IMG/VR virus record: IMGVR_UViG_3300035498_000265
Location: 1-64,000 of that record
From: a virus
Taxonomy: Duplodnaviria; Heunggongvirae; Uroviricota; Caudoviricetes; Crassvirales
Reading direction: 5' to 3' (one strand)
DNA: 64,000 nucleotides
The notes beneath the pieces are model-generated. The model was not told the origin of the DNA, searched no databases, and saw only the letters and a list, made by a program, of their open reading frames with translations. Positions 1 to 64,000 of this stretch are shown piece after piece. Position numbers and translations under genes: made by a program. Numbering within the stretch: the stretch's first letter is position 1; every line of letters starts with the position of its first letter.

Positions 1-2427
1 TGAGCCTGCAGCAGGTTTTTCACTCTTAGTCTTTTTATTGAAGTTAATTCTATAGTTTTTCCTAGGTCTCTTAGTAGAAGTAGTACCCTGGATTCTTATA
101 GCAGCTTCAGTGTGAGTAAAGTTAAATGCATTACCCTTAGTTGCTGTAGTAGCATAACCTAGGTTAACGTCATTCTCAGGAGCAAAGTAATCTACTCTAA
201 ATGGGCCATAATAAGATTTCTTATCAGAAGACTTATTAAGGTCTTGCAATGTAACCCTAGAAGTTTGAGCATCTGATGGAGATATAATCATAACTCCTTT
301 ACCCATTGCTCTTATCTTCTGAGGAGATACATAGTCATTGTCAGTAGAATCTTGACTAAGAACATTATTCTTATTATAAAGCTCTTCAATGGCTGTAGAA
401 GATTCCTAGTCTATGATATGCTCATCAACACATTGGTCAATGGTTAAAGGCTCATCATAGTACTTAATAGATTTAATATATACGTCAGCGTATGTTGAAT
501 CTATAGTAATAGGTATCTTATTAAGATTAATGAATGATGAAGGAACAGGCGCTATAAATGATAGAATACCATCCAAGTATCCATAGCAAAGACCATTTGT
601 ACTACCTACTGAAGGAGCATTTGGGTCAATAACAAATGTATACTTGTAATAGGTGTCCTGAGCATATTGTGAACCAACTCTAGTTACAATAGATTGAGTT
701 ACTGAGCCATCATCATCTTTATAGTCAGTTACCTCACCAGTGTTAACTCCTACATAGCTAGTAGTAATCTTAAGACCAGTGTCTCTATTATCATTGTTCT
801 ACCAATAGCAAGAGATAATGTCATTCTCTTCAAGAGTAGCATTACTACATTTAAATAGGATTTCAAATGTACAACCATCCCTAGTTACAGGATAATTATT
901 AACTGACTAGAATAGTGGGAAATTAATAATAGCCTTAGCACCATTTTGCAATAGTAAAGCATTATCTACCCAACCATTAGATTGCCAGTTTAATCCCTCA
1001 AACTCTGTAGTAGTATCACCATAACTCCATACTGCAGGATTTACTTCCTCATTGCTCCTACCATCAGCATCTAGGTTTAGTTCTAGACTTTCTGTAGGTA
1101 ATTCAATATTAATGTCACTAGCTAAAGGAGTAATATAGATTGCTCTTATAGTGTCACCAGCATTGAATGTAACCTTCAATTTATTAGAAGACTTAATAGT
1201 TTTACTATAAGTGTATATCTTCCTATTTAAAGTCTAACTAGAAGGTGATGATACAACTGCATTACCATCAGAGTTAAGTTCATCAGTAGTTATAACTGCT
1301 GAAACTGATGAGTCATTTGCATTATAAGCATAGTAGTTAAACTTAAATGTACTAAACTTATAAGCTGAGAATGTAGGAATATTATAAGAGTATTCATCCT
1401 AAATAGAACCAGTAGTATCTTCTACAAGTAATGCTATTACTGTATTAGATGTAGAGGTAAATAAGTCAAAGTAATATGAAGAACTCCTTACTACTGTATC
1501 TCCAGAAGTAGTTTCAGCTACCAACTAGAAATTAGTTGTACCACTAGTTAATGATTGCTGGAACACTCCAGAAGATGATGAACTAGTTATACCTTCAACT
1601 TTATCTACTTCCTTACCATTCTTATAAAGGTAAACAGTCTTACTACCATTACCTTTAACACTATAAGGAATATTAACTAAGCTACTATTACTAGCATTAA
1701 TTAGATTAATAGAAGTGTTTAAAGTAAGTGATAATACTGTAAGATTAACACTACCATACTTAGTAATAACCTTAGTTTGGTTTACACCTTCCTCATCAAC
1801 ATAGCTATAAGTATGTGATACTTCTAGTGATATTACAATGTTAGATGAGCCAGTTATATTCTAAGATATAATAGAGGTCAAATCTACAGATTGACTAGTA
1901 TTACCTACAGCTTGAGTAGACTAGACAGTTCCCAGCGAAGCTGTATAAAAAGCTACTGAAGAACCTTGTCTAGCTATGCTTAAGTTAACACTAGCAAAAC
2001 TATTAGGTATAAGCTCATTTTGATAATCTGCTACTGTAAAACCATAAGACAGTGAAACCTATCCTCCTAGGTTAATAGCTGCACTAGACAGCTATGCAGC
2101 TACAGTTACAAATCTATCATTAGCATCAGCCTTACCAATATTAATATCAGAGGTAACTGTATTACCTGCTGAATTTAGCTGAGTTATAGTTAAAGCCTCA
2201 CTGTTACCCTCAATGCCTGTAACTATTTTACCATTACCATTCTAGAATAACCTAGTAGTTAATTGGTCACTAATTACAGTCTCAGCATCAGTCTAAGAGA
2301 GCTTATCTTGTAACTCATCTTTAATAAACTTCTGAACAGCTTCTCCACTATAGGGTAATCCAGTAGATACATCATTACCCCAGTCTTGAGAATAGTCTGT
2401 TATAGAATTTGTACTAACTTTTGCCAT
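1..2427 (-). CDS. Tail fibre-like Ser/Thr/Asn-rich structural protein; N-terminal part, continues past window start; many in-frame TAG read as sense
   Basis: ATG at 2425-2427 on minus strand; the track fragment 907-1179 is in the same frame; the frame is broken only by TAG; composition typical of phage fibre/receptor-binding proteins. Confidence 0.45.
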
Positions 2428-2607
2428 ATATAATTATATAAGTTTAATTTTTCCAACCTTCGGTATTAGACCATGGGGAGTCATTTTTCCAATACCCAGC
2501 ACCAAAGCAGCTCTTGATAGCTTCCCAAACAAGCTATATACCCTAATATATTTGGGTAATAGCTTTACTCCCAAGGAAGCTAGTTTCAAGTTCTTTTTTA
2601 CCTATAA

Positions 2608-3126
2608 ATAGCATAATCAATCATTTTCTACACAAAGGTATAGAGTATTATCATCTTTATCTTCTAAAGCTTCGTACTCTGCCTCTGTCAATGTAACAAT
2701 AGTTTTACCATTTATTTGTGAGTTAAGCTACTTTGATAGAGTGTCTGCATTGTTAGCAGTAGTCTTAATTTCATTAATATTATCTAGAGCCAAGTTCAAT
2801 CTAGCTGTAGCAGTATTAGCATTATCAGTAGCTGTCTTAGCATCTTCAGTTGCACTCTTAGCTTCCCCTGCAGCATCATTAGCTTCCTAGCTATATTTCT
2901 TAGCAGATTCAGCTGCTTCCTTTGCAGTACTAGCAGCTTCAACAGCAGGCTAAGATATTAATGAAATAGGAACCTTTACTAGTTCACTAGTATTAGTTTT
3001 ATATGAGGGGAGGGAGTCTACGTTATCTAGAGAGCTCACCTCTGCTAACTCATCAATACTAGTTGACTAAGTTGTAATCTCATTGATTACATCTTGTATT
3101 AGTTCTTGCCTTTCATCTGTAGTCAT
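2608..3126 (-). CDS. Ala/Thr-rich coiled-coil virion protein, 172 codons with 5 in-frame TAG
   Basis: Codon-by-codon translation from ATG 3124-3126 to TAA 2608-2610; in-frame TAG codons at 3067, 2950, 2887, 2728 and 2638. Confidence 0.45.
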
Positions 3127-3134
3127 AATTACTA

Positions 3135-4460
3135 AATCTATTCTTTATATTTCTTAGCTATTTCTATGAGAACATCACTATATTCAAATAACTCTTGATA
3201 CTTCTTTTCAAAGGACTTAACTTCATTTACCTTAATAACCATTGATTGTAGTTTAATTTCACCACTATAGTCTAAGGTAAAATCACCAGTACCATTCCAC
3301 AAGAAAGAAGATTTAAATGTATGATAATTTTCATCAGCTTCCAGTGCCTACTCTACTTTATAAATAGGTTTAGAATCATAGCCTTCATCAGACTCATTAT
3401 CTATAGAAACTTTTAAATTACCATCAGTTATAGCCTTATAACTAAAGATTAATGTTACATAGTAAGGCTTAGGCAATTCATCTAAATCAGTAGTAATTTT
3501 TCTTAGATTTTCATTCTTCTAAGTAATATAACCATTAACTAATTTAAGTAGAATTTGACCATCTTCAACTGTAACATAAGCACCTGTTTTCTTAGTAGTC
3601 AACAGGGTCTTATTAGTCATTACAAAGTTGCCTTTAGCCTTAAAATATTTAGCACTATTCTTAGTTAACCAACAGTCCATACTATCAATAAAGTATGGGT
3701 TATTAAGTAGATTCTCATAGCCAAATTCCTATCTAACACTAGCTAAACCAGTATTAATAGTAGCAGCATTTACTGTCACTAATGAGGCTAAATCCCTACC
3801 TTGATTATCTATGAATGTGCCTTTAAAGTAAACATTTTCACCAAAAGCACTCCAAGTATTAGTAGAACTTTGTCCTAGTCTAAAGGTGTAATTTGTATTA
3901 ATATTATCTAGGCTTACATTTACAAATTGAGTTAATACCATAACTCCATTGTATTTGTGAAGCATTAATACTTTTTGCCTTAGTCTATCTTCAGTACTAC
4001 CTACAAGGTATACTGTGTCGTACTTATTAGGGTGAACAGCATCTCTACTTATATAAGCATAATTATCTTTAACATACTCAACCTTGGCATAAGTTCCATT
4101 GAGATTAGAGTCTATGTTAAATCCTATTATATCATTACCTTCAAATATATTATCTTTGAAAGTTATCTTATAATAGTCTTCCTCAGTGGTTACTTCTGTG
4201 ACTTCAGAGTGAGAATTAAGTATTAATAAATCCTCTACCTAAGGGGGACTAAATACTGTGAACTCATCTCCTCTGTAATCATAGATAGTTTCATTCTCTT
4301 CTACATAGACTAACATCCCCTTTCTAAGTTTATCAGGGATTATGCTATCCCTCTCTTCTAGAGTAGAGACTTGCATAAATCCACCCCTTAGATTTAATGA
4401 GTCTAGTAAAGCAAAGTTTGAATTACCACTATGTTTAATTTCACTTATAAACTTAGGCAT
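3135..4460 (-). CDS. Structural (tail?) protein, about 440 codons with in-frame TAGs
   Basis: ATG 4458-4460; track fragments 4239-4460 and 3729-3965 share a frame and are joined only by TAG codons; 3-prime end approximate. Confidence 0.35.
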
Positions 4461-4462
4461 AA

Positions 4463-5197
4463 TTATTTAAATTCAATAGTTAAAGTTCCTAAGCTATTCC
4501 ACTTAGATATATACTAAGTACCTTCAATAGTAGCTCCCTAGTCATTAATCATAGAAGTAACTTCTTCATCTATATTAAAGCTATCTGTAGAGTCTATACC
4601 ATTTATATATATTTTTGAATACTCTAGTGACTTAGGTATAAACACTCTTAGATAGTCTTCATCAGGGACATTTATGTCATAGTTACTAGTGGGATTGATT
4701 GCCTTTTGGCTATTCTCAGAAGTACTGATGTAAATATACTCAATGAAGTTAATAGAAGTAGTGCTAAAACTAGTATTAGTTCCATCTGAAACTTCTATTA
4801 TAAATGTAGTATCTTTATCTATACTTTCTGATATATCATAAGACCTCTTAGTAATGTCAATAGACTCACCATTTAATACTTGGGAAAGTAATAATTTCTT
4901 ATTATAATTCCAAGTGAAATTAAGTTCATCTATCACTGTACCCACTTCATAAGTGCCACTCTATTTTAAATGAAGGTCAACTTCAGGAGTTACATAGATT
5001 AGCTTATCTAGGGCTTCTTTAACTGTAGTTATTGAGGTATCCTCAGAGGTAGTATATTCAACCTCTGGGGATTCCATCTTATTAAATCTCTACCAGGTAT
5101 TATCACCCCAGTATAATAGTTTACCTTTCCAATACCATAAGACTTCATGGTCTAGAGGTTCTTTAGGTGTCTATACTATAGCTCTAAACTTTCTCAT
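4463..5197 (-). CDS. Virion protein of about 244 codons with in-frame TAGs
   Basis: ATG 5195-5197 overlapping the TAA of the upstream gene (TAATG); TAA at 4463-4465; includes track ORF 4538-4945. Confidence 0.4.
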
Positions 5198-7602
5198 TAT
5201 TTAGTCTTATTTGGTTTATTAATTTGCTTTCTTTTTAATTCAGCATCAGTCTTAGCTTTGTCTTTATCAAACTATAGCCTCTGCTTGTCTAGCTTTAGTC
5301 TCTCATCAAACTCTCTTATCTTCTCTAGTAAATTAGCTCTAGACTCTTCAGAGAATTCAGGTTCAGGAGTTTCTTCAGAATTAGCTCCAGCTGATATAGT
5401 AGCAACTAATATCTTAGTCTCATTATCTCTAATGTTCATTTGCTCTTTAAGTTGCATCTCAGCTTCTTTCTATTGAGCCTCCATTTGCATCTATTGCTAT
5501 TGAGCTTCTAATGCTTGTTGTTGAGCCTGCTGCTGTCTTTCAAGAAGCTCCCTTTCATTCTTCTCAACCATCCTTTGTTTTTCAGCGAGAGATGAACTAT
5601 TATAGAGTTTCATAATAGTAGAGAAGTTCAAAGTCTGATTCTATAAAGCAGCTTGAGCAAGCATATCCATCTTCTGTTGAAGTTCTTGAATAGCATTACT
5701 ATTATCAACAACTAAGCCATAATCTGCTTCAGCGAATTCATCCCCATCTATATCCATAATCCTCATAGAATTATCAGATAAGATATATTGGAACTTCTTG
5801 TTATTGCCTCTTAAAGCTATCTTAGCAGTCTCTAAGAAACACTCTAATGCCCTTCTCTTAACATCTTCATGATGAATGAATAGCCACTCTGTAATATGTG
5901 AAGACTGTAAAGTAGCTCTTTCTACACCACCAACAGTTTCTCTATTACTAATCTAACCCTCTCTTTGTTTAGAGATACCTGCTACATCAGACATCTCTGA
6001 CTTAATGAATTCTAGTAAATTAACATCTTGCTGAATTATATTTCCTAGTTCAGCATCTATTACTCCCCTAGACGCATTATTAAGAGCGCCTGCTATCTTA
6101 CCAGTAGCAGCTCCAACGTTACCTTCTTTAAAGCTATCAATTACTGCTAGGTTATTAGTTTTAGCATAGTACATCCACTTCTGAATATCCCAACCAGCAG
6201 GTACTTTAGATAAGTCTAGCTCTAAGATTTTACCCCAGTTTTTAGCTAGTAACTTATTAAGTCTATCATGAACAGTGTCATATAAATAACTATATGGCTT
6301 CATCATGTCTACTAGTGAGAATGGCTTACTATCATTTAGATTATAGATAGAGCCTACTATACCAAAATGACATCTAGAAGGGTTAGCTAGTCTGTTATAC
6401 TGAACTACTCTAGGTCTCATATTAACATAAATGCTATTACCTATCTTAGTCCCTTCCCAAGCTTCATTAATCCATAGAATCTCTTCTTCTTCTCCTAAGT
6501 CCTTATTGATTACATAAGTCTCTGGGTATAGAGTAAATATCTCATCCCCTGTTTCCTAGTCATAGGATTTAACCTTTTTAATCTTTCTCCTAGACTTCCA
6601 GTACATCCTAAGAACTTTCAGATTACCAGCTAGGTCATAAGGAAGAAGAGAACTACTAGTAGAATCTGAGAATAAGCCGTTAGCATCAAAATAAAACCCT
6701 TCTCCTGAAGGTACTCCATTATCTAAAGTAACTGGGTCTATAAAACCATATCTCTCGTCTATATTATCCATTGAGTCTTTAGCAGGACTATCTAAGCTAT
6801 TAGGAGCTTTCTCTATATACTCCCTATCCTTAGCTGTTAGTACATCATAGTAAGTATCTATGATTTTACCAGGACTCCAGTAGTCCTCTATTATAACTAA
6901 ATCAGCATCTTCTATCCTATTGCTAAAGCCTGATTTAAATATTCTAATGTTAAGAGGATTAACCCTCTCAATAACTGGTTCACCACCAACTATATCACAT
7001 TGATAAATCTCTTCACCAATAGCCATAGCATCCATGAAACCCTAGTTAAAAATATAAGGAATATTTAGTTCTTTAACATAATGATTAAGTAGAGCATTAG
7101 CCCTAACTTCCCTCATATCCTACCACTCATATAAGAAGTAGTCATTCATTCTATCTAGTTCAGCTTCAAACTCATCTTCACTCTAAGTTGTATCTTGAAT
7201 GAGCTATTGCATCCTAGCTAGAATTTCTTTCTTCTTAGCTTCCTCTATCTCTGATATAGCATTAGGATTAGTTACCACTACTCTATAGTCAAATACTCTC
7301 TTTGATTCCTCACCTCTGAGTACATTTAATTTAGAGTTCATAATAGGATAGTGCTAAATCTATTCAGGTATAAAATCAGCCTCTAAGTTCTCTGGGTTAA
7401 GAACTAATTGTAAGTCCTCCATGTGTAACTTACCGTTAAGTAAGTCATAGTTTATTTTCTTATGAAGAACAGATTTTCTTACTAAACTATGATTGAAGAA
7501 TGTCTTACCCTAGGCCCAATCTAAGTGCCTTTTTCTCCAGACTTTATTCTTCTTACTAAAAGGAAGCTACTGGGGAGGTAAATTTGTAATATCGTTTCCC
7601 AT
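5197..7602 (-). CDS. Portal protein candidate, about 800 codons with at least 12 in-frame TAG
   Basis: Track fragments 7035, 6420 and 5457 are all in one frame; hand translation from ATG about 7600-7602 to TAA 5197-5199 crosses only TAG; size, position next to terminase and Q-rich coiled-coil C-terminus fit a portal. Confidence 0.45.
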
Positions 7603-7676
7603 AACTTCAATATAATTTTACTGGGCAAAGTTAGATAAATTATTTCACCTATGCAAGTGAATAAATAATTTACTAA

Positions 7677-9954
7677 TTACCTTAGACTCTTTTTGCTAAA
7701 TTTACTGTGTCTATCATCATAATTCTTCTTAAAGAATGGGTCATTACCTAGGTAAGAGTTATTATTTCTTTCACTCTTTTCTCTACTTACTTCACCATTA
7801 TATAGTATTAGCTTATCTTCTCTAAGCAGCATTAACATACCCATAGCCGATATTCTATCAAAGTTGCCCATAGGGTTATAGCCAATTAACTCTTTAATAA
7901 GAGCCCTATTCCTTATTGAATATAGATTATAGACCTAAGTCTCAGTAGGCTCACCATCAACTTCAGTAGTAATTGTAACTGGCTTTAATAGCCAAGACCT
8001 AAGTAAGTTTTTAGCAAAAGCATTAACAGGAGCAGTAGCAGTAGTACCCTTAGCTGTATTACCATAGCCAGGTCTAGCTAGTTGCTTATCCCTAAGAAAC
8101 TCCAATACATCTGTTAAATAGTGCAGGCAGTTCATCTTTGAAAAATGGCTAAATAAGCCCTTTTTATTCTGCTCATAGTTTAGCTAGCCATTATAAAATA
8201 CACACAGCCTTCTACATATTTCAAAGTAATCCTCTGCATACATAGGCCTACCTGTGTATTCTGCTACTATTTTATCAGTCCATAAGTCTAATACAAATAT
8301 AGAACCTAGAGACATAGTATTAGCTTCATCATTATCATAGGGGTCAGCACCCAAGATATACCTAGAACTAAATGGCTTATTAGTCTTTTTATCTATCTCA
8401 GGCATCTAGAATATCTCTATAGAGCCCTCTATCTTATTATCTTTATGAGGGAAGTCCCTTATAGGATTCTTAGAAGTAGGGTTAAACTCTACTGTACCCC
8501 CTTTAGTTATTATAAGTTCACCAGTGTATACATCATCAAATTCAGCGGGATTACTATCTATCTAAGCTAACCTCTCTGACAAATCAGTAACTGGGAACAT
8601 ATTAACCCCAGTCTTAACGATAGCTTCTGCTGGAGTTATAGGAACCTCTGCTATAGTTTTAATGATAGTGTTAGAGTCTGTAGAGTTATACTTTACTCTA
8701 TATCTATTCATGAGTATCTCTAGTAAAGCTTTAATTACATCAGATACACCATCCTAATTATAGCAGCCTTTCCTATTAACATAACCAGGAAAGAAAAATA
8801 CAAACTCTTTCTAGCCCTAGTTATTCTTATCAAAGACATTAGGTAAGGGGTACATATTATAACCCCTAGGATTATACATGATTTCCTGAGCACCAGCAAA
8901 GTCTGACTCATTATCACCAGCAGTACCCTGTAGATACATTAGACCAAATACATAATCACCTTCCTATACTGAGGGAAGCATAACATTGTATAGGTCAATT
9001 AACCTAGGGAAAGTACCAAATTCCTCTACACCAATAAAAGCAGCCCTCTTACCTCTAAGTTTAGATTCATCATCCTTTGATGATACCCCTAGAACCTAAT
9101 TTAAAGTGCCCTTCTCAATGTCTAAATCAGCGTCTTTATAACCCATAGTCCAGGTCATATCCTATATAGCACTCTTTAATCTTTTCCTAGGAAACTAAGT
9201 ATATTGAGCACAGAAGTTTGCCATAGACACAAACTTATTAAGAACACCGTCCTTGATTAGATATTCTTTCTGATAGGCAGTTGCTAATGAGGTTATACTA
9301 TTGCTGGCTATTTTATTCTCACCTAATATAAAATTATGAGTTAGTACAGAGGCCATACTATATGACTTTGATTTACCCCTAGCAGCTAACTCAGCACCAT
9401 GATTACCACCTAAGAATTTATTATATAGACCACCATTTCTAGCCTAATCCATATAATGGAATCTCCAATATATTCCTTCCCAAAACTCAGGGAAGTCTAT
9501 AACCCTATCAGCCTATTTAGTACCTTTCCTAATCTTAGATTGAATAATAGGACAATAGTTTAAATAGAAATAAAGTAAACCTGGAACCCATTCACCATCT
9601 GAAGGTCTAACATAGCCATCCCAACACCTCCTTACTTCTTCTCTAATCCACTTACCAAATTCACTATTAGGATTAGCATTAGGTCTTAGATTAGTGAAAC
9701 TACCATACTTCTTATAATGAAGAGCGGTAGGTCTAAAGTAATCCATATCCTATAATATGTGAGGATTTGCTAGGTCTACTATAATCCTACCTTTATCATC
9801 CTTAGGCCTATCCTTAGCATATTGTCTATCAGGAGAAATTAATCTCCTGATAAACTCAACATTATTTATTGTATCAAACAACTAATCCTAAACTTCTTGA
9901 GGAATATCCTTTAGAAGTTCATCAGTTATTGGTGTTTGATATTGGTTCATTATC
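7677..9954 (-). CDS. Terminase large subunit candidate, about 759 codons with in-frame TAGs
   Basis: Track fragments 9746, 8405, 8135 and 7871 share a frame; P-loop-like ARGKSKS near N-terminus; acidic nuclease-like C-terminal half; TAA at 7677-7679. Confidence 0.5.
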
Positions 9955-10269
9955 ACCATAACTACCTCCTAATATAAGGTTAAAGTCACTAGTTCTTATA
10001 CTCCTAAATAGCCTAATAACTAAGTCTTCTTCTATAGACTTAACTACTTTAGCTTCCTCCTCAGGAGATGTAACTCTATCTACTCTAGACACAGTTATAT
10101 AAGGAGCTTTATATTTAGTTGATTTATCTACATACCATATAGTATATATAAATCTTTTAAATGCATTCATTCTAGTGTTCTCTACAACCTTTTGTAGTAC
10201 AAATACTGCGTAGGGGTTAGACTCCCTAGTATATAATTCTAGTGCTTCTACAACTGCTCTTATATCCAT
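9922..10269 (-). CDS. Hypothetical 115-aa protein (TGA stop, no internal TAG); possible small terminase or DNA-binding partner
   Basis: Track ORF; ATG 10267-10269 lies 2 nt after the upstream TAA; overlaps the start of the terminase gene. Confidence 0.4.
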   Translation of the reverse strand: MDIRAVVEALELYTRESNPYAVFVLQKVVENTRMNAFKRFIYTIWYVDKSTKYKAPYITVSRVDRVTSPEEEAKVVKSIEEDLVIRLFRSIRTSDFNLILGGSYGDNEPISNTNN

Positions 10270-10271
10270 AA

Positions 10272-10811
10272 TTAAATCTCAAATCCGTCTTCAAATATTG
10301 TTTTTTCTCCCTGTCCTCTCATTTTACCTTGATTCCTAATCTCAGCATTAATAGCTCTTTCAGCCTCATCTAGGTTCTTAACTAGTTCAGGTATTTGCTT
10401 AATGAGAGCTCCTATTTCTTTTAGTTCTTTAACCTCTAAGCTGTCAAACTCCTAAGCTCTTAGTCTCTTCCTATATTTATCTACCATCCACCTAGTATCT
10501 TCTAGTAGTAATGCTGATGCTGGTTTAAAGGAAGCATAGAACTCCATAGCTTCTTTTACTAGCTTATCTGGTTTCCAATCTGCTGGCAATCCCTCTGCCT
10601 CTCTGATAGCTTCTGCTCTACTAGTAGCATCAGTTAAATACTGATAGTCACTCCTAGGGTCTTCCATAAAATAAATAAATCCTAGTTCCATTATAGCTCT
10701 ATCTTTACTCTGAGATTTATCCCTATTCCATATAGACCTAAAAGGCTTTAATGCAAAAGCTTCCTCAGATATAATTACCTTATAAGATTCATATTTAAAT
10801 AGTTTAATCAT
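10272..10811 (-). CDS. Hypothetical protein of about 179 codons with one in-frame TAG
   Basis: Track ORF 10452-10811 continues through TAG at 10452 to TAA 10272-10274. Confidence 0.4.
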
Positions 10812-10857
10812 ATTCCTATAAAATAAAAGGCTGAGAAGTTATCCCAGCCTATATAAG

Positions 10858-11277
10858 TTATATAATAATGTCTGTATTAGGAGTAATTATCTAAGAAGGC
10901 ACTGGGTCTGGTACTTCCTCATATTCCTCAATTACATACCTAATATCTTGGTCATGCAGTAACAAGCATTGCTTACCATCAATTTCAACTACATTGAAAT
11001 TATAACCTACTACTGGATTATCTGTAGCTAGGTCTTTTAAGCTATTTTTATCATGCTTGTATTGAGCATACCTAATAGGGTTAATACAGACTACATCACC
11101 AGGGTTAATGTCCCTAACTGAGTTACCAACAGCTATTACTGTTTGGTATTCTTTTAAAGCTCCTTTCTGTTTCCTAGTATCAATAATACCAGCGGCGGTA
11201 GTAGTATCATCTTCATAAGTATTCATTGTAGTTACGATGTTAGTAAACATCGGTCTAAGTTTTCTTATTACAATCAT
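10858..11277 (-). CDS. Small beta-rich protein, GroES/gp31-like co-chaperonin candidate
   Basis: Track ORF 10891-11277 extended through TAG to TAA 10858-10860; the pattern AVGNSVRDINPGDVV resembles a co-chaperonin mobile loop and core. Confidence 0.3.
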
Positions 11278-11545
11278 TGTTTCTAATCTATTGTAAATAA
11301 CTAAATCTTCTCTTTACACCTTGTACTCTATCATAACTAGAGTAAAGCTTACCTAAACTAGGTATATTAAAACTAGCTCTTAATTTAGAGAAATCCTCTT
11401 CAGTTAAATCTTCTTTAAGAGGAAGAGTCTAAATAGCTTGTCTAATAACTAGCCAATAGGCTTTATATACACTCTCCACTAATTCAGATGGAATGTTTAG
11501 TTCATGAGATGCTTTCTCAATGGCTATATCTAAGGAAGTTTTCAT
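11264..11545 (-). CDS. Hypothetical small protein of about 93 codons with in-frame TAGs
   Basis: ATG overlaps the TGA of the upstream gene (ATGA at 11542-11545); 3-prime end approximate. Confidence 0.25.
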
Positions 11546-11922
11546 TTAAATTCAAATAGTAATAATAATTGAAAATTGCCATCTTCCTCAACTATCTCAG
11601 GAACAAACTTAGGGTTTATTCTACCATCAGTTATTATCTTATTCTTCTTTAGTTTACCCATTATAACTTGAAAATGAGGTATAGATAATTGACATTCCTC
11701 CCTTACTTTCTTCCTAGTATCATCACTCATTACAACCTTATCAAGTATACTTTCATCAGTAATAACCTTACTAAGATTATATCTTTGTTTTACTAGTGCA
11801 GTTGCTACATCAATTTCTCTCTCAGTTAAATGGTGAAAAGGCCTTAGAAAGTCAAACCAATATCTAAAGAATTCATCTAAAGTAGTGGGGATTCTAATTG
11901 CGCTATTAACCTTCCCCTTCAT
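11542..11922 (-). CDS. Hypothetical 126-aa protein
   Basis: Track ORF, TGA stop, no internal TAG. Confidence 0.45.
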   Translation of the reverse strand: MKGKVNSAIRIPTTLDEFFRYWFDFLRPFHHLTEREIDVATALVKQRYNLSKVITDESILDKVVMSDDTRKKVREECQLSIPHFQVIMGKLKKNKIITDGRINPKFVPEIVEEDGNFQLLLLFEFK

Positions 11923-11927
11923 AGTTG

Positions 11928-12188
11928 TTATTCTCCCTCTCCTTCTTCATTCAGAGTTAAGTGCCCTTCAATTTCTTTAGCACACTTAGTTACAAACTCT
12001 GAGTTAGTAAAGGCATCTTTTGTTTCTAGTACTTTAAAAAGATAATCAAGCCTCTTAAAAAGATTACCTAAATTAACTTGTTGAAGTTGTGCAATTAGTT
12101 GAGTGTTCATGCTCTTAATACCAGCTAACTCTCTTTCTAGTTGCTCATAACTTGGTTTCTCTGTTGTTGCAGTACTCTTCTCTTCCAT
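11928..12188 (-). CDS. Acidic coiled-coil 86-aa protein
   Basis: Track ORF 11928-12194 uses a TTG start; the ATG at 12186-12188 is more likely; TAA stop. Confidence 0.4.
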   Translation of the reverse strand: MEEKSTATTEKPSYEQLERELAGIKSMNTQLIAQLQQVNLGNLFKRLDYLFKVLETKDAFTNSEFVTKCAKEIEGHLTLNEEGEGE

Positions 12189-12200
12189 TGTCAAAATTTT

Positions 12201-12629
12201 TTATCTAAAAGTTCAAAACCATATCTTTGTTTATACATCTATTTCCATGTATAGATGTCAGTGGTTTCTATGTTAGTTGAACCACAATCAGCACAGTATT
12301 CTAAGTCAGATAGCTTGGACTCATTCATAACTTTTAATGATAAGCAGTGTTTACAGTAAAATACTGGCTCTGCATTATAATTATCCTAGCTGTTTGAGTC
12401 TTGCATAAATATATCTTTTTCTCTGATTTAAATTCCTACCTGGAGTAGGTTTCCTGTTATTGTAAGGTCTCCTAGGATAAGGTTCTCCTAGAGGTGAACA
12501 ATGACCCCTCCTAATAGCTCTTCTCACTGATTTGAATTTATTAACAGCAGTGAATATTTTAAGTGAACCTGCGTTAATATATTCTTTGAATTCCTCTTCA
12601 GTCATTACTGGTCTTTCAATTTTCTCCAT
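12201..12629 (-). CDS. Zn-ribbon protein (CxxC...CxxC) of about 142 codons with 2 in-frame TAG
   Basis: Track ORF 12381-12629 continues through TAG codons to TAA 12201-12203. Confidence 0.35.
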
Positions 12630-12783
12630 AATAAATAAGTATAAATTCGTGACCTTCTTTAGTGAGAGTTACTATATCATCTCTTTTAATGTCAAGTTCC
12701 CTAGCTATATTAACAATAGCCCTAATAGTAGGAGCTGTTACAGCTGTAATTATCTTGCCACTTTTAATTGTACTTTCTCCCAT
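12618..12783 (-). CDS. Small protein of about 54 aa, AbrB/swapped-hairpin-like (weak)
   Basis: ATG 12781-12783 (MGESTIKSGKIITAV...); overlaps the downstream gene start. Confidence 0.25.
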
Positions 12784-12803
12784 ATAAATAAAGTTTTAAT
12801 AGT

Positions 12804-12871
12804 GACGGAGGTGGGTAACGCTCCCACAAAGTCTGGCTTATGAGACCAGATGGCGGACTTCCGCTCTCCGC
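12804..12871 (-). tRNA. tRNA-Met-like (anticodon CAT), atypical: short D region and imperfect acceptor
   Basis: Canonical anticodon arm CTGGT-CTCATAA-GCCAG on minus strand; hairpin GTGGG-AGCGTTA-CCCAC in the T-arm position; only 68 nt between putative ends. Confidence 0.35.
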
Positions 12872-12877
12872 AAATTG

Positions 12878-12951
12878 AGCAGGTAATGGGGCTTGAACCC
12901 ACAACTTTCAGTTTGGAAGACTGACACTCTAACCAATTGAGCTACACCTGC
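12878..12951 (-). tRNA. tRNA-Gly (anticodon TCC)
   Basis: Acceptor GCAGGTG/TACCTGC, D-arm GCTC..GAGT, anticodon arm TCAGT-CTTCCAA-ACTGA, T-loop TTCAAGC. Confidence 0.7.
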
Positions 12952-12956
12952 ATTAG

Positions 12957-13029
12957 AGCCTCCTAGAGGACTCGAACCCCTAACACTCTGACTACAAAAC
13001 AGAAGTTCTACCAGTTGAACTAAGGAGGC
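12957..13029 (-). tRNA. tRNA-Thr (anticodon TGT)
   Basis: Acceptor GCCTCCT/AGGAGGC, D-arm GTTC..GAAC, anticodon loop TTTGTAG, T-loop TTCGAGT. Confidence 0.65.
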
Positions 13030-13242
13030 ATATAGTGTTATTTCCTAACACTAATTTCATTTACCTAATCATAAAAGTCAATCACCCATTGCTCATTAGA
13101 CAACTCAAGGGTAGTAACATAAGTGTCTATTTTATTTAGTGCCATCAGGGTTTTCTTCATCAATTTCTTGATTAAAGATATTAACCATTTCATTAGTATA
13201 TCTTCTAACTTCTTCATGCTTTGAATTATATTTTAAGTGCTG

Positions 13243-13330
13243 TTGCCTCAGTAGGACTCGAACCCACACTAACTCCTTCAAAGGGAAAACGGATTTAGAG
13301 TCCGCTGTGCTACCATTACACCATGAGGCA
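13243..13330 (-). tRNA. Amber-suppressor tRNA (anticodon CTA, reads UAG); type-II body with about 21-nt variable region, U1-A72, discriminator A
   Basis: Minus-strand sequence TGCCTCA-TG-GTGT-AATGGTA-GCAC-A-GCGGA-CTCTAAA-TCCGT-(21 nt variable)-GTGGG-TTCGAGT-CCTAC-TGAGGCA-A; perfect 7-bp acceptor; loop CUCUAAA has U33 and A37. Confidence 0.75.
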
Positions 13331-13398
13331 GTGTTTTATTTTCACATTGCAAAGATAAGAAAAATAATTTAAACTACCAAATAATTTGGCAAAAACTT

Positions 13399-13740
13399 TT
13401 AGAAAAAGTGTAAATAAAGTGGAGATAGGATAGTATATAAAGTTTTAATATACCAAGGTGAGCCTATGTTTAAATCAACTGAACAAGTCCTAGACTTATA
13501 TATCCCTAGAGAATAACATAAATTATGAACTCTCCACTCATTTATCATACTAAATAAAGACCTATCTTGAACTGCATATTTATACTCACTAGTAGATATT
13601 TCATCTCTCACTAGTAGTAAAAAAGCTTTCATGTCTGAAATACTCTTTAGTCTCCAAGATGCTTCTATGTTAGTATTACTAGATGATAATACTACCTTTA
13701 CTATGTAGTTATTGTAATTTATTGTTAGCTTTCTTTCCAT
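13399..13740 (-). CDS. Hypothetical 113-aa protein embedded in the tRNA array (no TAG, TAA stop)
   Basis: ATG 13738-13740 lies just 3-prime of tRNA-Leu(TAG); the track ORF 13399-13860 is the same frame but its 5-prime part overlaps tRNAs and is not coding. Confidence 0.3.
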   Translation of the reverse strand: MERKLTINYNNYIVKVVLSSSNTNIEASWRLKSISDMKAFLLLVRDEISTSEYKYAVQDRSLFSMINEWRVHNLCYSLGIYKSRTCSVDLNIGSPWYIKTLYTILSPLYLHFF

Positions 13741-13741
13741 G

Positions 13742-13828
13742 TACCCAAGGTGAGACTCGAACTCACACTCTACTATTACTTCGACATAGCTTCTAAGACT
13801 ATTGTGTCTGCCATTCCACCACTTGGGC
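13742..13828 (-). tRNA. tRNA-Leu (anticodon TAG), type II
   Basis: Acceptor GCCCAAG/CTTGGGT, anticodon arm ATAGT-CTTAGAA-GCTAT, long variable region, T-loop TTCGAGT, discriminator A. Confidence 0.6.
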
Positions 13829-13834
13829 ATATAG

Positions 13835-13908
13835 TGGAGATTGTGGGTATCGAACCTCACATCTAAGGATTTTCAGTCCCCCGCATAGACCATCTTTGCT
13901 AAATCTCC
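13835..13908 (-). tRNA. tRNA-Phe (anticodon GAA)
   Basis: Acceptor GGAGATT/AATCTCC, anticodon arm GGGGA-CTGAAAA-TCCTT; T-arm slightly irregular. Confidence 0.5.
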
Positions 13909-13974
13909 ATGTTAGTTTATTCAGGTCTCATCCTCTGTCACCACTCATAAACTAAGAGCAAAAACTTGTTGAAG

Positions 13975-14056
13975 TGGGAATAGCTGGAGTTGAACCAACT
14001 TAGCCTTTGGCAACGGTTTTACAGACCGCACTAATTCACCGCATTAAAGTATTCCC
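13975..14056 (-). tRNA. tRNA-Tyr (anticodon GTA), type II
   Basis: Acceptor GGGAATA/TATTCCC, anticodon arm GCGGT-CTGTAAA-ACCGT, 13-nt variable arm, T-loop TTCAACT, discriminator A. Confidence 0.65.
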
Positions 14057-14060
14057 TTAG

Positions 14061-14133
14061 TCTTCCCACTGGGATTTGAACCCAGAACCTTTTGATTAAG
14101 AGTCAAAAGCTCTACCAATTAAGCTATAGGAAG
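14061..14133 (-). tRNA. tRNA-Lys (anticodon CTT)
   Basis: D-arm GCTT..GAGC, anticodon arm TTTGA-CTCTTAA-TCAAA, T-arm CTGGG-TTCAAAT-CCCAG. Confidence 0.6.
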
Positions 14134-14370
14134 ATGTGTAGCCTTATAGCTGTTTTAGAGAGTTTATTCCTAGGAAATGGCTACCAGCTCCTCTTATATA
14201 TACTATTTTATGACGAATACAATTTAAGAGGGAATTATCTCAAAGGAATCATTCCCGAAGGGCAGTAGTATAAACTTGCTGACCTAGTAAAATACCAAGT
14301 AGCTGCCCTCTTAACTAAGTTTAAAGCTTTCTTCATAATTAAAGATTTTATAGTTAAACATGCTACTTAG

Positions 14371-14442
14371 AGACTCCTGTGGGAGTCGAACCCACGCTCA
14401 TAGTTTTGCAGACTATTGCCTTACCAGCTTGGCTAAGGAATC
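14371..14442 (-). tRNA. tRNA-Cys (anticodon GCA)
   Basis: Acceptor GATTCCT/AGGAGTC, anticodon arm ATAGT-CTGCAAA-ACTAT, T-arm GTGGG-TTCGACT-CCCAC. Confidence 0.65.
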
Positions 14443-14492
14443 ATAAACTATCCTAGAGTTTGATATACAGGGACTCTAGGTAAGCTCGAGCG

Positions 14493-14565
14493 TACTGTGG
14501 ATAGGACTTGAACCTATAACCTCTTGTGTATAAGACAACCGCACTAACCATTGTGCTACCACAGT
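14493..14565 (-). tRNA. tRNA-Ile (anticodon TAT)
   Basis: Acceptor ACTGTGG/CCACAGT, D-arm GCAC..GTGC, anticodon loop CTTATAC, T-loop TTCAAGT. Confidence 0.55.
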
Positions 14566-14575
14566 GAAATTATTG

Positions 14576-14647
14576 TAGGCATAAGTAGAATCGAACTACT
14601 ATTACAAGAATATCAGTCTTGCTTCCTAACCATTAGAAGATATGCCT
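14576..14647 (-). tRNA. tRNA-Ile (anticodon GAT)
   Basis: Acceptor AGGCATA/TATGCCT, anticodon arm CAAGA-CTGATAT-TCTTG, T-arm AGTAG-TTCGATT-CTACT. Confidence 0.6.
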
Positions 14648-14653
14648 ATGTAG

Positions 14654-14724
14654 CAAAGGTGGAGGGAATCGAACCCCCATTGCTAGTTTTGGAGACTAGA
14701 GTAATACCATTATACCACACCAAT
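14654..14724 (-). tRNA. tRNA-Trp (anticodon CCA)
   Basis: Anticodon arm CTAGT-CTCCAAA-ACTAG, T-loop TTCGATT; acceptor has two U-U mismatches. Confidence 0.5.
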
Positions 14725-14735
14725 ACTTACAGCAA

Positions 14736-14945
14736 TTATAACCTATGATTCATATATTCTTCACTTTCCATTAAAGCTCTGATTTGTCTTTCTAGAGAAC
14801 ACCCAGGCTCATACATATCTAATATAAGAGGGTAAGGGTAAGGATTTTCTATACCAACATAAGTATTCTTAGGTTTAGTATCTACCTCCGCTAGAGTCTT
14901 TAACCAAGCTAAATAGTCAGAGTAACTCTGTTGTTTATATTCCAT
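14736..14945 (-). CDS. Hypothetical 69-aa protein between tRNA blocks (TAA stop)
   Basis: Track ORF; standard stop, no TAG. Confidence 0.3.
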   Translation of the reverse strand: MEYKQQSYSDYLAWLKTLAEVDTKPKNTYVGIENPYPYPLILDMYEPGCSLERQIRALMESEEYMNHRL

Positions 14946-15087
14946 AATAAATTTAAAAGTGCTGCCATCATCAGCCTCGGCAGCTAAGGTAGGTTCTACG
15001 ACACCTAAAAGACGTTCACTACATATTGTATATATAGTTCTTCCAGTTACGTTGAGTCTTACACTAGTACTATTCTCTTTATTATTG

Positions 15088-15160
15088 CTCCCCCTATAGG
15101 GCTCGAACCTATGACCATCACATTAACAGTGTGCCGCTCTACCAACTGAGCTAAGAAGGA
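15088..15160 (-). tRNA. tRNA-Asn (anticodon GTT)
   Basis: D-arm GCTC-AGTTGGTA-GAGC, anticodon loop CTGTTAA, T-arm ATAGG-TTCGAGC-CCTAT. Confidence 0.6.
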
Positions 15161-15168
15161 ATATTTAG

Positions 15169-15240
15169 TGGACTAACAGGGGCTCGAACCCTGAATTATA
15201 GTTCGCAAAACTATTGTTATACCAGTTTAACTAAAAGCCC
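15169..15240 (-). tRNA. tRNA-Ala (anticodon TGC) with G3-U70
   Basis: Acceptor GGGCTTT with a G3-T70 wobble (the Ala identity pair), anticodon arm ATAGT-TTTGCGA-ACTAT, T-arm CAGGG-TTCGAGC-CCCTG. Confidence 0.55.
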
Positions 15241-15244
15241 ATAG

Positions 15245-15317
15245 TATGGTAGAGAAGACTCGAACTTCCAACCTCTTGGTCCCAAACCAAGAGCACTGCC
15301 TATTGTGCTACTACCAT
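15245..15317 (-). tRNA. tRNA-Pro (anticodon TGG)
   Basis: Acceptor ATGGTAG/CTACCAT, D-arm GCAC..GTGC, anticodon arm CTTGG-TTTGGGA-CCAAG, T-arm GGAAG-TTCGAGT-CTTCT. Confidence 0.7.
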
Positions 15318-15323
15318 AAGTAG

Positions 15324-15410
15324 AGGAGAGCATTAGACTCGAACTAAAGCCACTTTTACATGACCACTTTGCTTAGCAGGCAAGCCCTACTCCTAGTAGG
15401 TTTACTCTCC
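15324..15410 (-). tRNA. tRNA-Ser (anticodon GCT), type II
   Basis: Acceptor GGAGAGT/GCTCTCC, anticodon loop CTGCTAA, long variable arm, T-loop TTCGAGT. Confidence 0.55.
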
Positions 15411-15421
15411 ATAAATTTTAG

Positions 15422-15513
15422 AGGAGGATGTCAGACTCGAACTGACACATCGCTTTTACACGATTACTAGCAGTTTTCAAGACTGCTGCCTTACCAATTA
15501 GGCTTAATCCTCC
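15422..15513 (-). tRNA. tRNA-Ser (anticodon TGA), type II
   Basis: Acceptor GGAGGAT/ATCCTCC, anticodon arm GCAGT-CTTGAAA-ACTGC, variable arm of about 23 nt, T-arm GTCAG-TTCGAGT-CTGAC. Confidence 0.65.
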
Positions 15514-15627
15514 ATAAAGGAGCCCACTTACACCTTCACAGGCTGAGTGGGATAATGATTTAATCTTTGTATCTTTACATCGTAACAACAAATCACCACA
15601 ACAAAATGTCTTATAGTGTCTTATAAG

Positions 15628-15699
15628 TACTCCCTGAAAGAATCGAACTTTCATCAATAGCTTAGAAGGCTATGGCTTTATCCATTAAGCTAAGGAAGC
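15628..15699 (-). tRNA. tRNA-Arg (anticodon TCT)
   Basis: Acceptor GCTTCCT/AGGGAGT, D-arm GCTT..AAGC, anticodon arm ATAGC-CTTCTAA-GCTAT, T-arm GAAAG-TTCGATT-CTTTC. Confidence 0.65.
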
Positions 15700-15738
15700 A
15701 TTGTGTTTTGAATTACAGTGCAAAGTTAAGTAAAATTT

Positions 15739-15767
15739 TTGACATATGCAAATTTTTACTGAATTAT
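15739..15767 (+). promoter_or_regulatory. Box TTGACATATGCAAAT (copy 1), sigma70 -35-like, with weak -10 AATTAT 17 nt downstream
   Basis: Exact 15-mer shared with 16400-16414; contains the near-palindrome ACATATGC. Confidence 0.3.
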
Positions 15768-15782
15768 TTTCAATTATTTGAT

Positions 15783-16094
15783 AACTTTCTAATCAATTAA
15801 GGATTTAAGACACCTAGCTACCCACTCTACCATAGGCTCATCTGATGATGCATTATGGTATTGACCTTCCCTTAATATAGCATGAATTAGCTCATGCAAT
15901 AAAGTTATTTTATATTCACTAGTGTCCATAGGCTATCCTTTAGAATCATATTTAGATAACCAAACCTAGTTAGTTACAGTGTTAGTCATACCAGCAATAA
16001 AAACATCTTTCTCATCTGTTTCTATCTTATCTACCTATTCTAAGGTGTATTTAGTACCAAATAAATCAAATTCTTTAACCTTTAATTTTCTCAT
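15783..16094 (-). CDS. Small HExxH zinc-metallopeptidase-like protein (ImmA/IrrE- or SprT-like), about 103 codons with 4 in-frame TAG
   Basis: ATG 16092-16094 (MRKLKVKEFDLF...), motif TLLHELIHAIL; in-frame TAG codons; ends at TAA 15783-15785. Confidence 0.4.
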
Positions 16095-16399
16095 AGTTAT
16101 CCTCATTCCTAGTTAACTTAACCTCAATTTAAAAGTTATCATTTATAAAGAGACCTGCCCCAATAGCCAGTGAAGGAGCTCGGCACAAAATTAATAATAG
16201 CATTGAGGGCGTTTATATATTATTAGTTTTCCTCTTAGTTATCCCTAGCTCCAATTACCTCTGCCCTACTAATGGTATCCTTTACTTTCCCATGTTGGCT
16301 TGGAGACCTCTCAACTATATTAATTTCTTCTCTTTTTACAATGAGGTTATGTCTTCTAGTACTTATATGTCCTAGTGATTGCAAAGGTAAGAAAAAAAA

Positions 16400-16434
16400 T
16401 TGACATATGCAAATCTTTTAACAATTTTTATGAT
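16400..16434 (+). promoter_or_regulatory. Box TTGACATATGCAAAT (copy 2)
   Basis: Exact repeat of the 15739 box at the edge of the divergent early control region. Confidence 0.3.
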
Positions 16435-16488
16435 TTGTCTAACAAAATAATTTTTTTAATTTTTCTGAAAAATTTTTTGGAATTTTTT

Positions 16489-16518
16489 TTGATTTTACTT
16501 GTAAGAGGGAGATATAAT
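16489..16518 (+). promoter_or_regulatory. Sigma70-type early promoter: -35 TTGATT, 18-nt spacer, -10 TATAAT
   Basis: Hexamers read directly from sequence; sits about 80 nt upstream of the first plus-strand early gene in an AT-rich, T-tract-rich region. Confidence 0.4.
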
Positions 16519-16596
16519 ATAAACACCACTCCACCATTCCTTTGACAATTGGGGATAGTCCCCCTCCTTATTACTAACTCATTAAATATTACCACT

Positions 16597-16818
16597 ATGT
16601 CACAAGAACAAGGCAAAGCTGCTTGGATGACACTCTCTAAGCAAGACCAAGACTACCTAGTAAGTCACCTAGAATCAGACAAAGTATCTGACCACATTGA
16701 CCTCATCAAGGCACTAGACTGCTATGACCCAATGACTAAAGTAGCCTATGAATGGCTAGAAGCCAACAGACCAGACTTACTAGCTAAGCTACTAGAACTA
16801 GACGACATCTATGGCTAA
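16597..16818 (+). CDS. Early hypothetical protein, 73 aa
   Basis: Track ORF 16549-16818, trimmed to the first ATG downstream of the promoter; TAA stop. Confidence 0.45.
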   Translation: MSQEQGKAAWMTLSKQDQDYLVSHLESDKVSDHIDLIKALDCYDPMTKVAYEWLEANRPDLLAKLLELDDIYG

Positions 16819-16861
16819 AAGGCAACAGCTCAGTAGGAGAAATCCTACTGGGTTGTATTCC

Positions 16862-16895
16862 TAATCTAAATATAACTTAATATATATTTTGATTG
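16862..16895 (+). promoter_or_regulatory. Phage promoter-like repeat, copy 1 (TAATCTAAATATAACTT...TTGAT)
   Basis: Member of a 5-copy motif family, each copy immediately upstream of a small early ORF. Confidence 0.3.
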
Positions 16896-16918
16896 TTTAA
16901 TTAAATATATAATGTATT

Positions 16919-17146
16919 ATGAATGAAGCAAGTAAAGAACACCTAGAAATTATAAGCTTAGCTACTAAGTATTATGGCTTAGAACATATGCCTTTTGAAG
17001 AAGGCTTAAAGGTAATTGAGCAGCACCTTGATTTAAGTGAGCCAAAGAAGGCATTGAATGAATTGCAACTATTAGTTGCAACCTTTGGCACTAAGGAAAT
17101 TGAGGATAGTTATAATGCCTATTGTGATGAGCATAGGCGTGAATAA
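16919..17146 (+). CDS. Early hypothetical protein, 75 aa
   Basis: Track ORF, TAA stop. Confidence 0.5.
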   Translation: MNEASKEHLEIISLATKYYGLEHMPFEEGLKVIEQHLDLSEPKKALNELQLLVATFGTKEIEDSYNAYCDEHRRE

Positions 17147-17200
17147 CTAAAGAATTAAGCTTGGTGTAGCATAGCTACACTGAGCTTAATCACCTAGTAA

Positions 17201-17238
17201 TAAATCTAAATAGAACTTATTCTAACTCTTGATATGAC
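17201..17238 (+). promoter_or_regulatory. Promoter-like repeat, copy 2 (TAAATCTAAATAGAACTTATTCTAACTCTTGATATGAC)
   Basis: Motif family; preceded by hairpin GTGTAGC-ATA-GCTACAC. Confidence 0.3.
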
Positions 17239-17470
17239 TAAAACCATTATTATTTGCGCATTGCTTGCTATAGTAGGCTTTGGTGCAGGCTATCTCACTT
17301 GCCAAAAAGTGAATGTAGATATTCAGTTAATTGATGCTCAGAATGCAGCTCTAGAGAAAGCTGAGATTGTTATGGATAACAATGACCTCTGGGATATTGA
17401 TGGCTCTGATGACATGGCTGAATATATGGAGTTAACTGCTGAGGTAGACTCTATCTGGAAAACAAAGTAA
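17234..17470 (+). CDS. Early membrane protein, 78 aa (N-terminal transmembrane helix)
   Basis: Track ORF; hydrophobic N-terminus. Confidence 0.5.
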   Translation: MTKTIIICALLAIVGFGAGYLTCQKVNVDIQLIDAQNAALEKAEIVMDNNDLWDIDGSDDMAEYMELTAEVDSIWKTK

Positions 17471-17523
17471 TATATACACTAGTGAGAAATCACTAGTGTA
17501 TTAACATTTTAAATATTAAATCA

Positions 17524-17715
17524 ATGGACATTGACAGTGAGTTAATCAAGGGAATAATTTATTATATTAAACGTATTCCTGCATGGGAGAATGATGACAT
17601 CATCATAGTAAGTGTTGAACCTAGAGTAAAGGGTTTATATGTAATTTATAGACCAGTTAGAAGACAACAAGGGTTTGGCAAGTTAATCAGTTATAAAGAA
17701 TTAGCTGAGTGGTAA
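17524..17715 (+). CDS. Early hypothetical protein, 63 aa
   Basis: Track ORF, TAA stop. Confidence 0.4.
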   Translation: MDIDSELIKGIIYYIKRIPAWENDDIIIVSVEPRVKGLYVIYRPVRRQQGFGKLISYKELAEW

Positions 17716-17776
17716 TAAGGTTAGCCCTAGGCACTATTTTATAATGGTGTCTAGGGATTAATTAAAATCACTGTAG

Positions 17777-17815
17777 TAAATCTAAACATCACAATTGCAT
17801 TTGGTTATTAATTCA
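17777..17815 (+). promoter_or_regulatory. Promoter-like repeat, copy 3 (partial match)
   Basis: Shares TAAATCTAAACAT with the other copies; preceded by inverted repeat CCCTAGGCAC/GTGTCTAGGG. Confidence 0.25.
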
Positions 17816-17897
17816 GTGGGGGGTTAGGCTTAGCTGTAGTTATTATATGTGTACTAGTGAGGATTAAACTGGATTTAAAGGTTAATTTAATTGGTAA

Positions 17898-17934
17898 TAA
17901 ATCTAAACATAACTTTACCTATTCTTTGATGAAA
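17898..17934 (+). promoter_or_regulatory. Promoter-like repeat, copy 4
   Basis: TAAATCTAAACATAACTTTACCTATTCTTTGATGAAAT. Confidence 0.3.
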
Positions 17935-18000
17935 TCAAGGGTTCTAAGCTATTATAAAGGTTAGAACTATGTGGGTTTATTAAGTTAATAATGTTTGGAG

Positions 18001-18038
18001 TAAATCTAAACAGAACTTTTCCTATTCCTTGATATAAA
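18001..18038 (+). promoter_or_regulatory. Promoter-like repeat, copy 5
   Basis: TAAATCTAAACAGAACTTTTCCTATTCCTTGATATAAA. Confidence 0.3.
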
Positions 18039-18146
18039 CAATTAATTTTGTGTTAAGAGGTCAGGTCTCTGAAACACTTTATTAGTAATGCCTGCGGTTA
18101 GGTGTGTCTGTTAACACACTAGTAGCTCTGGGATGAGTTAAATAAA

Positions 18147-18482
18147 ATGGCTGAACAAAATATCGCCGAACTCCGTGGTATCCAAAACTCTTGGTCTCTA
18201 ATGGCTTTTGCTAGAGCAAAAGGTCTACCACACCCTAACACATCAAAGAACACCTTAACTGGTGAAACTTTCCACAACTTGTGCTTTGTTGACCAAGACA
18301 ACAACAGAACATTTGTTGCCTTCTCAAGCAAACTTGGTGAGCTTACTCCTGAGGAGATTGTAGCTCGCAAAGATGAATTGCAAGTTGTTAAGTTGAATCC
18401 TGACGCTGATGGCAAAGAAGGTGGTTATCTGCTTTGCAAAGCTGGTAATCTCAATCTTGGCGAAGCTATTCAACTGTTCTAA
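18147..18482 (+). CDS. Early hypothetical protein, 111 aa (locally higher GC)
   Basis: Track ORF; followed by a strong terminator. Confidence 0.55.
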   Translation: MAEQNIAELRGIQNSWSLMAFARAKGLPHPNTSKNTLTGETFHNLCFVDQDNNRTFVAFSSKLGELTPEEIVARKDELQVVKLNPDADGKEGGYLLCKAGNLNLGEAIQLF

Positions 18483-18525
18483 GCTTGAACTAGAACTAAC
18501 TAACTGAGTTAATTGAGTTAATAGA

Positions 18526-18562
18526 GAATGAAGGGCTGACTATCAACCCTTCATTCTTTTTT
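18526..18562 (+). terminator. Rho-independent terminator
   Basis: Stem GAATGAAGGG...CCCTTCATTC followed by TTTTTT. Confidence 0.6.
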
Positions 18563-18622
18563 CAACAATTTCTGTCAAGCAAATTATCACAAAATCAATA
18601 ATACATAGCTATTTATACTGTT

Positions 18623-18718
18623 ATGGACTTTTGGTTTGACCTATATACAGGCATTGTAGCAATAGCTTATATGCTAATAATTGGATTAATTATCAAAGGA
18701 ATTTCCGAAGATAAGTAA
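18623..18718 (+). CDS. 31-aa hydrophobic micro-protein (single transmembrane helix)
   Basis: ATG...TAA frame MDFWFDLYTGIVAIAYMLIIGLIIKGISEDK; below the track length cut-off. Confidence 0.25.
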   Translation: MDFWFDLYTGIVAIAYMLIIGLIIKGISEDK

Positions 18719-18750
18719 ATAAAATATCAAATTCTAACAATATTTACAAG

Positions 18751-19071
18751 ATGAAACACATCAAGAGTACAAACAAACCATTCATAGTTATAGCTATTTT
18801 AGCAGCTATGATGTTTATATCTTCTGTATCTTTATTTGCAGAAGTAACAAGAGAAGGTAATACTTTTAAAACAGAACAAACATCTACATCTCAAGGTACT
18901 CAAACTAAATATACTTGGGAAGATAAAGAAGGTAATAAATATCCTATCTTTATTACTAAGAGAGGTGCTTGTTATGTGAATAAAGTATCAAAGAAAACAG
19001 GTAAAGAATATAAATACTATTTACCTAAAGACATTCAAGAAACTATTAAAAAAGAACTTGGTTATGAATAA
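18751..19071 (+). CDS. Secreted or membrane-anchored 106-aa protein (signal peptide)
   Basis: Track ORF; N-terminal signal-like segment KPFIVIAILAAMMFISSVSLFA. Confidence 0.5.
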   Translation: MKHIKSTNKPFIVIAILAAMMFISSVSLFAEVTREGNTFKTEQTSTSQGTQTKYTWEDKEGNKYPIFITKRGACYVNKVSKKTGKEYKYYLPKDIQETIKKELGYE

Positions 19072-19339
19072 TTTCTGTGCAGTAGCTACTATAGCTAAAA
19101 CATTAAATAAAATGCCTGTAGACTACAGAAGCATCACTGGTAAGCACTACCCTACATACTATACAACTATCGAACTTCTATCTAAATTGGTTGATAGACT
19201 AGATAATGATGATAGTCTTGATAAAGATATAAGAGACTTAAAATCTGAGAAATCTTGTCTTATAGAATTAGGGTTTTCCAAAATGTGTGTATTCTTTAAT
19301 AAATATAGCGGAGAAGCTATAGCAATTCTAGGTATATGA
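19058..19339 (+). CDS. Hypothetical 93-aa protein
   Basis: Track ORF overlapping the previous stop. Confidence 0.4.
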   Translation: MVMNNFCAVATIAKTLNKMPVDYRSITGKHYPTYYTTIELLSKLVDRLDNDDSLDKDIRDLKSEKSCLIELGFSKMCVFFNKYSGEAIAILGI

Positions 19340-19436
19340 AAAGATACAAAGTAATAGACTCTGAGGGCTATGTTCTCAGAGTCTTTAATTCATATAAGTT
19401 AGCTATGACATTTAAAATAGCTAATGGTAGAATGGA

Positions 19437-19685
19437 TTGGTCAATAATTTGCAAATAATGAAGCAATTAAATATAAAGCTAATATTGAAGAGTATTCTCT
19501 TCTATATTACTATGTTTAGTTATATACTATTCATAATGAGTGTAGACGACTTAAGCTTAAAAAGTCTATTTCTATGCATATTAGGGTTAGCTTTACTAAC
19601 TTATATATGTCATAAAGTGAAGTTTAGTAATATTGAGTTAGATATAATTTCTGGGAATTCCCTATTTAAGAAATGGGGAATTTGA
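19437..19685 (+). CDS. Membrane protein, 82 aa
   Basis: Track ORF; two hydrophobic segments. Confidence 0.4.
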   Translation: MVNNLQIMKQLNIKLILKSILFYITMFSYILFIMSVDDLSLKSLFLCILGLALLTYICHKVKFSNIELDIISGNSLFKKWGI

Positions 19686-19741
19686 GGTGAAAGAATATTT
19701 ATGGTTTGATTATTAACTCAGTCTGTGAAGATAGAGTTATA

Positions 19742-19812
19742 TACCCCTAAAGCATAGAGGCGATGCAATGGATTTTTAATCCATGGAGTAAAGTTCAAGT
19801 CTTTATAGGGGT
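19742..19812 (+). tRNA. tRNA-Lys (anticodon TTT)
   Basis: Acceptor ACCCCTA/TAGGGGT, D-arm GCAT..ATGC, anticodon arm ATGGA-TTTTTAA-TCCAT, T-arm TAAAG-TTCAAGT-CTTTA. Confidence 0.7.
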
Positions 19813-19902
19813 ACAATTTGTAATGGTTGTAACGACGTTTAGGCATTTTAGTTAATTGGAATGTTAATATTAGTATTAACCTGTGAAGGCGAAGTACTAA
19901 CT

Positions 19903-19983
19903 GGAGATATTAATCATGGCTTAACACAGTGCAAATAGTCAATGAAATATTGGTTAATGTGAGTTCGATTCTCACTATCTCCG
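19903..19983 (+). ncRNA. Aberrant 81-nt tRNA-like element (perfect 7-bp acceptor and T-arm, no canonical anticodon arm)
   Basis: GGAGATA...TATCTCC acceptor, T-arm GTGAG-TTCGATT-CTCAC; only a mismatched candidate arm CATGG-CTTAACA-CAGTG. Confidence 0.35.
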
Positions 19984-20078
19984 CTTAAGCTTATACTATA
20001 TACAACAGACGATTTTAAGGTAATTGCTTGTGAAAGTATTTGCCTTTATCTTTGAGATTGGTTTTTAGTTAATATAAG

Positions 20079-20143
20079 AGTACATTAGTTTAATGGTAGA
20101 ATACAAGTTATTTGTGGTAAGAGTTCGACTCTCTTATGTACTC
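20079..20143 (+). ncRNA. Truncated 65-nt tRNA-like element
   Basis: Acceptor AGTACAT/ATGTACT, T-arm AAGAG-TTCGACT-CTCTT, D-like GTTT-AATGGTA-GAAT; only about 15 nt remain for the anticodon region. Confidence 0.3.
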
Positions 20144-20215
20144 CTCATGTGGTAATATTATTTAGAAATTGATATTTAATTGGATATACATTGTCTGAGA
20201 AGATAGTGTATAAAT

Positions 20216-20287
20216 GCTCTTATAGTTCAACGGATAGAATGTAGATTTCCTAAATCTGAGATGATGGTTCGATTCCATCTAGGAGTA
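20216..20287 (+). tRNA. tRNA-Arg (anticodon CCT)
   Basis: Acceptor GCTCTTA/TAGGAGT (two G-U pairs), D-arm GTTC..GAAT, anticodon arm TAGAT-TTCCTAA-ATCTG, T-arm GATGG-TTCGATT-CCATC. Confidence 0.6.
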
Positions 20288-20367
20288 CAAGCATATAATT
20301 ATAGAAATAAGAATTTCAAGAATTTCAATTCTAAAGTCTCGGTATGTGAATATAGAGACTTTTATAA

Positions 20368-20441
20368 GCATCAGTAGCTCAGTTGGATAGAGCAACAGTC
20401 TTCTAAACTGTGGGTCATGAGTTCGAGTCTCATCTGATGTA
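20368..20441 (+). tRNA. tRNA-Arg (anticodon TCT), second copy
   Basis: Acceptor GCATCAG/CTGATGT, D-arm GCTC-AGTTGGATA-GAGC, anticodon arm ACAGT-CTTCTAA-ACTGT, T-arm ATGAG-TTCGAGT-CTCAT. Confidence 0.7.
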
Positions 20442-20476
20442 CAATTAACTTTAATAAACAAATCAACACAAGAGCA

Positions 20477-20794
20477 ATGAAATGTATTTTTACAGAACAA
20501 GAAGATGCTTTGATTAAGAAAATCCCTGAGAAGCATCTAGGTAATCTCTCTAAAGGCTTTAGAGAGTTAGGCGAACAACTTGGTAGAAGTCCTCAATCTA
20601 TTTCTAGTAGATATTATTATCTTAAGAAGAAGGACAAAAACCAAGGTAACTATAGTTTTATGGTTATCTCTAACAAGCAATTAATTGGTGATAGGAAAAT
20701 AGTACGAGAAAATTGTCCTATAAGACCTATTAAATCCAAAAGAACATGGTTGAAAAATATCCTCGATAGATTATTTGGCAAGAAGGATAAGTAG
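20477..20794 (+). CDS. Small basic DNA-binding-like protein (HTH/Myb-like?), 105 aa; ends at TAG with TAA 8 codons downstream
   Basis: Track ORF; stop codon TAG at 20792-20794 followed by in-frame TAA. Confidence 0.45.
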   Translation: MKCIFTEQEDALIKKIPEKHLGNLSKGFRELGEQLGRSPQSISSRYYYLKKKDKNQGNYSFMVISNKQLIGDRKIVRENCPIRPIKSKRTWLKNILDRLFGKKDK

Positions 20795-21032
20795 TTTAAA
20801 TTATGGAAAAAGTAGTAAAGGTAACTTTCCTAACCGAAGAAAGCCGAGTGTAAAGCACTCCCCCGTATAAGTCTTAAGCCGAAATACTGGCCCCTCATTA
20901 TTTAGAGGCTGGAGGTACAGTAGGAAATAGCAACATTTTTAGGGCTTTGCACTCTCCATAATAATATTAAATTACCAAATACTTATTGTCTAAGAGGTTA
21001 GATGAGCTCAGATTATTCTCTAGTATATACTA

Positions 21033-21391
21033 GGAGTATTTCTGGGCTCTATATTTGGGGTATCATGGTATTGATTGCATATGTATTAGTAGAAGAACAT
21101 GGGGAGGGCATACTCCTAAAATAGCAAACTAAATTTAAACGCAGACACTTATACTACTGCATATGATATGGCTGCTTAAGCCTATCATCGAGTAGCACTT
21201 ACTTTGGAACAGAAAGGTGCAAACACAAACTTCTACAATAATATAAGTAGAATAGATTTCTCTGTTAGATTAAATAGAGTGGTGGAAGACTTCTGGTCAA
21301 CCTTGTGAATAAAACACATTAAAATTGAAAACTATGTATAATTCTTTTATTATGAGTGTGTAAGACGAGGGTTCGACTCCCTCATACTCCA
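21033..21391 (+). ncRNA. ssrA: tmRNA (ssrA-like), about 359 nt, tag peptide A-DTYTTAYDMAA
   Basis: 5-prime GGAGTAT-TTCTGGG... pairs with 3-prime ATACTCC-A following the T-arm GAGGG-TTCGACT-CCCTC; internal frame GCA GAC ACT TAT ACT ACT GCA TAT GAT ATG GCT GCT TAA at 21141-21179; no protein ORF on either strand. Confidence 0.75.
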
Positions 21392-21421
21392 CTAAAACTC
21401 AATTAACTTAAAACCCAGATT

Positions 21422-21892
21422 ATGGAACAAGAACTTAAAATCCCAGAAGGTTGGGAATTTTCTAGAGTAGAGGGTGATAAGATTATCCTCAAAGAAGGAA
21501 GACCTAAGACATGGGAAGACTGTGTTAAAAAAGTAGGCAGTAAAAATCTTGCATATATAAGTAGTGAATCTCAAATCTTAGAGTACAGTCACAAAGAAAG
21601 AGGCTTCATTAAAGAAGCCTTTGATAGTAATCTACTTCCTAAAAAGTATGTACAGCCGATGCTAGCTTTAGCAAAGTTGCTAGTATGCTATAAGGCATGG
21701 GCTAATACTTATGTACCTGATTGGACTAACCCTACACATGATAAATATGGTGTCTGTGTAATTGAAAATAGGCTAAGGGTAGTTAAAAGTGAATTTACTA
21801 GTAAATTATTTACATTCTCCTCTGAGAGCAAATGTAAAGAGTTCCTAGCAGCATTTGAAAGCTTACTTGAACAAGCTAAGCCTTTACTATAA
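21422..21892 (+). CDS. Hypothetical 156-aa protein, paralog A of a tandem pair
   Basis: Track ORF; shares LALAKLLVCYKAW...EQAKPLL with the 22110 ORF. Confidence 0.55.
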   Translation: MEQELKIPEGWEFSRVEGDKIILKEGRPKTWEDCVKKVGSKNLAYISSESQILEYSHKERGFIKEAFDSNLLPKKYVQPMLALAKLLVCYKAWANTYVPDWTNPTHDKYGVCVIENRLRVVKSEFTSKLFTFSSESKCKEFLAAFESLLEQAKPLL

Positions 21893-21936
21893 GGTGGATA
21901 AGTTATAAGAACAAATTGAATTAGGACTTATAGACA

Positions 21937-22104
21937 ATGAGTAATTCAAGTATAAAACACCTTATGACTACCTCTACAAATAAACCTCAATATTTACTTA
22001 CTGAGAAAGATGTTAAAGAACTTGATAAGTTAGTAAAACATGGATGGTTTATTAAACTAAAAGCTGGTTATCGTTATGTAAGATTTAAGATTAATCATAT
22101 TTAA
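21937..22104 (+). CDS. Small basic 55-aa protein
   Basis: ATG...TAA frame MSNSSIKHLMTTSTNKPQYLLTEKDVKELDKLVKHGWFIKLKAGYRYVRFKINHI. Confidence 0.3.
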   Translation: MSNSSIKHLMTTSTNKPQYLLTEKDVKELDKLVKHGWFIKLKAGYRYVRFKINHI

Positions 22105-22109
22105 AGATT

Positions 22110-22592
22110 ATGAACATAAAAGAAATAACCCTCCCTGATAGTTGGATAATAGATAAACAAGAAGGTAATAAACTTATCTTGAAAGAAGATTTGACTAAGT
22201 TAAACACTTGGGAGAGTTGCTTTGATAAACTTTTTTCAGAACAGGGTTTAAGGGTCATTGACTCTGAAGGATTTTTTGCTCTTCCTCATGTTAAAATGAA
22301 ACATAAATCTGTTGGGAAGACCATAATTCCAGTAGAGTATACATACTCAATGTTAGCTTTAATGCAGTTATTAGTTTGTTATAAAGCTTGGATTGGTGAT
22401 TGGAAACCTGATTGGGAGAATGATTGGGAGAGTGACCCATATAAATTTTATATTCGCGCAGATATGTACAGAATAACATTAGGTGCAACTAAAAATGAAT
22501 GGCACATATTCACTTTTCCAACTGAAGAAATGGCTAACAGATTCTTAGATACATTTAAAGCTTTATTAGAGAAAGCAAAACCGTTATTATAA
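22110..22592 (+). CDS. Hypothetical 160-aa protein, paralog B
   Basis: Track ORF; C-terminus ...LLEKAKPLL and core ...LLVCYKAW... match paralog A. Confidence 0.55.
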   Translation: MNIKEITLPDSWIIDKQEGNKLILKEDLTKLNTWESCFDKLFSEQGLRVIDSEGFFALPHVKMKHKSVGKTIIPVEYTYSMLALMQLLVCYKAWIGDWKPDWENDWESDPYKFYIRADMYRITLGATKNEWHIFTFPTEEMANRFLDTFKALLEKAKPLL

Positions 22593-22596
22593 AAAA

Positions 22597-23214
22597 ATGG
22601 AAGAAAGAAATATAAAATTAACTCTTGAGAAGGCTAAAGAGTGGTATAACAGTGATAGTAAAGAACTCAAGGAAGTTGCTTTACAAGCCTTTACAAAAGA
22701 AGAGCTCACTAAAGAGCCCTGGGAAAGAATTAAGACCTTTGAAGATGCTTGTAAATCACTGGGAATTGATTCTTCTTCACTAAATCTATTTGGCGGTTTT
22801 AGCCAAGATATAAGAGACCATCTTTTAGCTGTATATAAACTTGACACCATTAGGAGAGCTCTTAATGGTGATTGGAGGCCCAAACTAACTGAAGGTAAAG
22901 TGTATTACCCTTATGTAGCAATCTACAAGGAATCAGAAGATATTAATCCTAATGGTGCTAGAAGTAGGATTTGCTTTACTACTAACGGTTGTAAAAGGTG
23001 GAAGCTCGTTGGTGGTGCCTATAGCTATTGTGACGATGGGGTTGGCAGCTTCGGTGTGGGTTACGGTAGTGTTAGTGCTTATGCTGGCCTCCTCTGTTGT
23101 AAATCAATAGAAATTGCTAAGCACATGAGCTTGTATTTCCCTAAAGAAATATTTGAAGCTTGTTACTCTCATCTTGGACTTGTAATCTCGTGGGATAAGC
23201 AAGTTATGCTATGA
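22597..23214 (+). CDS. Hypothetical 205-aa protein with Gly/Cys-rich C-terminal segment
   Basis: Track ORF. Confidence 0.5.
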   Translation: MEERNIKLTLEKAKEWYNSDSKELKEVALQAFTKEELTKEPWERIKTFEDACKSLGIDSSSLNLFGGFSQDIRDHLLAVYKLDTIRRALNGDWRPKLTEGKVYYPYVAIYKESEDINPNGARSRICFTTNGCKRWKLVGGAYSYCDDGVGSFGVGYGSVSAYAGLLCCKSIEIAKHMSLYFPKEIFEACYSHLGLVISWDKQVML

Positions 23215-23392
23215 TAGTTTGAGTGAAGCATTTTAAGCTTACATTTATGTGAAGCAACGTAGCTCTTTATTAGTATCGTATTAGACTAACTGTAGTCTCT
23301 TGCAGGAGCTAAATAGAAGAGAGACAACAAGAGTATAATGCAATGTGGGAGGGGATGCTCTCCCCATTGCTTAACAATTAAATTCTCAAGAC

Positions 23393-24517
23393 ATGAAAGT
23401 ACCATCAATGATTTGGTTAAAGAATGGTAGAGAACTTAGCCAAGTCGAAGACTCAATACAAGTAATTGAGGAACTTCCTAAGAAGATATACACTCTGCAA
23501 AAGAAGCCATTATCGGGGGATTTATATTTAGAGGAATTTGCTGATGAGTTTAGTTTTAATTTCAAATTATATGGTATTGAGACTAGATTCATAGAACATG
23601 TTCTAAAGACATTTGAATCCACTAACACTAACTTAGGTGTCCTATTAAATGGTGTAAAGGGTACAGGTAAAACTATTACTGCTAAAATATTAGCTAATAA
23701 GATGAATTTACCTGTAATCCTAGTGAATGGTTATTACGAAGGATTGGCTGAATTTATAGCTAAAATTGAAAGTGATTGCATTTTATTCTTTGATGAATAT
23801 GAAAAAAGATTTGACAAAGAGAGGATGACTGACACTGACATTCTAGCTATAATGGACGGTGTCTTCAATAGCCCTCATAGGAGAGTATTCCTATTAACTA
23901 CCAATAGTCTCTATATTAATGATAATATGATTGGTAGACCATCAAGAATAAGATATAAGAAAACCTTTAGCAATCTTCCTCCTGAAATAGTTAAGGAATA
24001 CCTAGATGATAATTTGATTAACAAAGAGTATACCCAATCAATTATCTCTTATATTGACACTCTAGCTATCTCTACTATTGATATATTAAAAGCAGTAGTA
24101 GATGAATTCAATATCCATAATACTCCTTTGAGTGAATGGAAGAACTTCTTTAACACTGAACCTGCTAGATATACATGGTCTTGTTATGTATACAAGCAAG
24201 ATAGTGATGAAGAATTCTCTAAAGAAGAATTTAAAGAAAAGCTAAATATGCTAGGAACTCTTTATAAAACAAGTGAAGGTAAAGACGATATTTATGGCTT
24301 AGATGACCTTGACTTATGGTGCTCAACAGTGAGAACTAATGAGTCTATCTTTAGTTTAAGAGTAGGTGAAGACTTTGGTCAATATGGCACAATAGTTGAA
24401 GTACTCTTAGATGAAGGTATGGTCATTACTACTGATGATTATAACTCTACATACTATGCAAAGATACTTAATCTAGAAACTAAACCATCTCTATATAGAG
24501 GAGGTCTAGTATTCTAA
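23393..24517 (+). CDS. AAA+ ATPase
   Basis: Walker A GVKGTGKT and Walker B ILFFDEYE in the 374-aa track ORF. Confidence 0.6.
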   Translation: MKVPSMIWLKNGRELSQVEDSIQVIEELPKKIYTLQKKPLSGDLYLEEFADEFSFNFKLYGIETRFIEHVLKTFESTNTNLGVLLNGVKGTGKTITAKILANKMNLPVILVNGYYEGLAEFIAKIESDCILFFDEYEKRFDKERMTDTDILAIMDGVFNSPHRRVFLLTTNSLYINDNMIGRPSRIRYKKTFSNLPPEIVKEYLDDNLINKEYTQSIISYIDTLAISTIDILKAVVDEFNIHNTPLSEWKNFFNTEPARYTWSCYVYKQDSDEEFSKEEFKEKLNMLGTLYKTSEGKDDIYGLDDLDLWCSTVRTNESIFSLRVGEDFGQYGTIVEVLLDEGMVITTDDYNSTYYAKILNLETKPSLYRGGLVF

Positions 24518-24568
24518 AACCTTTTATCGCTAGGCTATCTTACCTCTCTAGGTAGTCTAGCATCGCTT

Positions 24569-24653
24569 GCCCTCATGATGGAATTGGTAGACATGAGAGA
24601 CTTAAAATCTCTTGGTCATTGTGACTGTATGGGTTCAAGTCCCATTGGGGGTA
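24569..24653 (+). tRNA. tRNA-Leu (anticodon TAA), type II
   Basis: Acceptor GCCCTCA/TGGGGGT, Leu-type D-arm GGAATTGGTAGAC, anticodon arm AGAGA-CTTAAAA-TCTCT, variable hairpin GTCA-TTG-TGAC, T-arm ATGGG-TTCAAGT-CCCAT, discriminator A. Confidence 0.75.
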
Positions 24654-24674
24654 CTACCTTAGGAATTTAAATCT

Positions 24675-25118
24675 ATGAGTGAAATTAAAGTCAGACTCAG
24701 CCTTGATGTACAAGGTGCTCAATTGCTGAGCGAGCAGGAGTGCTCTAAAAACCCAAAAGAAAGTTATAATACTGAAATTATCTCTGTTGAAGCTTCCACA
24801 AAGAGTGGAAAGCCTGTTAGAGAGATTCTAACTATTAATACTAGAAAAAATCGAATAATTAAACAATCATTAAACATCTCAAAGGAAGCCTACAACTACT
24901 ATGTCTCAGACAATGAGCCTCCTACAGAAAGGCTCGCTAAGAGAATCTACTTGAAGAAAGAAGTAGGCAAACAACCAAATGGCAAACCTAACAAAGTAAC
25001 TGTTGAGACCACTCTGTGGGCTCAATATACTCCTAAGCAAAGGCTTAATTGGCATATGTCAAAAATAGCTGAAAGCTTAGGTGCTATTGGCTATTCCTTT
25101 GAAATATTAGATGACTAA
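24675..25118 (+). CDS. Hypothetical 147-aa protein
   Basis: Track ORF. Confidence 0.5.
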   Translation: MSEIKVRLSLDVQGAQLLSEQECSKNPKESYNTEIISVEASTKSGKPVREILTINTRKNRIIKQSLNISKEAYNYYVSDNEPPTERLAKRIYLKKEVGKQPNGKPNKVTVETTLWAQYTPKQRLNWHMSKIAESLGAIGYSFEILDD

Positions 25119-25179
25119 TATACAGAGGGGTATAGGTAGTTAATTCTACCTATATTCTTTCTGTACTAATAGAGTTAAC

Positions 25180-25362
25180 ATGGAAGTTATAATATTCTTT
25201 ATTCTATTTATAACCCCTATAATCTGGGCTTATAAATTCTATGAACCTAGACTAGATGTGGTGATTAGTCCTAATAACAAGGTAGTTCTTCTGTGGTATA
25301 ACTCTTGGGATGACTTATACAATTACAAAAGAACGTATAAGAAATTATTTGTCATCAAATAA
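25180..25362 (+). CDS. Small membrane protein, 60 aa
   Basis: Track ORF; hydrophobic N-terminus. Confidence 0.35.
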   Translation: MEVIIFFILFITPIIWAYKFYEPRLDVVISPNNKVVLLWYNSWDDLYNYKRTYKKLFVIK

Positions 25363-25378
25363 AGTTAAACCACTTAAA

Positions 25379-25582
25379 TATAAGATTATGAAGACTGCTT
25401 ACATTCTAGTTGCATGGTTTGTCATAGCTATATTGACTATCAATTTTAGCATAGACTTAATCAATGCTGCAAATACTATTTCTAATATAGTAGGATTATT
25501 CTTACTATTAACGGTGATAGTAGTATCAATTAAAACAAATTGCTTTTTACATCTAACAAAATTAATAAAACCAAGAAAATGA
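25379..25582 (+). CDS. Membrane protein of about 67 aa (two transmembrane helices)
   Basis: Internal ATG of track ORF 25310-25582 (MKTAYILVAWFVIAILTINF...); the upstream part of the track ORF overlaps the previous gene. Confidence 0.35.
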   Translation, partial: YKIMKTAYILVAWFVIAILTINFSIDLINAANTISNIVGLFLLLTVIVVSIKTNCFLHLTKLIKPRK

Positions 25583-26361
25583 AAAAGAAATTTATTATTG
25601 GCCTTATAGGTCTTTTTGTTTGCATGGGTGTATGCTCATGTGAAAGGATTGACGCTGGCCATGAAGGAATCAAAGTTAATCTCTATGGAGATGACAAAGG
25701 TGTTGGAGAAGTGTCTATGTGCACAGGTATGGTGTGCTATAACCCATTTACAACTGCAATCTATGAGTACCCAACATTCGTACAAACTGTAGACTATGAG
25801 CCCTTTACTATCAATGCAAAGGATGGCTCAGAGTTTACTGTAGACCCAACTGTCTCATTGAAGATTGTTGACGGTAAATCACCTGCTGTATTTAAGAAAT
25901 ACAGGAAAGAGCTAAAAGATATTATTAATGGAACTCTATATAATTATGTAAAGAATGCATTTAGGATACAGCTGAATAACTTTACTACTGATTATATTGT
26001 AAGTAACAGGGATTCTATTGAAAATGCTATTGAAAAGTATCTAGCGGCTGATTTGCTAAAAGAGAATTTTCAACTTGAGCAACTTACTTCTGGTCTCAAA
26101 TATCCAGAGACTATTGTCAAGGCTGTAAATGAGAAGAATAGAGCTATTCAAGAGGCCCAAAAAGCTCAGAATGAAGTAGCTGTAGCTGAGGCTCAAGCTA
26201 AGAAACTACTAGTAGCAGCTAATGCAGAGGCTGAAGCTAATAGACTTAAGCAACAAGCTCTTACTCCTCAAATCTTAGAGAAAATGTGGATAGAAAAGTG
26301 GGATGGTAAGTTGCCAGTCTATGGACAAGTCCCCACATTGTTTAAAGACATTACTAAGTGA
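25579..26361 (+). CDS. SPFH/band-7 (HflK/C-, stomatin-like) membrane protein with lipoprotein-like N-terminus
   Basis: Track ORF 25540-26361 trimmed to MKKKFIIGLIGLFVCMGVCSC; central SPFH-like region and Ala/Gln-rich coiled coil (AQKAQNEVAVAEAQAKKLLVAANAEAEANRLKQQAL). Confidence 0.5.
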   Translation: MKKKFIIGLIGLFVCMGVCSCERIDAGHEGIKVNLYGDDKGVGEVSMCTGMVCYNPFTTAIYEYPTFVQTVDYEPFTINAKDGSEFTVDPTVSLKIVDGKSPAVFKKYRKELKDIINGTLYNYVKNAFRIQLNNFTTDYIVSNRDSIENAIEKYLAADLLKENFQLEQLTSGLKYPETIVKAVNEKNRAIQEAQKAQNEVAVAEAQAKKLLVAANAEAEANRLKQQALTPQILEKMWIEKWDGKLPVYGQVPTLFKDITK

Positions 26362-26672
26362 TAGAAGTATTTTACCTAATAGGCTTAGTCACCCTTTTAA
26401 TACAGCTATATGTATTAAAACATACTAAGTATGTTTATACATATGGCTCTTTTAAGAAGAGTGATGAGGAGAACTTAAAGCCTATAAGTATCCCAGTATG
26501 GCATGTAATAGTAGCAATTCTTATAGTATGTATACCTTACGTTGGTGTTATTCTTGAAAATTTGTTTTTCACTCTACGCTGGGTAATTAAGTATGCTGAT
26601 ATAAAAGATGACTACCGTTCATACTATGTCTATTGGAGACTCAGAGACTCATTTTTAACTAAATCAATTTAA
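26358..26672 (+). CDS. Membrane protein, 104 aa
   Basis: Track ORF; two hydrophobic segments. Confidence 0.4.
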   Translation: MIEVFYLIGLVTLLIQLYVLKHTKYVYTYGSFKKSDEENLKPISIPVWHVIVAILIVCIPYVGVILENLFFTLRWVIKYADIKDDYRSYYVYWRLRDSFLTKSI

Positions 26673-27193
26673 TGAAAAAGCTAATCATAGTTCTAAAGAC
26701 TATAATCCCAATAGGTGCAATGCTATCATTCATAATCTACATGTGCACGTTAGAGAGTAAAAGCAATAATCACACACCTACTGAGGAAATAGCTTTAGAT
26801 TCTATACCCACTACTCCTAAGTTCTTCTCACAATCTCCTAGTGAAGGCTTATGGGATGCTTTAATTTACTATGAAATTCAACACCCTGAGATAGTATATG
26901 CTCAAGCTGTACTAGAAACAGGGCACTTTAAATCAAAGGGTTGTAATGAACATAACAACCTCTTTGGTTTATATAATAGTAAAAAGAAAAGCTATCATAA
27001 GTTTAGTCACTGGACAGAAAGTGTGGTAGCTTATAGAGAGTGGATTCAGTATAGGTATAGGTCTCCCACTAACTATTATGAGTTCTTGGAATCTATACAT
27101 TATGCCGAGGACAAAACATATACAACTAAATTAAAAAAGATTGTAAGTAATGGCAAAGTTAAGCAAGATGCAAGCCCAAGCTGTCATCAATAA
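26672..27193 (+). CDS. Signal-anchored glucosaminidase-domain peptidoglycan hydrolase (endolysin-like)
   Basis: N-terminal transmembrane segment; motif AQAVLETGHF...NNLFGL typical of mannosyl-glycoprotein endo-beta-N-acetylglucosaminidase (FlgJ-type) domains. Confidence 0.5.
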   Translation: MKKLIIVLKTIIPIGAMLSFIIYMCTLESKSNNHTPTEEIALDSIPTTPKFFSQSPSEGLWDALIYYEIQHPEIVYAQAVLETGHFKSKGCNEHNNLFGLYNSKKKSYHKFSHWTESVVAYREWIQYRYRSPTNYYEFLESIHYAEDKTYTTKLKKIVSNGKVKQDASPSCHQ

Positions 27194-27560
27194 GCTAGAA
27201 AGAGAGTCTCGAGTACTACGAGAGGCTCTTATCAAAAAGGCTAAGGAGGAATATGTTCTCTCTGGCAAAGCTAAAGAAATAGCTGAGATGATAGAGCGGC
27301 GTGATAAACTTAAAGCAGAAGCTGAATCTATTGCTGAGAATATCAGGAAATCTGCTGAGGACTTAGGTGTAACTGGTGTATACCTATATAGTAAATCAGA
27401 AGAAATCATTGAGAAACTCATAAATAAAGGGGTAGAAGAAAAATACCCTAAAATAGACTTGGAAGCTGCTCTCGATGAGTTAATTATTAAGTCTGTGGAC
27501 GATGTAATCGACATAGATGGATTTATTGAACATTATCTTAAACAAATGAGAAATGGGTGA
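27150..27560 (+). CDS. Coiled-coil protein, 136 aa
   Basis: Track ORF overlapping neighbours by a few codons. Confidence 0.45.
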   Translation: MAKLSKMQAQAVINKLERESRVLREALIKKAKEEYVLSGKAKEIAEMIERRDKLKAEAESIAENIRKSAEDLGVTGVYLYSKSEEIIEKLINKGVEEKYPKIDLEAALDELIIKSVDDVIDIDGFIEHYLKQMRNG

Positions 27561-28734
27561 TAGAGAAGCTGTAAAGGCTGCCATACTTAATATGCCAAAT
27601 AATAACCTGCTCATTGAGCTGCCAACTGGGCATGGTAAGACAGCTGTTGCACTTGAGCTATTAAGAGCTAGATTAGCTCCTAATAGTAAAGTATTAGTCG
27701 TTGTTCCTAGAATAGTATTGAAAAGAAACTTTATGCAGGAAGTAAAAAGATGGTGGCCAGAATGCCAAATTCAATATACACTGACTACATATAGGTCTTT
27801 AGATAAGCACGCTGGAAATTGGGATGCTGTGGTATATGATGAAGCTCATCATTTTACACCTAGATGCCAAGAAGCTGCTAAGAAGATAAATAGTAAAAAT
27901 TCAATACTTCTTTCTGCTACAGTCTCACAAAGGCTAAAAGAATCACTGAGTAAATTATTCAGTAATCTAGGTCTTTATAAGAGAACTGTAAAGGAGGCTA
28001 TAGACAATGGAGTTTTACCAGACCCCAAGGTTTATCTGTTACCTCTAGAGCTAGATAATACTCTAGAACTAGAAACTATCATTAAGAACCCTAAGTGTCT
28101 ACAGGAAGTTCATGTATCTTGGAAAAATAGGTGGCAATACCTAGGAAGAAAAGATATAAGAATTTGCATACATTGTACTAAGAAGCAATTTATGCTAGAC
28201 CTAGATGGACAAATTAATTGGTGGAAAGAAAAGTTCCAGAGAACTAGACAAGAGTCATTTAAGAATCAATGGCTCAAGCTTTGTGGTAATAGATTAAAGA
28301 TATTGAGTAATTGGAGAACATCTAATTCAACTGAAATACTTAAGTATCTCAAGAATTATAGGACACTAACTTTCTGTAATAGTATTGAGCACACTGAAGT
28401 ATTAGGTAAATACTGTGTTAATAGTAAGAATAAGATGTATCTTAATATACTTGATGACTTTAATAGTGGTAGAATTAAGCATATAACTGCATGTAATATG
28501 CTTAATGAAGGTGTTAATTTGGTAAATTGTAGAATTGGTATCTATGCAGTTTTGAATAGCTCAGAAACTCTCATAAAACAGAAACTAGGAAGGTTATTAA
28601 GACATGAACATCCTATTCTCATAGTCCCTTATTACGTAGGCACTAGAGAAGAAGAGATTGTTAAGACGATGCTCCAGGATTATAATCCTGACCTAGTGTC
28701 TGTGGTTAAAGATGTTAAAGATATAGTTTTATGA
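27553..28734 (+). CDS. Superfamily-2 DEAH-box helicase
   Basis: Motif I PTGHGKT and motif II VVYDEAHHF. Confidence 0.6.
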   Translation: MGDREAVKAAILNMPNNNLLIELPTGHGKTAVALELLRARLAPNSKVLVVVPRIVLKRNFMQEVKRWWPECQIQYTLTTYRSLDKHAGNWDAVVYDEAHHFTPRCQEAAKKINSKNSILLSATVSQRLKESLSKLFSNLGLYKRTVKEAIDNGVLPDPKVYLLPLELDNTLELETIIKNPKCLQEVHVSWKNRWQYLGRKDIRICIHCTKKQFMLDLDGQINWWKEKFQRTRQESFKNQWLKLCGNRLKILSNWRTSNSTEILKYLKNYRTLTFCNSIEHTEVLGKYCVNSKNKMYLNILDDFNSGRIKHITACNMLNEGVNLVNCRIGIYAVLNSSETLIKQKLGRLLRHEHPILIVPYYVGTREEEIVKTMLQDYNPDLVSVVKDVKDIVL

Positions 28735-29324
28735 GATTAACTATCGATGAAAGAGTGTTAGCTGAAAATAATCTAACTTTAGATGAATTCCTCATACTAT
28801 TATTTAACTCTAGAGAAGCTGATATTAAAAAGAATATTGAGTCTCTAGTGAATAAAGGATGGGCTGAGAGAGATTTGTTTGAAGAAAATAGAGTAGTGCT
28901 GAGTGATAACATTAGGCAGAAAGTTGCTGATATAGTTATTGACTCAGAGCAGCTAGCACAGAATAATCAAGACAACTTTGAAGCTCTAGCTAGGAAACTA
29001 ATGGAAGTTTATCCTGAAGGTAGAAAAGCAGGAACAACTTACTATTGGAGAGGCAGTGTCTCAGAAGTAGCAAGAAAGCTTAAGAACTTAGTAGTTAAAT
29101 ATAATTGTAAGTTTACTGAACAACAAGCTATAGAAGCAACTAAAGCTTATGTAACTTCTTTCAATGGAGACTACAAATTTATGAAACTATTGAAGTATTT
29201 CTTGTTAAAAGCTCCCAAGAATAACAATGGAGATATTGAGATTGAGTCTGAATTTATGACATACTTAGAAAATAAGGATGTTATAGAGGCAGCTGGGGGA
29301 GACTGGACAACTGACTTAGTATGA
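28731..29324 (+). CDS. Hypothetical 197-aa protein
   Basis: Track ORF; translationally coupled (ATGA overlap). Confidence 0.5.
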   Translation: MRLTIDERVLAENNLTLDEFLILLFNSREADIKKNIESLVNKGWAERDLFEENRVVLSDNIRQKVADIVIDSEQLAQNNQDNFEALARKLMEVYPEGRKAGTTYYWRGSVSEVARKLKNLVVKYNCKFTEQQAIEATKAYVTSFNGDYKFMKLLKYFLLKAPKNNNGDIEIESEFMTYLENKDVIEAAGGDWTTDLV

Positions 29325-30484
29325 GTTTAAAAGAAAGAGTACTTGGAAACCTTAAAAGGAGAAGAGATAAGCTCCTTAGTGGTGGAATTAACAGTATTCC
29401 ATCACCGTTCTTAAGGTTTAGTGATGATTTTATAGGTATAGAACAGAAGAAGTATTATGTGATTACTAGTTCTACTAAAGGAGCTAAGACTCAATTTGCT
29501 TCCTATGTATTTGTGTTTCAATCACTACTCTATGCCTATCATAATCCTGATAAATTAAGACTGAAGATATTCTATTATCCTCTGGAGGAAACCCCAGACG
29601 ATGTATTGACTAGATTCATGTCCTTTATCCTGTATACTTTATCTGGAGGCAATATAAGGATTGCTCCTACTGACTTAGAGAGTACCAAGAATGATAGACC
29701 TGTAGGTGATGAAATATTCAATCTATTAGAGAGTGAAGAATATTCAAGGATAATTGATTTCTTTGAGGAGCACGTCATATTCTCCACATCTACAAATCCT
29801 ACTGGTGTATACAATGAATGCAAGAAATATGCAGAAGAACATGGTACTGTGCATAAGAAAAAGCAGAAAATCAGAGATGAGTTTACTGGTGAAACAAAGG
29901 AAATAGATGCCTTTGATTATTATGAACAGGAAGACCCAGATGAGTATAGATTAATATTCTATGACCATGTGAGTCTAACTTCATCAGAGAGGGGTTTATC
30001 ATTAAAGCAATCTGTAGATAAACTAAGTGAGTACTTTGTACTACTTAGAAATAGATATGGATATAGTCCTGTAGTTATTCAACAGCAGGCATTTAGTGGT
30101 GAATCCCTTGATGCTTACAAGGAGCAAAAACTTAGACCTACAATAGCTAATCTAGCAGATAGTAAATATACTTCTAGAGATGCTAATGTAGTTCTAGGTT
30201 TGTTTAGCCCCTTCAAGTATGAGCTTCCAGACTACAAGGGATATGACATTACTATATTAAAAGATAATGTCAGATTCCTTGAAGTCCTTGTTAACAGGGG
30301 TGGTAGCCCAGGAGGACTAGTAGCATTATACTTTGATGGTGCTGTATGCTCCTTTAATGAGCTTCCTAGACCTAAGGAGAAAGAAGCTTTGAAGCAAATC
30401 TATGATTTCCTTATTACTACTAGAGAAAGGAAATCTATTAGGGCATTTATAGCCTATATTAGAAATTTATTTAAGAAACAGTAA
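29321..30484 (+). CDS. RecA-fold ATPase, candidate replicative (DnaB-like) helicase
   Basis: Walker A-like SSTKGAKT and Walker B-like LIFYDHVSLT in a 387-aa ORF within the replication module. Confidence 0.4.
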   Translation: MSLKERVLGNLKRRRDKLLSGGINSIPSPFLRFSDDFIGIEQKKYYVITSSTKGAKTQFASYVFVFQSLLYAYHNPDKLRLKIFYYPLEETPDDVLTRFMSFILYTLSGGNIRIAPTDLESTKNDRPVGDEIFNLLESEEYSRIIDFFEEHVIFSTSTNPTGVYNECKKYAEEHGTVHKKKQKIRDEFTGETKEIDAFDYYEQEDPDEYRLIFYDHVSLTSSERGLSLKQSVDKLSEYFVLLRNRYGYSPVVIQQQAFSGESLDAYKEQKLRPTIANLADSKYTSRDANVVLGLFSPFKYELPDYKGYDITILKDNVRFLEVLVNRGGSPGGLVALYFDGAVCSFNELPRPKEKEALKQIYDFLITTRERKSIRAFIAYIRNLFKKQ

Positions 30485-31212
30485 TGGCAAAGATTTTAGT
30501 TTTAGCTAAATCTGGATTCGGTAAAACTACTTCCTATTGTGGAAGAGCTAAACTTGGAATCCAAGGTCTTGACCCTAAAGAAACCTATGTTATTCAATGT
30601 ATAGGTAGAGCTATTCCCAATAGGGACTTTACTCTTACTAAATCTCCTGAGATTAAAGACTTGGCTACTGGTAACAGGGTACAAGTTGATGTAATCACAG
30701 GCCAAGAGAGATTTAAAAGAGTTGCAGATATACTCAATGCATTGAAGAGCTCCCCTTATAAGAACATAGTAATTGATGATTTCAATTACCTAGGTCAAGA
30801 TTATTACATGGCAAATGCTATGAAAGGTGGCTGGGATACACCTAAACAGATTGGCTATGGCATGGGTCTTATCTTTGATGCCTTCAGAGGATTCCCTGAG
30901 GATAAAAACATTATTTGTCTTGCTCACTATGAGGAGTACAAAGATAAAAATGGTGACTCTTTATCTTACAGGTTTAAAAGTATAGGCAATATGGTTGATG
31001 GCTACATCACACCTGAAGGTAAGTTTGACATTATTCTCTTTGGTAAATCTTCCTTTGATGCAGAAAAGAAAGTCGCAGTAAAGGAATTTGTTAAGGAGTT
31101 TGATGGTGAATTCCCTGCTAAAGATTCTATTGGTGCTTTAGATGAGTTACCTGACACTATTCCTAATGACCTCGCTATTGTTGTTGAGGAACTAAGAAAA
31201 ATCTATGGTTAA
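30484..31212 (+). CDS. RecA-like/AAA ATPase (Sak4-type recombination or replication ATPase candidate)
   Basis: P-loop LAKSGFGKTT and Walker B IVIDDFNY. Confidence 0.45.
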   Translation: MAKILVLAKSGFGKTTSYCGRAKLGIQGLDPKETYVIQCIGRAIPNRDFTLTKSPEIKDLATGNRVQVDVITGQERFKRVADILNALKSSPYKNIVIDDFNYLGQDYYMANAMKGGWDTPKQIGYGMGLIFDAFRGFPEDKNIICLAHYEEYKDKNGDSLSYRFKSIGNMVDGYITPEGKFDIILFGKSSFDAEKKVAVKEFVKEFDGEFPAKDSIGALDELPDTIPNDLAIVVEELRKIYG

Positions 31213-31223
31213 TAAACTAACAT

Positions 31224-31607
31224 ATGAAAAAAGAGCTTAGTAGAAACGATTTAGCTGCTATCAAAAGAGCTGCTGAGAGTATTAAACCTTTGGCTACAAA
31301 GAGAGATAGACTCACAGCTAAAATTGATGAGCTAATTAAGCAAAGGGATGCAATCAACGAGAGAATTGGGTACTTTAATTTACCTATTATTAATCTCACT
31401 GGGTTTGAAACTGAAGACTTAGTTGAGAGAGATGAGTCAGGCAAATTAGTATTCAAGTATCCTGATACAATTATACCCAATCTAATCCCTGAAGAAACTA
31501 AGGATGAAGTAGCAGACATCGATGAAAATGCAGTAGTTGATGAAGTTGAGACAACTGCTGCAGAGGCTCCTTTTAATCCTATTGATAACCCAAATGTAAA
31601 TTTATAA
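31224..31607 (+). CDS. Acidic 127-aa protein
   Basis: Track ORF. Confidence 0.45.
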   Translation: MKKELSRNDLAAIKRAAESIKPLATKRDRLTAKIDELIKQRDAINERIGYFNLPIINLTGFETEDLVERDESGKLVFKYPDTIIPNLIPEETKDEVADIDENAVVDEVETTAAEAPFNPIDNPNVNL

Positions 31608-31609
31608 AC

Positions 31610-32515
31610 ATGAGAAAGAGCAAGATTTTTATGGCCTTTGGTAAAGGTGTAGACAGTGCAAAAGAGACCGTAATTAATAGGTATATTGGTGTAGGTTCTG
31701 TAGGCATTGTAGCCATTAACCCTACAAAGGAAGAACTTGAAAAGTTATACAATACTACTCTTGACAGTGAGCCTGAGTATTTTGGTAAGTCAAATAACAA
31801 TGGTAAAGAAGTAGAGACTGCCAGGGTAGCTTTCTTAGTTAAACCTGACCCTGTAGCCACTGGTTTGGATATTACTCCTATTAGTGTTGCCTTCTTCCTT
31901 AATAAGGATTATAGGTACAACAATGACGGCACTAAGATTGAAGTTATTGATGAATATGGTAACTCAGGTTGGGCTACTAAAGAACAACTTCAAAACCACA
32001 GCAGACTCTTGAGTAAAGACGGTAAACCTCTCAAGATTAGCACTAATTATAGGCCTGCTTATGTCGGTGAGATTAGGCTCACTAGTTTCATCAAAGCATA
32101 CTTAGGTGTGCCTGATGCTTTTGAGTATGTTGACAATACTTGGCAACTCAGAGCTGACGCTGAATTAGGTATTGCTAGATTTGAGAACGTTGAAAATATG
32201 TTCAAAGGTGACTTCTCTGAAGTCAAAGAAATTATTGCTTATCAACCTGAAAACAAGGTTAAAGTCTTGTTTGGTGTCAAGAAAGATGACGATGGTAGGA
32301 TGAAGCAAGCTTTCTATAGGGACATGTTCTTGAGGAACAAGACTACTAATTACAGTAAGCTTGACGCTGATGTTAAAGACAGAAAGAACAATGGCGCATA
32401 TCCCACAACTGACTTTGAGGTTTGTGACCTTAAAATTTATGATGTAAAAGCAACAAATCTTGCAGAAGCTCCTGCTCAACAGCAAGCTCCTGCTAATCCT
32501 TGGTTTCAACAATAA
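31610..32515 (+). CDS. Hypothetical 301-aa protein (possible ssDNA-binding or annealing protein, by position only)
   Basis: Track ORF between the ATPase and the primase. Confidence 0.45.
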   Translation: MRKSKIFMAFGKGVDSAKETVINRYIGVGSVGIVAINPTKEELEKLYNTTLDSEPEYFGKSNNNGKEVETARVAFLVKPDPVATGLDITPISVAFFLNKDYRYNNDGTKIEVIDEYGNSGWATKEQLQNHSRLLSKDGKPLKISTNYRPAYVGEIRLTSFIKAYLGVPDAFEYVDNTWQLRADAELGIARFENVENMFKGDFSEVKEIIAYQPENKVKVLFGVKKDDDGRMKQAFYRDMFLRNKTTNYSKLDADVKDRKNNGAYPTTDFEVCDLKIYDVKATNLAEAPAQQQAPANPWFQQ

Positions 32516-33522
32516 TGGCATTTAGCTCTGGAAAACCTTCAGTAAGTTTGCAAGATATTCTAAGAATAGTCTCTGAAGCAGACATTGCTGCGCATTACCT
32601 AGGAATATCAAGTATTCCTTGTGTAATGCAAAGCCCTTTAAGACAAGATAATCATCCCTCATTTGGTATTTATTCACCAGATGGTACAGAAGTTAACTAC
32701 ATAGATTTCTCCACACATGAAGGTGGTAGGATTCTCACCCTCCTACAAAAGATGTGGGGAACAGACTATGAGGAAACTTGCTACAGAGTATATAAAGAGT
32801 TTGCCGAGCGCAGAGTGCATCCATTAGTAGGAATTAAGACCTCAGGAGTGCCAATCAGGAAGTCTGGCCCTAGTGATGTTAAGATGGAATGTCGTGTAAG
32901 AGAGTGGCAAGCTTATGATATTGCTTATTGGGAGTCTTATGGGATTTCATTAGAATGGCTTAAATATGCTGAGGTTTATCCCATATCTCATAAAATCATT
33001 GTTAAAAACAATGAGAGATATGTATTTGGAGCTGATAAATATGCCTATGCTTATGTTGAACATAAGGATGGCATCGTCACACTTAAAATATACCAGCCCT
33101 TTAACAAGGCTGGTTTTAAGTGGTCGAGCAAACATGACAAATCTGTAATTAGCCTATGGTCTAAAGTCCCATTGGAAGGAGATAAAATTTGTATATGCTC
33201 ATCATTGAAGGATGCACTGTGCCTATGGTCTAATACAGGTATCCCTGCCCTCGCTATTCAAGGTGAGGGGTATCCCATCAGTGAGTCCGCAGTTAATGAA
33301 CTAAGAAGACGTTATAAAGAGATTTATATATTGCTAGATAACGATACAGCGGGTTTAAAAGATGGCGTATCTCTAGCAAGTTCTACTGGTTTTATTAACT
33401 TAATTCTTCCTCAATTTGAGGGGGGTAAGGACGTCAGTGATTTATATAAAGTCAAAGGTAGAGATACCTTTTTAAAAACTATCTTACCCTTATTTAATAA
33501 CAATAAACACTTACAACAATGA
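32500..33522 (+). CDS. DnaG-like primase (zinc-binding N-terminus plus Toprim domain)
   Basis: HPSFGIY zinc-ribbon-like motif; Toprim motifs E...YILLDNDTAG...GKD. Confidence 0.55.
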   Translation: MVSTIMAFSSGKPSVSLQDILRIVSEADIAAHYLGISSIPCVMQSPLRQDNHPSFGIYSPDGTEVNYIDFSTHEGGRILTLLQKMWGTDYEETCYRVYKEFAERRVHPLVGIKTSGVPIRKSGPSDVKMECRVREWQAYDIAYWESYGISLEWLKYAEVYPISHKIIVKNNERYVFGADKYAYAYVEHKDGIVTLKIYQPFNKAGFKWSSKHDKSVISLWSKVPLEGDKICICSSLKDALCLWSNTGIPALAIQGEGYPISESAVNELRRRYKEIYILLDNDTAGLKDGVSLASSTGFINLILPQFEGGKDVSDLYKVKGRDTFLKTILPLFNNNKHLQQ

Positions 33523-33734
33523 AGTTCGGAAAACTTTTCAAAAAACTTATTGCAATTCACCCTGAATTTGCAAATCTTTCAGCAAACAGATTTTCAGCCC
33601 TCACTTATAAAGAACTGAGGAGCATTGCTAAAGTACTCTATAGACCTGCTAATCCTGGCAGATTGACTTGGTACATGAGGCAAAATCATGACACACTTGC
33701 TAAAAGTGTATACAGTACTTTGATGGACTGGTAA
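33519..33734 (+). CDS. Small basic 71-aa protein
   Basis: Track ORF. Confidence 0.4.
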   Translation: MKFGKLFKKLIAIHPEFANLSANRFSALTYKELRSIAKVLYRPANPGRLTWYMRQNHDTLAKSVYSTLMDW

Positions 33735-33785
33735 GCTTTAATTATAATAGGGAGTCTTAGGACTCCCTTAACTGTTTTTTTTTGT

Positions 33786-34577
33786 ATGAAAAAAGAAAAA
33801 CACTTAATAGTTAGGTCTAGGAATACAACTTGCTCTCCCTTAAAAGAGATAGTTGTTCCTAGTACTACTATACTGCGATTGGGTAGTACAACTCCCACTG
33901 AAAAAATCACCAAAAGACCTAACCCTATTGAGATAAATACAGCAGAAGCCTGTGCTATATCAGGTGATAAAGAGCTAATGAGAAAAGCTTTTATTGAAAA
34001 CAATATACCTATTGCAGAAGGAATTCATACTGATGACATTAATAAGGTTATTGAGTTCATGCTAAAGCAGGATAGCTCTATTATATGTAAGCATATTCAC
34101 TCTAGTAAAGGCAAGGGTATTTACTTATTTAAGTCTAGAGAAGAGCTCCTAGAGTGGAGTAAAAACCATGATGTAAATAAGCATATCTTTGAAAGGTATT
34201 ATACTTATACTAGAGAATACAGGCTTCATGTAACCAAAGATGGTTGCTTCTATGCATGTAGAAAGATGCTCAAACATGATGCAGATGTTAGATGGCATAG
34301 GCATAATGTTAACTCAGTGTGGTTTGTAGAAGAGAACCTTCTCTTTGATAAGCCTACTAACTGGGATTCTATAGTAGAAGACTGTGTTAGAGCACTAGAA
34401 GCAATAGGCTTAGACATAGCTGCATTTGATATAAAAGTACAAAGTAGTCAGCATAAAAATCCTAAGTATATTATACTAGAGAGTAATAGTGCCCCCTCTC
34501 TTGGTGAGAAAGGCCTTTTAAAGTACAAAGAAACCTTAACTAAGCTCATAAATGGAAAAGAATTTTGCATTCACTAA
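33786..34577 (+). CDS. ATP-grasp fold ligase (RimK or glutathione-synthetase-like)
   Basis: HSSKGKGIYLF plus ILESNSAPSLGEKG ATP-grasp signature elements. Confidence 0.5.
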   Translation: MKKEKHLIVRSRNTTCSPLKEIVVPSTTILRLGSTTPTEKITKRPNPIEINTAEACAISGDKELMRKAFIENNIPIAEGIHTDDINKVIEFMLKQDSSIICKHIHSSKGKGIYLFKSREELLEWSKNHDVNKHIFERYYTYTREYRLHVTKDGCFYACRKMLKHDADVRWHRHNVNSVWFVEENLLFDKPTNWDSIVEDCVRALEAIGLDIAAFDIKVQSSQHKNPKYIILESNSAPSLGEKGLLKYKETLTKLINGKEFCIH

Positions 34578-35322
34578 CTTCTGCACAATCTATTCTTCTA
34601 AAGGCAATACACCTAACAACCTTAGAGAACGAGCTTGCTTTAGTGATATATTCTATAGTGAGTATAATGGAGTTGTGCAAAAGAACACTTATGAAGTCAC
34701 TTTATATAAATTAGGTGATACACTCAATAAAGAACGTAAGAATAATGCCTGCTTATTAGATAAGCGAGGTATAATTCGTCACTTAAAGATTCTACAATCA
34801 GTATTTAAATTCAGCTGGCATCTAAAAGAGGATGGTGATGATAAATATATCTTAACACTAACTCTTGATGGAGACCTCATTTATCACAAATATCTTCTTA
34901 CCTGGGTAAGGTACTTATATGAATTTCCATTTAATGTATTCTTACTTGACGCAATTAACCTGAAAAAACTACCTGAATTTAAATTTGAATCAATCATTAA
35001 TTTATTTAATGTGGCAGGAGCTACCTCTGGTATTAATAGACATGGATGTGATATTCATGCCATAGGAGCTACCTATACCTTCAAGCAACTATATACAATT
35101 AAGGAAACCAAGAGTTCCCTTAAAAGTTTAGAGGGAGGCCATACTAGACTTAATAATACCTTCCTTTATGTTGAAGATGAAGATAACCTTAAACAATTTA
35201 ACAAGACATTAAAAGACAATGTTGACAGTTTAGAATTTTGGAGTTCAGATGAATGGTTCACAAAGAGACTGCCACTGTATAAAGAAAATTACAAGATTTT
35301 AAAGAAATTACAAGCAAAATGA
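34552..35322 (+). CDS. Hypothetical 256-aa protein in the modification cluster
   Basis: Track ORF. Confidence 0.45.
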   Translation: MEKNFAFTNFCTIYSSKGNTPNNLRERACFSDIFYSEYNGVVQKNTYEVTLYKLGDTLNKERKNNACLLDKRGIIRHLKILQSVFKFSWHLKEDGDDKYILTLTLDGDLIYHKYLLTWVRYLYEFPFNVFLLDAINLKKLPEFKFESIINLFNVAGATSGINRHGCDIHAIGATYTFKQLYTIKETKSSLKSLEGGHTRLNNTFLYVEDEDNLKQFNKTLKDNVDSLEFWSSDEWFTKRLPLYKENYKILKKLQAK

Positions 35323-35957
35323 AAAAAGTATTTGTAGTGGGCACTGCCCTTAACTATGCTAGCTTCATTGATGATGCTACCTTGACATCTGACATGAGCG
35401 AAGCTGACATTGTTCTATTCACTGGAGGTGAGGATGTAAATCCTGCTTTGTATAAAGCACGAGTACATGATTCTACCTATTATAATAAAGACCGAGACAA
35501 GGCTGAGGTCTCAGTTTTCAAGAAGGTTAAGAAAAACCAATTAGCATTAGGCATTTGCCGAGGTTCACAATTCTTGTGTGTCATGAATGGTGGTAAATTA
35601 GTACAAGACTGTGGAGGTCATGGTTTATATGGCACTCATGGCATTACTAATGGTGAAATTGAGTATGAAATAACTTCTACTCACCACCAAATGCAATATC
35701 CCTATAACCTTGATAGCAATGACTACTCTCTCTTGTTTATTGCTAGTCCTGCTAGGAGTGGTAGGTATGAGGGTGATGGCATTGACCCTAATCCAATTAT
35801 TAGATATGGTGAACCTGAGATTGTGTTATATCACAAAGAGGGTAAACCTAAATGTCTTGCTATTCAAGGACACCCTGAAATCATGAGGGAGAATGCCCCT
35901 GTTATTGGTATGTTAAATGACCTTATTAACGAAACACTTAATTCTATTGAAAAATGA
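35319..35957 (+). CDS. Class-I glutamine amidotransferase-like / gamma-glutamyl hydrolase (peptidase C26-like)
   Basis: Nucleophile elbow LGICRGSQF and QGHPE His motif. Confidence 0.5.
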   Translation: MKKVFVVGTALNYASFIDDATLTSDMSEADIVLFTGGEDVNPALYKARVHDSTYYNKDRDKAEVSVFKKVKKNQLALGICRGSQFLCVMNGGKLVQDCGGHGLYGTHGITNGEIEYEITSTHHQMQYPYNLDSNDYSLLFIASPARSGRYEGDGIDPNPIIRYGEPEIVLYHKEGKPKCLAIQGHPEIMRENAPVIGMLNDLINETLNSIEK

Positions 35958-36748
35958 TTGCATTGGAAAATATTACTATAGGTGCAGACCCAGAGCTCTT
36001 CCTTATAAACAAAAAAACTGGTGAAGTAGTATCATCAATAGGTATTATACCTGGTGAAAAAGGCAACCCATACAGGAGTGAAGATATGCCTGAGGGCTAT
36101 GGCTTGGAGATTGATAACATCCTAGCTGAATTCAATATTCCTCCCGTTGATAATTTGGATGATTTTGTCAATGCTATTGACTACATGAAGAAATACATCC
36201 AGAAGTTTATCAAAGCTAAAGACAGTAACTTAGACATTCTTACTAAGGCCTCTATGATAGTTCCTGAAGACCAACTCCAGAGCCCTGAAGCTAAGTTATT
36301 TGGTTGCAGTGTGGACTATAATGCTTACACTCAAGAACCTAATCCTAAACCCAAAGGAGAAAGAACTAATCTTAGAAGTGCTGGTTTCCATATTCACATT
36401 GGCTATGCTAATAACAATGTTGAAAGCTCACTAGCTCTTATTAAATACCTTGATATGTATCTAGGTGTTCCCTCAGTATTAATGGATGCTGATGTTAAGA
36501 GAAGAAATCTTTATGGTAAAGCTGGCTGCTTTAGACTTACTCCTTATGGTCTTGAATATAGAGTCCTCTCTAGCTATTTCCTCTCAAACAAGAGAACTCT
36601 TAAATGGGTTTGGTCTGGCATTTGCAAAGCTATCAATGCATACAATGATGGTGAAGACTTTGCTGATGAAGACCTAGTTCAAAAGGCTATTAATGAGAGT
36701 GACAAATCAATTGCAACACAACTTATTAAAGATTATAATCTAGCATAA
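35954..36748 (+). CDS. Amidoligase (COOH-NH2 ligase, GCS2-like) family protein, copy 1
   Basis: GADPELFL...GFHIHIGY motif pattern of carboxylate-amine ligases. Confidence 0.45.
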   Translation: MIALENITIGADPELFLINKKTGEVVSSIGIIPGEKGNPYRSEDMPEGYGLEIDNILAEFNIPPVDNLDDFVNAIDYMKKYIQKFIKAKDSNLDILTKASMIVPEDQLQSPEAKLFGCSVDYNAYTQEPNPKPKGERTNLRSAGFHIHIGYANNNVESSLALIKYLDMYLGVPSVLMDADVKRRNLYGKAGCFRLTPYGLEYRVLSSYFLSNKRTLKWVWSGICKAINAYNDGEDFADEDLVQKAINESDKSIATQLIKDYNLA

Positions 36749-36749
36749 T

Positions 36750-38102
36750 ATGTGCGGAATTTTTGGTATAATCACCCCTAAACCTAGAAAGTTTGATGCT
36801 CGAGCTTTCTGTGTTTTGGGTGTTAACAATGACTCACGAGGAGGAGACTCGTGTGGTGTTTTCATCGACAAGAGATATGAATATGGCGTTAATGAGAACA
36901 AGATGTTCTACTCATTCTTTCCTAAAAGTAAAGTGCTTAATAGTACTCAGCGATGCCAAATTGCTCTAGGGCACTGTAGGAAAGCTTCAGTAGGAGCTAT
37001 AAATGAAGCTAACGCTCAACCAGTAGTAATTAAAGATGAACTAGGTGAAGTTAAATATGTTTTAATTCACAATGGCACTATCTTGAATTATGAGGCTTTG
37101 GCTAAGAAATATATCCCTGATGTAGATATTAAAGGCATGACTGACTCACAAGTCATGGCTAGAATATTTTACCATAAAGGCTATGATGTATTAGGTGAAT
37201 ACCTTGGAGCAGGTGCCTTTGTTATGGTTGACTATAGAGGTGAAGAGCCCTTAGTTCTACTCTTTAAGGGTGAATCTAAGTCCTCTCAATACTCTGTAAC
37301 AACTAGTGTAGAAAGACCATTATACTGCTCTTATAGTCAAAATGAGTTTATCTTCTCATCTATTATGGACTACCTTAAACCCCTACGTCCTAATAGAGAA
37401 GTGCTAACTCTCTCACCTAATTATCTACTCTGTCTCAAAGATGGTAGTTTATTCATAATTAAAGAATATGATAGAAAGTCATTATGGCAGACTCGAAGTT
37501 ATACTACCTATGCTAATAACACTGCTAGTACTTATACTCCTAGTAAAGTTCTTAGTGTAGTTAGAAATAGCTACAATGACTATGATGAGTTTGGCAATGG
37601 CTACTGGGATGATGCCATAGAGATGGACACAGATGGCTTATACTATGTAGGTGCAACTCTAGCTAATGGTACTTATTGGGTAGATGCTCTTGGTTCTATC
37701 AAGAGAAGAAAACTAGCTGGTACTATAGCAGTATCCTTTTGGATGGGAGTTCTACTCTATAATAGTGCCTGCTATAACTATCTTAGGGAGTTTGCTAAGA
37801 GCTATGGGTGCTCTCAAGATAACTTAGCTCTCTCTCTTCCTGACTTAGTTCATTATTTAAGTCCTATTCCATGGAGAACTAGTGACGGGACTTGGGTAAG
37901 GTCTGACAGTGCTCTAACTAATAAGCCTGTTACTGGCAGAGTTTTATTCCCATTTACAACAGAAAGCCTATGGATTTCAGGTGGTGCAGTTAGCTACTAC
38001 ACTGAGAATGTGCCCTATAGTGACACTATAAAAATATTAAAAGACAACGAAAATTATAAAATAGACGCAGATGCCATATCAAGAACGTTTGGGAAACATT
38101 AG
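36750..38102 (+). CDS. Class-II (Ntn) glutamine amidotransferase-like protein; ends at TAG with TAA 12 codons downstream
   Basis: N-terminus MCGIFGI (Cys2 nucleophile after Met removal); 450 aa. Confidence 0.5.
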   Translation: MCGIFGIITPKPRKFDARAFCVLGVNNDSRGGDSCGVFIDKRYEYGVNENKMFYSFFPKSKVLNSTQRCQIALGHCRKASVGAINEANAQPVVIKDELGEVKYVLIHNGTILNYEALAKKYIPDVDIKGMTDSQVMARIFYHKGYDVLGEYLGAGAFVMVDYRGEEPLVLLFKGESKSSQYSVTTSVERPLYCSYSQNEFIFSSIMDYLKPLRPNREVLTLSPNYLLCLKDGSLFIIKEYDRKSLWQTRSYTTYANNTASTYTPSKVLSVVRNSYNDYDEFGNGYWDDAIEMDTDGLYYVGATLANGTYWVDALGSIKRRKLAGTIAVSFWMGVLLYNSACYNYLREFAKSYGCSQDNLALSLPDLVHYLSPIPWRTSDGTWVRSDSALTNKPVTGRVLFPFTTESLWISGGAVSYYTENVPYSDTIKILKDNENYKIDADAISRTFGKH

Positions 38103-39513
38103 GCCTCAGGGAGGAGCTGCACAAGCCTATTATCATAATGTCAGAGTAAAAATTGATAATGGTCTTGTCGGCGCAGGAGGTTTAGCTATGGAAGACTGGG
38201 CTAGAAGGCGTAATCCAATGCCAGTGAAAAAGATTCTCGAGGAAACTAGAGAGCCTATAGATGATACAGAAGGCTATGTAAGAGGTGTTGTATATACCTC
38301 AGATAAATACATAGAGTATGGCTGGTTCAAAGAATCTACAGAAAATATCCTAGTAATGGTTAGGGGTGATACTCCTTTTGGTAGAAACCTCTACTCAGGA
38401 ATATCACGAGAAGCTCTATCTAACCTTGTATTTGCTAAAGGACTAGGCTATTATATCTTACCTGGAGACTATAGTGAGAAAGACTTGAATAAGCTCACTA
38501 GAGCTATGGGTCAAGGTAAATTTCCCTATGACTTTGACAAACACTATGAGGCTGCTGACAGTTTTAACTTGTTTAAAGATGCTCAAAAGGTCTTAAATGA
38601 AGTAGAGTATCCATTATCTAAAGAACTTAAGTATACTTTCGGACTTGAGTTTGAGACATCTATGGGCTATATCCCACAAGAGATATGCTATAGAGATGGT
38701 TTAATCCCATTAAGAGATGGCTCAATCACAGGTATAGAGTATTCAACTGTAGTTCTTGAAGGTAATAGGGGCTTAAATCTTCTTAAACAACAAGTATCAA
38801 CCCTTAAAGAGTACACTACTTTCAATAAGGAATGTGCTTTGCATATTCACTTTGGTGGTTATCCAGTAGACCCTGTAAGTATTATGGCTCTTTATGGTCT
38901 TTGGTATGCAGTTGAAAGAGACCTAGAGTCAAATTTATATGTTCCTAGTGATACTTTCAGAACTAGCAAATATAAAGCTAATGGAAAGGATTACTGCAAC
39001 AAGCTAACTGGCAAAAATAGCTTTGAGCAACTATTTAGGTCTTTGACTGGACAAAGGTACTTTGGTAGTTTAGTTCAGCCACACCCTGCTGATGTTGAGA
39101 AAAGAGCTAAATGGAATATTAAAAGTAGGTATTTTGGTCTTAACCTTGTTAACATGGTATGTTATAAAGGCCCTAAGACTGTAGAATTTAGATTCCTAAG
39201 ACCTACCTTTAACTACAGAGTAATTACTCTGTGGATGTATGTTCTTAATGCTGTTCTTAGGGCTGCTGAAAGAATAGCTAATGAGTGGAGAGAAGAACAT
39301 TGTAACAATACTGAGGATATGACTTCTTATATCCTTAGTAGATGTTATGATGGCATCAAAGACTTATTAGCTAGAGCCTATGACGCAGAAACCTTCAATA
39401 AGTTAAGTAAGGAACTAGACTTATTGCAGAATGCCACTGAGCAGCAAGAGGCTAACGGAGACCATTGTGGCAGGGATACATTCTTCATAGATAATCTTCT
39501 GCATGACGATTGA
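38071..39513 (+). CDS. Amidoligase-like protein, copy 2
   Basis: CALHIHFGGYP motif analogous to HIHIGY of copy 1; 480 aa. Confidence 0.4.
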   Translation: MPYQERLGNIRPQGGAAQAYYHNVRVKIDNGLVGAGGLAMEDWARRRNPMPVKKILEETREPIDDTEGYVRGVVYTSDKYIEYGWFKESTENILVMVRGDTPFGRNLYSGISREALSNLVFAKGLGYYILPGDYSEKDLNKLTRAMGQGKFPYDFDKHYEAADSFNLFKDAQKVLNEVEYPLSKELKYTFGLEFETSMGYIPQEICYRDGLIPLRDGSITGIEYSTVVLEGNRGLNLLKQQVSTLKEYTTFNKECALHIHFGGYPVDPVSIMALYGLWYAVERDLESNLYVPSDTFRTSKYKANGKDYCNKLTGKNSFEQLFRSLTGQRYFGSLVQPHPADVEKRAKWNIKSRYFGLNLVNMVCYKGPKTVEFRFLRPTFNYRVITLWMYVLNAVLRAAERIANEWREEHCNNTEDMTSYILSRCYDGIKDLLARAYDAETFNKLSKELDLLQNATEQQEANGDHCGRDTFFIDNLLHDD

Positions 39514-40177
39514 AGAATACTTTGGAGATTGGCTTAAGGTCATAGATAAGGATAAATTAGGGGAAGTATTGCAGGCTCTGAGTAAATTAGACCCAGAGAC
39601 TGTATGTCCCTCTCCTAGAGATACCTTTAGAGCTTTTAGGTTATGTCCTTTTGATGATTGTAGAGTAGTATTCTTAGGGCAAGACCCTTACCCACAGAAG
39701 GGAGTAGCCACTGGAATATTATTTGGCAATAGGGGATTAACACCTGAGTCAAAGCTCTCACCCTCATTACAAGTTATTAAGGAAAGTTGCATTGACTATA
39801 GTATACCTCATGGTGTAATAGACTTTGACAACACCTTAGAAAGCTGGGCAAAACAAGGTATACTAATGCTTAATTCAGCTTTAACTTGCGAAGTAAATAA
39901 ACCTAACTCTCATACTATGTTGTGGAGGAGGTTTATGTCAAGTTTCCTCAATAATTTATCAATAAGGGAAAGTGGTATTATCTATGTTCTCTTTGGAGCT
40001 CAAGCTAGAACATTTGCACCTTATATATGTGAGAAATATAATCATATAATTAAGGTAGGGCACCCAGCTCAATATGCTAGAATAAACAGACCAATGCCTA
40101 ATAAGGTATTCACTAGTGTAAATGAGCTACTTTACAGTGATTACGGTGATACTATAACCTGGTTCACCGAGTATTAA
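39503..40177 (+). CDS. ung: Uracil-DNA glycosylase (family 1-like)
   Basis: Water-activating motif VFLGQDPYP and C-terminal GHPAQ-like motif. Confidence 0.6.
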   Translation: MTIEEYFGDWLKVIDKDKLGEVLQALSKLDPETVCPSPRDTFRAFRLCPFDDCRVVFLGQDPYPQKGVATGILFGNRGLTPESKLSPSLQVIKESCIDYSIPHGVIDFDNTLESWAKQGILMLNSALTCEVNKPNSHTMLWRRFMSSFLNNLSIRESGIIYVLFGAQARTFAPYICEKYNHIIKVGHPAQYARINRPMPNKVFTSVNELLYSDYGDTITWFTEY

Positions 40178-40198
40178 TCTTTAAATATAATAACAACA

Positions 40199-40720
40199 AT
40201 GAAAACAGAAAAGCTTTACTTAGCTAGCACAGGCAGGGTAGTTCATGTAGGTGATACTATCAAGAGTAGAATGTCTAAGGATGGTATTACTACTATAACC
40301 TTAGTCACTATCACTGAGAAAAGCATTCCTATGCTGTTAAATTCAGGGATTCTAGTTAGTACACCTGGTGAGACTCTATCATTGAATACAGTCTTTGAAA
40401 GGCTTAGTACTAAATTAGGATGGAAACCTCAGAGAGTGACTAATTGGTTGGACGCTGTTAGTAACCTTAATCCAATGGCAGCCTTCACTATAGTAGCTAA
40501 AGAGGTAGCTATCATCCTTGATGAGAAATACCCTGACCATATTAGAAACAGTGAAAGGATTTTCACAATCTCATCTCTTGATGGTAGAGTCCATGAGGTT
40601 GTAAAGGCTCATATTAAGAGTTACAGAAACTTTGCTGCCTTTAGGACTTTAGAGGATGCTAAGCTTGCTTGCAACATACTTAGAGCTCCTCTTAAGGAAA
40701 TGTTCTCTAGTGGAAAATAA
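40199..40720 (+). CDS. Hypothetical 173-aa protein
   Basis: Track ORF. Confidence 0.45.
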   Translation: MKTEKLYLASTGRVVHVGDTIKSRMSKDGITTITLVTITEKSIPMLLNSGILVSTPGETLSLNTVFERLSTKLGWKPQRVTNWLDAVSNLNPMAAFTIVAKEVAIILDEKYPDHIRNSERIFTISSLDGRVHEVVKAHIKSYRNFAAFRTLEDAKLACNILRAPLKEMFSSGK

Positions 40721-41222
40721 GAAAGTAAAGAACGCTAAAGTAATTGTATACAACAATATTAGGTTTAAATCTAAGCTTGAAGTTAGTTTCTATAAGATAT
40801 TAACCCAAGCTGGATTTAATCCTCAATATGAGCGAATAACCTATTTACTGTGGAAAGGTTTTAAACCTACGATTCCATTTTACACAAAAGATAAAAAGAC
40901 TAAACTTCTTAAGTTAGATGAAGTTAAACTCAGAGATATGACTTATACCCCTGATTTTACTTTTAGATATAATGGTAGACTAATTATCATTGAGGCTAAG
41001 GGTAAAGAAAATGATACTTATCCCCTTAAGAAGAAGTTATTTAGGGGATTATTAGAGAGCATGACTCTTGATAATCCCCTATTCTTTGAGGTATTCACTC
41101 AAAAGCAATTACTACAAGCAATAGAAATCATTAAGTCCTATGGCTCAGTTAATAGAGAAAATCAGTGCTGCTCTTCATGTATTACCGAAGAAGGACATAG
41201 AGATTGCAGAGAGACTCCTTAA
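40656..41222 (+). CDS. PD-(D/E)XK nuclease (Vsr or homing-endonuclease-like)
   Basis: YTPDF...IIEAKG catalytic motif arrangement. Confidence 0.4.
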   Translation: MLSLLATYLELLLRKCSLVENKKVKNAKVIVYNNIRFKSKLEVSFYKILTQAGFNPQYERITYLLWKGFKPTIPFYTKDKKTKLLKLDEVKLRDMTYTPDFTFRYNGRLIIIEAKGKENDTYPLKKKLFRGLLESMTLDNPLFFEVFTQKQLLQAIEIIKSYGSVNRENQCCSSCITEEGHRDCRETP

Positions 41223-41451
41223 AAAGAGGGACTTTCAATCACTATTAGAAATAGTTGACTCAGATATATATCTAGTAAGGAAGCATCAAGATGATGAAGT
41301 TCCTAAAGAAGAGTATGCAAACCTTAAAATCGAAGACATTATAGACCTTAGGTCTGACCTATCAGAATATATGTCTTACATACTTCCTCCTGAAGACTGG
41401 GAAGATAATCACTTAGGTGATTTAGGAGGACAATTCTATGATGATTTATGA
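41140..41451 (+). CDS. Acidic 103-aa protein
   Basis: Track ORF. Confidence 0.4.
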   Translation: MAQLIEKISAALHVLPKKDIEIAERLLKKRDFQSLLEIVDSDIYLVRKHQDDEVPKEEYANLKIEDIIDLRSDLSEYMSYILPPEDWEDNHLGDLGGQFYDDL

Positions 41452-42506
41452 AAGAAAAGAAAGAAAGACCTTCTTTTTACAATATTAGTTGGCCTGTTAC
41501 TGAGGAGGAGTATAGAGCAGACCCTGCTCTATCCTACTCCACTATATCTAAATATGAGAGAACTGGCTTTGATGGCATAAAGTTTCTCTTTGATAAGGTA
41601 GAAACCCCTAGCTTAACTTTTGGCTCAGCAGTTGATAGCTTAATAACAGGAGGTAAAGAAGAATTTGACTCTAGGTTCCTAGTAGCTGATTTCCCAGCTT
41701 TATCTCCTAGTATGACAGAAATAGTTAAACATATATTCCATGTATATGGTGAGAAATATGATAAACTAACTGATATACCTGATGATGCTATCATCCTTAT
41801 AACTAAGCTAATGTCTTTTCAGCTTAACTGGAAAGCTGAAACTAGAGCTAGAGTTATCAAGGAAAGTGGCAGCGAATACTATAGATTGTTATTCCTAGCT
41901 AAAGATAAGACTGTCCTAGATGCTAAAACATATGAAGCTGTACTTAGAGCTGTAAAAGCCTTAAAGACATTTAAATCCACCTATGACTATTTCAAAGAAA
42001 CTAGTCCATTTGAAAATGTTGAAAGGTTATACCAATTGAAGTTTAAAGCCCAGTTAGATGGAACTTGGTATAGGTGTATGGCTGACTTAATTGTGGTTGA
42101 CCATGATAAAAAGACTGTCCAACCAATAGATTTAAAGACATCTTCAAAGAGAGAGTGGGATTTCCATAAGAGTTTTATCGACTGGAGATATGACATTCAA
42201 GCTAGGTTGTACTGGAGGCTAATTAGAACTACAATGGATGGAGACCCTTACTTCAAAGACTTTAAACTCCTACCATATAAGTTCATAGTAGTTAACAGAA
42301 ATATTCCATGCCCCTTAGTGTGGGGATTTGCACAAACTACTGAGAGAGGCACTCTTAAAGTAGGTAAAAATGGGAGCATAGAATTAAGAGACCCCTGTGA
42401 GATAGGAGCTGAATTAGACCATTATCTCACTAGTAAACCAACAGTTCCTGTAGGCATAATTGAGGCAGGAGTAAATGACATTAATACTTGGTTAAATAAG
42501 TTATGA
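41448..42506 (+). CDS. PD-(D/E)XK exonuclease (Cas4/RecB-nuclease-like)
   Basis: MADLIVVDHDKKTVQPIDLKTS (D...D/ELK) motif pattern. Confidence 0.45.
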   Translation: MKEKKERPSFYNISWPVTEEEYRADPALSYSTISKYERTGFDGIKFLFDKVETPSLTFGSAVDSLITGGKEEFDSRFLVADFPALSPSMTEIVKHIFHVYGEKYDKLTDIPDDAIILITKLMSFQLNWKAETRARVIKESGSEYYRLLFLAKDKTVLDAKTYEAVLRAVKALKTFKSTYDYFKETSPFENVERLYQLKFKAQLDGTWYRCMADLIVVDHDKKTVQPIDLKTSSKREWDFHKSFIDWRYDIQARLYWRLIRTTMDGDPYFKDFKLLPYKFIVVNRNIPCPLVWGFAQTTERGTLKVGKNGSIELRDPCEIGAELDHYLTSKPTVPVGIIEAGVNDINTWLNKL

Positions 42507-44662
42507 AGGTAGTAAAAAGGAATGGAAATCTAGAAGACTTTAGCATTAATAAAGTTATAAATGCTATTAATTGTGCTTATTGCTCAAAAGGGTTAAAGCC
42601 TCAAGATGAAGTCCTAGAGGAAGTTAAAGAAGAGTTCAATGGTGACTTTGATACTATAGGAGTAGAGGAAGTTCAAGACAAGGTTGAAAAAATCTTGATG
42701 GACTTAGCCCCCTATCCTGTAGCTAAATCCTTTATTCTTTATAGAGAACAGCATAAACAAGCTAGATTTGTTAGAGAAAGACTAGACTATATGGAGAGAT
42801 ATAGCCAATCTGGAAATAATGCAGCTAGCTCCTCAGAGACTGATGCTAATGCTAATGTCTCAATGAAGAATGTTGCTAATCTAGAAGGAGAGGTCTATAA
42901 GACTACTAATAGGATTATCCAAAGGCAAAGGATGAAAGAGAAGCTTAATACAATGTACCCTGAGGTAGCTAAGCAATATGAGGAGGATATTGAACATCAC
43001 ATTATTTATCCTCATGATGAAGCTTCTACCCCAGTATTGAAACCATATTGTATGGCTGCTACTCTCTATCCTCTTATGTTGGATGGTGTAGGTAACATTG
43101 ATGGAGTAACTCCTAGTCCCCCCAACGATATTCAGTCATTCAGTGGACAAGTAACTAATCTAGTATTCTTGTTATCTTCTCAAGTTAAAGGAGCTGTAGC
43201 TCTTGGAGACTACTTTATTGCCTTGAATTACTACGTAGTAGCAGAGTTTGGAAACCAATGGTATGATAAGCTAGATACTGTCATAACTAATGGGTTTACT
43301 ACTGCTCATACTATAGAGTATTACATTAAGAAGGGTATGAAGCAATTCATTTATGGTGTTAATCAGCCTGCAGGTAATAGGAGTTATAACTCTCCTTTTA
43401 CTAATGTCTCTTACTATGATAGAGAGTACTTTAATTCTCTATTTAAAGACTTCTGCTATCCCGATGGTACTAAACCTGAGTGGAAAGCTATTGACACCCT
43501 TCAAAGGATGTTTATGAAGTTGCATAGAGAGCTTAGGTTGGTTAAACCACTTACCTTCCCTGTATCTACTATAGCACTAGTACATAATAACAAAGAGTAT
43601 CTCGACCTAGACTATAAACACTTATGTGCAGAGGAATGGGCTAAAGGTGGTAGTTTCTTCTGTTATACTAGTGATAATCCTACTTCATTAGCCTCATGCT
43701 GCAGAGTTCTCAATGAGATTAAGGATAACACCTTTAGCTCTACTACAGGTATGACAGGTGTTATGACTGGCTCTGTGAATGTAATTACTCTTAATATTAA
43801 TAGGATAGTTCAAGATTACTTTAGATTCTTCCCAACTGACTGTAATGTTAACTGCTTATTAGAAGATAAGAGTAAGGGTTATCCTCTTTTGAGGAAGTGG
43901 CTAATTAATATCCTAGAGAGGGTTTATAAGTATCACATTGCTTATAAGACCATGCTATATGACCTTGAAGATAAAGGTATGCTAGCAGCCTCTAATGCTG
44001 GATATATCTACTTGAAGAAATTATATAGCACTATTGGTGTTTTAGGTTATTGTGAAGCAGCTAAATTCTTAGGCATAGAGGTTAGCAATAATCCTGATTA
44101 CAAGCAATTCTTAGAGGTAGTTCTAGGTACTATTAAAGAGCAAAACAAGTTACACTCTATCCAAGATAAAAAGAGACCCTTCTTGTTTAACTCTGAAGCT
44201 GTGCCTGGTGAAAACTTAGCAGTTAAACTCTATGAATGGGATAAAGCTGATGGATATGTTGTACCTGAAGACCAGAACTTATATAACTGTTATTTCTATA
44301 ATCCATGGGATGATACATCTGTACTAGATAAACTCAAATTACATGGTAAAGAGATTAGCCAATATAGTGATGGTGGTCAGGCTGCACACATTAACTTAGA
44401 CTCTCATTTGAGTGAAGAGCAATACCTTAAGATTCTAGATTTAACTAGAGAGTATGGTACTAGTTACTTCACATTTAACATACCTATGAGTGAATGTGCT
44501 GAGTGTGGTCATGTAGTTAATGCACCTATTGATAAATGCCCTTTATGTGAATCTAATAAGATTAAATATTGGACTAGAATCATAGGTTATTTAACTTGTG
44601 TTGACAGTTGGTCTAATCCTAGACAGCTAGAACAGAAACATAGAACTTATACTAAAGTATGA
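42503..44662 (+). CDS. nrdD: Anaerobic ribonucleoside-triphosphate reductase
   Basis: N-terminal ATP-cone MKVVKRNGNLEDF; 719 aa; C-terminal Cys cluster CAECGHVVNAPIDKCPLCE. Confidence 0.65.
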   Translation: MKVVKRNGNLEDFSINKVINAINCAYCSKGLKPQDEVLEEVKEEFNGDFDTIGVEEVQDKVEKILMDLAPYPVAKSFILYREQHKQARFVRERLDYMERYSQSGNNAASSSETDANANVSMKNVANLEGEVYKTTNRIIQRQRMKEKLNTMYPEVAKQYEEDIEHHIIYPHDEASTPVLKPYCMAATLYPLMLDGVGNIDGVTPSPPNDIQSFSGQVTNLVFLLSSQVKGAVALGDYFIALNYYVVAEFGNQWYDKLDTVITNGFTTAHTIEYYIKKGMKQFIYGVNQPAGNRSYNSPFTNVSYYDREYFNSLFKDFCYPDGTKPEWKAIDTLQRMFMKLHRELRLVKPLTFPVSTIALVHNNKEYLDLDYKHLCAEEWAKGGSFFCYTSDNPTSLASCCRVLNEIKDNTFSSTTGMTGVMTGSVNVITLNINRIVQDYFRFFPTDCNVNCLLEDKSKGYPLLRKWLINILERVYKYHIAYKTMLYDLEDKGMLAASNAGYIYLKKLYSTIGVLGYCEAAKFLGIEVSNNPDYKQFLEVVLGTIKEQNKLHSIQDKKRPFLFNSEAVPGENLAVKLYEWDKADGYVVPEDQNLYNCYFYNPWDDTSVLDKLKLHGKEISQYSDGGQAAHINLDSHLSEEQYLKILDLTREYGTSYFTFNIPMSECAECGHVVNAPIDKCPLCESNKIKYWTRIIGYLTCVDSWSNPRQLEQKHRTYTKV

Positions 44663-45345
44663 AAGTATTAATCGTACCTGATGTTCATGGTAGATTATTC
44701 TGGAGAAAAGCTAAAGAATTAGTAAAAGAATATAAGCAGATTGTTTTCCTAGGAGACTACTTAGACCCTTATCCCGTTGAGGGTATAACTCCTAGGGAAG
44801 CTTTCTCTGAGTTCAAAGACATAATTGAATTTAAGAAAGCTTATCCTAAGAAAGTAACATTGTTACTAGGCAATCACGACTTACATTATTACTTTACTGA
44901 TTTTATATCTAGTACTAGAAAGAACTACCTAGACTTGGATGAATACCATAAGTTCTTCGTTGATAACAGAGAGCTATTTACATGCTTTAAAGTTATCAAC
45001 TCATATAAGAATAAGTGGGTTTTATCTCATGCTGGAATATCTATACCATGGTTAAATCAGAATAATTTGAGCTTAACTAAGTTATTTAAAACTCCCTTAA
45101 TAGAGTTAAAGTCTGCATTAGAGCAGGTATGCTCTTGGAGAGGGGGCTATGACAATTATAGTAGCCCTGTATGGTTAGATATTCATGAGGCTGTTGACGA
45201 TAATATGCTATTAGGGTGCAATGTAACTCAGATAGTTGGGCATAACCAAGTAGGTAATATTTCCAACTTTAATGGGATTACATTCGTAGACTTAAGAAAC
45301 CTAATTTCACTAGATACAAAAACAAAGAAAATAGATTTTGTATGA
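44659..45345 (+). CDS. Calcineurin-like metallophosphoesterase
   Basis: Motifs VPDVHG, GDYLD and GNHD. Confidence 0.6.
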   Translation: MKVLIVPDVHGRLFWRKAKELVKEYKQIVFLGDYLDPYPVEGITPREAFSEFKDIIEFKKAYPKKVTLLLGNHDLHYYFTDFISSTRKNYLDLDEYHKFFVDNRELFTCFKVINSYKNKWVLSHAGISIPWLNQNNLSLTKLFKTPLIELKSALEQVCSWRGGYDNYSSPVWLDIHEAVDDNMLLGCNVTQIVGHNQVGNISNFNGITFVDLRNLISLDTKTKKIDFV

Positions 45346-45442
45346 AGACTAAAGAATTATTCACTACTACAAACGGTAGATTAATCCTAGTTTATGCTGC
45401 ATTCCTAGGGTACTTACTTGGAGTAGTTTATGGGGCTCTAAG

Positions 45443-45904
45443 ATGAAATACACAGATGCTAAAGTAACCTTTGCTGAAGTCCCTGATGAAATAGCTCTCT
45501 GCATAAATATATCTAATTGTCCTTGCCATTGTGTAGGCTGTCATAGCTCATACTTAGCAGAGGACATCGGTGAACCCCTTGATGAGGATGTTCTTGCAAA
45601 GTTAATTGATGACAATGAAGGAATAACTTGTGTTGCCTTTATGGGAGGAGATGCAGAGCCTAATATAATTCTTGAATTAGCTAGGTTCATTAGAGCTATT
45701 TATACTAGGATAAAGGTAGCTTGGTATAGTGGTAGAGATAAACTGCCTAATATTATTGAAGATGAGATAGATATGTTTGACTTCATTAAATTAGGCCCTT
45801 ATATCGAGGAACTTGGCCCCTTAAATGAGACAACTACTAATCAAAGATTCTATAAAGTAGTTGAGGATAAACTAGTGGATATAACCCACAAATTTTGGAG
45901 ATAA
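45443..45904 (+). CDS. nrdG: Anaerobic RNR activating enzyme (radical SAM)
   Basis: Cys motif CPCHCVGCHS; size and position next to nrdD. Confidence 0.55.
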   Translation: MKYTDAKVTFAEVPDEIALCINISNCPCHCVGCHSSYLAEDIGEPLDEDVLAKLIDDNEGITCVAFMGGDAEPNIILELARFIRAIYTRIKVAWYSGRDKLPNIIEDEIDMFDFIKLGPYIEELGPLNETTTNQRFYKVVEDKLVDITHKFWR

Positions 45905-45908
45905 AATT

Positions 45909-46460
45909 ATGGTAGAAGTAAAAGTTAAAGTCTTTAATGGTCAGAAGTTACCTACTATTATTAAGAAGGGAGACTGGATTGATTTATCAATCAATGAGGA
46001 TATTCATTTAGAAGCCCCTCAAGCAGGTATACTTAGAAAAGACAGAAATGACGATGGTGAATTAGTGCAACATAGAGATGTAATTCTCAAAGTAAACTAT
46101 TTGCCATTAGGAGTAGCTATGAAATTACCTAAAGGGTATGAAGCACATATAGTATCTAGGAGTAGTACTCCTAAGAAATATGGAGTTATGTGTGCTAACT
46201 CTATAGGTATCATAGATAACTCATACTCTGGTGACAATGATGAGTGGAAATACCCAGCTATTGCCATTAGAGAGACTGACATTAAGAAAGGAACTAGAAT
46301 ATGTCAGTTTAGAATTCAACTTAGTCAGAAAGCTACTATGTGGCAAAAGATTAAGTGGTTCTTTAGCTCTGGTGTTAAGCTAGTTAAAGTTTACCAATTA
46401 GATAGCACAGATAGGTCTGGCTTAGGTAGCACTAGTGACTCAGAGTTTGTAAATCCTTAA
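45909..46460 (+). CDS. dUTPase/dCTP-deaminase family protein
   Basis: Beta-rich 183 aa with GIIDNSYSGD motif-3-like segment. Confidence 0.45.
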   Translation: MVEVKVKVFNGQKLPTIIKKGDWIDLSINEDIHLEAPQAGILRKDRNDDGELVQHRDVILKVNYLPLGVAMKLPKGYEAHIVSRSSTPKKYGVMCANSIGIIDNSYSGDNDEWKYPAIAIRETDIKKGTRICQFRIQLSQKATMWQKIKWFFSSGVKLVKVYQLDSTDRSGLGSTSDSEFVNP

Positions 46461-46474
46461 CATAAACCTGAAAA

Positions 46475-46975
46475 ATGATTTTAGAAATAGTAATAACCTT
46501 AATAGCAGTAGTAGCCATAGGACTTATGGTGAACTTTAGTGAAAATAAGATAAAAAGGAATAGCAGGAAAATTTCCTTTAAAGAGTCTATGGACTTAGCA
46601 GAGCTTCCTATTGTGACTTTTTATCAAGGAGATAAGAAGTTTAACTTCTTACTAGACACTGGAAGTAATTATTCACATATAAGTAAAGAGGCTGCTGCTG
46701 AATTGGTTGGTGAAGTACAAGCATCTGAAGGTCAAGTCTCTGGCATTGGAGGTGAGAAAGCAGATGTATTCTCAGGAGTATGTAAAACTGTATTAACTTA
46801 TAAGAATGAGCAATTTGACATTGAATTATGCATTGGTGAGCATTTAAATGACACTTTTAGTGCTATTAAAGCTGAAACTGGTGTACAAGTACATGGTTTA
46901 ATTGGTAATAAGTTCTTCCAGAGATATAAGTACATACTAGACTTTGAGGAGCTTGTAGCTTACACTAAGAAATAG
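46475..46975 (+). CDS. Membrane-anchored retropepsin-like aspartic protease; ends at TAG with TGA 8 codons downstream
   Basis: N-terminal transmembrane helix, catalytic FLLDTGSNYSHIS (D-T/S-G) motif. Confidence 0.45.
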   Translation: MILEIVITLIAVVAIGLMVNFSENKIKRNSRKISFKESMDLAELPIVTFYQGDKKFNFLLDTGSNYSHISKEAAAELVGEVQASEGQVSGIGGEKADVFSGVCKTVLTYKNEQFDIELCIGEHLNDTFSAIKAETGVQVHGLIGNKFFQRYKYILDFEELVAYTKK

Positions 46976-46982
46976 CGAGCCT

Positions 46983-47237
46983 ATGGAAAAATCCTATGAG
47001 TTAATAAGTAGAGACAATGACATTTACACCCTTGAAAGAGTTGGCGGAGTTAGCTCCAAGCAATACTCTCTTAAGGGTGTTACTCATCTAAGATTTGGCA
47101 GAAACATAATGGGTGAAATAGTCTTTGTAGACCCCAGTGGTGGCCCTTATATAGGAGTAGATAGAATCTTAGAAGGTATAGGTAAAGTGTCAGATATAAG
47201 TAATACTAATAAAAGTATACTGATAACATTCAAATAA
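46983..47237 (+). CDS. Hypothetical 84-aa protein
   Basis: Track ORF. Confidence 0.4.
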   Translation: MEKSYELISRDNDIYTLERVGGVSSKQYSLKGVTHLRFGRNIMGEIVFVDPSGGPYIGVDRILEGIGKVSDISNTNKSILITFK

Positions 47238-49450
47238 TGAGTCAGATATATCTAGTTACAGGGCAAAAGCAATTATTTGATAATGATACTTATAAAATTA
47301 TAAGTGTTGAAGATTCATTAAGGTTGCTTAAGCCATTAGTAAAGGTAGGATTAGATACTGAGACTGAGGGATTCTCCCCTTTTCTTAAGAAGCTATTGTT
47401 ACTTCAACTAGGTAATAGAGACTTTCAAGTTGTTGTTGATTGTACTACAATAGATATTCAATCCTACAAAGAATACCTAGAATCAGAGAGACTATTCATT
47501 GGATGGAATTTAAAGTTTGATGTTAAATTCCTATTCTATCATAATATTATACCAAAGAACCTCTATGATGGCTTTTTAGCAGAAAAAATGAGGTGGTTAG
47601 GCTGGCCTTCAGGTATGCACTCACTCAGTCTTAAATCAGCAGGTGAGAATTACCTAGGAGTTGAACTTGATAAGACTGTCAGAGGTCAGATTATATGGAG
47701 GAAAGAGTTGACTGATGAGATAGTAGAATATGCTGCTAATGACGTTAAATATCTAGAAGATATTATGGATAAGCAGACAGAGATACTATATGCAAGAGGT
47801 CAAAAGCTAGCTCTAGAGGTAGAGAATAAAGCTATCCTTCCTACTGCATACTTTGAGTTTTGCGGAGTTAAGCTTGACGTTGAAAGGTGGAAGGCTAAAA
47901 TGAGCAAAGATGAGGAGGCCTTGCAGAAAGCTCAGGATGAACTTGATAAGTTTGTTGTGGATTTATATGAAGCTAACAAGAGTAACTTAAGTGGATTCTG
48001 GGTTGAAGATTGGTATGATTTTAATAATGGCTCACCTAGTGGTAAATGGAAACCAGCTATTGAAACTGAGAATTCTCCTGAAGCTCCGTTCTTTGATAAA
48101 ACAGAGGGTGATTGGCAGTATATCAGTAGGGAGTTCCCATTCATTGAGGTAGCTCAACCTGACTTATTTGGATTTACTACCCCTGGCCCTAAGTGTAAAG
48201 TAAATTGGAATAGTTCTAGACAGGTAATTCCTTTGCTTGAGTTCTTCGGCTTTGACCTTTTAACTAGGGATAAAGTCAATGGTGGAATGAAGAAGTCTGT
48301 GGATGCTACAGTGATTGAAGGACAAAGAGATAAGCATCCTATTGCTGATGTTTACTTAAGGTTTAAAGCTGCACAGAAGGTAACTAGTACCTATGGACAG
48401 AATTTCCTAGACCTTATTAATCCTAAGACAGGTAGAATACATACTTCATTCAATCAAATAGGAACAGATACACATAGATATAGCTCAGGTGGTGGTGATG
48501 ATAAAGAGGTTATCCCAGGCAAGAAAGTGCCATTGGTAAATCTACAGAACCTTCCTGCTGATGCTGAGACTAGAGCTTGCTTTATATCTGATAAAGGCAA
48601 TAAGTGGATTAGCGCAGACTATAGTGGTGAAGAGTCAGTAATCTTAGCTAATATAGCCAAGGATGAAGCTATGATTGAGCTATTCTTACATGGTTGTGGA
48701 GACTTGCATAGTCTAGTAGCTAAGATGGTTTATCCTGATGAGCTTAAGGATGTCCCTGTAGAGAAGGTTAAGAAACTTAGACCTGATTTAAGGAAGAAAG
48801 CAAAGGCTCCTGAGTTTACATTTGCTTATGGTGGTGATGCTAATACCTTGATAGGTAGAGACCATATACCAGAGGATGAAGCTAGAGCTATTGAAGATAA
48901 CTACAAAAAAGGCTTCCCTGGTGTAGCAGCTTATCAAGCTAATCAGAGGAAACTAGTAATGCAATTAGGTTATATTAATACCTGTCCAGAGGTAGGTTAT
49001 AGAGCTCATATATATGACTTTGAAGACCTAGATAGGACTCAAAAGAAATTTAATCAGGAGTTCTGGGCAAAGTATAGAAACCTTAAAGCAACTAATCCAT
49101 ATGACCCTCTTGTTGAAGAAGTGAGACACTATTTCAAGAGGAAATCAGCCTCTGAAAGACAATCTATCAACTACCCGATTCAATCCAGGGGGTCAGCAGT
49201 GTTCAAGATAGCAGCAGTTAACTTGTTTAACTGGGTTGTTAAGAACAATTTGTTTGGGGTTGTAAAATTCTGTATACCTGCACACGATGAATTTAACATT
49301 GAAGCCCCTGCTGAAATAGCAGAGGAGGTAGCTAATAAACTTCATGAGTGTATGATAAATGCAGGTAAGTTTATCTGTAAAATTGTTCCTCTTGAGGCTG
49401 AAGTGTCAAGGTTAAAAGATGGAACTTTACCAACTTATTGGATACATTAA
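47237..49450 (+). CDS. Family A DNA polymerase with 3-prime-5-prime exonuclease domain
   Basis: Exo I DTETEG; 737 aa; polymerase motifs (KAKAPEFTFAYGG, NYPIQSRGSAV, PAHDEF). Confidence 0.65.
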   Translation: MSQIYLVTGQKQLFDNDTYKIISVEDSLRLLKPLVKVGLDTETEGFSPFLKKLLLLQLGNRDFQVVVDCTTIDIQSYKEYLESERLFIGWNLKFDVKFLFYHNIIPKNLYDGFLAEKMRWLGWPSGMHSLSLKSAGENYLGVELDKTVRGQIIWRKELTDEIVEYAANDVKYLEDIMDKQTEILYARGQKLALEVENKAILPTAYFEFCGVKLDVERWKAKMSKDEEALQKAQDELDKFVVDLYEANKSNLSGFWVEDWYDFNNGSPSGKWKPAIETENSPEAPFFDKTEGDWQYISREFPFIEVAQPDLFGFTTPGPKCKVNWNSSRQVIPLLEFFGFDLLTRDKVNGGMKKSVDATVIEGQRDKHPIADVYLRFKAAQKVTSTYGQNFLDLINPKTGRIHTSFNQIGTDTHRYSSGGGDDKEVIPGKKVPLVNLQNLPADAETRACFISDKGNKWISADYSGEESVILANIAKDEAMIELFLHGCGDLHSLVAKMVYPDELKDVPVEKVKKLRPDLRKKAKAPEFTFAYGGDANTLIGRDHIPEDEARAIEDNYKKGFPGVAAYQANQRKLVMQLGYINTCPEVGYRAHIYDFEDLDRTQKKFNQEFWAKYRNLKATNPYDPLVEEVRHYFKRKSASERQSINYPIQSRGSAVFKIAAVNLFNWVVKNNLFGVVKFCIPAHDEFNIEAPAEIAEEVANKLHECMINAGKFICKIVPLEAEVSRLKDGTLPTYWIH

Positions 49451-49715
49451 TATGAAACCAAAAGCAGTAAAAGTAGAACTAAATAGGGTAACTCCTAATG
49501 GTTCTAGTGGTACAGGTTACGATGAACCTTGTAACTTTAAAATATACCTAGACAATGGAGAAGTTCTTAAGAGGACAATCTATGATTGGTATAGACCCTA
49601 TGGTGAAACAATAAACTCTATAAAAGAGATGTGTATAGCTATACCAGCTTCTAATCTATTAGAGGTAATGGATATGGCATTAGATGCATGGAAAGCTGAC
49701 GTTAGTTTAGATTAA
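49419..49715 (+). CDS. Hypothetical 98-aa protein
   Basis: Track ORF. Confidence 0.4.
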   Translation: MELYQLIGYINMKPKAVKVELNRVTPNGSSGTGYDEPCNFKIYLDNGEVLKRTIYDWYRPYGETINSIKEMCIAIPASNLLEVMDMALDAWKADVSLD

Positions 49716-49725
49716 ATTATTTAAA

Positions 49726-50157
49726 ATGGAAGAGTATATTTGCACAAAAGATTTCTGCTTTGAAGATGTAATATTTGCTAAAGTTGGCGATACTATAGTA
49801 GTATTACCTGATAAGAAGACAGTAGTAAACAAGGCTACTAAATCAGTGATATCTAATCCTGAGTTAGTAAAGGACAAAAGATATTTCTCTAAAGTCCCTA
49901 AATCAGATAGGGTAAATCATCCATCACATTATACTTGGCTTAAAGAAAAATGTGGCATTGAAGTTATTGATATTACAAGGCATCTTGACTTTGATAAGGG
50001 CAATGCTGTCAAATATCTACTTAGGTCAGGCTATAAGATTGAGGAAGGCTTATCTATGGTTAACAAAGAGATTGAAGACTTGAGAAAAGCTATTTGGTAC
50101 ATCCAGGACAAAATAAATGAACTAGAAAAGTATGCTAAATACAAGTACCAAAACTAA
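49726..50157 (+). CDS. Hypothetical 143-aa protein
   Basis: Track ORF. Confidence 0.45.
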   Translation: MEEYICTKDFCFEDVIFAKVGDTIVVLPDKKTVVNKATKSVISNPELVKDKRYFSKVPKSDRVNHPSHYTWLKEKCGIEVIDITRHLDFDKGNAVKYLLRSGYKIEEGLSMVNKEIEDLRKAIWYIQDKINELEKYAKYKYQN

Positions 50158-50301
50158 AGCAAAGGCAGCCCTAAAGCTATATAATCAGATTAATAGTTAC
50201 TTACTTGAACAAGAGTTTGAGGAACTAGCTGGTAATCCTATAGCTAAGATGTCTTTGAAGCAAGCAGCTCAATGTCTTGCTAAGATAATTAGGAGAGAAC
50301 A

Positions 50302-50469
50302 TGGCTGAGTATATACTATGTAACAATTGTAAAAAGTTAATTGAATATAAGCCCGAAATTCATTATGAGGGAGGGATAACTTATAAGAAGTTAACTTGCC
50401 CTGAGTGTGGACACACAGAGATAACTAATCAGAACCATATTCACTATGGTGATGATGGTAAGAAATAAA
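50302..50469 (+). CDS. Zn-ribbon protein, 55 aa (CNNC...CPEC)
   Basis: ATG...TAA frame MAEYILCNNCKKLIEYKPEIHYEGGITYKKLTCPECGHTEITNQNHIHYGDDGKK. Confidence 0.35.
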
Positions 50470-50471
50470 TA

Positions 50472-50654
50472 ATGAGGCAATACACTCAGAGAGAGTTTAT
50501 AAAAGTAGTAAGAGCTAATGGTTTCTGTTACAAAAGAAGTAGGGGAGACCATAGCATTTATTACAATGAAAGAGGAAGACATATTAGTATTCCTAGGAAT
50601 CTCAAATGTGTAATAGCCAGAAGATTAATTAAGGAAAATAGCTTAAAAGTTTAA
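50472..50654 (+). CDS. HicA-like (YcfA family) small RNA-binding or toxin-like protein
   Basis: 60 aa with the GDHSIYYNERG...ISIP pattern characteristic of HicA. Confidence 0.4.
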   Translation: MRQYTQREFIKVVRANGFCYKRSRGDHSIYYNERGRHISIPRNLKCVIARRLIKENSLKV

Positions 50655-50657
50655 CAT

Positions 50658-50921
50658 ATGAAAATAATTAAATTCTATACTAAGACTTGTGGTCAATGTA
50701 AGGCTCTAAGTAGAGCTTTAGAGGACTTCAATCTTATTCCTATTGAGTCTGTAGACTGTGAGGAAGACCCAGAAGAACTTAGTATTAAGTTCCAAATACG
50801 GAGTCTACCTACATTAGTTATAGTAGATTCTAAAGGTGAATTCCTTAGAAAAATAACTGGTGTTATCACTAAAGATTCACTAGAGACTATAGTCAAATCT
50901 GAACTAGAACACGAAGACTAA
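50658..50921 (+). CDS. Glutaredoxin/NrdH-like thioredoxin-fold protein
   Basis: CGQC redox motif in an 87-aa ORF. Confidence 0.5.
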   Translation: MKIIKFYTKTCGQCKALSRALEDFNLIPIESVDCEEDPEELSIKFQIRSLPTLVIVDSKGEFLRKITGVITKDSLETIVKSELEHED

Positions 50922-51856
50922 TGAGACTTATAAAATCTTCAGTGGAATTATTGCCACAGAAACCTGGTATACAAGGTATACTAGAGCAAATAGAATTAGC
51001 TGCTAGGACTTGCTATAAGAGTGAGAACAACATTAAATATGATGAAGAAGGTAATTCTTTAACTGCTAAAGACTTTGTAGATAAGATAGTTAATGTCTAT
51101 AAACATCAGTCAGTGGCAGAGCATGGCACTGTATATTTACTTCTTACTACCCCTATACAAAATTTAGAGGAGTATGAAGCTATAGCAGACTTCTATAATA
51201 AAAATCCTTTTTCAGTAGTATACAAGGTAGAGTCAGGTTATGGTGTAGGTCTAGCTCCTAATTATAAATCCAATAACCAGGGGAGAACTTGTTATTATAT
51301 AACTACAAACTACAGAGTATTGTTAGAAAATAACAGGTTAGACGATTTACAATATCTTTGTAACCCTACAGAGTACCATCAGAAAAGAGTAACTATAAGA
51401 GTTAAATGCCCTATTTCAGTATCTAGAGAGTGGAATAGGCACAGGAGTCTCTCTATAAGTGAACAATCTACTAGATATTGTAATTATAGTAAGGATAAAT
51501 TTGGTAATGAGCTTACCTTTTGTATTCCTTATTGGACTCCTGACTTAAAACCTACAGAAGATGCATTTGACATTGATTATGTAGAGAGTGCAAGTCACAA
51601 AAGTAGGAAGTTCTTATGTAATTTATTTAAAGCAGAGGTGGATTACTTAGAATATACTACTGATGATGGTTTAAAACCTCAAGAAGTTAGGGAAATACTC
51701 CCCTTATGTACAGCTACAGAAGTTGTATATACAGGTTTTATAAGTGATTGGAATCACTTCTTTAGTCTTAGAGCTCCAATGAGAGGAGCTAAGAATGTTC
51801 ACCCTGAAATAGCCAAGCTTGCAGATGCAGCTTGTCAAATGATACAATGTTGTTAG
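50921..51856 (+). CDS. thyX: Flavin-dependent thymidylate synthase ThyX; ends at TAG with TGA 4 codons downstream
   Basis: ThyX signature RHRSLSISEQS. Confidence 0.65.
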   Translation: MRLIKSSVELLPQKPGIQGILEQIELAARTCYKSENNIKYDEEGNSLTAKDFVDKIVNVYKHQSVAEHGTVYLLLTTPIQNLEEYEAIADFYNKNPFSVVYKVESGYGVGLAPNYKSNNQGRTCYYITTNYRVLLENNRLDDLQYLCNPTEYHQKRVTIRVKCPISVSREWNRHRSLSISEQSTRYCNYSKDKFGNELTFCIPYWTPDLKPTEDAFDIDYVESASHKSRKFLCNLFKAEVDYLEYTTDDGLKPQEVREILPLCTATEVVYTGFISDWNHFFSLRAPMRGAKNVHPEIAKLADAACQMIQCC

Positions 51857-51869
51857 AATAACCTGAGTT

Positions 51870-51908
51870 GAAGTAGGCAGGGCCTCGTGCTCTGCTTACT
51901 TTTTTCTT
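51870..51908 (+). terminator. Rho-independent terminator after thyX
   Basis: Stem GAAGTAGGCAGGGC / GCTCTGCTTACTT followed by a T-run. Confidence 0.55.
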
Positions 51909-52018
51909 TCTATTTACAGTAAATAATATTGTTATCTATAGCAATTTTTACTGTTAAAAGCTTGTTTAAACCAACAAAAATGCTTACCTTTGTAAAAATT
52001 TAATATAATTATGATTAT

Positions 52019-55000
52019 ATGAGCGAATGTGTAAACACAAAAAGTAAAGCCTTCCTAGATTTATAGCAAGAAACTAATGTAGCTACACCTGTTTTAAAAT
52101 AGGTGGTACATTTACTCAATAGATAGGGTGTTGAACCTACTAAAGAGGCTGTAAAGGAAACTTTAAAAGGTAAACAAGCTGAGTTTGGTAAGACTTCTAC
52201 TAAACTCTGGAAAGAGAAATATCAAACTCCTAGAATATTTAGCAACTAGGAAATTGTCAAGGAAGCTAGATTAGCTATGGAAATATTTCCAAGACAATCA
52301 GTATCAATTTATAAAAATGCTGATAATACTTGGACTATAGATGTAGCTAAACCACTAGAGAAATAGAATATTGCACCAGATGAAGATTCAACTAAGTTCT
52401 CATTTGAAAAGAATAAAGAGTCTGGTTGGGAATCATTGAGGAGTGCTGAAATACTTGCTAAGTTACCTAAAGAGATAGCTTAGAAAGTCAATGATACTAT
52501 CTCAGAATACGCTGAAGCTAAAAGCAGAGGTGTTGAGCAATCAGAAGCTAGTAACCTTTATTTTGGTGAGAATAAAGAGAGAACAGCTTCAGATTTACTA
52601 GATAGTATAATAGCAAACTCTGAAGATGCAGAGTTAGTAGAACTAGCTAAAGTAGCTAAGAGTAAGCTAAAAACTAATCCTATAGTAAAATTACAAAGGC
52701 AGAATAACGCTAGAAGAGGACTAAGAGGTTTACATCACACTGATGGTAGTATTTCTATTTATAATAGAGCTACTAAGGGTATAGATGCAACTGATGGTAC
52801 TAGAGGATTAGAAAGAACAATAGTTCATGAAATTATTCATGAAATCACCTCAGACGCCCTTAACTCAAATGAAAAACTGAGGAAAGAGGTAGCTACAATT
52901 ATGGGTTAGTTGCAAGATTACTTAACCCAGAATGGTATAAGCACATTCACTTATGCTCTAAAAAATGAAAAAGAGTTTATAGCAGAATTTATGAGTTAGC
53001 CCTTCTTTAGGGAAGCTCTTAAACATATGCCATCAAAGCTAAATAATAAACCTACAAACTTCTTTCAAAGAATTATAAATACCATAAAGTCGCTCTTTGG
53101 TAGGCAAAGAACCTTATTTAAGGACGCTAATGATGCCTTTAGACATATATTAGATGCTGAAGCAAAGGCTGACATTGTTGATAGAGTAGAAGATTTTGAA
53201 GAAGCACAAGATACTAAGGAAAGCCAAGAAAAAACTGAACAAGAAACCAATAACAAAGACAAGATGTTAGAACAAATTCATCTCATTAACAAACAATTTA
53301 ACAGAATTCTGGAAAGTAAGACCTTAACAAGTACAGATTTAGCCGAAGTATCCGACGTTATCGCAGATTTAATCTCTAGTAAGATTGATGAGCTTGAGTC
53401 TAAAAGAGACCAAGTTAAAGAGCTCTTAACTGCTAGAAACCCAGAAGACAATACTGATGTTAGCAAGTTATCTAGATTTGACCTTGTTAAAGCAGTAGGT
53501 ATCCAACACTTTATTGACTTAGTAAAGCAAGACTTTGTTATAAATAAAAGAACTGCTTTACCAGAAAATAGAGCTAAAATCACTGAAGTAGTTAAAAATT
53601 GGGACTACTTCATTAATAGAATAAAAAGTACTTTATCTGAGACTGAAGGTATTCACCTAGAGGTTAAAGTAACTGGTGAAAAAGATATTGCAAAAGATGA
53701 TGTCTTAGTAGACCAATATGAAGAAGATGGTACTAATATTCAAGACCAGGTTGAAGATGGCCAATTAAGTTGGCAAGTTGAAAACAACACTATTGACCCT
53801 GTTACAAGTATGACTCAGCTAGTAAGGTTACAATTAAGAGGACTTTATGAGCTAAGAGACAATGGTAGGAGAGATGACAATGATAACATTCTCTATGACC
53901 ATGTTAGAACTAAATGGGGTACAGATGCTAAGGTAGGTCATACTAGAGCAGCTAAATGCCTACTTAAATGGCTTAATGAAGTACCTAGTGTTGATGGTAT
54001 GGTAGAAGTACTAGAAAGTAAAGCTAAGAAAAGACCTTGGGTAACTCAATTAATACCTAAGTTATCTGATAAATCAGGCACTTACACAACTGAGCAAAGT
54101 CAATTCTTTAGTACTTTCTATAAACCTTTCATGAAGTTTACCAATGTAGGTAAGAAAGGTGACGTACTTACCTCTAGACAGTTAAATGAGCACCCATTCT
54201 TGACACTAACTATTAAGACTATTGAAGCTTCTTATAAGTTAGGTCAACATCCACTAGTAGCTAATGGCTTGGAAAGTGGAGTTAAAGAATTAATCTCTCA
54301 TTATGACAGTCTTAAAGAAGCTATATCTAAGAATGATAAAGGAGCTATTGAAGATATGCTCAGAATTATCACTAAAGATTTAGGCTTTGAAATAAATGTA
54401 GCTGAATGTCAATTGGAAGATGATGAAATCCAAAGTATATTTCATGAGCTAGGAATTATAACTACTATGGTAGGTAGAAATGCTACTAATCCAGAGTATG
54501 ACCCATTTGCTTATAACAAAGATGGTATAAGAAGTAATCTTATGAGATTCTTTGAGAAATTAACTGACCAATTTGAAGATGAAGCTATTACTTCTTTCTA
54601 TGAAGGAGGTAAAATGAGACAGAGTTATCTACTCCCATCTTACTTAACTATGTTCTCTAGTAAATTCCATCTAGAAGATAAAGCCTTTAATAGGTTCTTA
54701 TTATCTGAATTTAATAGTGAGTTCTTTAGAACTTCTCTATTTAAAGAAGGTATAGATGATGATAGCCTAGCTAGGGAAGTTAAGAAAGGCTGGACTAATG
54801 TATGGCTGTCTCAAATGATGTCAGACCCTAGAAAAAGAAGAAACTTCAGATGTAAAACTAGTCTTACTTTTAACAATGGTAAAAATCAAAAAGTTTACAT
54901 GAGAGGTATGACTGCTGAGGAATATGCACTAGCTGCAATTACTGAGTTCTTTGGTGAACAAAGTAATGATACTGAAGCTACTTTCTTAGCAAACTTTAGG

Positions 55001-58000
55001 GTTCCCATTGAGTCTAATAAGCCCTCTGCAGAGTATATTACTTTCTATGCTAGAGGTGGTTCTTTCTATAAGGATGACTTAGTTAATGACTTCCTAAGTG
55101 TATTTAATCAGGAGCTTAGTAGAATTAAAACTGTTAAACTAAGGAAGAAACTTAGAGACAGTAAAATTGCTGAGCTTCAAAAAAGATTAGATGCTGAGGA
55201 AATTACTAAGCAACAGTTTGAAGCTATCAAATATAATATCTTAGAAGAAGCTATTACTAACTTTGATACTAGAGGTGAACAATTTGTTTTCCTAGATTTC
55301 TTGAACTCAGAACTACCTAAAGAAGGTTTTGCTGGTACAGAGCTAGGTAAACTTATTGATAAATCTTCTAGGGGAGAAAAAATAGACAAAAATAAGTTAG
55401 CTGGACTAGCCGCAGAAGCCATTAGAACCTCTATTCAAGCTAGAGTTGATAGCATGATTGACAAGTTTAAAGCTAATGGTGTATTTGAGCAATGTAAGAC
55501 AATCAATAAAGTAGAAGGCACTGACAAAGTAGTTCAAAATAAACTAGAACTATTCCTATGGAATGATGCCTTTGCTTCAACTCAAATAATGCAGTTATTA
55601 ATATCAGACCCAGCCCTTTTAAAGAGCACAGATGATGTTCAAAAGAGGTTTGCACAAGTTCATGCTTCAGGGAATAGAGCTAATCTAGCTGCTACTACCT
55701 TTAAAGAGGATGGTGGCATTCCTGTTACTGATGGTGTACACAGAAGTATAACCCTCAGAGATATTGAGAAGTTTAATGCTAATGTGATTGATAACTTAAC
55801 TGCTGCACTAGACCAAAGAATAGCTAAGGCTGAAAATGATGCTGAAAGAATTTCTTGGGAGGCATTTAAAGAGAGATTAGTTGGTGAGGAGGGCCTTTAC
55901 AGAAAAAAGACTAACTTAGCTGACGCTCAAGCTTATAGCTGCCCTACTTCTTATAGGAAGAAAGCTCTTATGTTTGGCTTATGGTCAAAGGAAGCTGAAG
56001 AAGCTTATAAGAGAATTAAGAGTGGTAATTACACTTTCTCTGATGTAAGTATAGCTTTTCAACCATTCAAACCCTTCTTATTTGGCAATAGTATTGAAGA
56101 TACTGGAGTTGATGCAGAAGGAACTATCTCTAAAATGAGAGTATCTGTTCAGAATAAAAATGCTGAATGTCTACTAGTAATGGCAGATGCTATTATCGGT
56201 GACAGTGATACTGGTAAACCAAATCTTCTAAGGGCATTATTTAATGTTATGGAAGATAGTCATAAGGAGAAAGATGAAAATGGTAATCCTATAGAAGGAA
56301 CTTATAGACAAGATGGTATTGACACTGTGAACTTTGAGTCTGCTGTTAAATCAGGAGGCCAAGGTAGAATTGACACTCAAGCCTATGCTGGTGGTAAACA
56401 GCTTTTAGATGGCACTATGTTAGGTCATGAAAAAGCCTTTGAAGACCAGCTAAGGTCAATTATATATACAACTAAGACTATTAATGTAAAGAATGCAGAA
56501 GGCCAATCAGAAGAAAAAACAGTAACTGTTTATAATAAAACCTCAGTAAAGCATATTGGCTTTGAGAATTATTGTATGCAGCAAGCTGTGCCCGAGCACT
56601 TTCTAGACCATAGTCAGTTGGAAGGTTCTCAACAAAGAGCTCTTATCCCGTCTGACTTAGCTACTGTAGATGCTGCTGGTAAAGAAGTTCTCTATAAAAT
56701 AAATGAGACTACTAGCATGACAGCAGATGAGCTAAGAGCTAGATATGACCAACTTCATGCAGATAATATTCAGAAAGGTATAGATGAGATTAACACCCTC
56801 TTTAACCTAAATAACTCCACTGCTCAACAAAGGAAAGAGGCTCTTAGTAAGTTACTAGTAGACCAATTCCTAGCTGATGGTAGATATTCAGGTGATATGC
56901 TTTATATGGTAACTCTGAATGAAGAAACTGGTGATTTCCCTGTATCATTGGAAGACCCAATGATTAGAAACCAAGTAGAGCAAGCTATTAATTCTATTAT
57001 TAAAAGTAGAGTTAATAAACTTAAGATGAAAGGTGGCCCACTTGTTCAAATGTCTAACTTTGGGATGTCTAAAGAACTTAAGATTAAATTCAAAAGTAAA
57101 GATGGACAACCACTCAAAGAGAGAGCAGAATTTAATTCTGATGAAGAGTATAAAAGCTACCTTGAAGAAAATCAAGCTGGCATTGACCATTATGAAGTTA
57201 TAGCCCCTGCTTATACTGAAGGAATCTTTCAACAATTTGCAGATAATAACGGTAATATCAGTGTAGAAGCTCTAGAACTATTAGAGCCTGACCTATTGAA
57301 GATGATTGGATATAGAATTCCAACTGAAGCTAAGTATAGTATTGCACCACTTAAGATTGTAGGATTTGCTCCTAAGGAAATGGGTGATGTTATTATACTT
57401 CCTGCAGAAATTACTCTTATAACAGGTTCAGACTTTGATGTTGATAAAGAATATTGCATGAGAAAAACACTAGATATTGTACCCAAAATATTTTTATCGA
57501 AAGAAAATCAGAAATTAAGCCCAGAAGAGCAAGCTAACATTAGGTCTTCAATAGCTGCTAGAAAGCTAGCTAAAGAACCTAGTGTAAAGGAACTTAGCAA
57601 AGATATGATAGCATTAGCTGATAGATTTGTTAATGACCCTTATAATAAGAAGCTCTGGTTAAGTGAAGGCCTGACTGAGGAACAATATAAAGACATACTT
57701 AAGAGCTATGTTAATATAATGTTTGAAGTTAAACCTGCTAAAGGTGTAGACGCTAACAATAATGAGATATTTGATATGTCTTATAGTGTCTTAACTAATG
57801 AAACCAATGTAGCTAAACTACTTAAGCCAGGTGGTTTTGAAGAGCACAAACATATTGCTTATGCAGTAAGTGCTTATAGACTTCCTGAGATAAGAGAGAA
57901 AGGAATTTCCTTTGACACTCTACTTAAGATGGATACTGGCAAACTGGGCAAATTAATAGAAAAATCAGACAAGAACTTAATGTACTTTGATACTCAATTA

Positions 58001-60013
58001 GAGTATTATGGTAACAATAATTCAGCTAGTAGTCTACTAGGTATATCAGCTGTAAATAGTGTAGCTCATGCTATACTAGTCAGTGATAATATTGGGTTAG
58101 ACCTAACAGGAACATTCATTCCTACTATAGCTGGAAATGCTTTTAGCTCAAAAATGCAACTAGATAAATCATTAGCCAATGATAATGCTTCTATAGCTGA
58201 AACTTTAGGTAGCTGTGTAGCAGCATCAGCGGATGCAGCTAAAGACCCTGTATTAAACTTTATGAATCTAAATCCTCAAACTTTTAATGTTTATACAACA
58301 TTGATAAGATTAGGTATTCCTAACTCAGTAGCAACTTTATTGATGTCTTCTAAGGTACTAGGTGACGCTGTAGTTGAAGCTAACGCCAGAACACTTAAAG
58401 GTGAATGGTCAACTCCAGAGTCTATCCTTAGAGAGAAAATGTCTGATGATGAATTAAAAGACTTAGGCTATGATATACAGTCTCCTATCTTCACTGAACC
58501 AATCACCAGAGATGAGTTAATAAAAGGGCTAGTTGATGATGACTTAAATGTATCCTTAAAAATCTCAAAAGCTTTAATTGCTTTGTTTGATGTGTCTAGG
58601 AAAGTTAGATTAGCTGACCAAGTAACTAGGTATAATTCAATATCTAGTGCTGTAGGCCCATCTACTCTAGACAATTATATCTTCCAAGAGAAACTGAAGG
58701 AACTAGATAATAGCTCTTCTCTTGTAGATATGAACAATCCTGAGGGAGACCACCTGAGAACAAAGCAGTTGTTAGAAAGACATAAAATGTTATCAAAGTT
58801 TAGTGAAGCCTATAAACTAGCAGACAGTGTGTTAGTGGATGATATGCCTTTAACTAGTGCATTCTTAGATAGTATTAAAACTATCTATGCTACGCCGTTT
58901 GTAGCAGGTCTTGAGTTAAAGTTTGGACTACCAGATGTAGTTAAAGGTGATAGGGCTGTTATGGGTAAATTGAGAGACTTCTTTACTGCTTGGACTGCAG
59001 TTAAGAATGGTCTAGTTAATTATGATGAGCTTGGCTATTTAAGTAAGCAGTTCCCAAGAACACTTACTGCTAAAAAGAAAGAACACAGTGACAACTATTT
59101 AGCTCAAAACTTATATTTAAATATAGACAATAGGTCAGGATTTCCCATTGTAGCTATGAATATTTCTATGATTGAAAAAGAATCTAGAGATAAATTAGCT
59201 GCATCTTGGGCGGACTTATACACTAAGGACGAAAAATTTGCTATGGATTTATTTAAATATAGCTTCTTTAGAGGTGGATTAGGATTTAGTCCTAAGACAT
59301 TCATGAGTGTACTTCCCATCCAAATGAAAGTTAAGATGAAAGGATACTTAGACCTCTTTAAGAAAGTTGAGACATTGAGTGAGACTGAAGTTAACTTAAT
59401 GTATAAGCAGTTCATTAGTAATAACTATATGGACAATAAGGTAGCTCCAGTTATGTCAGGAATTAGCCCTGATAAAAATGGTAGAATAACAATAAGTAAA
59501 GACAATAAGAAAGCCAATTCCTTTAAGGGTGTAACTTTCTTTAAGACTATTACTAAGCCAAATACTGAATTTGGTGAACCTGTTATTAGACTATATCAAT
59601 GTGTAGGTGGTTATGAAGAAGGCCCTGTTTATAGGATGTATGAAGAAATTCCTAAACTGGGTGCTGAAGGTAACTTCTTAGAACTATCTACCGAAGAAAT
59701 AGAACAAAGTGAGTTTGATGTTAGGTTTGATTAGGATGATTCAGGTGAATCATTCTTACCACCTAGTCCTGATGATATTCCTGTTGATAGAACCCCAACT
59801 GCTATTGAGGCTAAGAGAATAATGAACGATGTTATGACATCTTAGCAACAACAAGCAGTTAGGGAAGAAATTGCCAAGAGAGAAGGTGCTATAAAGGAAG
59901 CTTATATCGCTAGATGCATGGCAAGAGCTGAATCTATTATACTAGAGAAAGGCTTTAAAATATCAAACTCAGCAAAAGACTTAGCTGAGGAAATAATAAA
60001 AAAACTTTGTTAA
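52019..60013 (+). CDS. Giant late protein, 2664 codons (10 in-frame TAG only in the first ~340 and last ~90 codons); zincin HExxH near N-terminus, DFDVD near residue 1804; candidate virion-packaged RNA polymerase or ejected cargo protein
   Basis: Frame opens after TAA 52001-52003; first ATG 52019; HEIIHE at 52826-52843; DFDVD at 57431-57445; track ORF 53027-59734 is the TAG-free core; TAA at 60011-60013. Confidence 0.45.
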
Positions 60014-60014
60014 T

Positions 60015-63000
60015 ATGGCAAAAAGTACAGGCTGTAAAAGAGCTCCTGAAATAAATGGAGAACTAAGTTAGCTATATCTGGATTTATTCGATATGCTAAA
60101 AAATAAATATAAATTAGATGCAGCTGCTGCTAGACAGGTAACTAATGTTATCTATGTCTAGTATGCATCTAATGACTAGTTAAAAGCATCACTAGATAAC
60201 CTAAATAAAGCAAGAAATAGTCAGGACTAGCATAGTGCTGATGATGTCTTTGATGCTATAGGAGGTGATGAACTAGTAAAATATGCAGCTATTGACGGTA
60301 TGAATGAACTTAACTCTCTCAGTATATCTGAGGGAGTTAAGCTCGATACTGTTCATAATGTGGAGTTTACTAATTGGGAAGACGCTTATACTAAAGCATA
60401 GGATATAAATACAGCGCATCCTACTTTAAGTGCGTATGTAATTCAATAGAATGGTAAATACATAGTTAAGATTAACAATATGACTAGCTTAAATATGGCT
60501 GATAGGGTAACTACAGACATAGAAAATCAATAGATGCAACTATTAAAGAATGCATTAGCTAGTGTTAATCTAAACATAGATGATATTACCTTTGCACAAG
60601 ATACCTTCTTTGGAAGAAGATATAATAACTTAGTAAGTTGGATTAGGAATATACCTAAGACTGACCCTAAGTATTTAATGAAGGATGATTTAAAGATGCT
60701 TATTTCTCTCTTTCAAAGAGAGCAGATAGTAGATAGAATCATAACTAAATTCGGAGGAATTGATGACCTAGTAGATGCTTACTATGGGTGGTATAGAGGT
60801 ACTTATACAGCTACACCTACTACTGAAACCCAATTAAAAGCAGCTATGGATTTAATGTAGAGCTTCAATGGTTTAGATGTTGATGCTCTATATACAAACT
60901 CTAAAGACCTAACAGACCAAATAAAGAATAATAGTGTAGATTATAATGCTAGACTATTATGGGAAAAGCTTAATGATGCATTTAAGTTAGATAGTGTGTC
61001 AATATAGACTTCTATAGATAGACTTAATACTATAAGAGAAGTAATAGCTTAGACTATTAAATCATTAGGTGTTGAAGCTAATGCTCTAAGAGGAGATAGC
61101 TAGAAAGCTGTTAGGGATGATTTATTAAATAGAATTGAAGCTCTAGATAAAGACTTAGAGCAAAGACAATATACCTCAGGACTAGCTGAGTTCTTAACTA
61201 ATGCTGCTACTAGATTATAGGATATGTTACATGAATTAGTAGTACCTATATCATAGGGCGCAGATATGAATGATATACATCAAAGAGGCTCTGCTTTAAG
61301 AAGAGCTGCTCAGTATATGCAAGTCTATAAACCTATTATAGAGAGTATTTCTAAACTAGATGGCTTAGAGAGAGATATTGATATTACTGACTAGGATGTA
61401 TAGAGACTACAAGCAGAAGCAGCTAAGTTAAATAATACTATAGTAGAGATTAACTAGGCTATTAAAAATAGTATAGATATGTGGGCTAAGTAGGCATTAT
61501 CTTTGATGTTAGTAGAAAATTCAGAGATAACTATTGATGATGTCATGGACAACTTAAAGGTAGATGCTACTTGGTTTGATAGAATGTACAATGTTACTAA
61601 AGTTAGTCAAATACCCACTGCAGTTATAGGTAACTATATCTAGGAAACTAGAAGATAGAGAACTATGAGATTAGCTCATATAGCTGATAGAATAGGTGCT
61701 ATATTGTAGACTAAAGACCCTGTTACAGGTAAGAGCTCTAATATGAAGAATAGGAATACATCATTTATGTATGAGCTAGTAGACTCTGAGTTTGGTGGTG
61801 GTAAAAAGGAGTACAAAATTATAAGTGAGTACGATTTTAATAAGTACTATGAGCTAAAGAGAAAATAGGCTGGAAGGTTAAAAAAGAGAGGTGTAACAGG
61901 GGCTGCATTCAATCTAGCTATGGAAGCTTGGGTTAATAATAACACAGATACTATTGTAGTAGACTAGGTTACTAATAGAACAGAAAGAGTTCCTAAAGTA
62001 AAGAAAGCACAGAACCCTCTTGATAAACTGTCAGAGACTGAAAGGGCTATATATGATTAGTTCTTAGACTTAAAAGGAGAGATAGATAGTATGCTTCCAG
62101 AGTTCGCTAGAAGCAGGTATAACCCTCCCCAATTAAGAAAGAATGCTCTAGATTAGCTAGGCTAGGGTAAAGTTGGTAAGGCTGTTGCTGAGAAATATAA
62201 ATCTAACTTTAGTGTTAGAGAGGATGAAGAAGGGTTTGGTTAGATTAAGGAAACTGATGATGGGGAAGTAATATCAACTTACACAGATATGACTGGTAGT
62301 ACTGATATAGTCCCAGTTAATTATGTACAGAAGCTTAAGAATCAAGATGAGCTATTATTAAACTTCTCAGAGGGATTACTTCACTTAGCATCCTCAGCTA
62401 TTAACTATGATATTATTAAGGGTATAACTGATACAGTAGAAGTTCTTAGTGACTATGTAGTAGATAAAGTACATCCTATGTAGAATGGGCTAGAGCTAGC
62501 TCAAACATTCACTTATGGAACTAAACTATTCTATGAAGTAGGTAAAAGAGGTAAACATGATATTTCTAATGTAGAAAGAATACTACAAGATTAGAAAAAG
62601 AGATTACTCTATAATGATACTACTGCAGGTAGGTCAGTCAAAGTAACAAAGGGCTTAAACTTTATTAGAAAAGTAACTTCAGTATAGGCTCTTAGTTTTA
62701 ACCTATTTGGTGCTATGAATAATGCATTAGAGGGCTATAGAAAGAACTTAGAGGAAGCTATAACATATGGTACTGATACCTTTGACCTTGTTGACCTTGA
62801 GTGGGCTCATGCAGTTATCTTTGGTCTCCACCCACTTGAAGGGGTAGGTCATATAAAGGATTTCTTAACAGGTAAAAGAACTCATAAAGGCAGCTTAATA
62901 GTTAATAGGTTTGACCCTAAGAAAGAGAAATACCATGAGATAGCTAATAGAAAATATAGGACTAATTTCTTTAGGACTTTAGTATCTAAGGATTTAACTA

Positions 63001-64000
63001 TGATTATGTATGGCTTTGGTGAAACTCTTAATAACTTACCTATTATATATGCTATGTTGCACCATGTTAAGGTAACTATAGATGGTAAGAAAGGCACACT
63101 ATATGATGCTCTTGAAGTAAGGTAGAGAGCAGATGGAACTAGTGAATTAGCACTTAAGCCAAAAGTAATTAATATCAAAACTGGAAAGCATGTCACAGAT
63201 GCCGACTTAGATGAGTTAGCTAAGAAGATGAATGAAGTCTCTGAGACTAACCACGGTGGTATGTCTGATGAAGCTAAAGGTGAAATAGCTTCAACTCTAC
63301 TAGGTATGATGACTCTACAACTTAGGAGATGGATGATTGGTGTCTATTCTAAGTACTTTAGAGGTGAATACTTTGATGCATCTACTGGTAAAAAAAGAGA
63401 GGGTGCTTGGAAGGGTGCTTATGATTTTCTAAGTATGATAGCAAAAGATATGAAAGGTATGCCTTGGAGCTTAGACTGGGGACATGATATGAGGACTTTC
63501 AGTTAGGAATGTATAAAGAATTGGCATAACTTTAAGCCTCATCAAAGGAAAGCAGCTGTAAGCTTTGCAACTACAACGGTTTTAATGACAGTATTAAGCT
63601 GGCTAGTAGATGGCATTGTTAGAAGTTACTACCCCTCAGATAAGGATGAAATATGGTTCAAAGTAGTATTTTATCTATTAGCAAGACAGAGAATGGATGT
63701 TCAGTCTACTGTACCTGACTTAAAGCATCTAGAGAGAGTTGGATAGATTGGTACAAGTATGATTGAGATTATGGATAAACCGTTTGCATCTTACTCTACT
63801 ATTGAGATGGCTACTTATTGGGTTACAGCTCTCCCAGAACAAGGTGAAGAAGTTAAATCTGGCCCTCATAAAGGAGAGGATAAATACCTGAGGGGATTGA
63901 GTAAGCATTATGTGAAACCACTAGAGCTATATTATAGACTAGAAGGATTGAAAGACACAGATGAGCTCATAGAAAGCTTAGGTGGACTAAAAGGTAAGTT
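60015..64000 (+). CDS. Second giant late protein (at least 1328 codons, continues past window end), about 35 in-frame TAG
   Basis: ATG 60015 lies 1 nt after the TAA of the previous gene; track fragments 60534, 62289, 62715 and 63228 are all in this frame, separated only by TAG. Confidence 0.45.

What the first reader, a model, noticed from the sequence alone, without database searches (positions are those of the whole stretch)
33786..39513. Amidoligase / ATP-grasp / double-amidotransferase enzyme cluster of unknown target
Six consecutive co-oriented genes encode an ATP-grasp ligase, an unknown protein, a class-I GATase/gamma-glutamyl-hydrolase-like enzyme (LGICRGSQF, QGHPE) and a COOH-NH2 amidoligase-like protein (GFHIHIGY). 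They also encode a class-II Ntn GATase-like protein (MCGIFGI) and a second amidoligase-like protein (ALHIHFGGYP). Such ligase and amidotransferase combinations have been predicted computationally to build peptide-like tags or modify metabolites or nucleotides. The cluster sits next to UDG, dUTPase, ThyX and NrdDG, so a DNA-base or nucleotide hypermodification pathway is one possibility. Protein tagging or a small-molecule product are others.
Basis: partly seen in the sequence, partly recalled or inferred. Interest (0 to 1): 0.7.

Follow-up and report, generated by a model that had tools for sequence, protein, structure and literature searches.

The report
Known phage amidoligase cassette, crAss-like version
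Six tightly packed genes in this crAss-like gut phage encode three ATP-driven amide-bond ligases, two glutamine-amidotransferase-type enzymes and one orphan protein; this cassette was predicted in 2009 in many lytic phages, its target has never been tested, and nothing here points to DNA as that target.

Summary
Window 33786-39513 holds six co-oriented, overlapping genes:
- a RimK-type ATP-grasp ligase
- an orphan protein
- a Peptidase_C26/class-I GATase
- a PF14395 COOH-NH2 ligase
- an Ntn class-II GATase with an orphan C-terminal domain
- a PF12224 Amidoligase_2

The cluster is not new. It is the phage "amidoligase / peptidoglycan-modification cassette" (Iyer/Aravind 2009; Hardies 2013). It is found in phiEco32-, LUZ24-, RIO-1- and Grimontviridae-type phages, and it is already annotated in crAss-like phage cr108_1. 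No experimental test of its function turned up.

The same gene order recurs in four more crAss-like contigs. A reduced version sits in cultured Cellulophaga phage phi14:2.

New context: the interval between primase and UDG is a swappable accessory slot. The closest known relative, cr116_1, carries rIIA/rIIB there. crAss001-type phages carry an E1 (ThiF) + JAB module.

No partner enzymes for DNA hypermodification were found. ThyX, dUTPase and UDG point to canonical thymidine.

Best reading: an early-expressed assembly line for gamma-glutamyl/amide bonds that acts on a host peptide, cell-wall precursor or amine, not on DNA. The target remains unknown. This is a new member of a known kind, of moderate interest.

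The parts
33749..33785 (+). Terminator-like hairpin (AGGGAGTC-TTAG-GACTCCCT) followed by a T-run, directly before the ORF1 ATG. Probably the 5' boundary of the cassette transcription unit.
   Evidence: stem 33749-33768, 8 pairs; upstream sequence. This is a consensus match only, and the promoters of this phage are unknown.
33786..34577 (+). ORF1, 263 aa: RimK-type ATP-grasp carboxylate-amine ligase. Motifs seen: SSKGKG loop, FDIKV...ILESNSAP Mg/ATP motif.
   Evidence: PHROG 2599 1e-27. NCBIfam nearest are MptN/RimK/CofF alpha-L-glutamate ligases and cyanophycin synthetase. Pfam ATP-grasp hits are all below gathering score. An orthologue is present in 8 of 8 cassette-bearing phage lineages compared.
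34552..35322 (+). ORF2, 256 aa: orphan protein of a crAss-like-specific family. Invariant residues are C29, R120 and E124, within a W-x-RYLYE-x-P motif. Probably an enzyme or adaptor; function unknown.
35319..35957 (+). ORF3, 212 aa: class-I GATase fold of the Peptidase_C26 / gamma-glutamyl-hydrolase type. The Cys nucleophile (GICRGSQF) and the His-x-Glu motif (QGHPE) are both present.
   Evidence: The nearest solved chains are Lin1909 (3fij) and a Pseudomonas 'probable glutamine amidotransferase' (7d4r). The nearest NCBIfam model is gamma-glutamyl-CDP-amidate hydrolase, and that hit is weak.
35954..36748 (+). ORF4, 264 aa: phiEco32-type COOH-NH2 ligase (GS/GCS2 fold). Hallmark motifs: DPE, LAEFNI, HIHIG, LEYR.
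   Evidence: 3375 homologues in the metagenome protein set. Invariant residues across 8 lineages include E59, H146, H148, E201 and R203.
36750..38102 (+). ORF5, 450 aa: N-terminal Ntn class-II glutaminase domain. It has Cys2, RGGDSCG, GHCRKAS, HNGTIxNY and TDSQV, so all glutamine-binding motifs are present. This is followed by a disordered linker and a C-terminal domain of unknown fold. The gene ends in TAG.
38071..39513 (+). ORF6, 480 aa: Amidoligase_2 (GS-like fold; motifs FGLEFET, ALHIHFGG, VEFRF) with a variable N-terminal extension of ~145 aa.
   Evidence: PF12224 9e-9 over residues 162-393. 40% identical to cr108_1 gp_22626 over residues 145-433.

Best explanation
This is the crAss-like version of the conserved phage "amidoligase cassette". 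It is an accessory operon transcribed with the replication genes.

Its products form an ATP-driven assembly line for amide bonds. There are three carboxylate-amine ligases: one RimK-type ATP-grasp and two GS/GCS2-fold ligases. By family, each should activate a carboxylate as an acyl-phosphate and join it to an amine. There are also two cysteine-nucleophile amidohydrolases: a C26 gamma-glutamyl-hydrolase-type GATase1 and an Ntn GATase2. These either deliver glutamine-derived ammonia to amidate carboxylates, or trim gamma-glutamyl groups.

Together they would build and edit a short Glu/Gln-derived (gamma-glutamyl-type, possibly amidated) peptide-like adduct. The acceptor is in the infected cell's cytoplasm and is not nucleic acid. 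I rank the candidate acceptors as follows:
- a cell-wall precursor stem peptide, the literature's proposal, ~0.25
- a small amine or peptide metabolite, ~0.2
- a protein, ~0.2

The biological role is host takeover, superinfection exclusion or counter-defence, not genome chemistry.

Shown here: the gene set, intact catalytic motifs, synteny, phage-restricted distribution and slot variability. Inferred: the chemistry (from family membership). The acceptor and the biological role remain unknown.
For: - Family assignments and intact active-site motifs for all five recognisable enzymes.
- The same families co-occur in eight phage lineages from at least five families: Crassvirales, Gordonclarkvirinae, Bruynoghevirus, Grimontviridae, Zobellviridae, and a Rhizobium phage. 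ATP-grasp, COOH-NH2 ligase, GATase2 and Amidoligase_2 are present in 8 of 8.
- Six-gene synteny in four further crAss-like contigs, and a reduced set in cultured phage phi14:2.
- The COOH-NH2 ligase is essentially phage-only. A degenerate motif scan of 185,579 species genomes gave 47 hits. Nearly all were MAG contigs, many about 40-50 kb or about 100 kb long (phage-genome size); the only isolate-genome hits were two scaffolds of about 1 kb.
- The literature identifies the cassette and proposes peptide or peptidoglycan modification, without experiments.
- The nearest characterised relatives are alpha-L-glutamate ligases (ORF1) and PuuD-type gamma-glutamyl hydrolases (ORF3).
- The cassette is dispensable and swappable. 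In the same primase-UDG slot, the closest relative cr116_1 has rIIA/rIIB, and crAss001-type phages have a ThiF(E1)+JAB module. That fits a host-interaction or conjugation role.
- A peptidoglycan hydrolase and an SPFH protein are encoded in the same block here. A PG hydrolase also lies near the cassette in two other lineages; this support is weak.
Against: - No substrate was identified.
- There are no signal peptides and no peptidoglycan-binding domains.
- Gene order inside the cassette is shuffled between lineages, so the ligase-GATase pairings are not fixed.
- GATase1 is absent from the phiEco32/LUZ24-type cassettes.
- ORF2 and the ORF5 C-terminal domain have no fold match, so two parts give no functional information.
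- The ATP-grasp Pfam hits are below threshold.
- The slot argument is guilt by position only.
- GS-fold ligases are not known from peptidoglycan synthesis.
Confidence: 0.6

Rival explanations
1. DNA-base or nucleotide hypermodification. The ligases and amidotransferases attach or amidate an amino-acid-like group on a base or on a dNTP precursor, protecting the phage genome from restriction.
For: - The cassette lies inside the replication and nucleotide-metabolism block, and its last gene overlaps UDG.
- Amidoligase and amidotransferase Pfam domains have been seen next to thymidine-hypermodification genes in viral metagenome contigs (PMC8989533).
Against: - Pfam scans of the ORFs in 18-52 kb found no dUMP/dCMP hydroxymethylase, TET/JBP, 5-HMUDK, aGPT-Pplase, DpdA, Mom, glycosyl- or methyltransferase.
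- ThyX, dUTPase and UDG indicate canonical T.
- In phiEco32-, LUZ24-, Klyazma- and Rhizobium-phage genomes the cassette sits among early genes.
- DNA of LUZ24-like U17 was cut by 11 of 16 restriction enzymes.
- Sibling phages fill the same slot with rII or E1/JAB.
- Caveat: only 64 kb of the ~104-kb genome is visible, and several ORFs have no annotation.
Confidence: 0.07
2. Protein tagging. The GS-fold ligases (same superfamily as the Pup ligase PafA) and the RimK-type ATP-grasp attach Glu/Gln or a short peptide to side chains or C-termini of host or phage proteins. The GATase-fold enzymes, and GGCT where present, act as deamidases or de-conjugating enzymes.
For: - RimK-family similarity of ORF1.
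- PafA/Dop belong to the carboxylate-amine ligase superfamily (established knowledge).
- The same genomic slot in crAss001-type phages holds an E1 (ThiF, matching CBASS Cap2 and BilD E1 models) plus a JAB peptidase, that is, a ubiquitin-like conjugation pair.
- In Klyazma and RHph_I3_11, families of small proteins with protein-level-conserved C-terminal tails are interspersed in the cassette.
Against: - No tag-like small protein and no repeated C-terminal tail family exists in this window.
- The conserved 71-aa ORF upstream has a variable C-terminus.
- ORF4 and ORF6 matched no solved structure, PafA/Dop included, in a PDB sequence search.
Confidence: 0.2
3. Small-molecule gamma-glutamyl chemistry. 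Ligase and hydrolase pairs would work as in PuuA/PuuD, EgtA/EgtC or BtrJ/BtrG, using gamma-glutamylation to make, protect or destroy an amine. Candidates are a polyamine, a glutathione-like peptide amide, or an immune signalling molecule.
For: - The best matches of ORF3 are Peptidase_C26 and gamma-glutamyl-amide hydrolases.
- ORF4 and ORF6 belong to the GCS2/GS-like superfamily.
- GGCT is an optional cassette member (L011, phi14:2, PhiCHU, Vp_R1).
- Weak hits of ORF1 and ORF5 to the NAGGN dipeptide-amide synthesis enzymes.
- An M42 peptidase lies next to the cassette in L013/L014.
Against: - All these similarities are distant and below the family cut-offs.
- No transporter or precursor-supply gene is linked to the cassette.
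- No metabolite is known.
Confidence: 0.2

Closest known systems
Phage amidoligase / 'peptidoglycan modification' cassette of phiEco32, LUZ24/PaP3/PhiCHU, phiRIO-1, PA11, 7-11, CW02 (Iyer, Abhiman, Burroughs & Aravind 2009; Hardies et al. 2013)
   Same: It has the same enzyme families: PF14395 COOH-NH2 ligase, PF12224 Amidoligase_2, RimK-like ATP-grasp and Ntn GATase2, with GATase1/C26 in some lineages. It lies in the early/replication region of a lytic podovirus, and its target is equally untested.
   Different: The gene order is different. GGCT is absent from this window. The ~200-aa family found between the two ligases in other lineages is absent. The crAss-specific ORF2 family takes the place of the ~300-aa unknowns found elsewhere. 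The host is a Bacteroidota gut bacterium.
uncultured crAss-like phage cr108_1 (MT774385; Steigviridae, Pipoluvirus) gp_22632-22626
   Same: The cassette lies in the same position, between primase and UDG. It is already annotated there as ATP-grasp, amidotransferase, COOH-NH2 ligase and glutamine amidotransferase.
   Different: Amino-acid identity is only 31-52%. cr108_1 has two ORF2 paralogues where the window has one. Its Amidoligase_2 is annotated as hypothetical.
Two-component glutamine-dependent carboxylate amidation, e.g. MurT/GatD and AsnB1/LtsA acting on peptidoglycan stem peptides
   Same: An ATP-dependent ligase paired with a class-I or class-II glutaminase. A peptidoglycan stem-peptide carboxylate is a plausible acceptor. 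This comparison rests on established knowledge and is by analogy only.
   Different: The ligases here have the GS/GCS2 fold, not the Mur-ligase or AsnB PP-loop fold. The pairing is not conserved between lineages. No ammonia tunnel has been shown.
Gamma-glutamyl ligase/hydrolase pairs: PuuA/PuuD, EgtA/EgtC, BtrJ/BtrG
   Same: A GS/GCS2-like or ATP-grasp ligase is encoded next to a C26, Ntn or GGCT hydrolase.
   Different: There is no orthology; the similarity is at superfamily level only. Those pathways act in cellular metabolism, whereas this cassette is phage-restricted.

Membership tests
Phage amidoligase cassette (Iyer 2009 / Hardies 2013) | PF14395 phiEco32-type COOH-NH2 ligase | tested here: met
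   ORF4: Pfam 1.7e-14 (54 bits, cut-off 25); PHROG 3815 1e-69.
Phage amidoligase cassette (Iyer 2009 / Hardies 2013) | PF12224 Amidoligase_2 as a second GS-like ligase | tested here: met
   ORF6: Pfam 8.9e-9 (36 bits, cut-off 22); PHROG 2443 6e-16.
Phage amidoligase cassette (Iyer 2009 / Hardies 2013) | RimK-like ATP-grasp ligase | tested here: met
   ORF1: PHROG 2599 1e-27; groups with the ATP-grasp genes of all 8 lineages. Pfam and NCBIfam hits are below their curated cut-offs.
Phage amidoligase cassette (Iyer 2009 / Hardies 2013) | Ntn class-II glutamine amidotransferase | tested here: met
   ORF5: GATase_6 1e-14, GATase_7 4e-9; Cys2 and the Gln-binding motifs are conserved.
Phage amidoligase cassette (Iyer 2009 / Hardies 2013) | Gamma-glutamyl cyclotransferase (AIG2/GGCT). 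Frequent but not universal. | tested here: not met
   No GGCT in the 64-kb window by family HMM. GGCT is present in related crAss-like loci L011 and phi14:2. About 40 kb of the genome is not visible.
Phage amidoligase cassette (Iyer 2009 / Hardies 2013) | Modifies host peptidoglycan (the proposed function) | not testable with these tools
   This is a hypothesis in the literature only.
Thymidine/pyrimidine DNA hypermodification clusters (5-HMUDK / aGPT-Pplase type) | Source of 5-hydroxymethyl pyrimidine (ThyA-like hydroxymethylase or TET/JBP), a 5-hmU DNA kinase, and aGPT-Pplase | tested here: not met
   None was found among the ORFs of 18-52 kb scanned with Pfam; the thymidylate synthase is ThyX. 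Limits: several ORFs had no hit, and the rest of the genome is unseen.
7-deazaguanine DNA modification (DpdA/QueC/Gat-QueC) | DpdA transglycosylase and preQ0 synthesis genes | tested here: not met
   No such Pfam families in the scanned ORFs.
Two-component glutamine amidotransferase | Catalytic Cys-His-Glu triad (class I), or N-terminal Cys with Arg/Asn-Gly/Asp glutamine-binding residues (class II) | tested here: met
   ORF3 has GICRG and GHPE. ORF5 has MCG, GHCRKAS, HNGT and TDSQV, nearly invariant in 31 homologues.
Two-component glutamine amidotransferase | Fixed partnership with a synthase subunit, with ammonia channelling | tested here: inconclusive
   In this window the pairs are adjacent and overlapping (GAT1-ORF4, GAT2-ORF6). 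Across 47 other loci the neighbours are shuffled, and GAT1 is missing from phiEco32/LUZ24 types. No complex model was run.
Pup-like protein tagging (PafA/Dop) | Small tag protein with a C-terminal Gln/Glu encoded nearby | tested here: not met
   No candidate in the window. The 71-aa upstream ORF ends in a non-conserved tail.

The most novel reading that the evidence does not exclude
The cassette is one of at least three interchangeable occupants of a single accessory slot (primase to UDG) in Steigviridae. The other two are an E1(ThiF)+JAB ubiquitin-like conjugation module and rIIA/rIIB. On this reading it acts as a conjugation or counter-defence system: it covalently marks or unmarks a host or phage protein, or an immune messenger, through gamma-glutamyl/amide bonds. 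It would use two protein folds with no known relatives, the ORF2 family and the GATase2 C-terminal domain.
Probability: 0.2. Interest if true: 0.75.

Novelty: new member of a known kind. Interest (0 to 1): 0.4.

Why it matters
The cassette is one of the most widespread enzyme modules in lytic phages with no assigned function. It has stayed untested since its prediction in 2009.

Three results here sharpen the question:
- It is common in crAss-like gut phages.
- It behaves as a dispensable, swappable accessory unit.
- The DNA-modification reading lacks support.

A cultured crAss-like carrier (Cellulophaga phage phi14:2) and tractable carriers (phiEco32-like Bas87, LUZ24) exist, so the question is directly testable. 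For this window itself the result is largely confirmatory.

Tried and rejected
- A nucleotide search of the region against 50,697 phage records gave no match, so only protein-level relatives exist.
- The Iyer 2009 and Hardies 2013 papers are not held in the library. Their content is taken second-hand from citing papers.
- ORF5 C-terminal domain: the model is confident but has no fold match. I rejected the idea that it is a PRTase, SIS or AsnB synthase domain.
- PDB sequence searches for ORF4 and ORF6 found nothing.
- I considered reading GAT1+ORF4 and GAT2+ORF6 as obligate amidotransferase pairs. I downgraded this because neighbour relationships are shuffled elsewhere.
- A profile-based genome scan failed for lack of a conserved block. 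It was replaced by a degenerate DNA motif scan.
- I looked for a repeated-tail small-protein family in the window, like those in Klyazma and RHph_I3_11, and found none.
- The ORF5 TAG stop in a TAG-recoding phage: read-through would add only 12 codons, so I judged it unimportant.

Full report
**What the window is.** The window is part of a crAss-like phage.
- Its family-A DNA polymerase is 75% identical to that of uncultured phage cr116_1 (Steigviridae, Asinivirinae), and 46-48% identical to IAS virus, cr108_1 and PhiCrAssBcn phages.
- The finding region has no nucleotide-level match among 50,697 phage records.
- Proteins identical to ORF2 and ORF4 occur on JGI and Logan metagenome contigs of up to 103,850 bp.
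- The region from about 18 to 52 kb is a + strand replication block read in the standard code. The flanking late genes need TAG read-through.

**Observation check.** Their ends overlap or abut, and the last gene overlaps UDG by 11 nt. A terminator-like hairpin with a T-run (33749-33785) precedes ORF1.

Profile searches confirm every assignment:

| ORF | Assignment | Evidence |
|---|---|---|
| ORF1 | ATP-grasp | PHROG 2599 1e-27; NCBIfam nearest MptN, RimK and CofF alpha-L-glutamate ligases plus cyanophycin synthetase; Pfam ATP-grasp families all below their cut-offs |
| ORF2 | unknown | no hit in any library |
| ORF3 | Peptidase_C26 / GATase | Pfam 1e-15; PHROG 3e-32 |
| ORF4 | PF14395 COOH-NH2 ligase | Pfam 2e-14; PHROG 1e-69 |
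| ORF5 | class-II GATase, residues 1-240 only | GATase_6 1e-14 |
| ORF6 | PF12224 Amidoligase_2, residues 162-393 | Pfam 9e-9 |

The catalytic signatures are visible in the sequences:
- ORF1 has SSKGKG and ILESNSAP.
- ORF3 has GICRG and GHPE.
- ORF4 has DPE, HIHIG and LEYR.
- ORF5 has Cys2, RGGDSCG, GHCRKAS, HNGT and TDSQV.
- ORF6 has GLEFET, HIHFG and VEFR.

PolA, a metallophosphatase and an aspartyl protease are also there.

**This cluster is already described.** A tblastn search with ORF4 finds 318 phage records, mostly phages of Pseudomonas, Escherichia, Vibrio, Aeromonas and Proteus.

I fetched seven loci and found the same families clustered in each: cr108_1, ECBP2, PhiCHU, Proteus phage 3H10_20, Klebsiella phage Klyazma, Vibrio phage Vp_R1 and Rhizobium phage RHph_I3_11. 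Clustering these seven loci together with the window, eight lineages in all, gave:
- ATP-grasp, COOH-NH2 ligase, GATase2 and Amidoligase_2 in 8 of 8 lineages.
- GATase1 only in the crAss, Klyazma and RHph types.
- A ~200-aa unknown family in the other types.
- GGCT in some lineages.

The literature calls this a seven-gene "peptidoglycan modification cassette", or a module for making peptide bonds. It traces the idea to Iyer et al. 2009 and Hardies et al. 2013 (PMC5498523, PMC6256558, PMC10580990, PMC11945000, PMC3890496). The proposed roles are superinfection exclusion or preparing the wall for lysis. None of the papers I could search or read reports an experiment. In cr108_1 the genes already carry these names in GenBank.

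**Distribution in crAss-like phages.** IMG/VR loci L008, L009 and L011 show the same order: ATP-grasp, ORF2, GAT1, COOH-NH2 ligase, GAT2, Amidoligase_2, lying between primase and UDG. L011 has GGCT in front. L010 shows the same order from ORF2 onward, but no ATP-grasp, primase or UDG was detected in it.

Cultured Cellulophaga phage phi14:2 carries GGCT, ATP-grasp, a COOH-NH2 ligase-like gene, GATase2 and an Amidoligase_2-like gene in the same slot.

The core ligase has 3375 homologues in the metagenome protein set. A degenerate motif scan of one genome per species, across 185,579 species, hit 47 contigs. Nearly all were MAG contigs, many about 40-50 kb or about 100 kb long (phage-genome size). 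No isolate chromosome was hit; the only isolate hits were two scaffolds of about 1 kb. The family is therefore essentially phage-restricted. Within those loci the neighbour order is shuffled.

**The two uninformative parts.**
- Among viral models, ORF2 matches only the paralogue pairs of cr108_1 and ctelJ1. It also weakly matches a 290-aa GAP52 protein (K4F9T7). By length this is gp028, one of the two unknown genes immediately upstream of that phage's COOH-NH2 ligase; the identity was not confirmed by sequence. Sequence profiles do not link ORF2 to those unknowns.

**Mechanism.** By family, ORF1, ORF4 and ORF6 each form an amide bond from a carboxylate and an amine at the cost of ATP. This is established chemistry for ATP-grasp and GS/GCS2-fold enzymes.

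ORF3 and ORF5 are cysteine amidohydrolases acting on glutamine or gamma-glutamyl amides. The closest solved relatives of ORF3 are PuuD-like proteins (3fij, 7d4r). Its best NCBIfam hit is a gamma-glutamyl-amide hydrolase. ORF5 keeps every residue that binds free glutamine.

Two sub-readings stay open:
- The GATases feed ammonia to the ligases, giving carboxylate amidation, as MurT/GatD or LtsA do on peptidoglycan.
- The GATases remove gamma-glutamyl groups installed by the ligases, as in the PuuA/PuuD, EgtA/EgtC and BtrJ/BtrG logic.

In either case the product is a short Glu/Gln-type peptide-like adduct. The acceptor cannot be read from the sequence.

**Against DNA hypermodification.**
- None of the enzyme families that start known base-modification pathways was found in the ORFs I scanned.
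- ThyX, dUTPase and UDG indicate ordinary thymidine.
- In other lineages the cassette is not next to nucleotide-metabolism genes.
- DNA of the cassette-bearing LUZ24-like phage U17 was cut by 11 of 16 restriction enzymes.

The one positive hint is that amidoligase and amidotransferase domains accompany thymidine-hypermodification genes in some metagenomic contigs (PMC8989533). Those clusters contain 5-HMUDK and aGPT-Pplase, which are absent here.

**New context: a swappable slot.** The flanking genes (primase, UDG, PD-(D/E)XK nuclease) are orthologous across Steigviridae. What lies between primase and UDG differs:
- cr116_1, the closest known relative, has rIIA-like and rIIB-like genes there.
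- PhiCrAssBcn11 (crAss001-like), cr128_1, DAC15, cr111_1 and Dulem virus 41 each have five genes of matching sizes there. Where it could be identified, the module includes a JAB metalloprotease (a weak Pfam hit in PhiCrAssBcn11; 'metalloprotease domain' notes in cr128_1 and cr111_1) and a ThiF/E1 (PhiCrAssBcn11, cr111_1, Dulem 41). The PhiCrAssBcn11 ThiF matches the E1 parts of CBASS Cap2 and BilD models. The five DAC15 genes carry no annotation.

The cassette is therefore dispensable and interchangeable with host-interaction modules. One alternative occupant is also an ATP-dependent system that activates carboxylates and is paired with a peptidase. This is positional evidence only. It still favours an accessory host-interaction, conjugation or counter-defence role over genome chemistry.

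**Verdict.** The cluster is a new member of a known, still uncharacterised kind.
- Confidence that it is an amide-bond assembly cassette acting on a non-nucleic-acid acceptor: about 0.6.
- Within that, cell-wall precursor about 0.25, protein about 0.2, small amine or peptide about 0.2.
- DNA or nucleotide: about 0.07.

Noticed in passing
window 1-10000 (- strand) and 52004-64000 (+ strand): Late and structural genes are interrupted by in-frame TAG. Reading TAG through turns short ORFs into ORFs of 245-2669 aa (for example 5197-7617, 7677-9995 and 52004-60013). Reading TGA or TAA through changes nothing. The 18-52 kb replication block, cassette included, uses the standard code. This looks like the lifecycle-linked TAG recoding known from some crAss-like phages.
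   Followed up: partly
window 13242-13330 (- strand), within the tRNA array 12877-15699: A tRNA with anticodon CUA (it would read TAG). It is 89 nt long with a long variable arm, and ARAGORN labels it 'Pyl'. It sits among 17 clustered tRNA genes; five more tRNA or tmRNA genes lie at 19743-24654. It is probably the suppressor for the recoded late genes. Its amino-acid identity was not determined.
   Followed up: no
window 21057-21394 (+ strand): A full-length tmRNA gene. Rfam RF00023 scores 73.7 bits, E 2e-27, matching model positions 1-374. ARAGORN predicts the tag peptide ADTYTTAYDMAA. A phage-encoded tmRNA in a stop-codon-recoding phage may be worth its own look.
   Followed up: partly
loci L065 (cr116_1), L066, L067, L069, L070, L071 versus window 33522-39503: The primase-to-UDG interval is a variable slot in Steigviridae. 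It holds the amidoligase cassette, or rIIA/rIIB (cr116_1), or a five-gene module. Where annotated or scanned, that module includes a ThiF/E1 (matching CBASS Cap2 and BilD E1 models in PhiCrAssBcn11) and a JAB peptidase. It is seen in PhiCrAssBcn11 (crAss001-like), cr128_1, cr111_1 and Dulem virus 41, and by matching gene sizes in DAC15. No paper describing the E1/JAB module in crAss-like phages was found.
   Followed up: partly
L005 (Klebsiella phage Klyazma) and L007 (Rhizobium phage RHph_I3_11), whole loci: Each phage has 12-14 small early ORFs (60-120 aa), several inside the cassette, that share a C-terminal tail. The tail is ...LENK in Klyazma and ...GD(T/R)E(D/E)DI in RHph_I3_11. Copies differ by synonymous codons, so the tail is conserved at protein level. 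Many of these ORFs begin with (F)KVGDRV. They could be ligase substrates or an unrelated early-protein family. No such family exists in the window.
   Followed up: partly
window 25540-27193 (+ strand): An SPFH/Band_7 protein (25540-26361), a 104-aa ORF, and a Glucosaminidase-family peptidoglycan hydrolase (26672-27193) lie inside the replication block, 7 kb upstream of the cassette. Proteus phage 3H10_20 has a stomatin-like gene and a lytic transglycosylase just upstream of its cassette, and GAP52 has an endolysin there.
   Followed up: no
L013 / L014, 1221-3776 and 13454-14533: In another cassette-bearing contig (45 kb; the same sequence also sits at the end of a 342-kb ENA scaffold), an M42/M20 peptidase gene lies directly after the cassette on the opposite strand. 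PARG-like and NUDIX-like genes lie upstream.
   Followed up: no
window 21422-21892 and 22110-22592 (+ strand): Two adjacent ORFs of 156 and 160 aa have no family hit and share the same C-terminal ending (...LLEQAKPLL and ...LLEKAKPLL). They are probably tandem paralogues.
   Followed up: no
window 38100-38102: The GATase2 gene ends in TAG, the codon that is read as sense in the late genes. Read-through would add 12 residues, up to 38138.
   Followed up: partly

What the first reader, a model, noticed from the sequence alone, without database searches (positions are those of the whole stretch)
52019..60013. Giant 2664-codon ORF with a 6.7-kb TAG-free core bounded exactly by in-frame TAGs
The frame is open from 52019 to the TAA at 60011. 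All 10 in-frame TAG codons lie in the first ~340 codons (8 TAG) and the last ~90 codons (2 TAG). The 2235-codon core (53027-59731) has none. It begins at an ATG with a plausible RBS (GGGAAG, 11 nt upstream) just after a TAG, and ends at a TAG. Under the standard code a 2235-aa core protein would be made; with suppression, N- and C-terminal extensions are appended. This could be code-dependent isoform switching or mosaic origin from a non-recoded donor.
Basis: seen in the sequence. Interest (0 to 1): 0.7.

Follow-up and report, generated by a model that had tools for sequence, protein, structure and literature searches.

The report
Amber-free core inside recoded polymerase gene
In a gut crAss-like phage that reads the stop codon TAG as glutamine in its late genes, the giant gene for the RNA polymerase carried in the virus particle uses TAG only at its two ends and never in its 2,200-codon catalytic core; related phages keep the same pattern by selection, which suggests the core can be made before the phage switches the genetic code.

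Summary
ORF 52019-60013 has 2664 codons. Eight in-frame TAGs lie in codons 16-327, two lie in the last 93 codons, and 2244 codons in between have none.

The gene is the virion-packaged RNA polymerase of a TAG-to-Gln recoded crassvirus (phi14:2 gp66 / crAss001 gp50 family). Both ends are ancestral parts of the protein, not separate genes.

The pattern is not peculiar to this genome:
- All nine fetched relatives (63-71% core identity to the window) have TAGs in the N-terminal region and C-terminal tail, and a TAG-free core of 2130-2464 codons.
- Two much more distant recoded lineages show the same thing.
- Across the clade, 0 of 796 core glutamine codons are TAG, against 139 of 379 in the flanks.
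- Core glutamine codons still switch freely between CAA and CAG.
- A lineage-specific insertion inside the core is also TAG-free.

This is purifying selection, not a recent mosaic.

Best reading, inferred rather than shown: the catalytic core stays translatable under the standard code, probably from an internal start (ATG 53264 is a better candidate than 53027) to TAG 59732. The full-length form would need amber suppression. At least one other recoded lineage has a TAG-rich core, so the rule is lineage-specific.

The parts
51870..51902 (+). Terminator-like hairpin plus T-run. It closes the replication-module operon just upstream of the polymerase gene.
   Evidence: the only terminator-like site in 51500-60400. 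It follows the Thy1 gene (TAG stop at 51854, backup TGA at 51869).
51985..51992 (+). TAccTTTG, a match to the Bacteroidota -7 promoter element TAnnTTTG, 27 nt upstream of ATG 52019.
   Evidence: The motif occurs at chance frequency window-wide, so this is only a plausible promoter. No such motif lies between 52019 and 53264.
52019..60013 (+). Full-length ORF of the virion RNA polymerase (2664 codons plus TAA). It is readable only if TAG is decoded as Gln.
52019..53263 (+). N-terminal region with 8 in-frame TAGs (8 of the 17 Gln codons in codons 1-336). It holds a family-wide conserved N-terminal domain (MSxCVNT..., about 120 aa) and an HEIIHE (HExxH) motif at 52826-52843.
   Evidence: Residues 4-116 match the start of the cr116_1 giant ORF. 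Distant non-recoded homologues start the same way.
53027..53029 (+). First ATG after the last N-terminal TAG.
   Evidence: Local fold -6.3 kcal/mol and 35% A upstream, typical of internal ATGs.
53264..53266 (+). Candidate internal start codon at the beginning of the conserved core (MLEQI).
   Evidence: It has the A-richest upstream 20 nt (65%) of the 62 in-frame ATGs. It is the 3rd least structured, at -2.8 kcal/mol, equal to the median of real gene starts. An ATG lies at 0, -6 or -14 codons from this point in all 10 clade genomes.
53000..59731 (+). TAG-free catalytic core (2244 codons; 84 CAA/CAG and 0 TAG within 53027-59731). The DFDVD metal-binding motif is at 57431-57445.
59732..59734 (+). 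First C-terminal TAG, directly after the last core motif FDVRFD. This would be the stop codon of any standard-code product.
   Evidence: TAG occupies this same alignment column in 8 of 10 clade genomes. The first tail TAG lies within -3 to +6 codons of it in 10 of 10.
59732..60010 (+). 93-codon C-terminal tail with 2 TAGs (59732, 59843), ending in a family-wide conserved C-terminal Cys (..KKLC).
   Evidence: Non-recoded homologues end ..NLC..TIC..SIC or ..KYC.
60015..64000 (+). Downstream gene in the position of crAss001 gp49 (a virion cargo protein). It runs off the window and uses TAG evenly (32 TAG in 1328 codons).
13242..13330 (-). Phage-encoded amber suppressor tRNA (anticodon CTA). It lies in the tRNA array at the 5' end of the minus-strand late (TerL, portal) block.
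21407..51856 (+). TAG-free ('dual-coded') replication and nucleotide-metabolism block (about 30 ORFs; 0 TAG against 242 CAA/CAG).

Best explanation
The ORF encodes the virion-packaged two-barrel RNA polymerase of a Steigviridae-like crassvirus. This phage decodes TAG as glutamine in its late genes with its own tRNA(CTA).

Within this one gene the code use is partitioned. The catalytic core (about 53000-59731) is kept free of TAG by purifying selection, like the early replication genes. The conserved N-terminal region and the C-terminal tail use TAG for about half of their glutamines, like late genes.

The most likely reason is that the core has to be translatable while TAG still means stop. 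Ribosomes would start at an internal site (best candidate ATG 53264, alternative ATG 53027) and terminate at TAG 59732. That would yield a free polymerase of about 2156-2235 aa without the end pieces. Once the suppressor tRNA is active, ribosomes starting at ATG 52019 would read through all ten TAGs and make the 2664-aa form carrying both termini, presumably the form that is packaged and ejected.

Shown: the partition, its recurrence, selection against TAG in the core, TAG = Gln, and the ancestry of both termini. Inferred: internal initiation, two products, and their different roles.
For: 1. Identity.
- The core hits crAss 'putative RNA polymerase' genes.
- The profile matches PDB 6VR4, phi14:2 gp66, at E = 3e-29.
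- The DFDVD motif is at 57431-57445.
- Gene order matches crAss001 around gp54 to gp49.

2. Genome context.
- TerL and portal carry 17 and 15 TAGs.
- The replication block has none.
- A tRNA(CTA) is present.
- Gln is the residue most enriched (3.7x) opposite TAG columns.

3. Recurrence.
- All 9 fetched relatives (63-71% core identity to the window, 65-98% among themselves) have 3-17 N-terminal TAGs, 3-7 tail TAGs and a TAG-free core of 2130-2464 codons.
- Five of them were found through gene calls whose products do not match a table-11 translation of the locus, so presumably made with TAG read as sense; their detection did not depend on the core being open.
- Independent lineages L013 (36% identity) and L079/L078 (30%) show the same pattern.

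4. Selection rather than lack of time.
- Clade total: 0 of 796 core Gln codons are TAG against 139 of 379 in the flanks, P = 6e-78.
- 52 of 58 conserved core Gln columns carry both CAA and CAG.
- The 84 TAG columns in the flanks are mostly private to one or two genomes.
- A 211-aa insertion inside the core of L002, absent from the 98%-identical L003, has 13 Gln codons and no TAG.

5. Specificity.
- The neighbouring giant genes (in the positions of crAss001 gp49 and gp47) have TAG-free runs of at most 282 codons.

6. Internal start.
- An in-frame ATG lies at 0, -6 or -14 codons from the core start in 10 of 10 genomes and at about -7 in L013.
- It ranks 1st-4th of 54-75 in-frame ATGs for least local structure.

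7. TAG as a real stop early on.
- Three early genes end in TAG, with backup TAA/TGA 5-12 codons later.

8. Biology of relatives.
- In phi14:2 the polymerase gene is a middle gene that is still transcribed late, and the enzyme transcribes the early genes.
- In N4, the core-only mini-vRNAP is catalytically active and the isolated C-terminal domain inhibits it.
Against: - There is no direct evidence that the internal ATG is used. No ribosome, peptide or transcript data were available.
- The A-rich, unstructured context of ATG 53264 could simply follow from the Glu/Lys/Gln-rich linker it lies in. Non-recoded relatives have a similar linker.
- The Met at this position is one of several hydrophobic residues (M/L/F) also seen in non-recoded relatives.
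- No promoter-like motif was found between 52019 and 53264.
- General codon usage of the core is intermediate between early and late genes, not clearly early-like.
- At least one other partly recoded lineage (L047/L112; probably also the short contigs L109, L115, L117) has many TAGs in the core. A standard-code core is therefore not a general requirement of recoded crassviruses.
Confidence: 0.5

Rival explanations
1. There is no second product. The whole gene is translated only under amber suppression, but suppression is leaky. A TAG inside the core would yield long truncated polymerases that waste resources or poison function or packaging, so it is selected against. Early TAGs give short harmless peptides, and tail TAGs give near-complete, tolerable proteins.
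For: - It explains a TAG-free core with TAGs at both ends without invoking internal initiation.
- Sense TAGs in late genes are seldom followed by T or C (16 of 75 against 41% after CAA/CAG). This may reflect avoidance of particular release-factor contexts, i.e. competition with termination.
- About six polymerase copies are packed per crAss001 virion, so defective copies could matter.
Against: - The two neighbouring giant genes, whose crAss001 counterparts gp49 and gp47 are virion cargo proteins, carry 17-81 evenly spread TAGs. So do portal and TerL, whose truncations should also be harmful.
- N-terminal TAGs reach to 11-41 codons before the core in some genomes, so complete N-terminal regions of 400-700 aa would be released.
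- Lineage L047 tolerates 32 TAGs in the core.
- A merely quantitative cost would give a gradient, not 0 of 796.
Confidence: 0.2
2. Transition-phase dosage. The polymerase is a middle gene translated while suppressor tRNA is still scarce, so only a few TAGs are tolerated in total, and they happen to sit at the ends.
For: In phi14:2 the polymerase gene is in the middle class, earlier than the capsid genes. The gene has fewer TAGs per codon than its neighbours.
Against: - A limit on number does not predict position. TAG density in the flanks equals that of late genes (8 of 17 Gln codons against 87 of 191), while the core has exactly none in 13 genomes.
- The co-transcribed downstream gene carries 32 TAGs.
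Confidence: 0.07
3. Mosaic origin. The core was recently imported, or is repeatedly overwritten by recombination, from non-recoded phages. The ends come from recoded genomes.
For: - The N-terminal region is clearly modular. Relatives carry different N-domain types and inserted ART-PolyVal or other domains.
- Crassviruses exchange modules, e.g. DNA polymerase swapping (Yutin 2021).
Against: - All 10 genomes of the clade share the partition although their cores differ by up to 37% in protein sequence, with saturated CAA/CAG turnover.
- The extreme N-terminal domain and the tail are ancestral to the family yet carry TAGs at partly shared columns.
- No relative between 38% and 60% identity turned up: none between 37% and 60% among 5.8 billion proteins, and none above 38% in the two contig scans. 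All nine relatives at 60% identity or more whose contigs were fetched are recoded.
- The lineage-specific insertion inside the core is TAG-free too.
Confidence: 0.07
4. Artefact or mis-annotation. The flanks are separate genes or non-coding, or the TAGs are sequencing errors.
For: A standard-code gene caller (JGI) called only the 2235-aa core (P0001).
Against: - No TAA or TGA separates the three parts.
- Non-recoded homologues (cr116_1, L011, P0026-28) encode N-terminus, core and tail in one ORF, with the same N-terminal MSCVNT motif and C-terminal Cys.
- Ten independent assemblies agree.
- TAG columns align with Gln.
Confidence: 0.01

Closest known systems
Block-wise stop-codon recoding in crAss-like phages: 'low-amber/high-amber' domains, late-gene code 15 and 'dual-coded' early blocks (Ivanova 2014; Yutin 2021 PMC7886860; Borges 2021 bioRxiv 10.1101/2021.08.26.457843; Pfennig 2022 bioRxiv 10.1101/2022.06.29.495998; Peters 2022 PMC9523058)
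   Same: The genome plan is the same. Replication genes are TAG-free. TerL, portal and tail genes use TAG as Gln. A Sup-tRNA(CTA) sits at the 5' end of the late strand. A few early genes end in TAG and would be slightly extended after the switch.
   Different: Those papers describe blocks of whole genes, and 'isoforms' that differ only by short extensions. Here the boundary runs twice through a single 8-kb gene. A dual-coded 2,200-codon core is flanked by code-15-only termini, and the arrangement is conserved by selection in three deep lineages. I found no description of this in the papers read. Yutin's Fig. 3 draws in-frame stops in the transcription block, but its text does not comment on them.
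Crassvirus virion RNA polymerase (phi14:2 gp66, PDB 6VR4; crAss001 gp50)
   Same: The catalytic core is homologous, with the DxDxD motif. Gene order is the same, with genes in the positions of gp49 and gp47 nearby. By homology it is packaged and transcribes early genes.
   Different: The characterised members are not recoded. No internal start or core-only form has been reported for them.
Coliphage N4 virion RNA polymerase (N-terminal domain, mini-vRNAP core, C-terminal domain)
   Same: A giant packaged polymerase whose catalytic core works on its own. Its terminal domains serve ejection and regulation, and the C-terminal domain inhibits activity.
   Different: It is an unrelated single-subunit polymerase fold. 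Only one product is made. N4 makes a second, separately encoded polymerase for middle genes (my own knowledge).
Thermus phage P23-45: virion RNA polymerase fused to the tape measure protein, plus a separate non-virion polymerase
   Same: A phage that uses both a packaged and a free two-barrel RNA polymerase at different times (abstract).
   Different: There are two genes. Here one gene would yield both forms, gated by the genetic code.
In-frame nested products from one gene (T7 gene 4A/4B internal start; Qbeta A1 and MuLV Gag-Pol stop-codon readthrough) - from my own knowledge
   Same: Two proteins share a core and differ at an end, produced by an internal start codon or by reading through a stop.
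   Different: In those cases the ratio is fixed by local signals in a constant translation environment. Here ten TAGs and a trans-acting suppressor tRNA would switch the product in time.

Membership tests
Crassvirales virion RNA polymerase (gp66/gp50 family) | Two-barrel polymerase core with the catalytic DxDxD motif | tested here: met
   DFDVD at 57431-57445. D1390, D1392 and D1394 are invariant in alignment A1.
Crassvirales virion RNA polymerase (gp66/gp50 family) | Sequence homology to the solved and annotated members | tested here: met
   Profile A1 against PDB finds 6VR4 (DNA-dependent RNA polymerase) at E = 3e-29. tblastn hits 'putative RNA polymerase' of crAss001, cr128_1, cr85_1 and others.
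Crassvirales virion RNA polymerase (gp66/gp50 family) | Conserved gene neighbourhood (replication module with Thy1 upstream; large genes in the positions of gp49 and gp47 after it) | tested here: met
   Thy1 at 50903-51856. A gene of more than 1328 codons lies downstream. A minus-strand giant ORF follows in the relatives. crAss001 map.
Crassvirales virion RNA polymerase (gp66/gp50 family) | Packaged in the virion and transcribes early genes | not testable with these tools
   Known for phi14:2 and crAss001 only.
Amber-recoded (code 15) phage with dual-coded early block | In-frame TAG in conserved late genes, and a TAG-free early block | tested here: met
   TerL has 17, portal 15 and tail-like ORFs 5-12 TAGs. 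The replication ORFs have 0 TAG against 242 CAA/CAG.
Amber-recoded (code 15) phage with dual-coded early block | TAG stands for glutamine | tested here: met
   Gln is enriched 3.7x opposite TAG columns, followed by K, E and R. Tyr, Ser and Leu are depleted. Proteomic proof exists for other crAss-like phages only.
Amber-recoded (code 15) phage with dual-coded early block | Phage suppressor tRNA(CTA) at the 5' end of the recoded strand | tested here: met
   13242-13330 (-), upstream of the TerL operon. Its long variable arm is unusual for tRNA-Gln.
Genes with an in-frame internal translation start (nested isoforms) | A functional internal initiation site giving an N-terminally shorter product | tested here: inconclusive
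   An ATG is kept at or near the core start in all type-A genomes, and its context looks like that of real starts. The linker's amino-acid composition is a confounder, and there are no expression data.
Programmed stop-codon readthrough (single leaky stop with a local signal) | One stop codon, a fixed low readthrough rate, and a stimulatory 3' context or RNA structure | tested here: not met
   There are ten TAGs rather than one, genome-wide sense use of TAG, and a dedicated suppressor tRNA. The base after the boundary TAG is not conserved (G, T or A). RNA structure 3' of 59732 was not examined.
Polyvalent proteins (multi-domain effector proteins delivered with phage DNA; Iyer et al. 2017, from memory) | Variable effector domains (ART-PolyVal, zincin-like peptidase and others) fused to a conserved delivered protein | tested here: inconclusive
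   Relatives carry ART-PolyVal (PF18760, E = 5e-20 in P0010) or cpYpsA (P0025) in the N-terminal region. The window's own N-terminal region has an HExxH motif only, with no Pfam, PHROG or PDB match.

The most novel reading that the evidence does not exclude
One gene gives two RNA polymerases, selected by the state of the genetic code in the infected cell. A free catalytic core is made from an internal start while TAG is still a stop. A full-length form with effector-bearing N-terminus and C-terminal tail is made only after the phage's amber suppressor turns TAG into glutamine, and is packaged for the next infection. The code switch would then act as a protein-isoform switch, not only as an on/off gate for late genes.
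Probability: 0.4. Interest if true: 0.8.

Novelty: new variant of a known kind. Interest (0 to 1): 0.65.

Why it matters
Amber recoding in gut phages is thought to time late-gene expression, but that idea rests on whole-gene correlations. Here a single gene carries both coding regimes with sharp, conserved boundaries. Selection visibly removes every TAG from 2,200 codons while allowing about half of the glutamines next to them to be TAG.

This gives a built-in, testable readout of the code switch. Does the core appear before the termini? Which start is used? What does a free polymerase do?

It also matters for annotation. Standard-code callers report a 2235-aa 'complete' protein and code-15 callers a 2664-aa one, and both may be real. 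It further suggests which parts of the crassvirus polymerase are catalytic and which are virion-specific.

Tried and rejected
- PHROGs and Pfam gave nothing for the three parts of the ORF or for the downstream gene.
- A single-sequence scan of IMG/VR found no close relative.
- General codon usage (late/early log-odds, GC3) does not separate the core from the flanks.
- The Bacteroidota -7 motif TAnnTTTG occurs at chance frequency and is absent upstream of the internal ATG. The sigma-70 scan was at the level of shuffles.
- The base after TAG does not mark the boundary TAG as special.
- The first tail TAG occupies the same alignment column in 8 of 10 genomes. I did not count this as independent evidence, because most tail glutamines are TAG anyway.
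- The Met of MLEQI is not specific to recoded phages.
That ATG has an ordinary internal context, and the hosts of crassviruses are Bacteroidota, which from my own knowledge do not rely on such sites.


Full report
**1.

The frame containing 52019-60013 is open from 52004 to the TAA at 60011. It has ten in-frame TAGs and no TGA or other TAA. Eight TAGs lie in codons 16-327: 52064, 52100, 52124, 52247, 52364, 52481, 52907 and 52997. Two lie in the last 93 codons: 59732 and 59843. The stretch 53000-59731 (2244 codons) has none.

**2. Genome context**

The window (34.7% G+C) is a crassvirus.

- The minus strand of 1-10 kb encodes the large terminase subunit, the portal and tail-like proteins. These are readable only if TAG is sense, with 5-17 TAGs each.
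- A tRNA array at 12.8-15.7 kb on the same strand includes a tRNA with anticodon CTA at 13242-13330.
- The plus strand of 21.4-51.9 kb holds about 30 ORFs with no in-frame TAG at all. They include an AAA ATPase, SNF2- and DnaB-like helicases, NrdD, family A DNA polymerase and Thy1.
- Then comes a strong terminator-like hairpin at 51870-51902, followed by the giant ORF.
- One base after its TAA, a second giant ORF begins, with 32 TAGs in 1328 codons.
- Late genes use TAG for 87 of 191 glutamine codons. Early genes use it for 0 of 242.

**3. What the gene is**

The core matches 'putative RNA polymerase' genes of crAss001 and many other crassviruses. The closest deposited genome is cr116_1 (Steigviridae, 35.6% identity over 96% of the core). 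A profile of the core finds the solved phi14:2 gp66 polymerase (6VR4) at E = 3e-29. The catalytic DFDVD motif is at 57431-57445. Gene order matches crAss001 (Thy1 gp54, then the polymerase gp50, then gp49, with gp47 on the other strand), whose three large proteins are all virion cargo.

The two ends are not foreign.

- Residues 4-116 match the very start of the cr116_1 giant ORF.
- Non-recoded homologues at 33-36% identity start with the same MSCVNT motif and end with the same C-terminal cysteine, in one uninterrupted ORF.
- Between these conserved ends the N-terminal region is modular. Relatives carry two different peptidase-like domain types, plus inserted ART-PolyVal or cpYpsA domains.
- The window's version has an HEIIHE motif (52826-52843) but no database match.

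**4. The partition is a clade property**

A protein search returned the exact 2235-aa core as a JGI standard-code call, plus relatives at 60-70% identity. I fetched nine of their contigs.

In every one, the TAA/TGA-delimited polymerase ORF (2654-3097 codons) has 3-17 TAGs in the N-terminal 230-700 codons and 3-7 TAGs in a tail of 84-96 codons. Between them lies a TAG-free run of 2130-2464 codons. Five of the nine products do not match a table-11 translation of their locus, so those gene calls presumably read TAG as sense. Their detection therefore did not depend on an open core.

- The flanks hold 84 distinct TAG alignment columns, most private to one or two genomes. This means ongoing gain and loss.
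- The roughly 2,500 core columns hold none.
- Summed over the ten genomes, TAG accounts for 0 of 796 core glutamine codons and 139 of 379 flank glutamine codons (P = 6e-78).
- 52 of 58 conserved core glutamine columns contain both CAA and CAG, so synonymous change is saturated.
- CAG makes up 53% of core glutamine codons. In the flanks it is 15% of all glutamine codons (23% of CAA+CAG), and CAG plus TAG together make 51%. TAG has therefore replaced CAG only outside the core.
- L002 carries a 211-aa insertion inside the core that is missing from the 98%-identical L003. It has 13 glutamine codons and no TAG. Position in the ORF decides, not the age or conservation of the segment.
- The neighbouring giant genes (in the positions of gp49 and gp47) never have a TAG-free run above 282 codons.

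**5. Wider survey**

Scans of IMG/VR and of metagenome contigs with a core profile found about 100 loci at 27-38% identity, most of them not recoded. The recoded ones fall into two types.

- Type A repeats the pattern in two further deep lineages. L013 (36% identity, 41% G+C) has TAGs at codons 17, 58 and 683, and at 2810, with none in the 2044-codon core. L079/L078 (30% identity) has nine N-terminal TAGs, none in about 2,300 core codons and two in the tail.
- Type B has TAGs throughout. L047/L112 has 80 TAGs in 4768 codons, 32 of them in the core. Its genome still has a TAG-free block of small genes. The short contigs L109, L115 and L117 also have TAGs in the core.

The TAG-free core is therefore recurrent but lineage-specific.

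**6. Meaning of TAG**

Opposite TAG columns, glutamine is the most enriched residue (3.7x), followed by Lys, Glu and Arg. Tyr, Ser and Leu are depleted. This agrees with proteomic proof of TAG = Gln in other crAss-like phages. It also stands despite the suppressor tRNA having a long variable arm.

**7. Explanation**

Purifying selection against TAG in a segment is the signature used to recognise genes that must be translated while TAG is a stop. The upstream 327 codons of the same ORF contain eight TAGs, so the core can be translated in that state only from an internal start.

- The conserved core begins at MLEQI (ATG 53264).
- In L003, L007 and L010 this is the only ATG between the last N-terminal TAG and the core. 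In L008 and L009, where the residue is not Met, an ATG lies 6 and 14 codons upstream. In L013 one lies about 7 codons upstream.
- In all ten clade genomes this ATG ranks 1st-4th of 54-75 in-frame ATGs for lack of local RNA structure. In the window it scores -2.8 kcal/mol. That equals the median of real gene starts, against -6.2 for internal ATGs. It also has the A-richest upstream 20 nt.
- A standard-code product would end at TAG 59732. The first tail TAG lies within -3 to +6 codons of this point in all ten genomes.
- TAG does act as a stop early on. Three replication-block genes end in TAG, with a backup TAA/TGA 5-12 codons later.

A rationale is available from relatives.

- In phi14:2 the polymerase gene is a middle gene that stays on late, and the enzyme transcribes the early (replication) genes.
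- In N4, the catalytic core alone is active and the isolated C-terminal domain inhibits it.
- P23-45 uses separate virion and non-virion polymerases.

All of this is inference. The linker's composition could by itself produce the start-like context. The Met also occurs in some non-recoded relatives. No internal promoter was seen. Type B phages manage without a TAG-free core.

**8. Rivals**

- *Leaky suppression with selection against long truncated polymerases.* This explains the shape but not why the genes in the positions of gp49 and gp47, the portal and TerL tolerate evenly spread TAGs. It also does not explain why L047 tolerates 32 in the core.
- *A limit on the total number of TAGs.* This does not predict their position.
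- *Recent mosaic origin.* This is contradicted by the clade-wide pattern, the synonymous turnover, the TAG-bearing ancestral termini, the TAG-free insertion, and the absence of any relative between 38% and 60% identity.
- *Artefact or separate genes.* This is excluded.

**9. Prior knowledge**

Block-wise amber recoding, dual-coded early blocks and a 'soft switch' are published for this kind of phage, probably including this ~105-kb lineage. None of the texts I could read describes a single gene split into a dual-coded core and code-15-only termini, or its conservation. I therefore rate it a new variant of a known kind.

Noticed in passing
window 21057-21394 (+): A phage-encoded tmRNA (Rfam RF00023, 73.7 bits, E = 1e-26, full-length model). 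Its tag is ADTYTTAYDMAA and ends in TAA. It lies at the 5' end of the TAG-free replication block. In an amber-suppressing infection, ribosomes that run through TAG stops could need rescue, so this may be linked to the code switch.
   Followed up: partly
window 13242-13330 (-): The amber suppressor tRNA(CTA) is 89 nt long with a long variable arm, like class II tRNAs (Leu, Ser, Tyr). Yet TAG aligns with glutamine in homologues. Its origin and charging are unexplained.
   Followed up: partly
window 38100, 46973, 51854 (+): Three replication-block genes (36744-38102, 46472-46975 and Thy1 at 50903-51856) end in TAG, with an in-frame TAA/TGA 5-12 codons later. They would get short extensions once TAG is suppressed.
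   Followed up: partly
window 12877-15699 (-) and 19743-24654 (+): Large tRNA complement: 21 tRNA genes, 17 of them in one minus-strand array between the late and early modules.
   Followed up: no
L002 16019-16651 (codons 2013-2223 of the RNAP ORF); also P0012, P0014, P0017, P0018: Some relatives carry lineage-specific domains of 200-350 aa inserted into the polymerase core at the same site (after ..PTIAGF.F, before MRLDPS). P0012, one of them, has a precomputed NADAR (PF08719) hit. In the one case checked (L002) the insert is TAG-free.
   Followed up: partly
L079 13618-19224 (-) versus L002, L005-L010: The minus-strand giant ORF (in the position of crAss001 gp47) is TAG-free in lineage L079 (0 TAG, 85 CAA/CAG). 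In the window's clade it carries 48-81 TAGs. Which cargo genes are kept code-neutral therefore differs between lineages.
   Followed up: no
L047 (= L112) 2312-16618: A recoded crassvirus lineage has a 4768-codon polymerase ORF with 80 evenly spread TAGs, 32 of them in the core. The gene follows another TAG-rich gene rather than the replication module.
   Followed up: partly
L001 (cr116_1, record positions 39997-50862); L003, L005, L010: In cr116_1 the polymerase is split into a 2507-aa ORF and an 833-aa ORF by an inserted 215-aa gene. In several relatives the family A DNA polymerase is split by a LAGLIDADG gene. These look like intron or homing-endonuclease insertions.
   Followed up: no
window 52025-52027 and 60008-60010; homologues P0002-P0028: A Cys near the N-terminus (MSxCVNT) and a Cys as the very last residue are conserved across the whole family, recoded or not. 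Their function is unknown, and both lie in the TAG-bearing termini.
   Followed up: no
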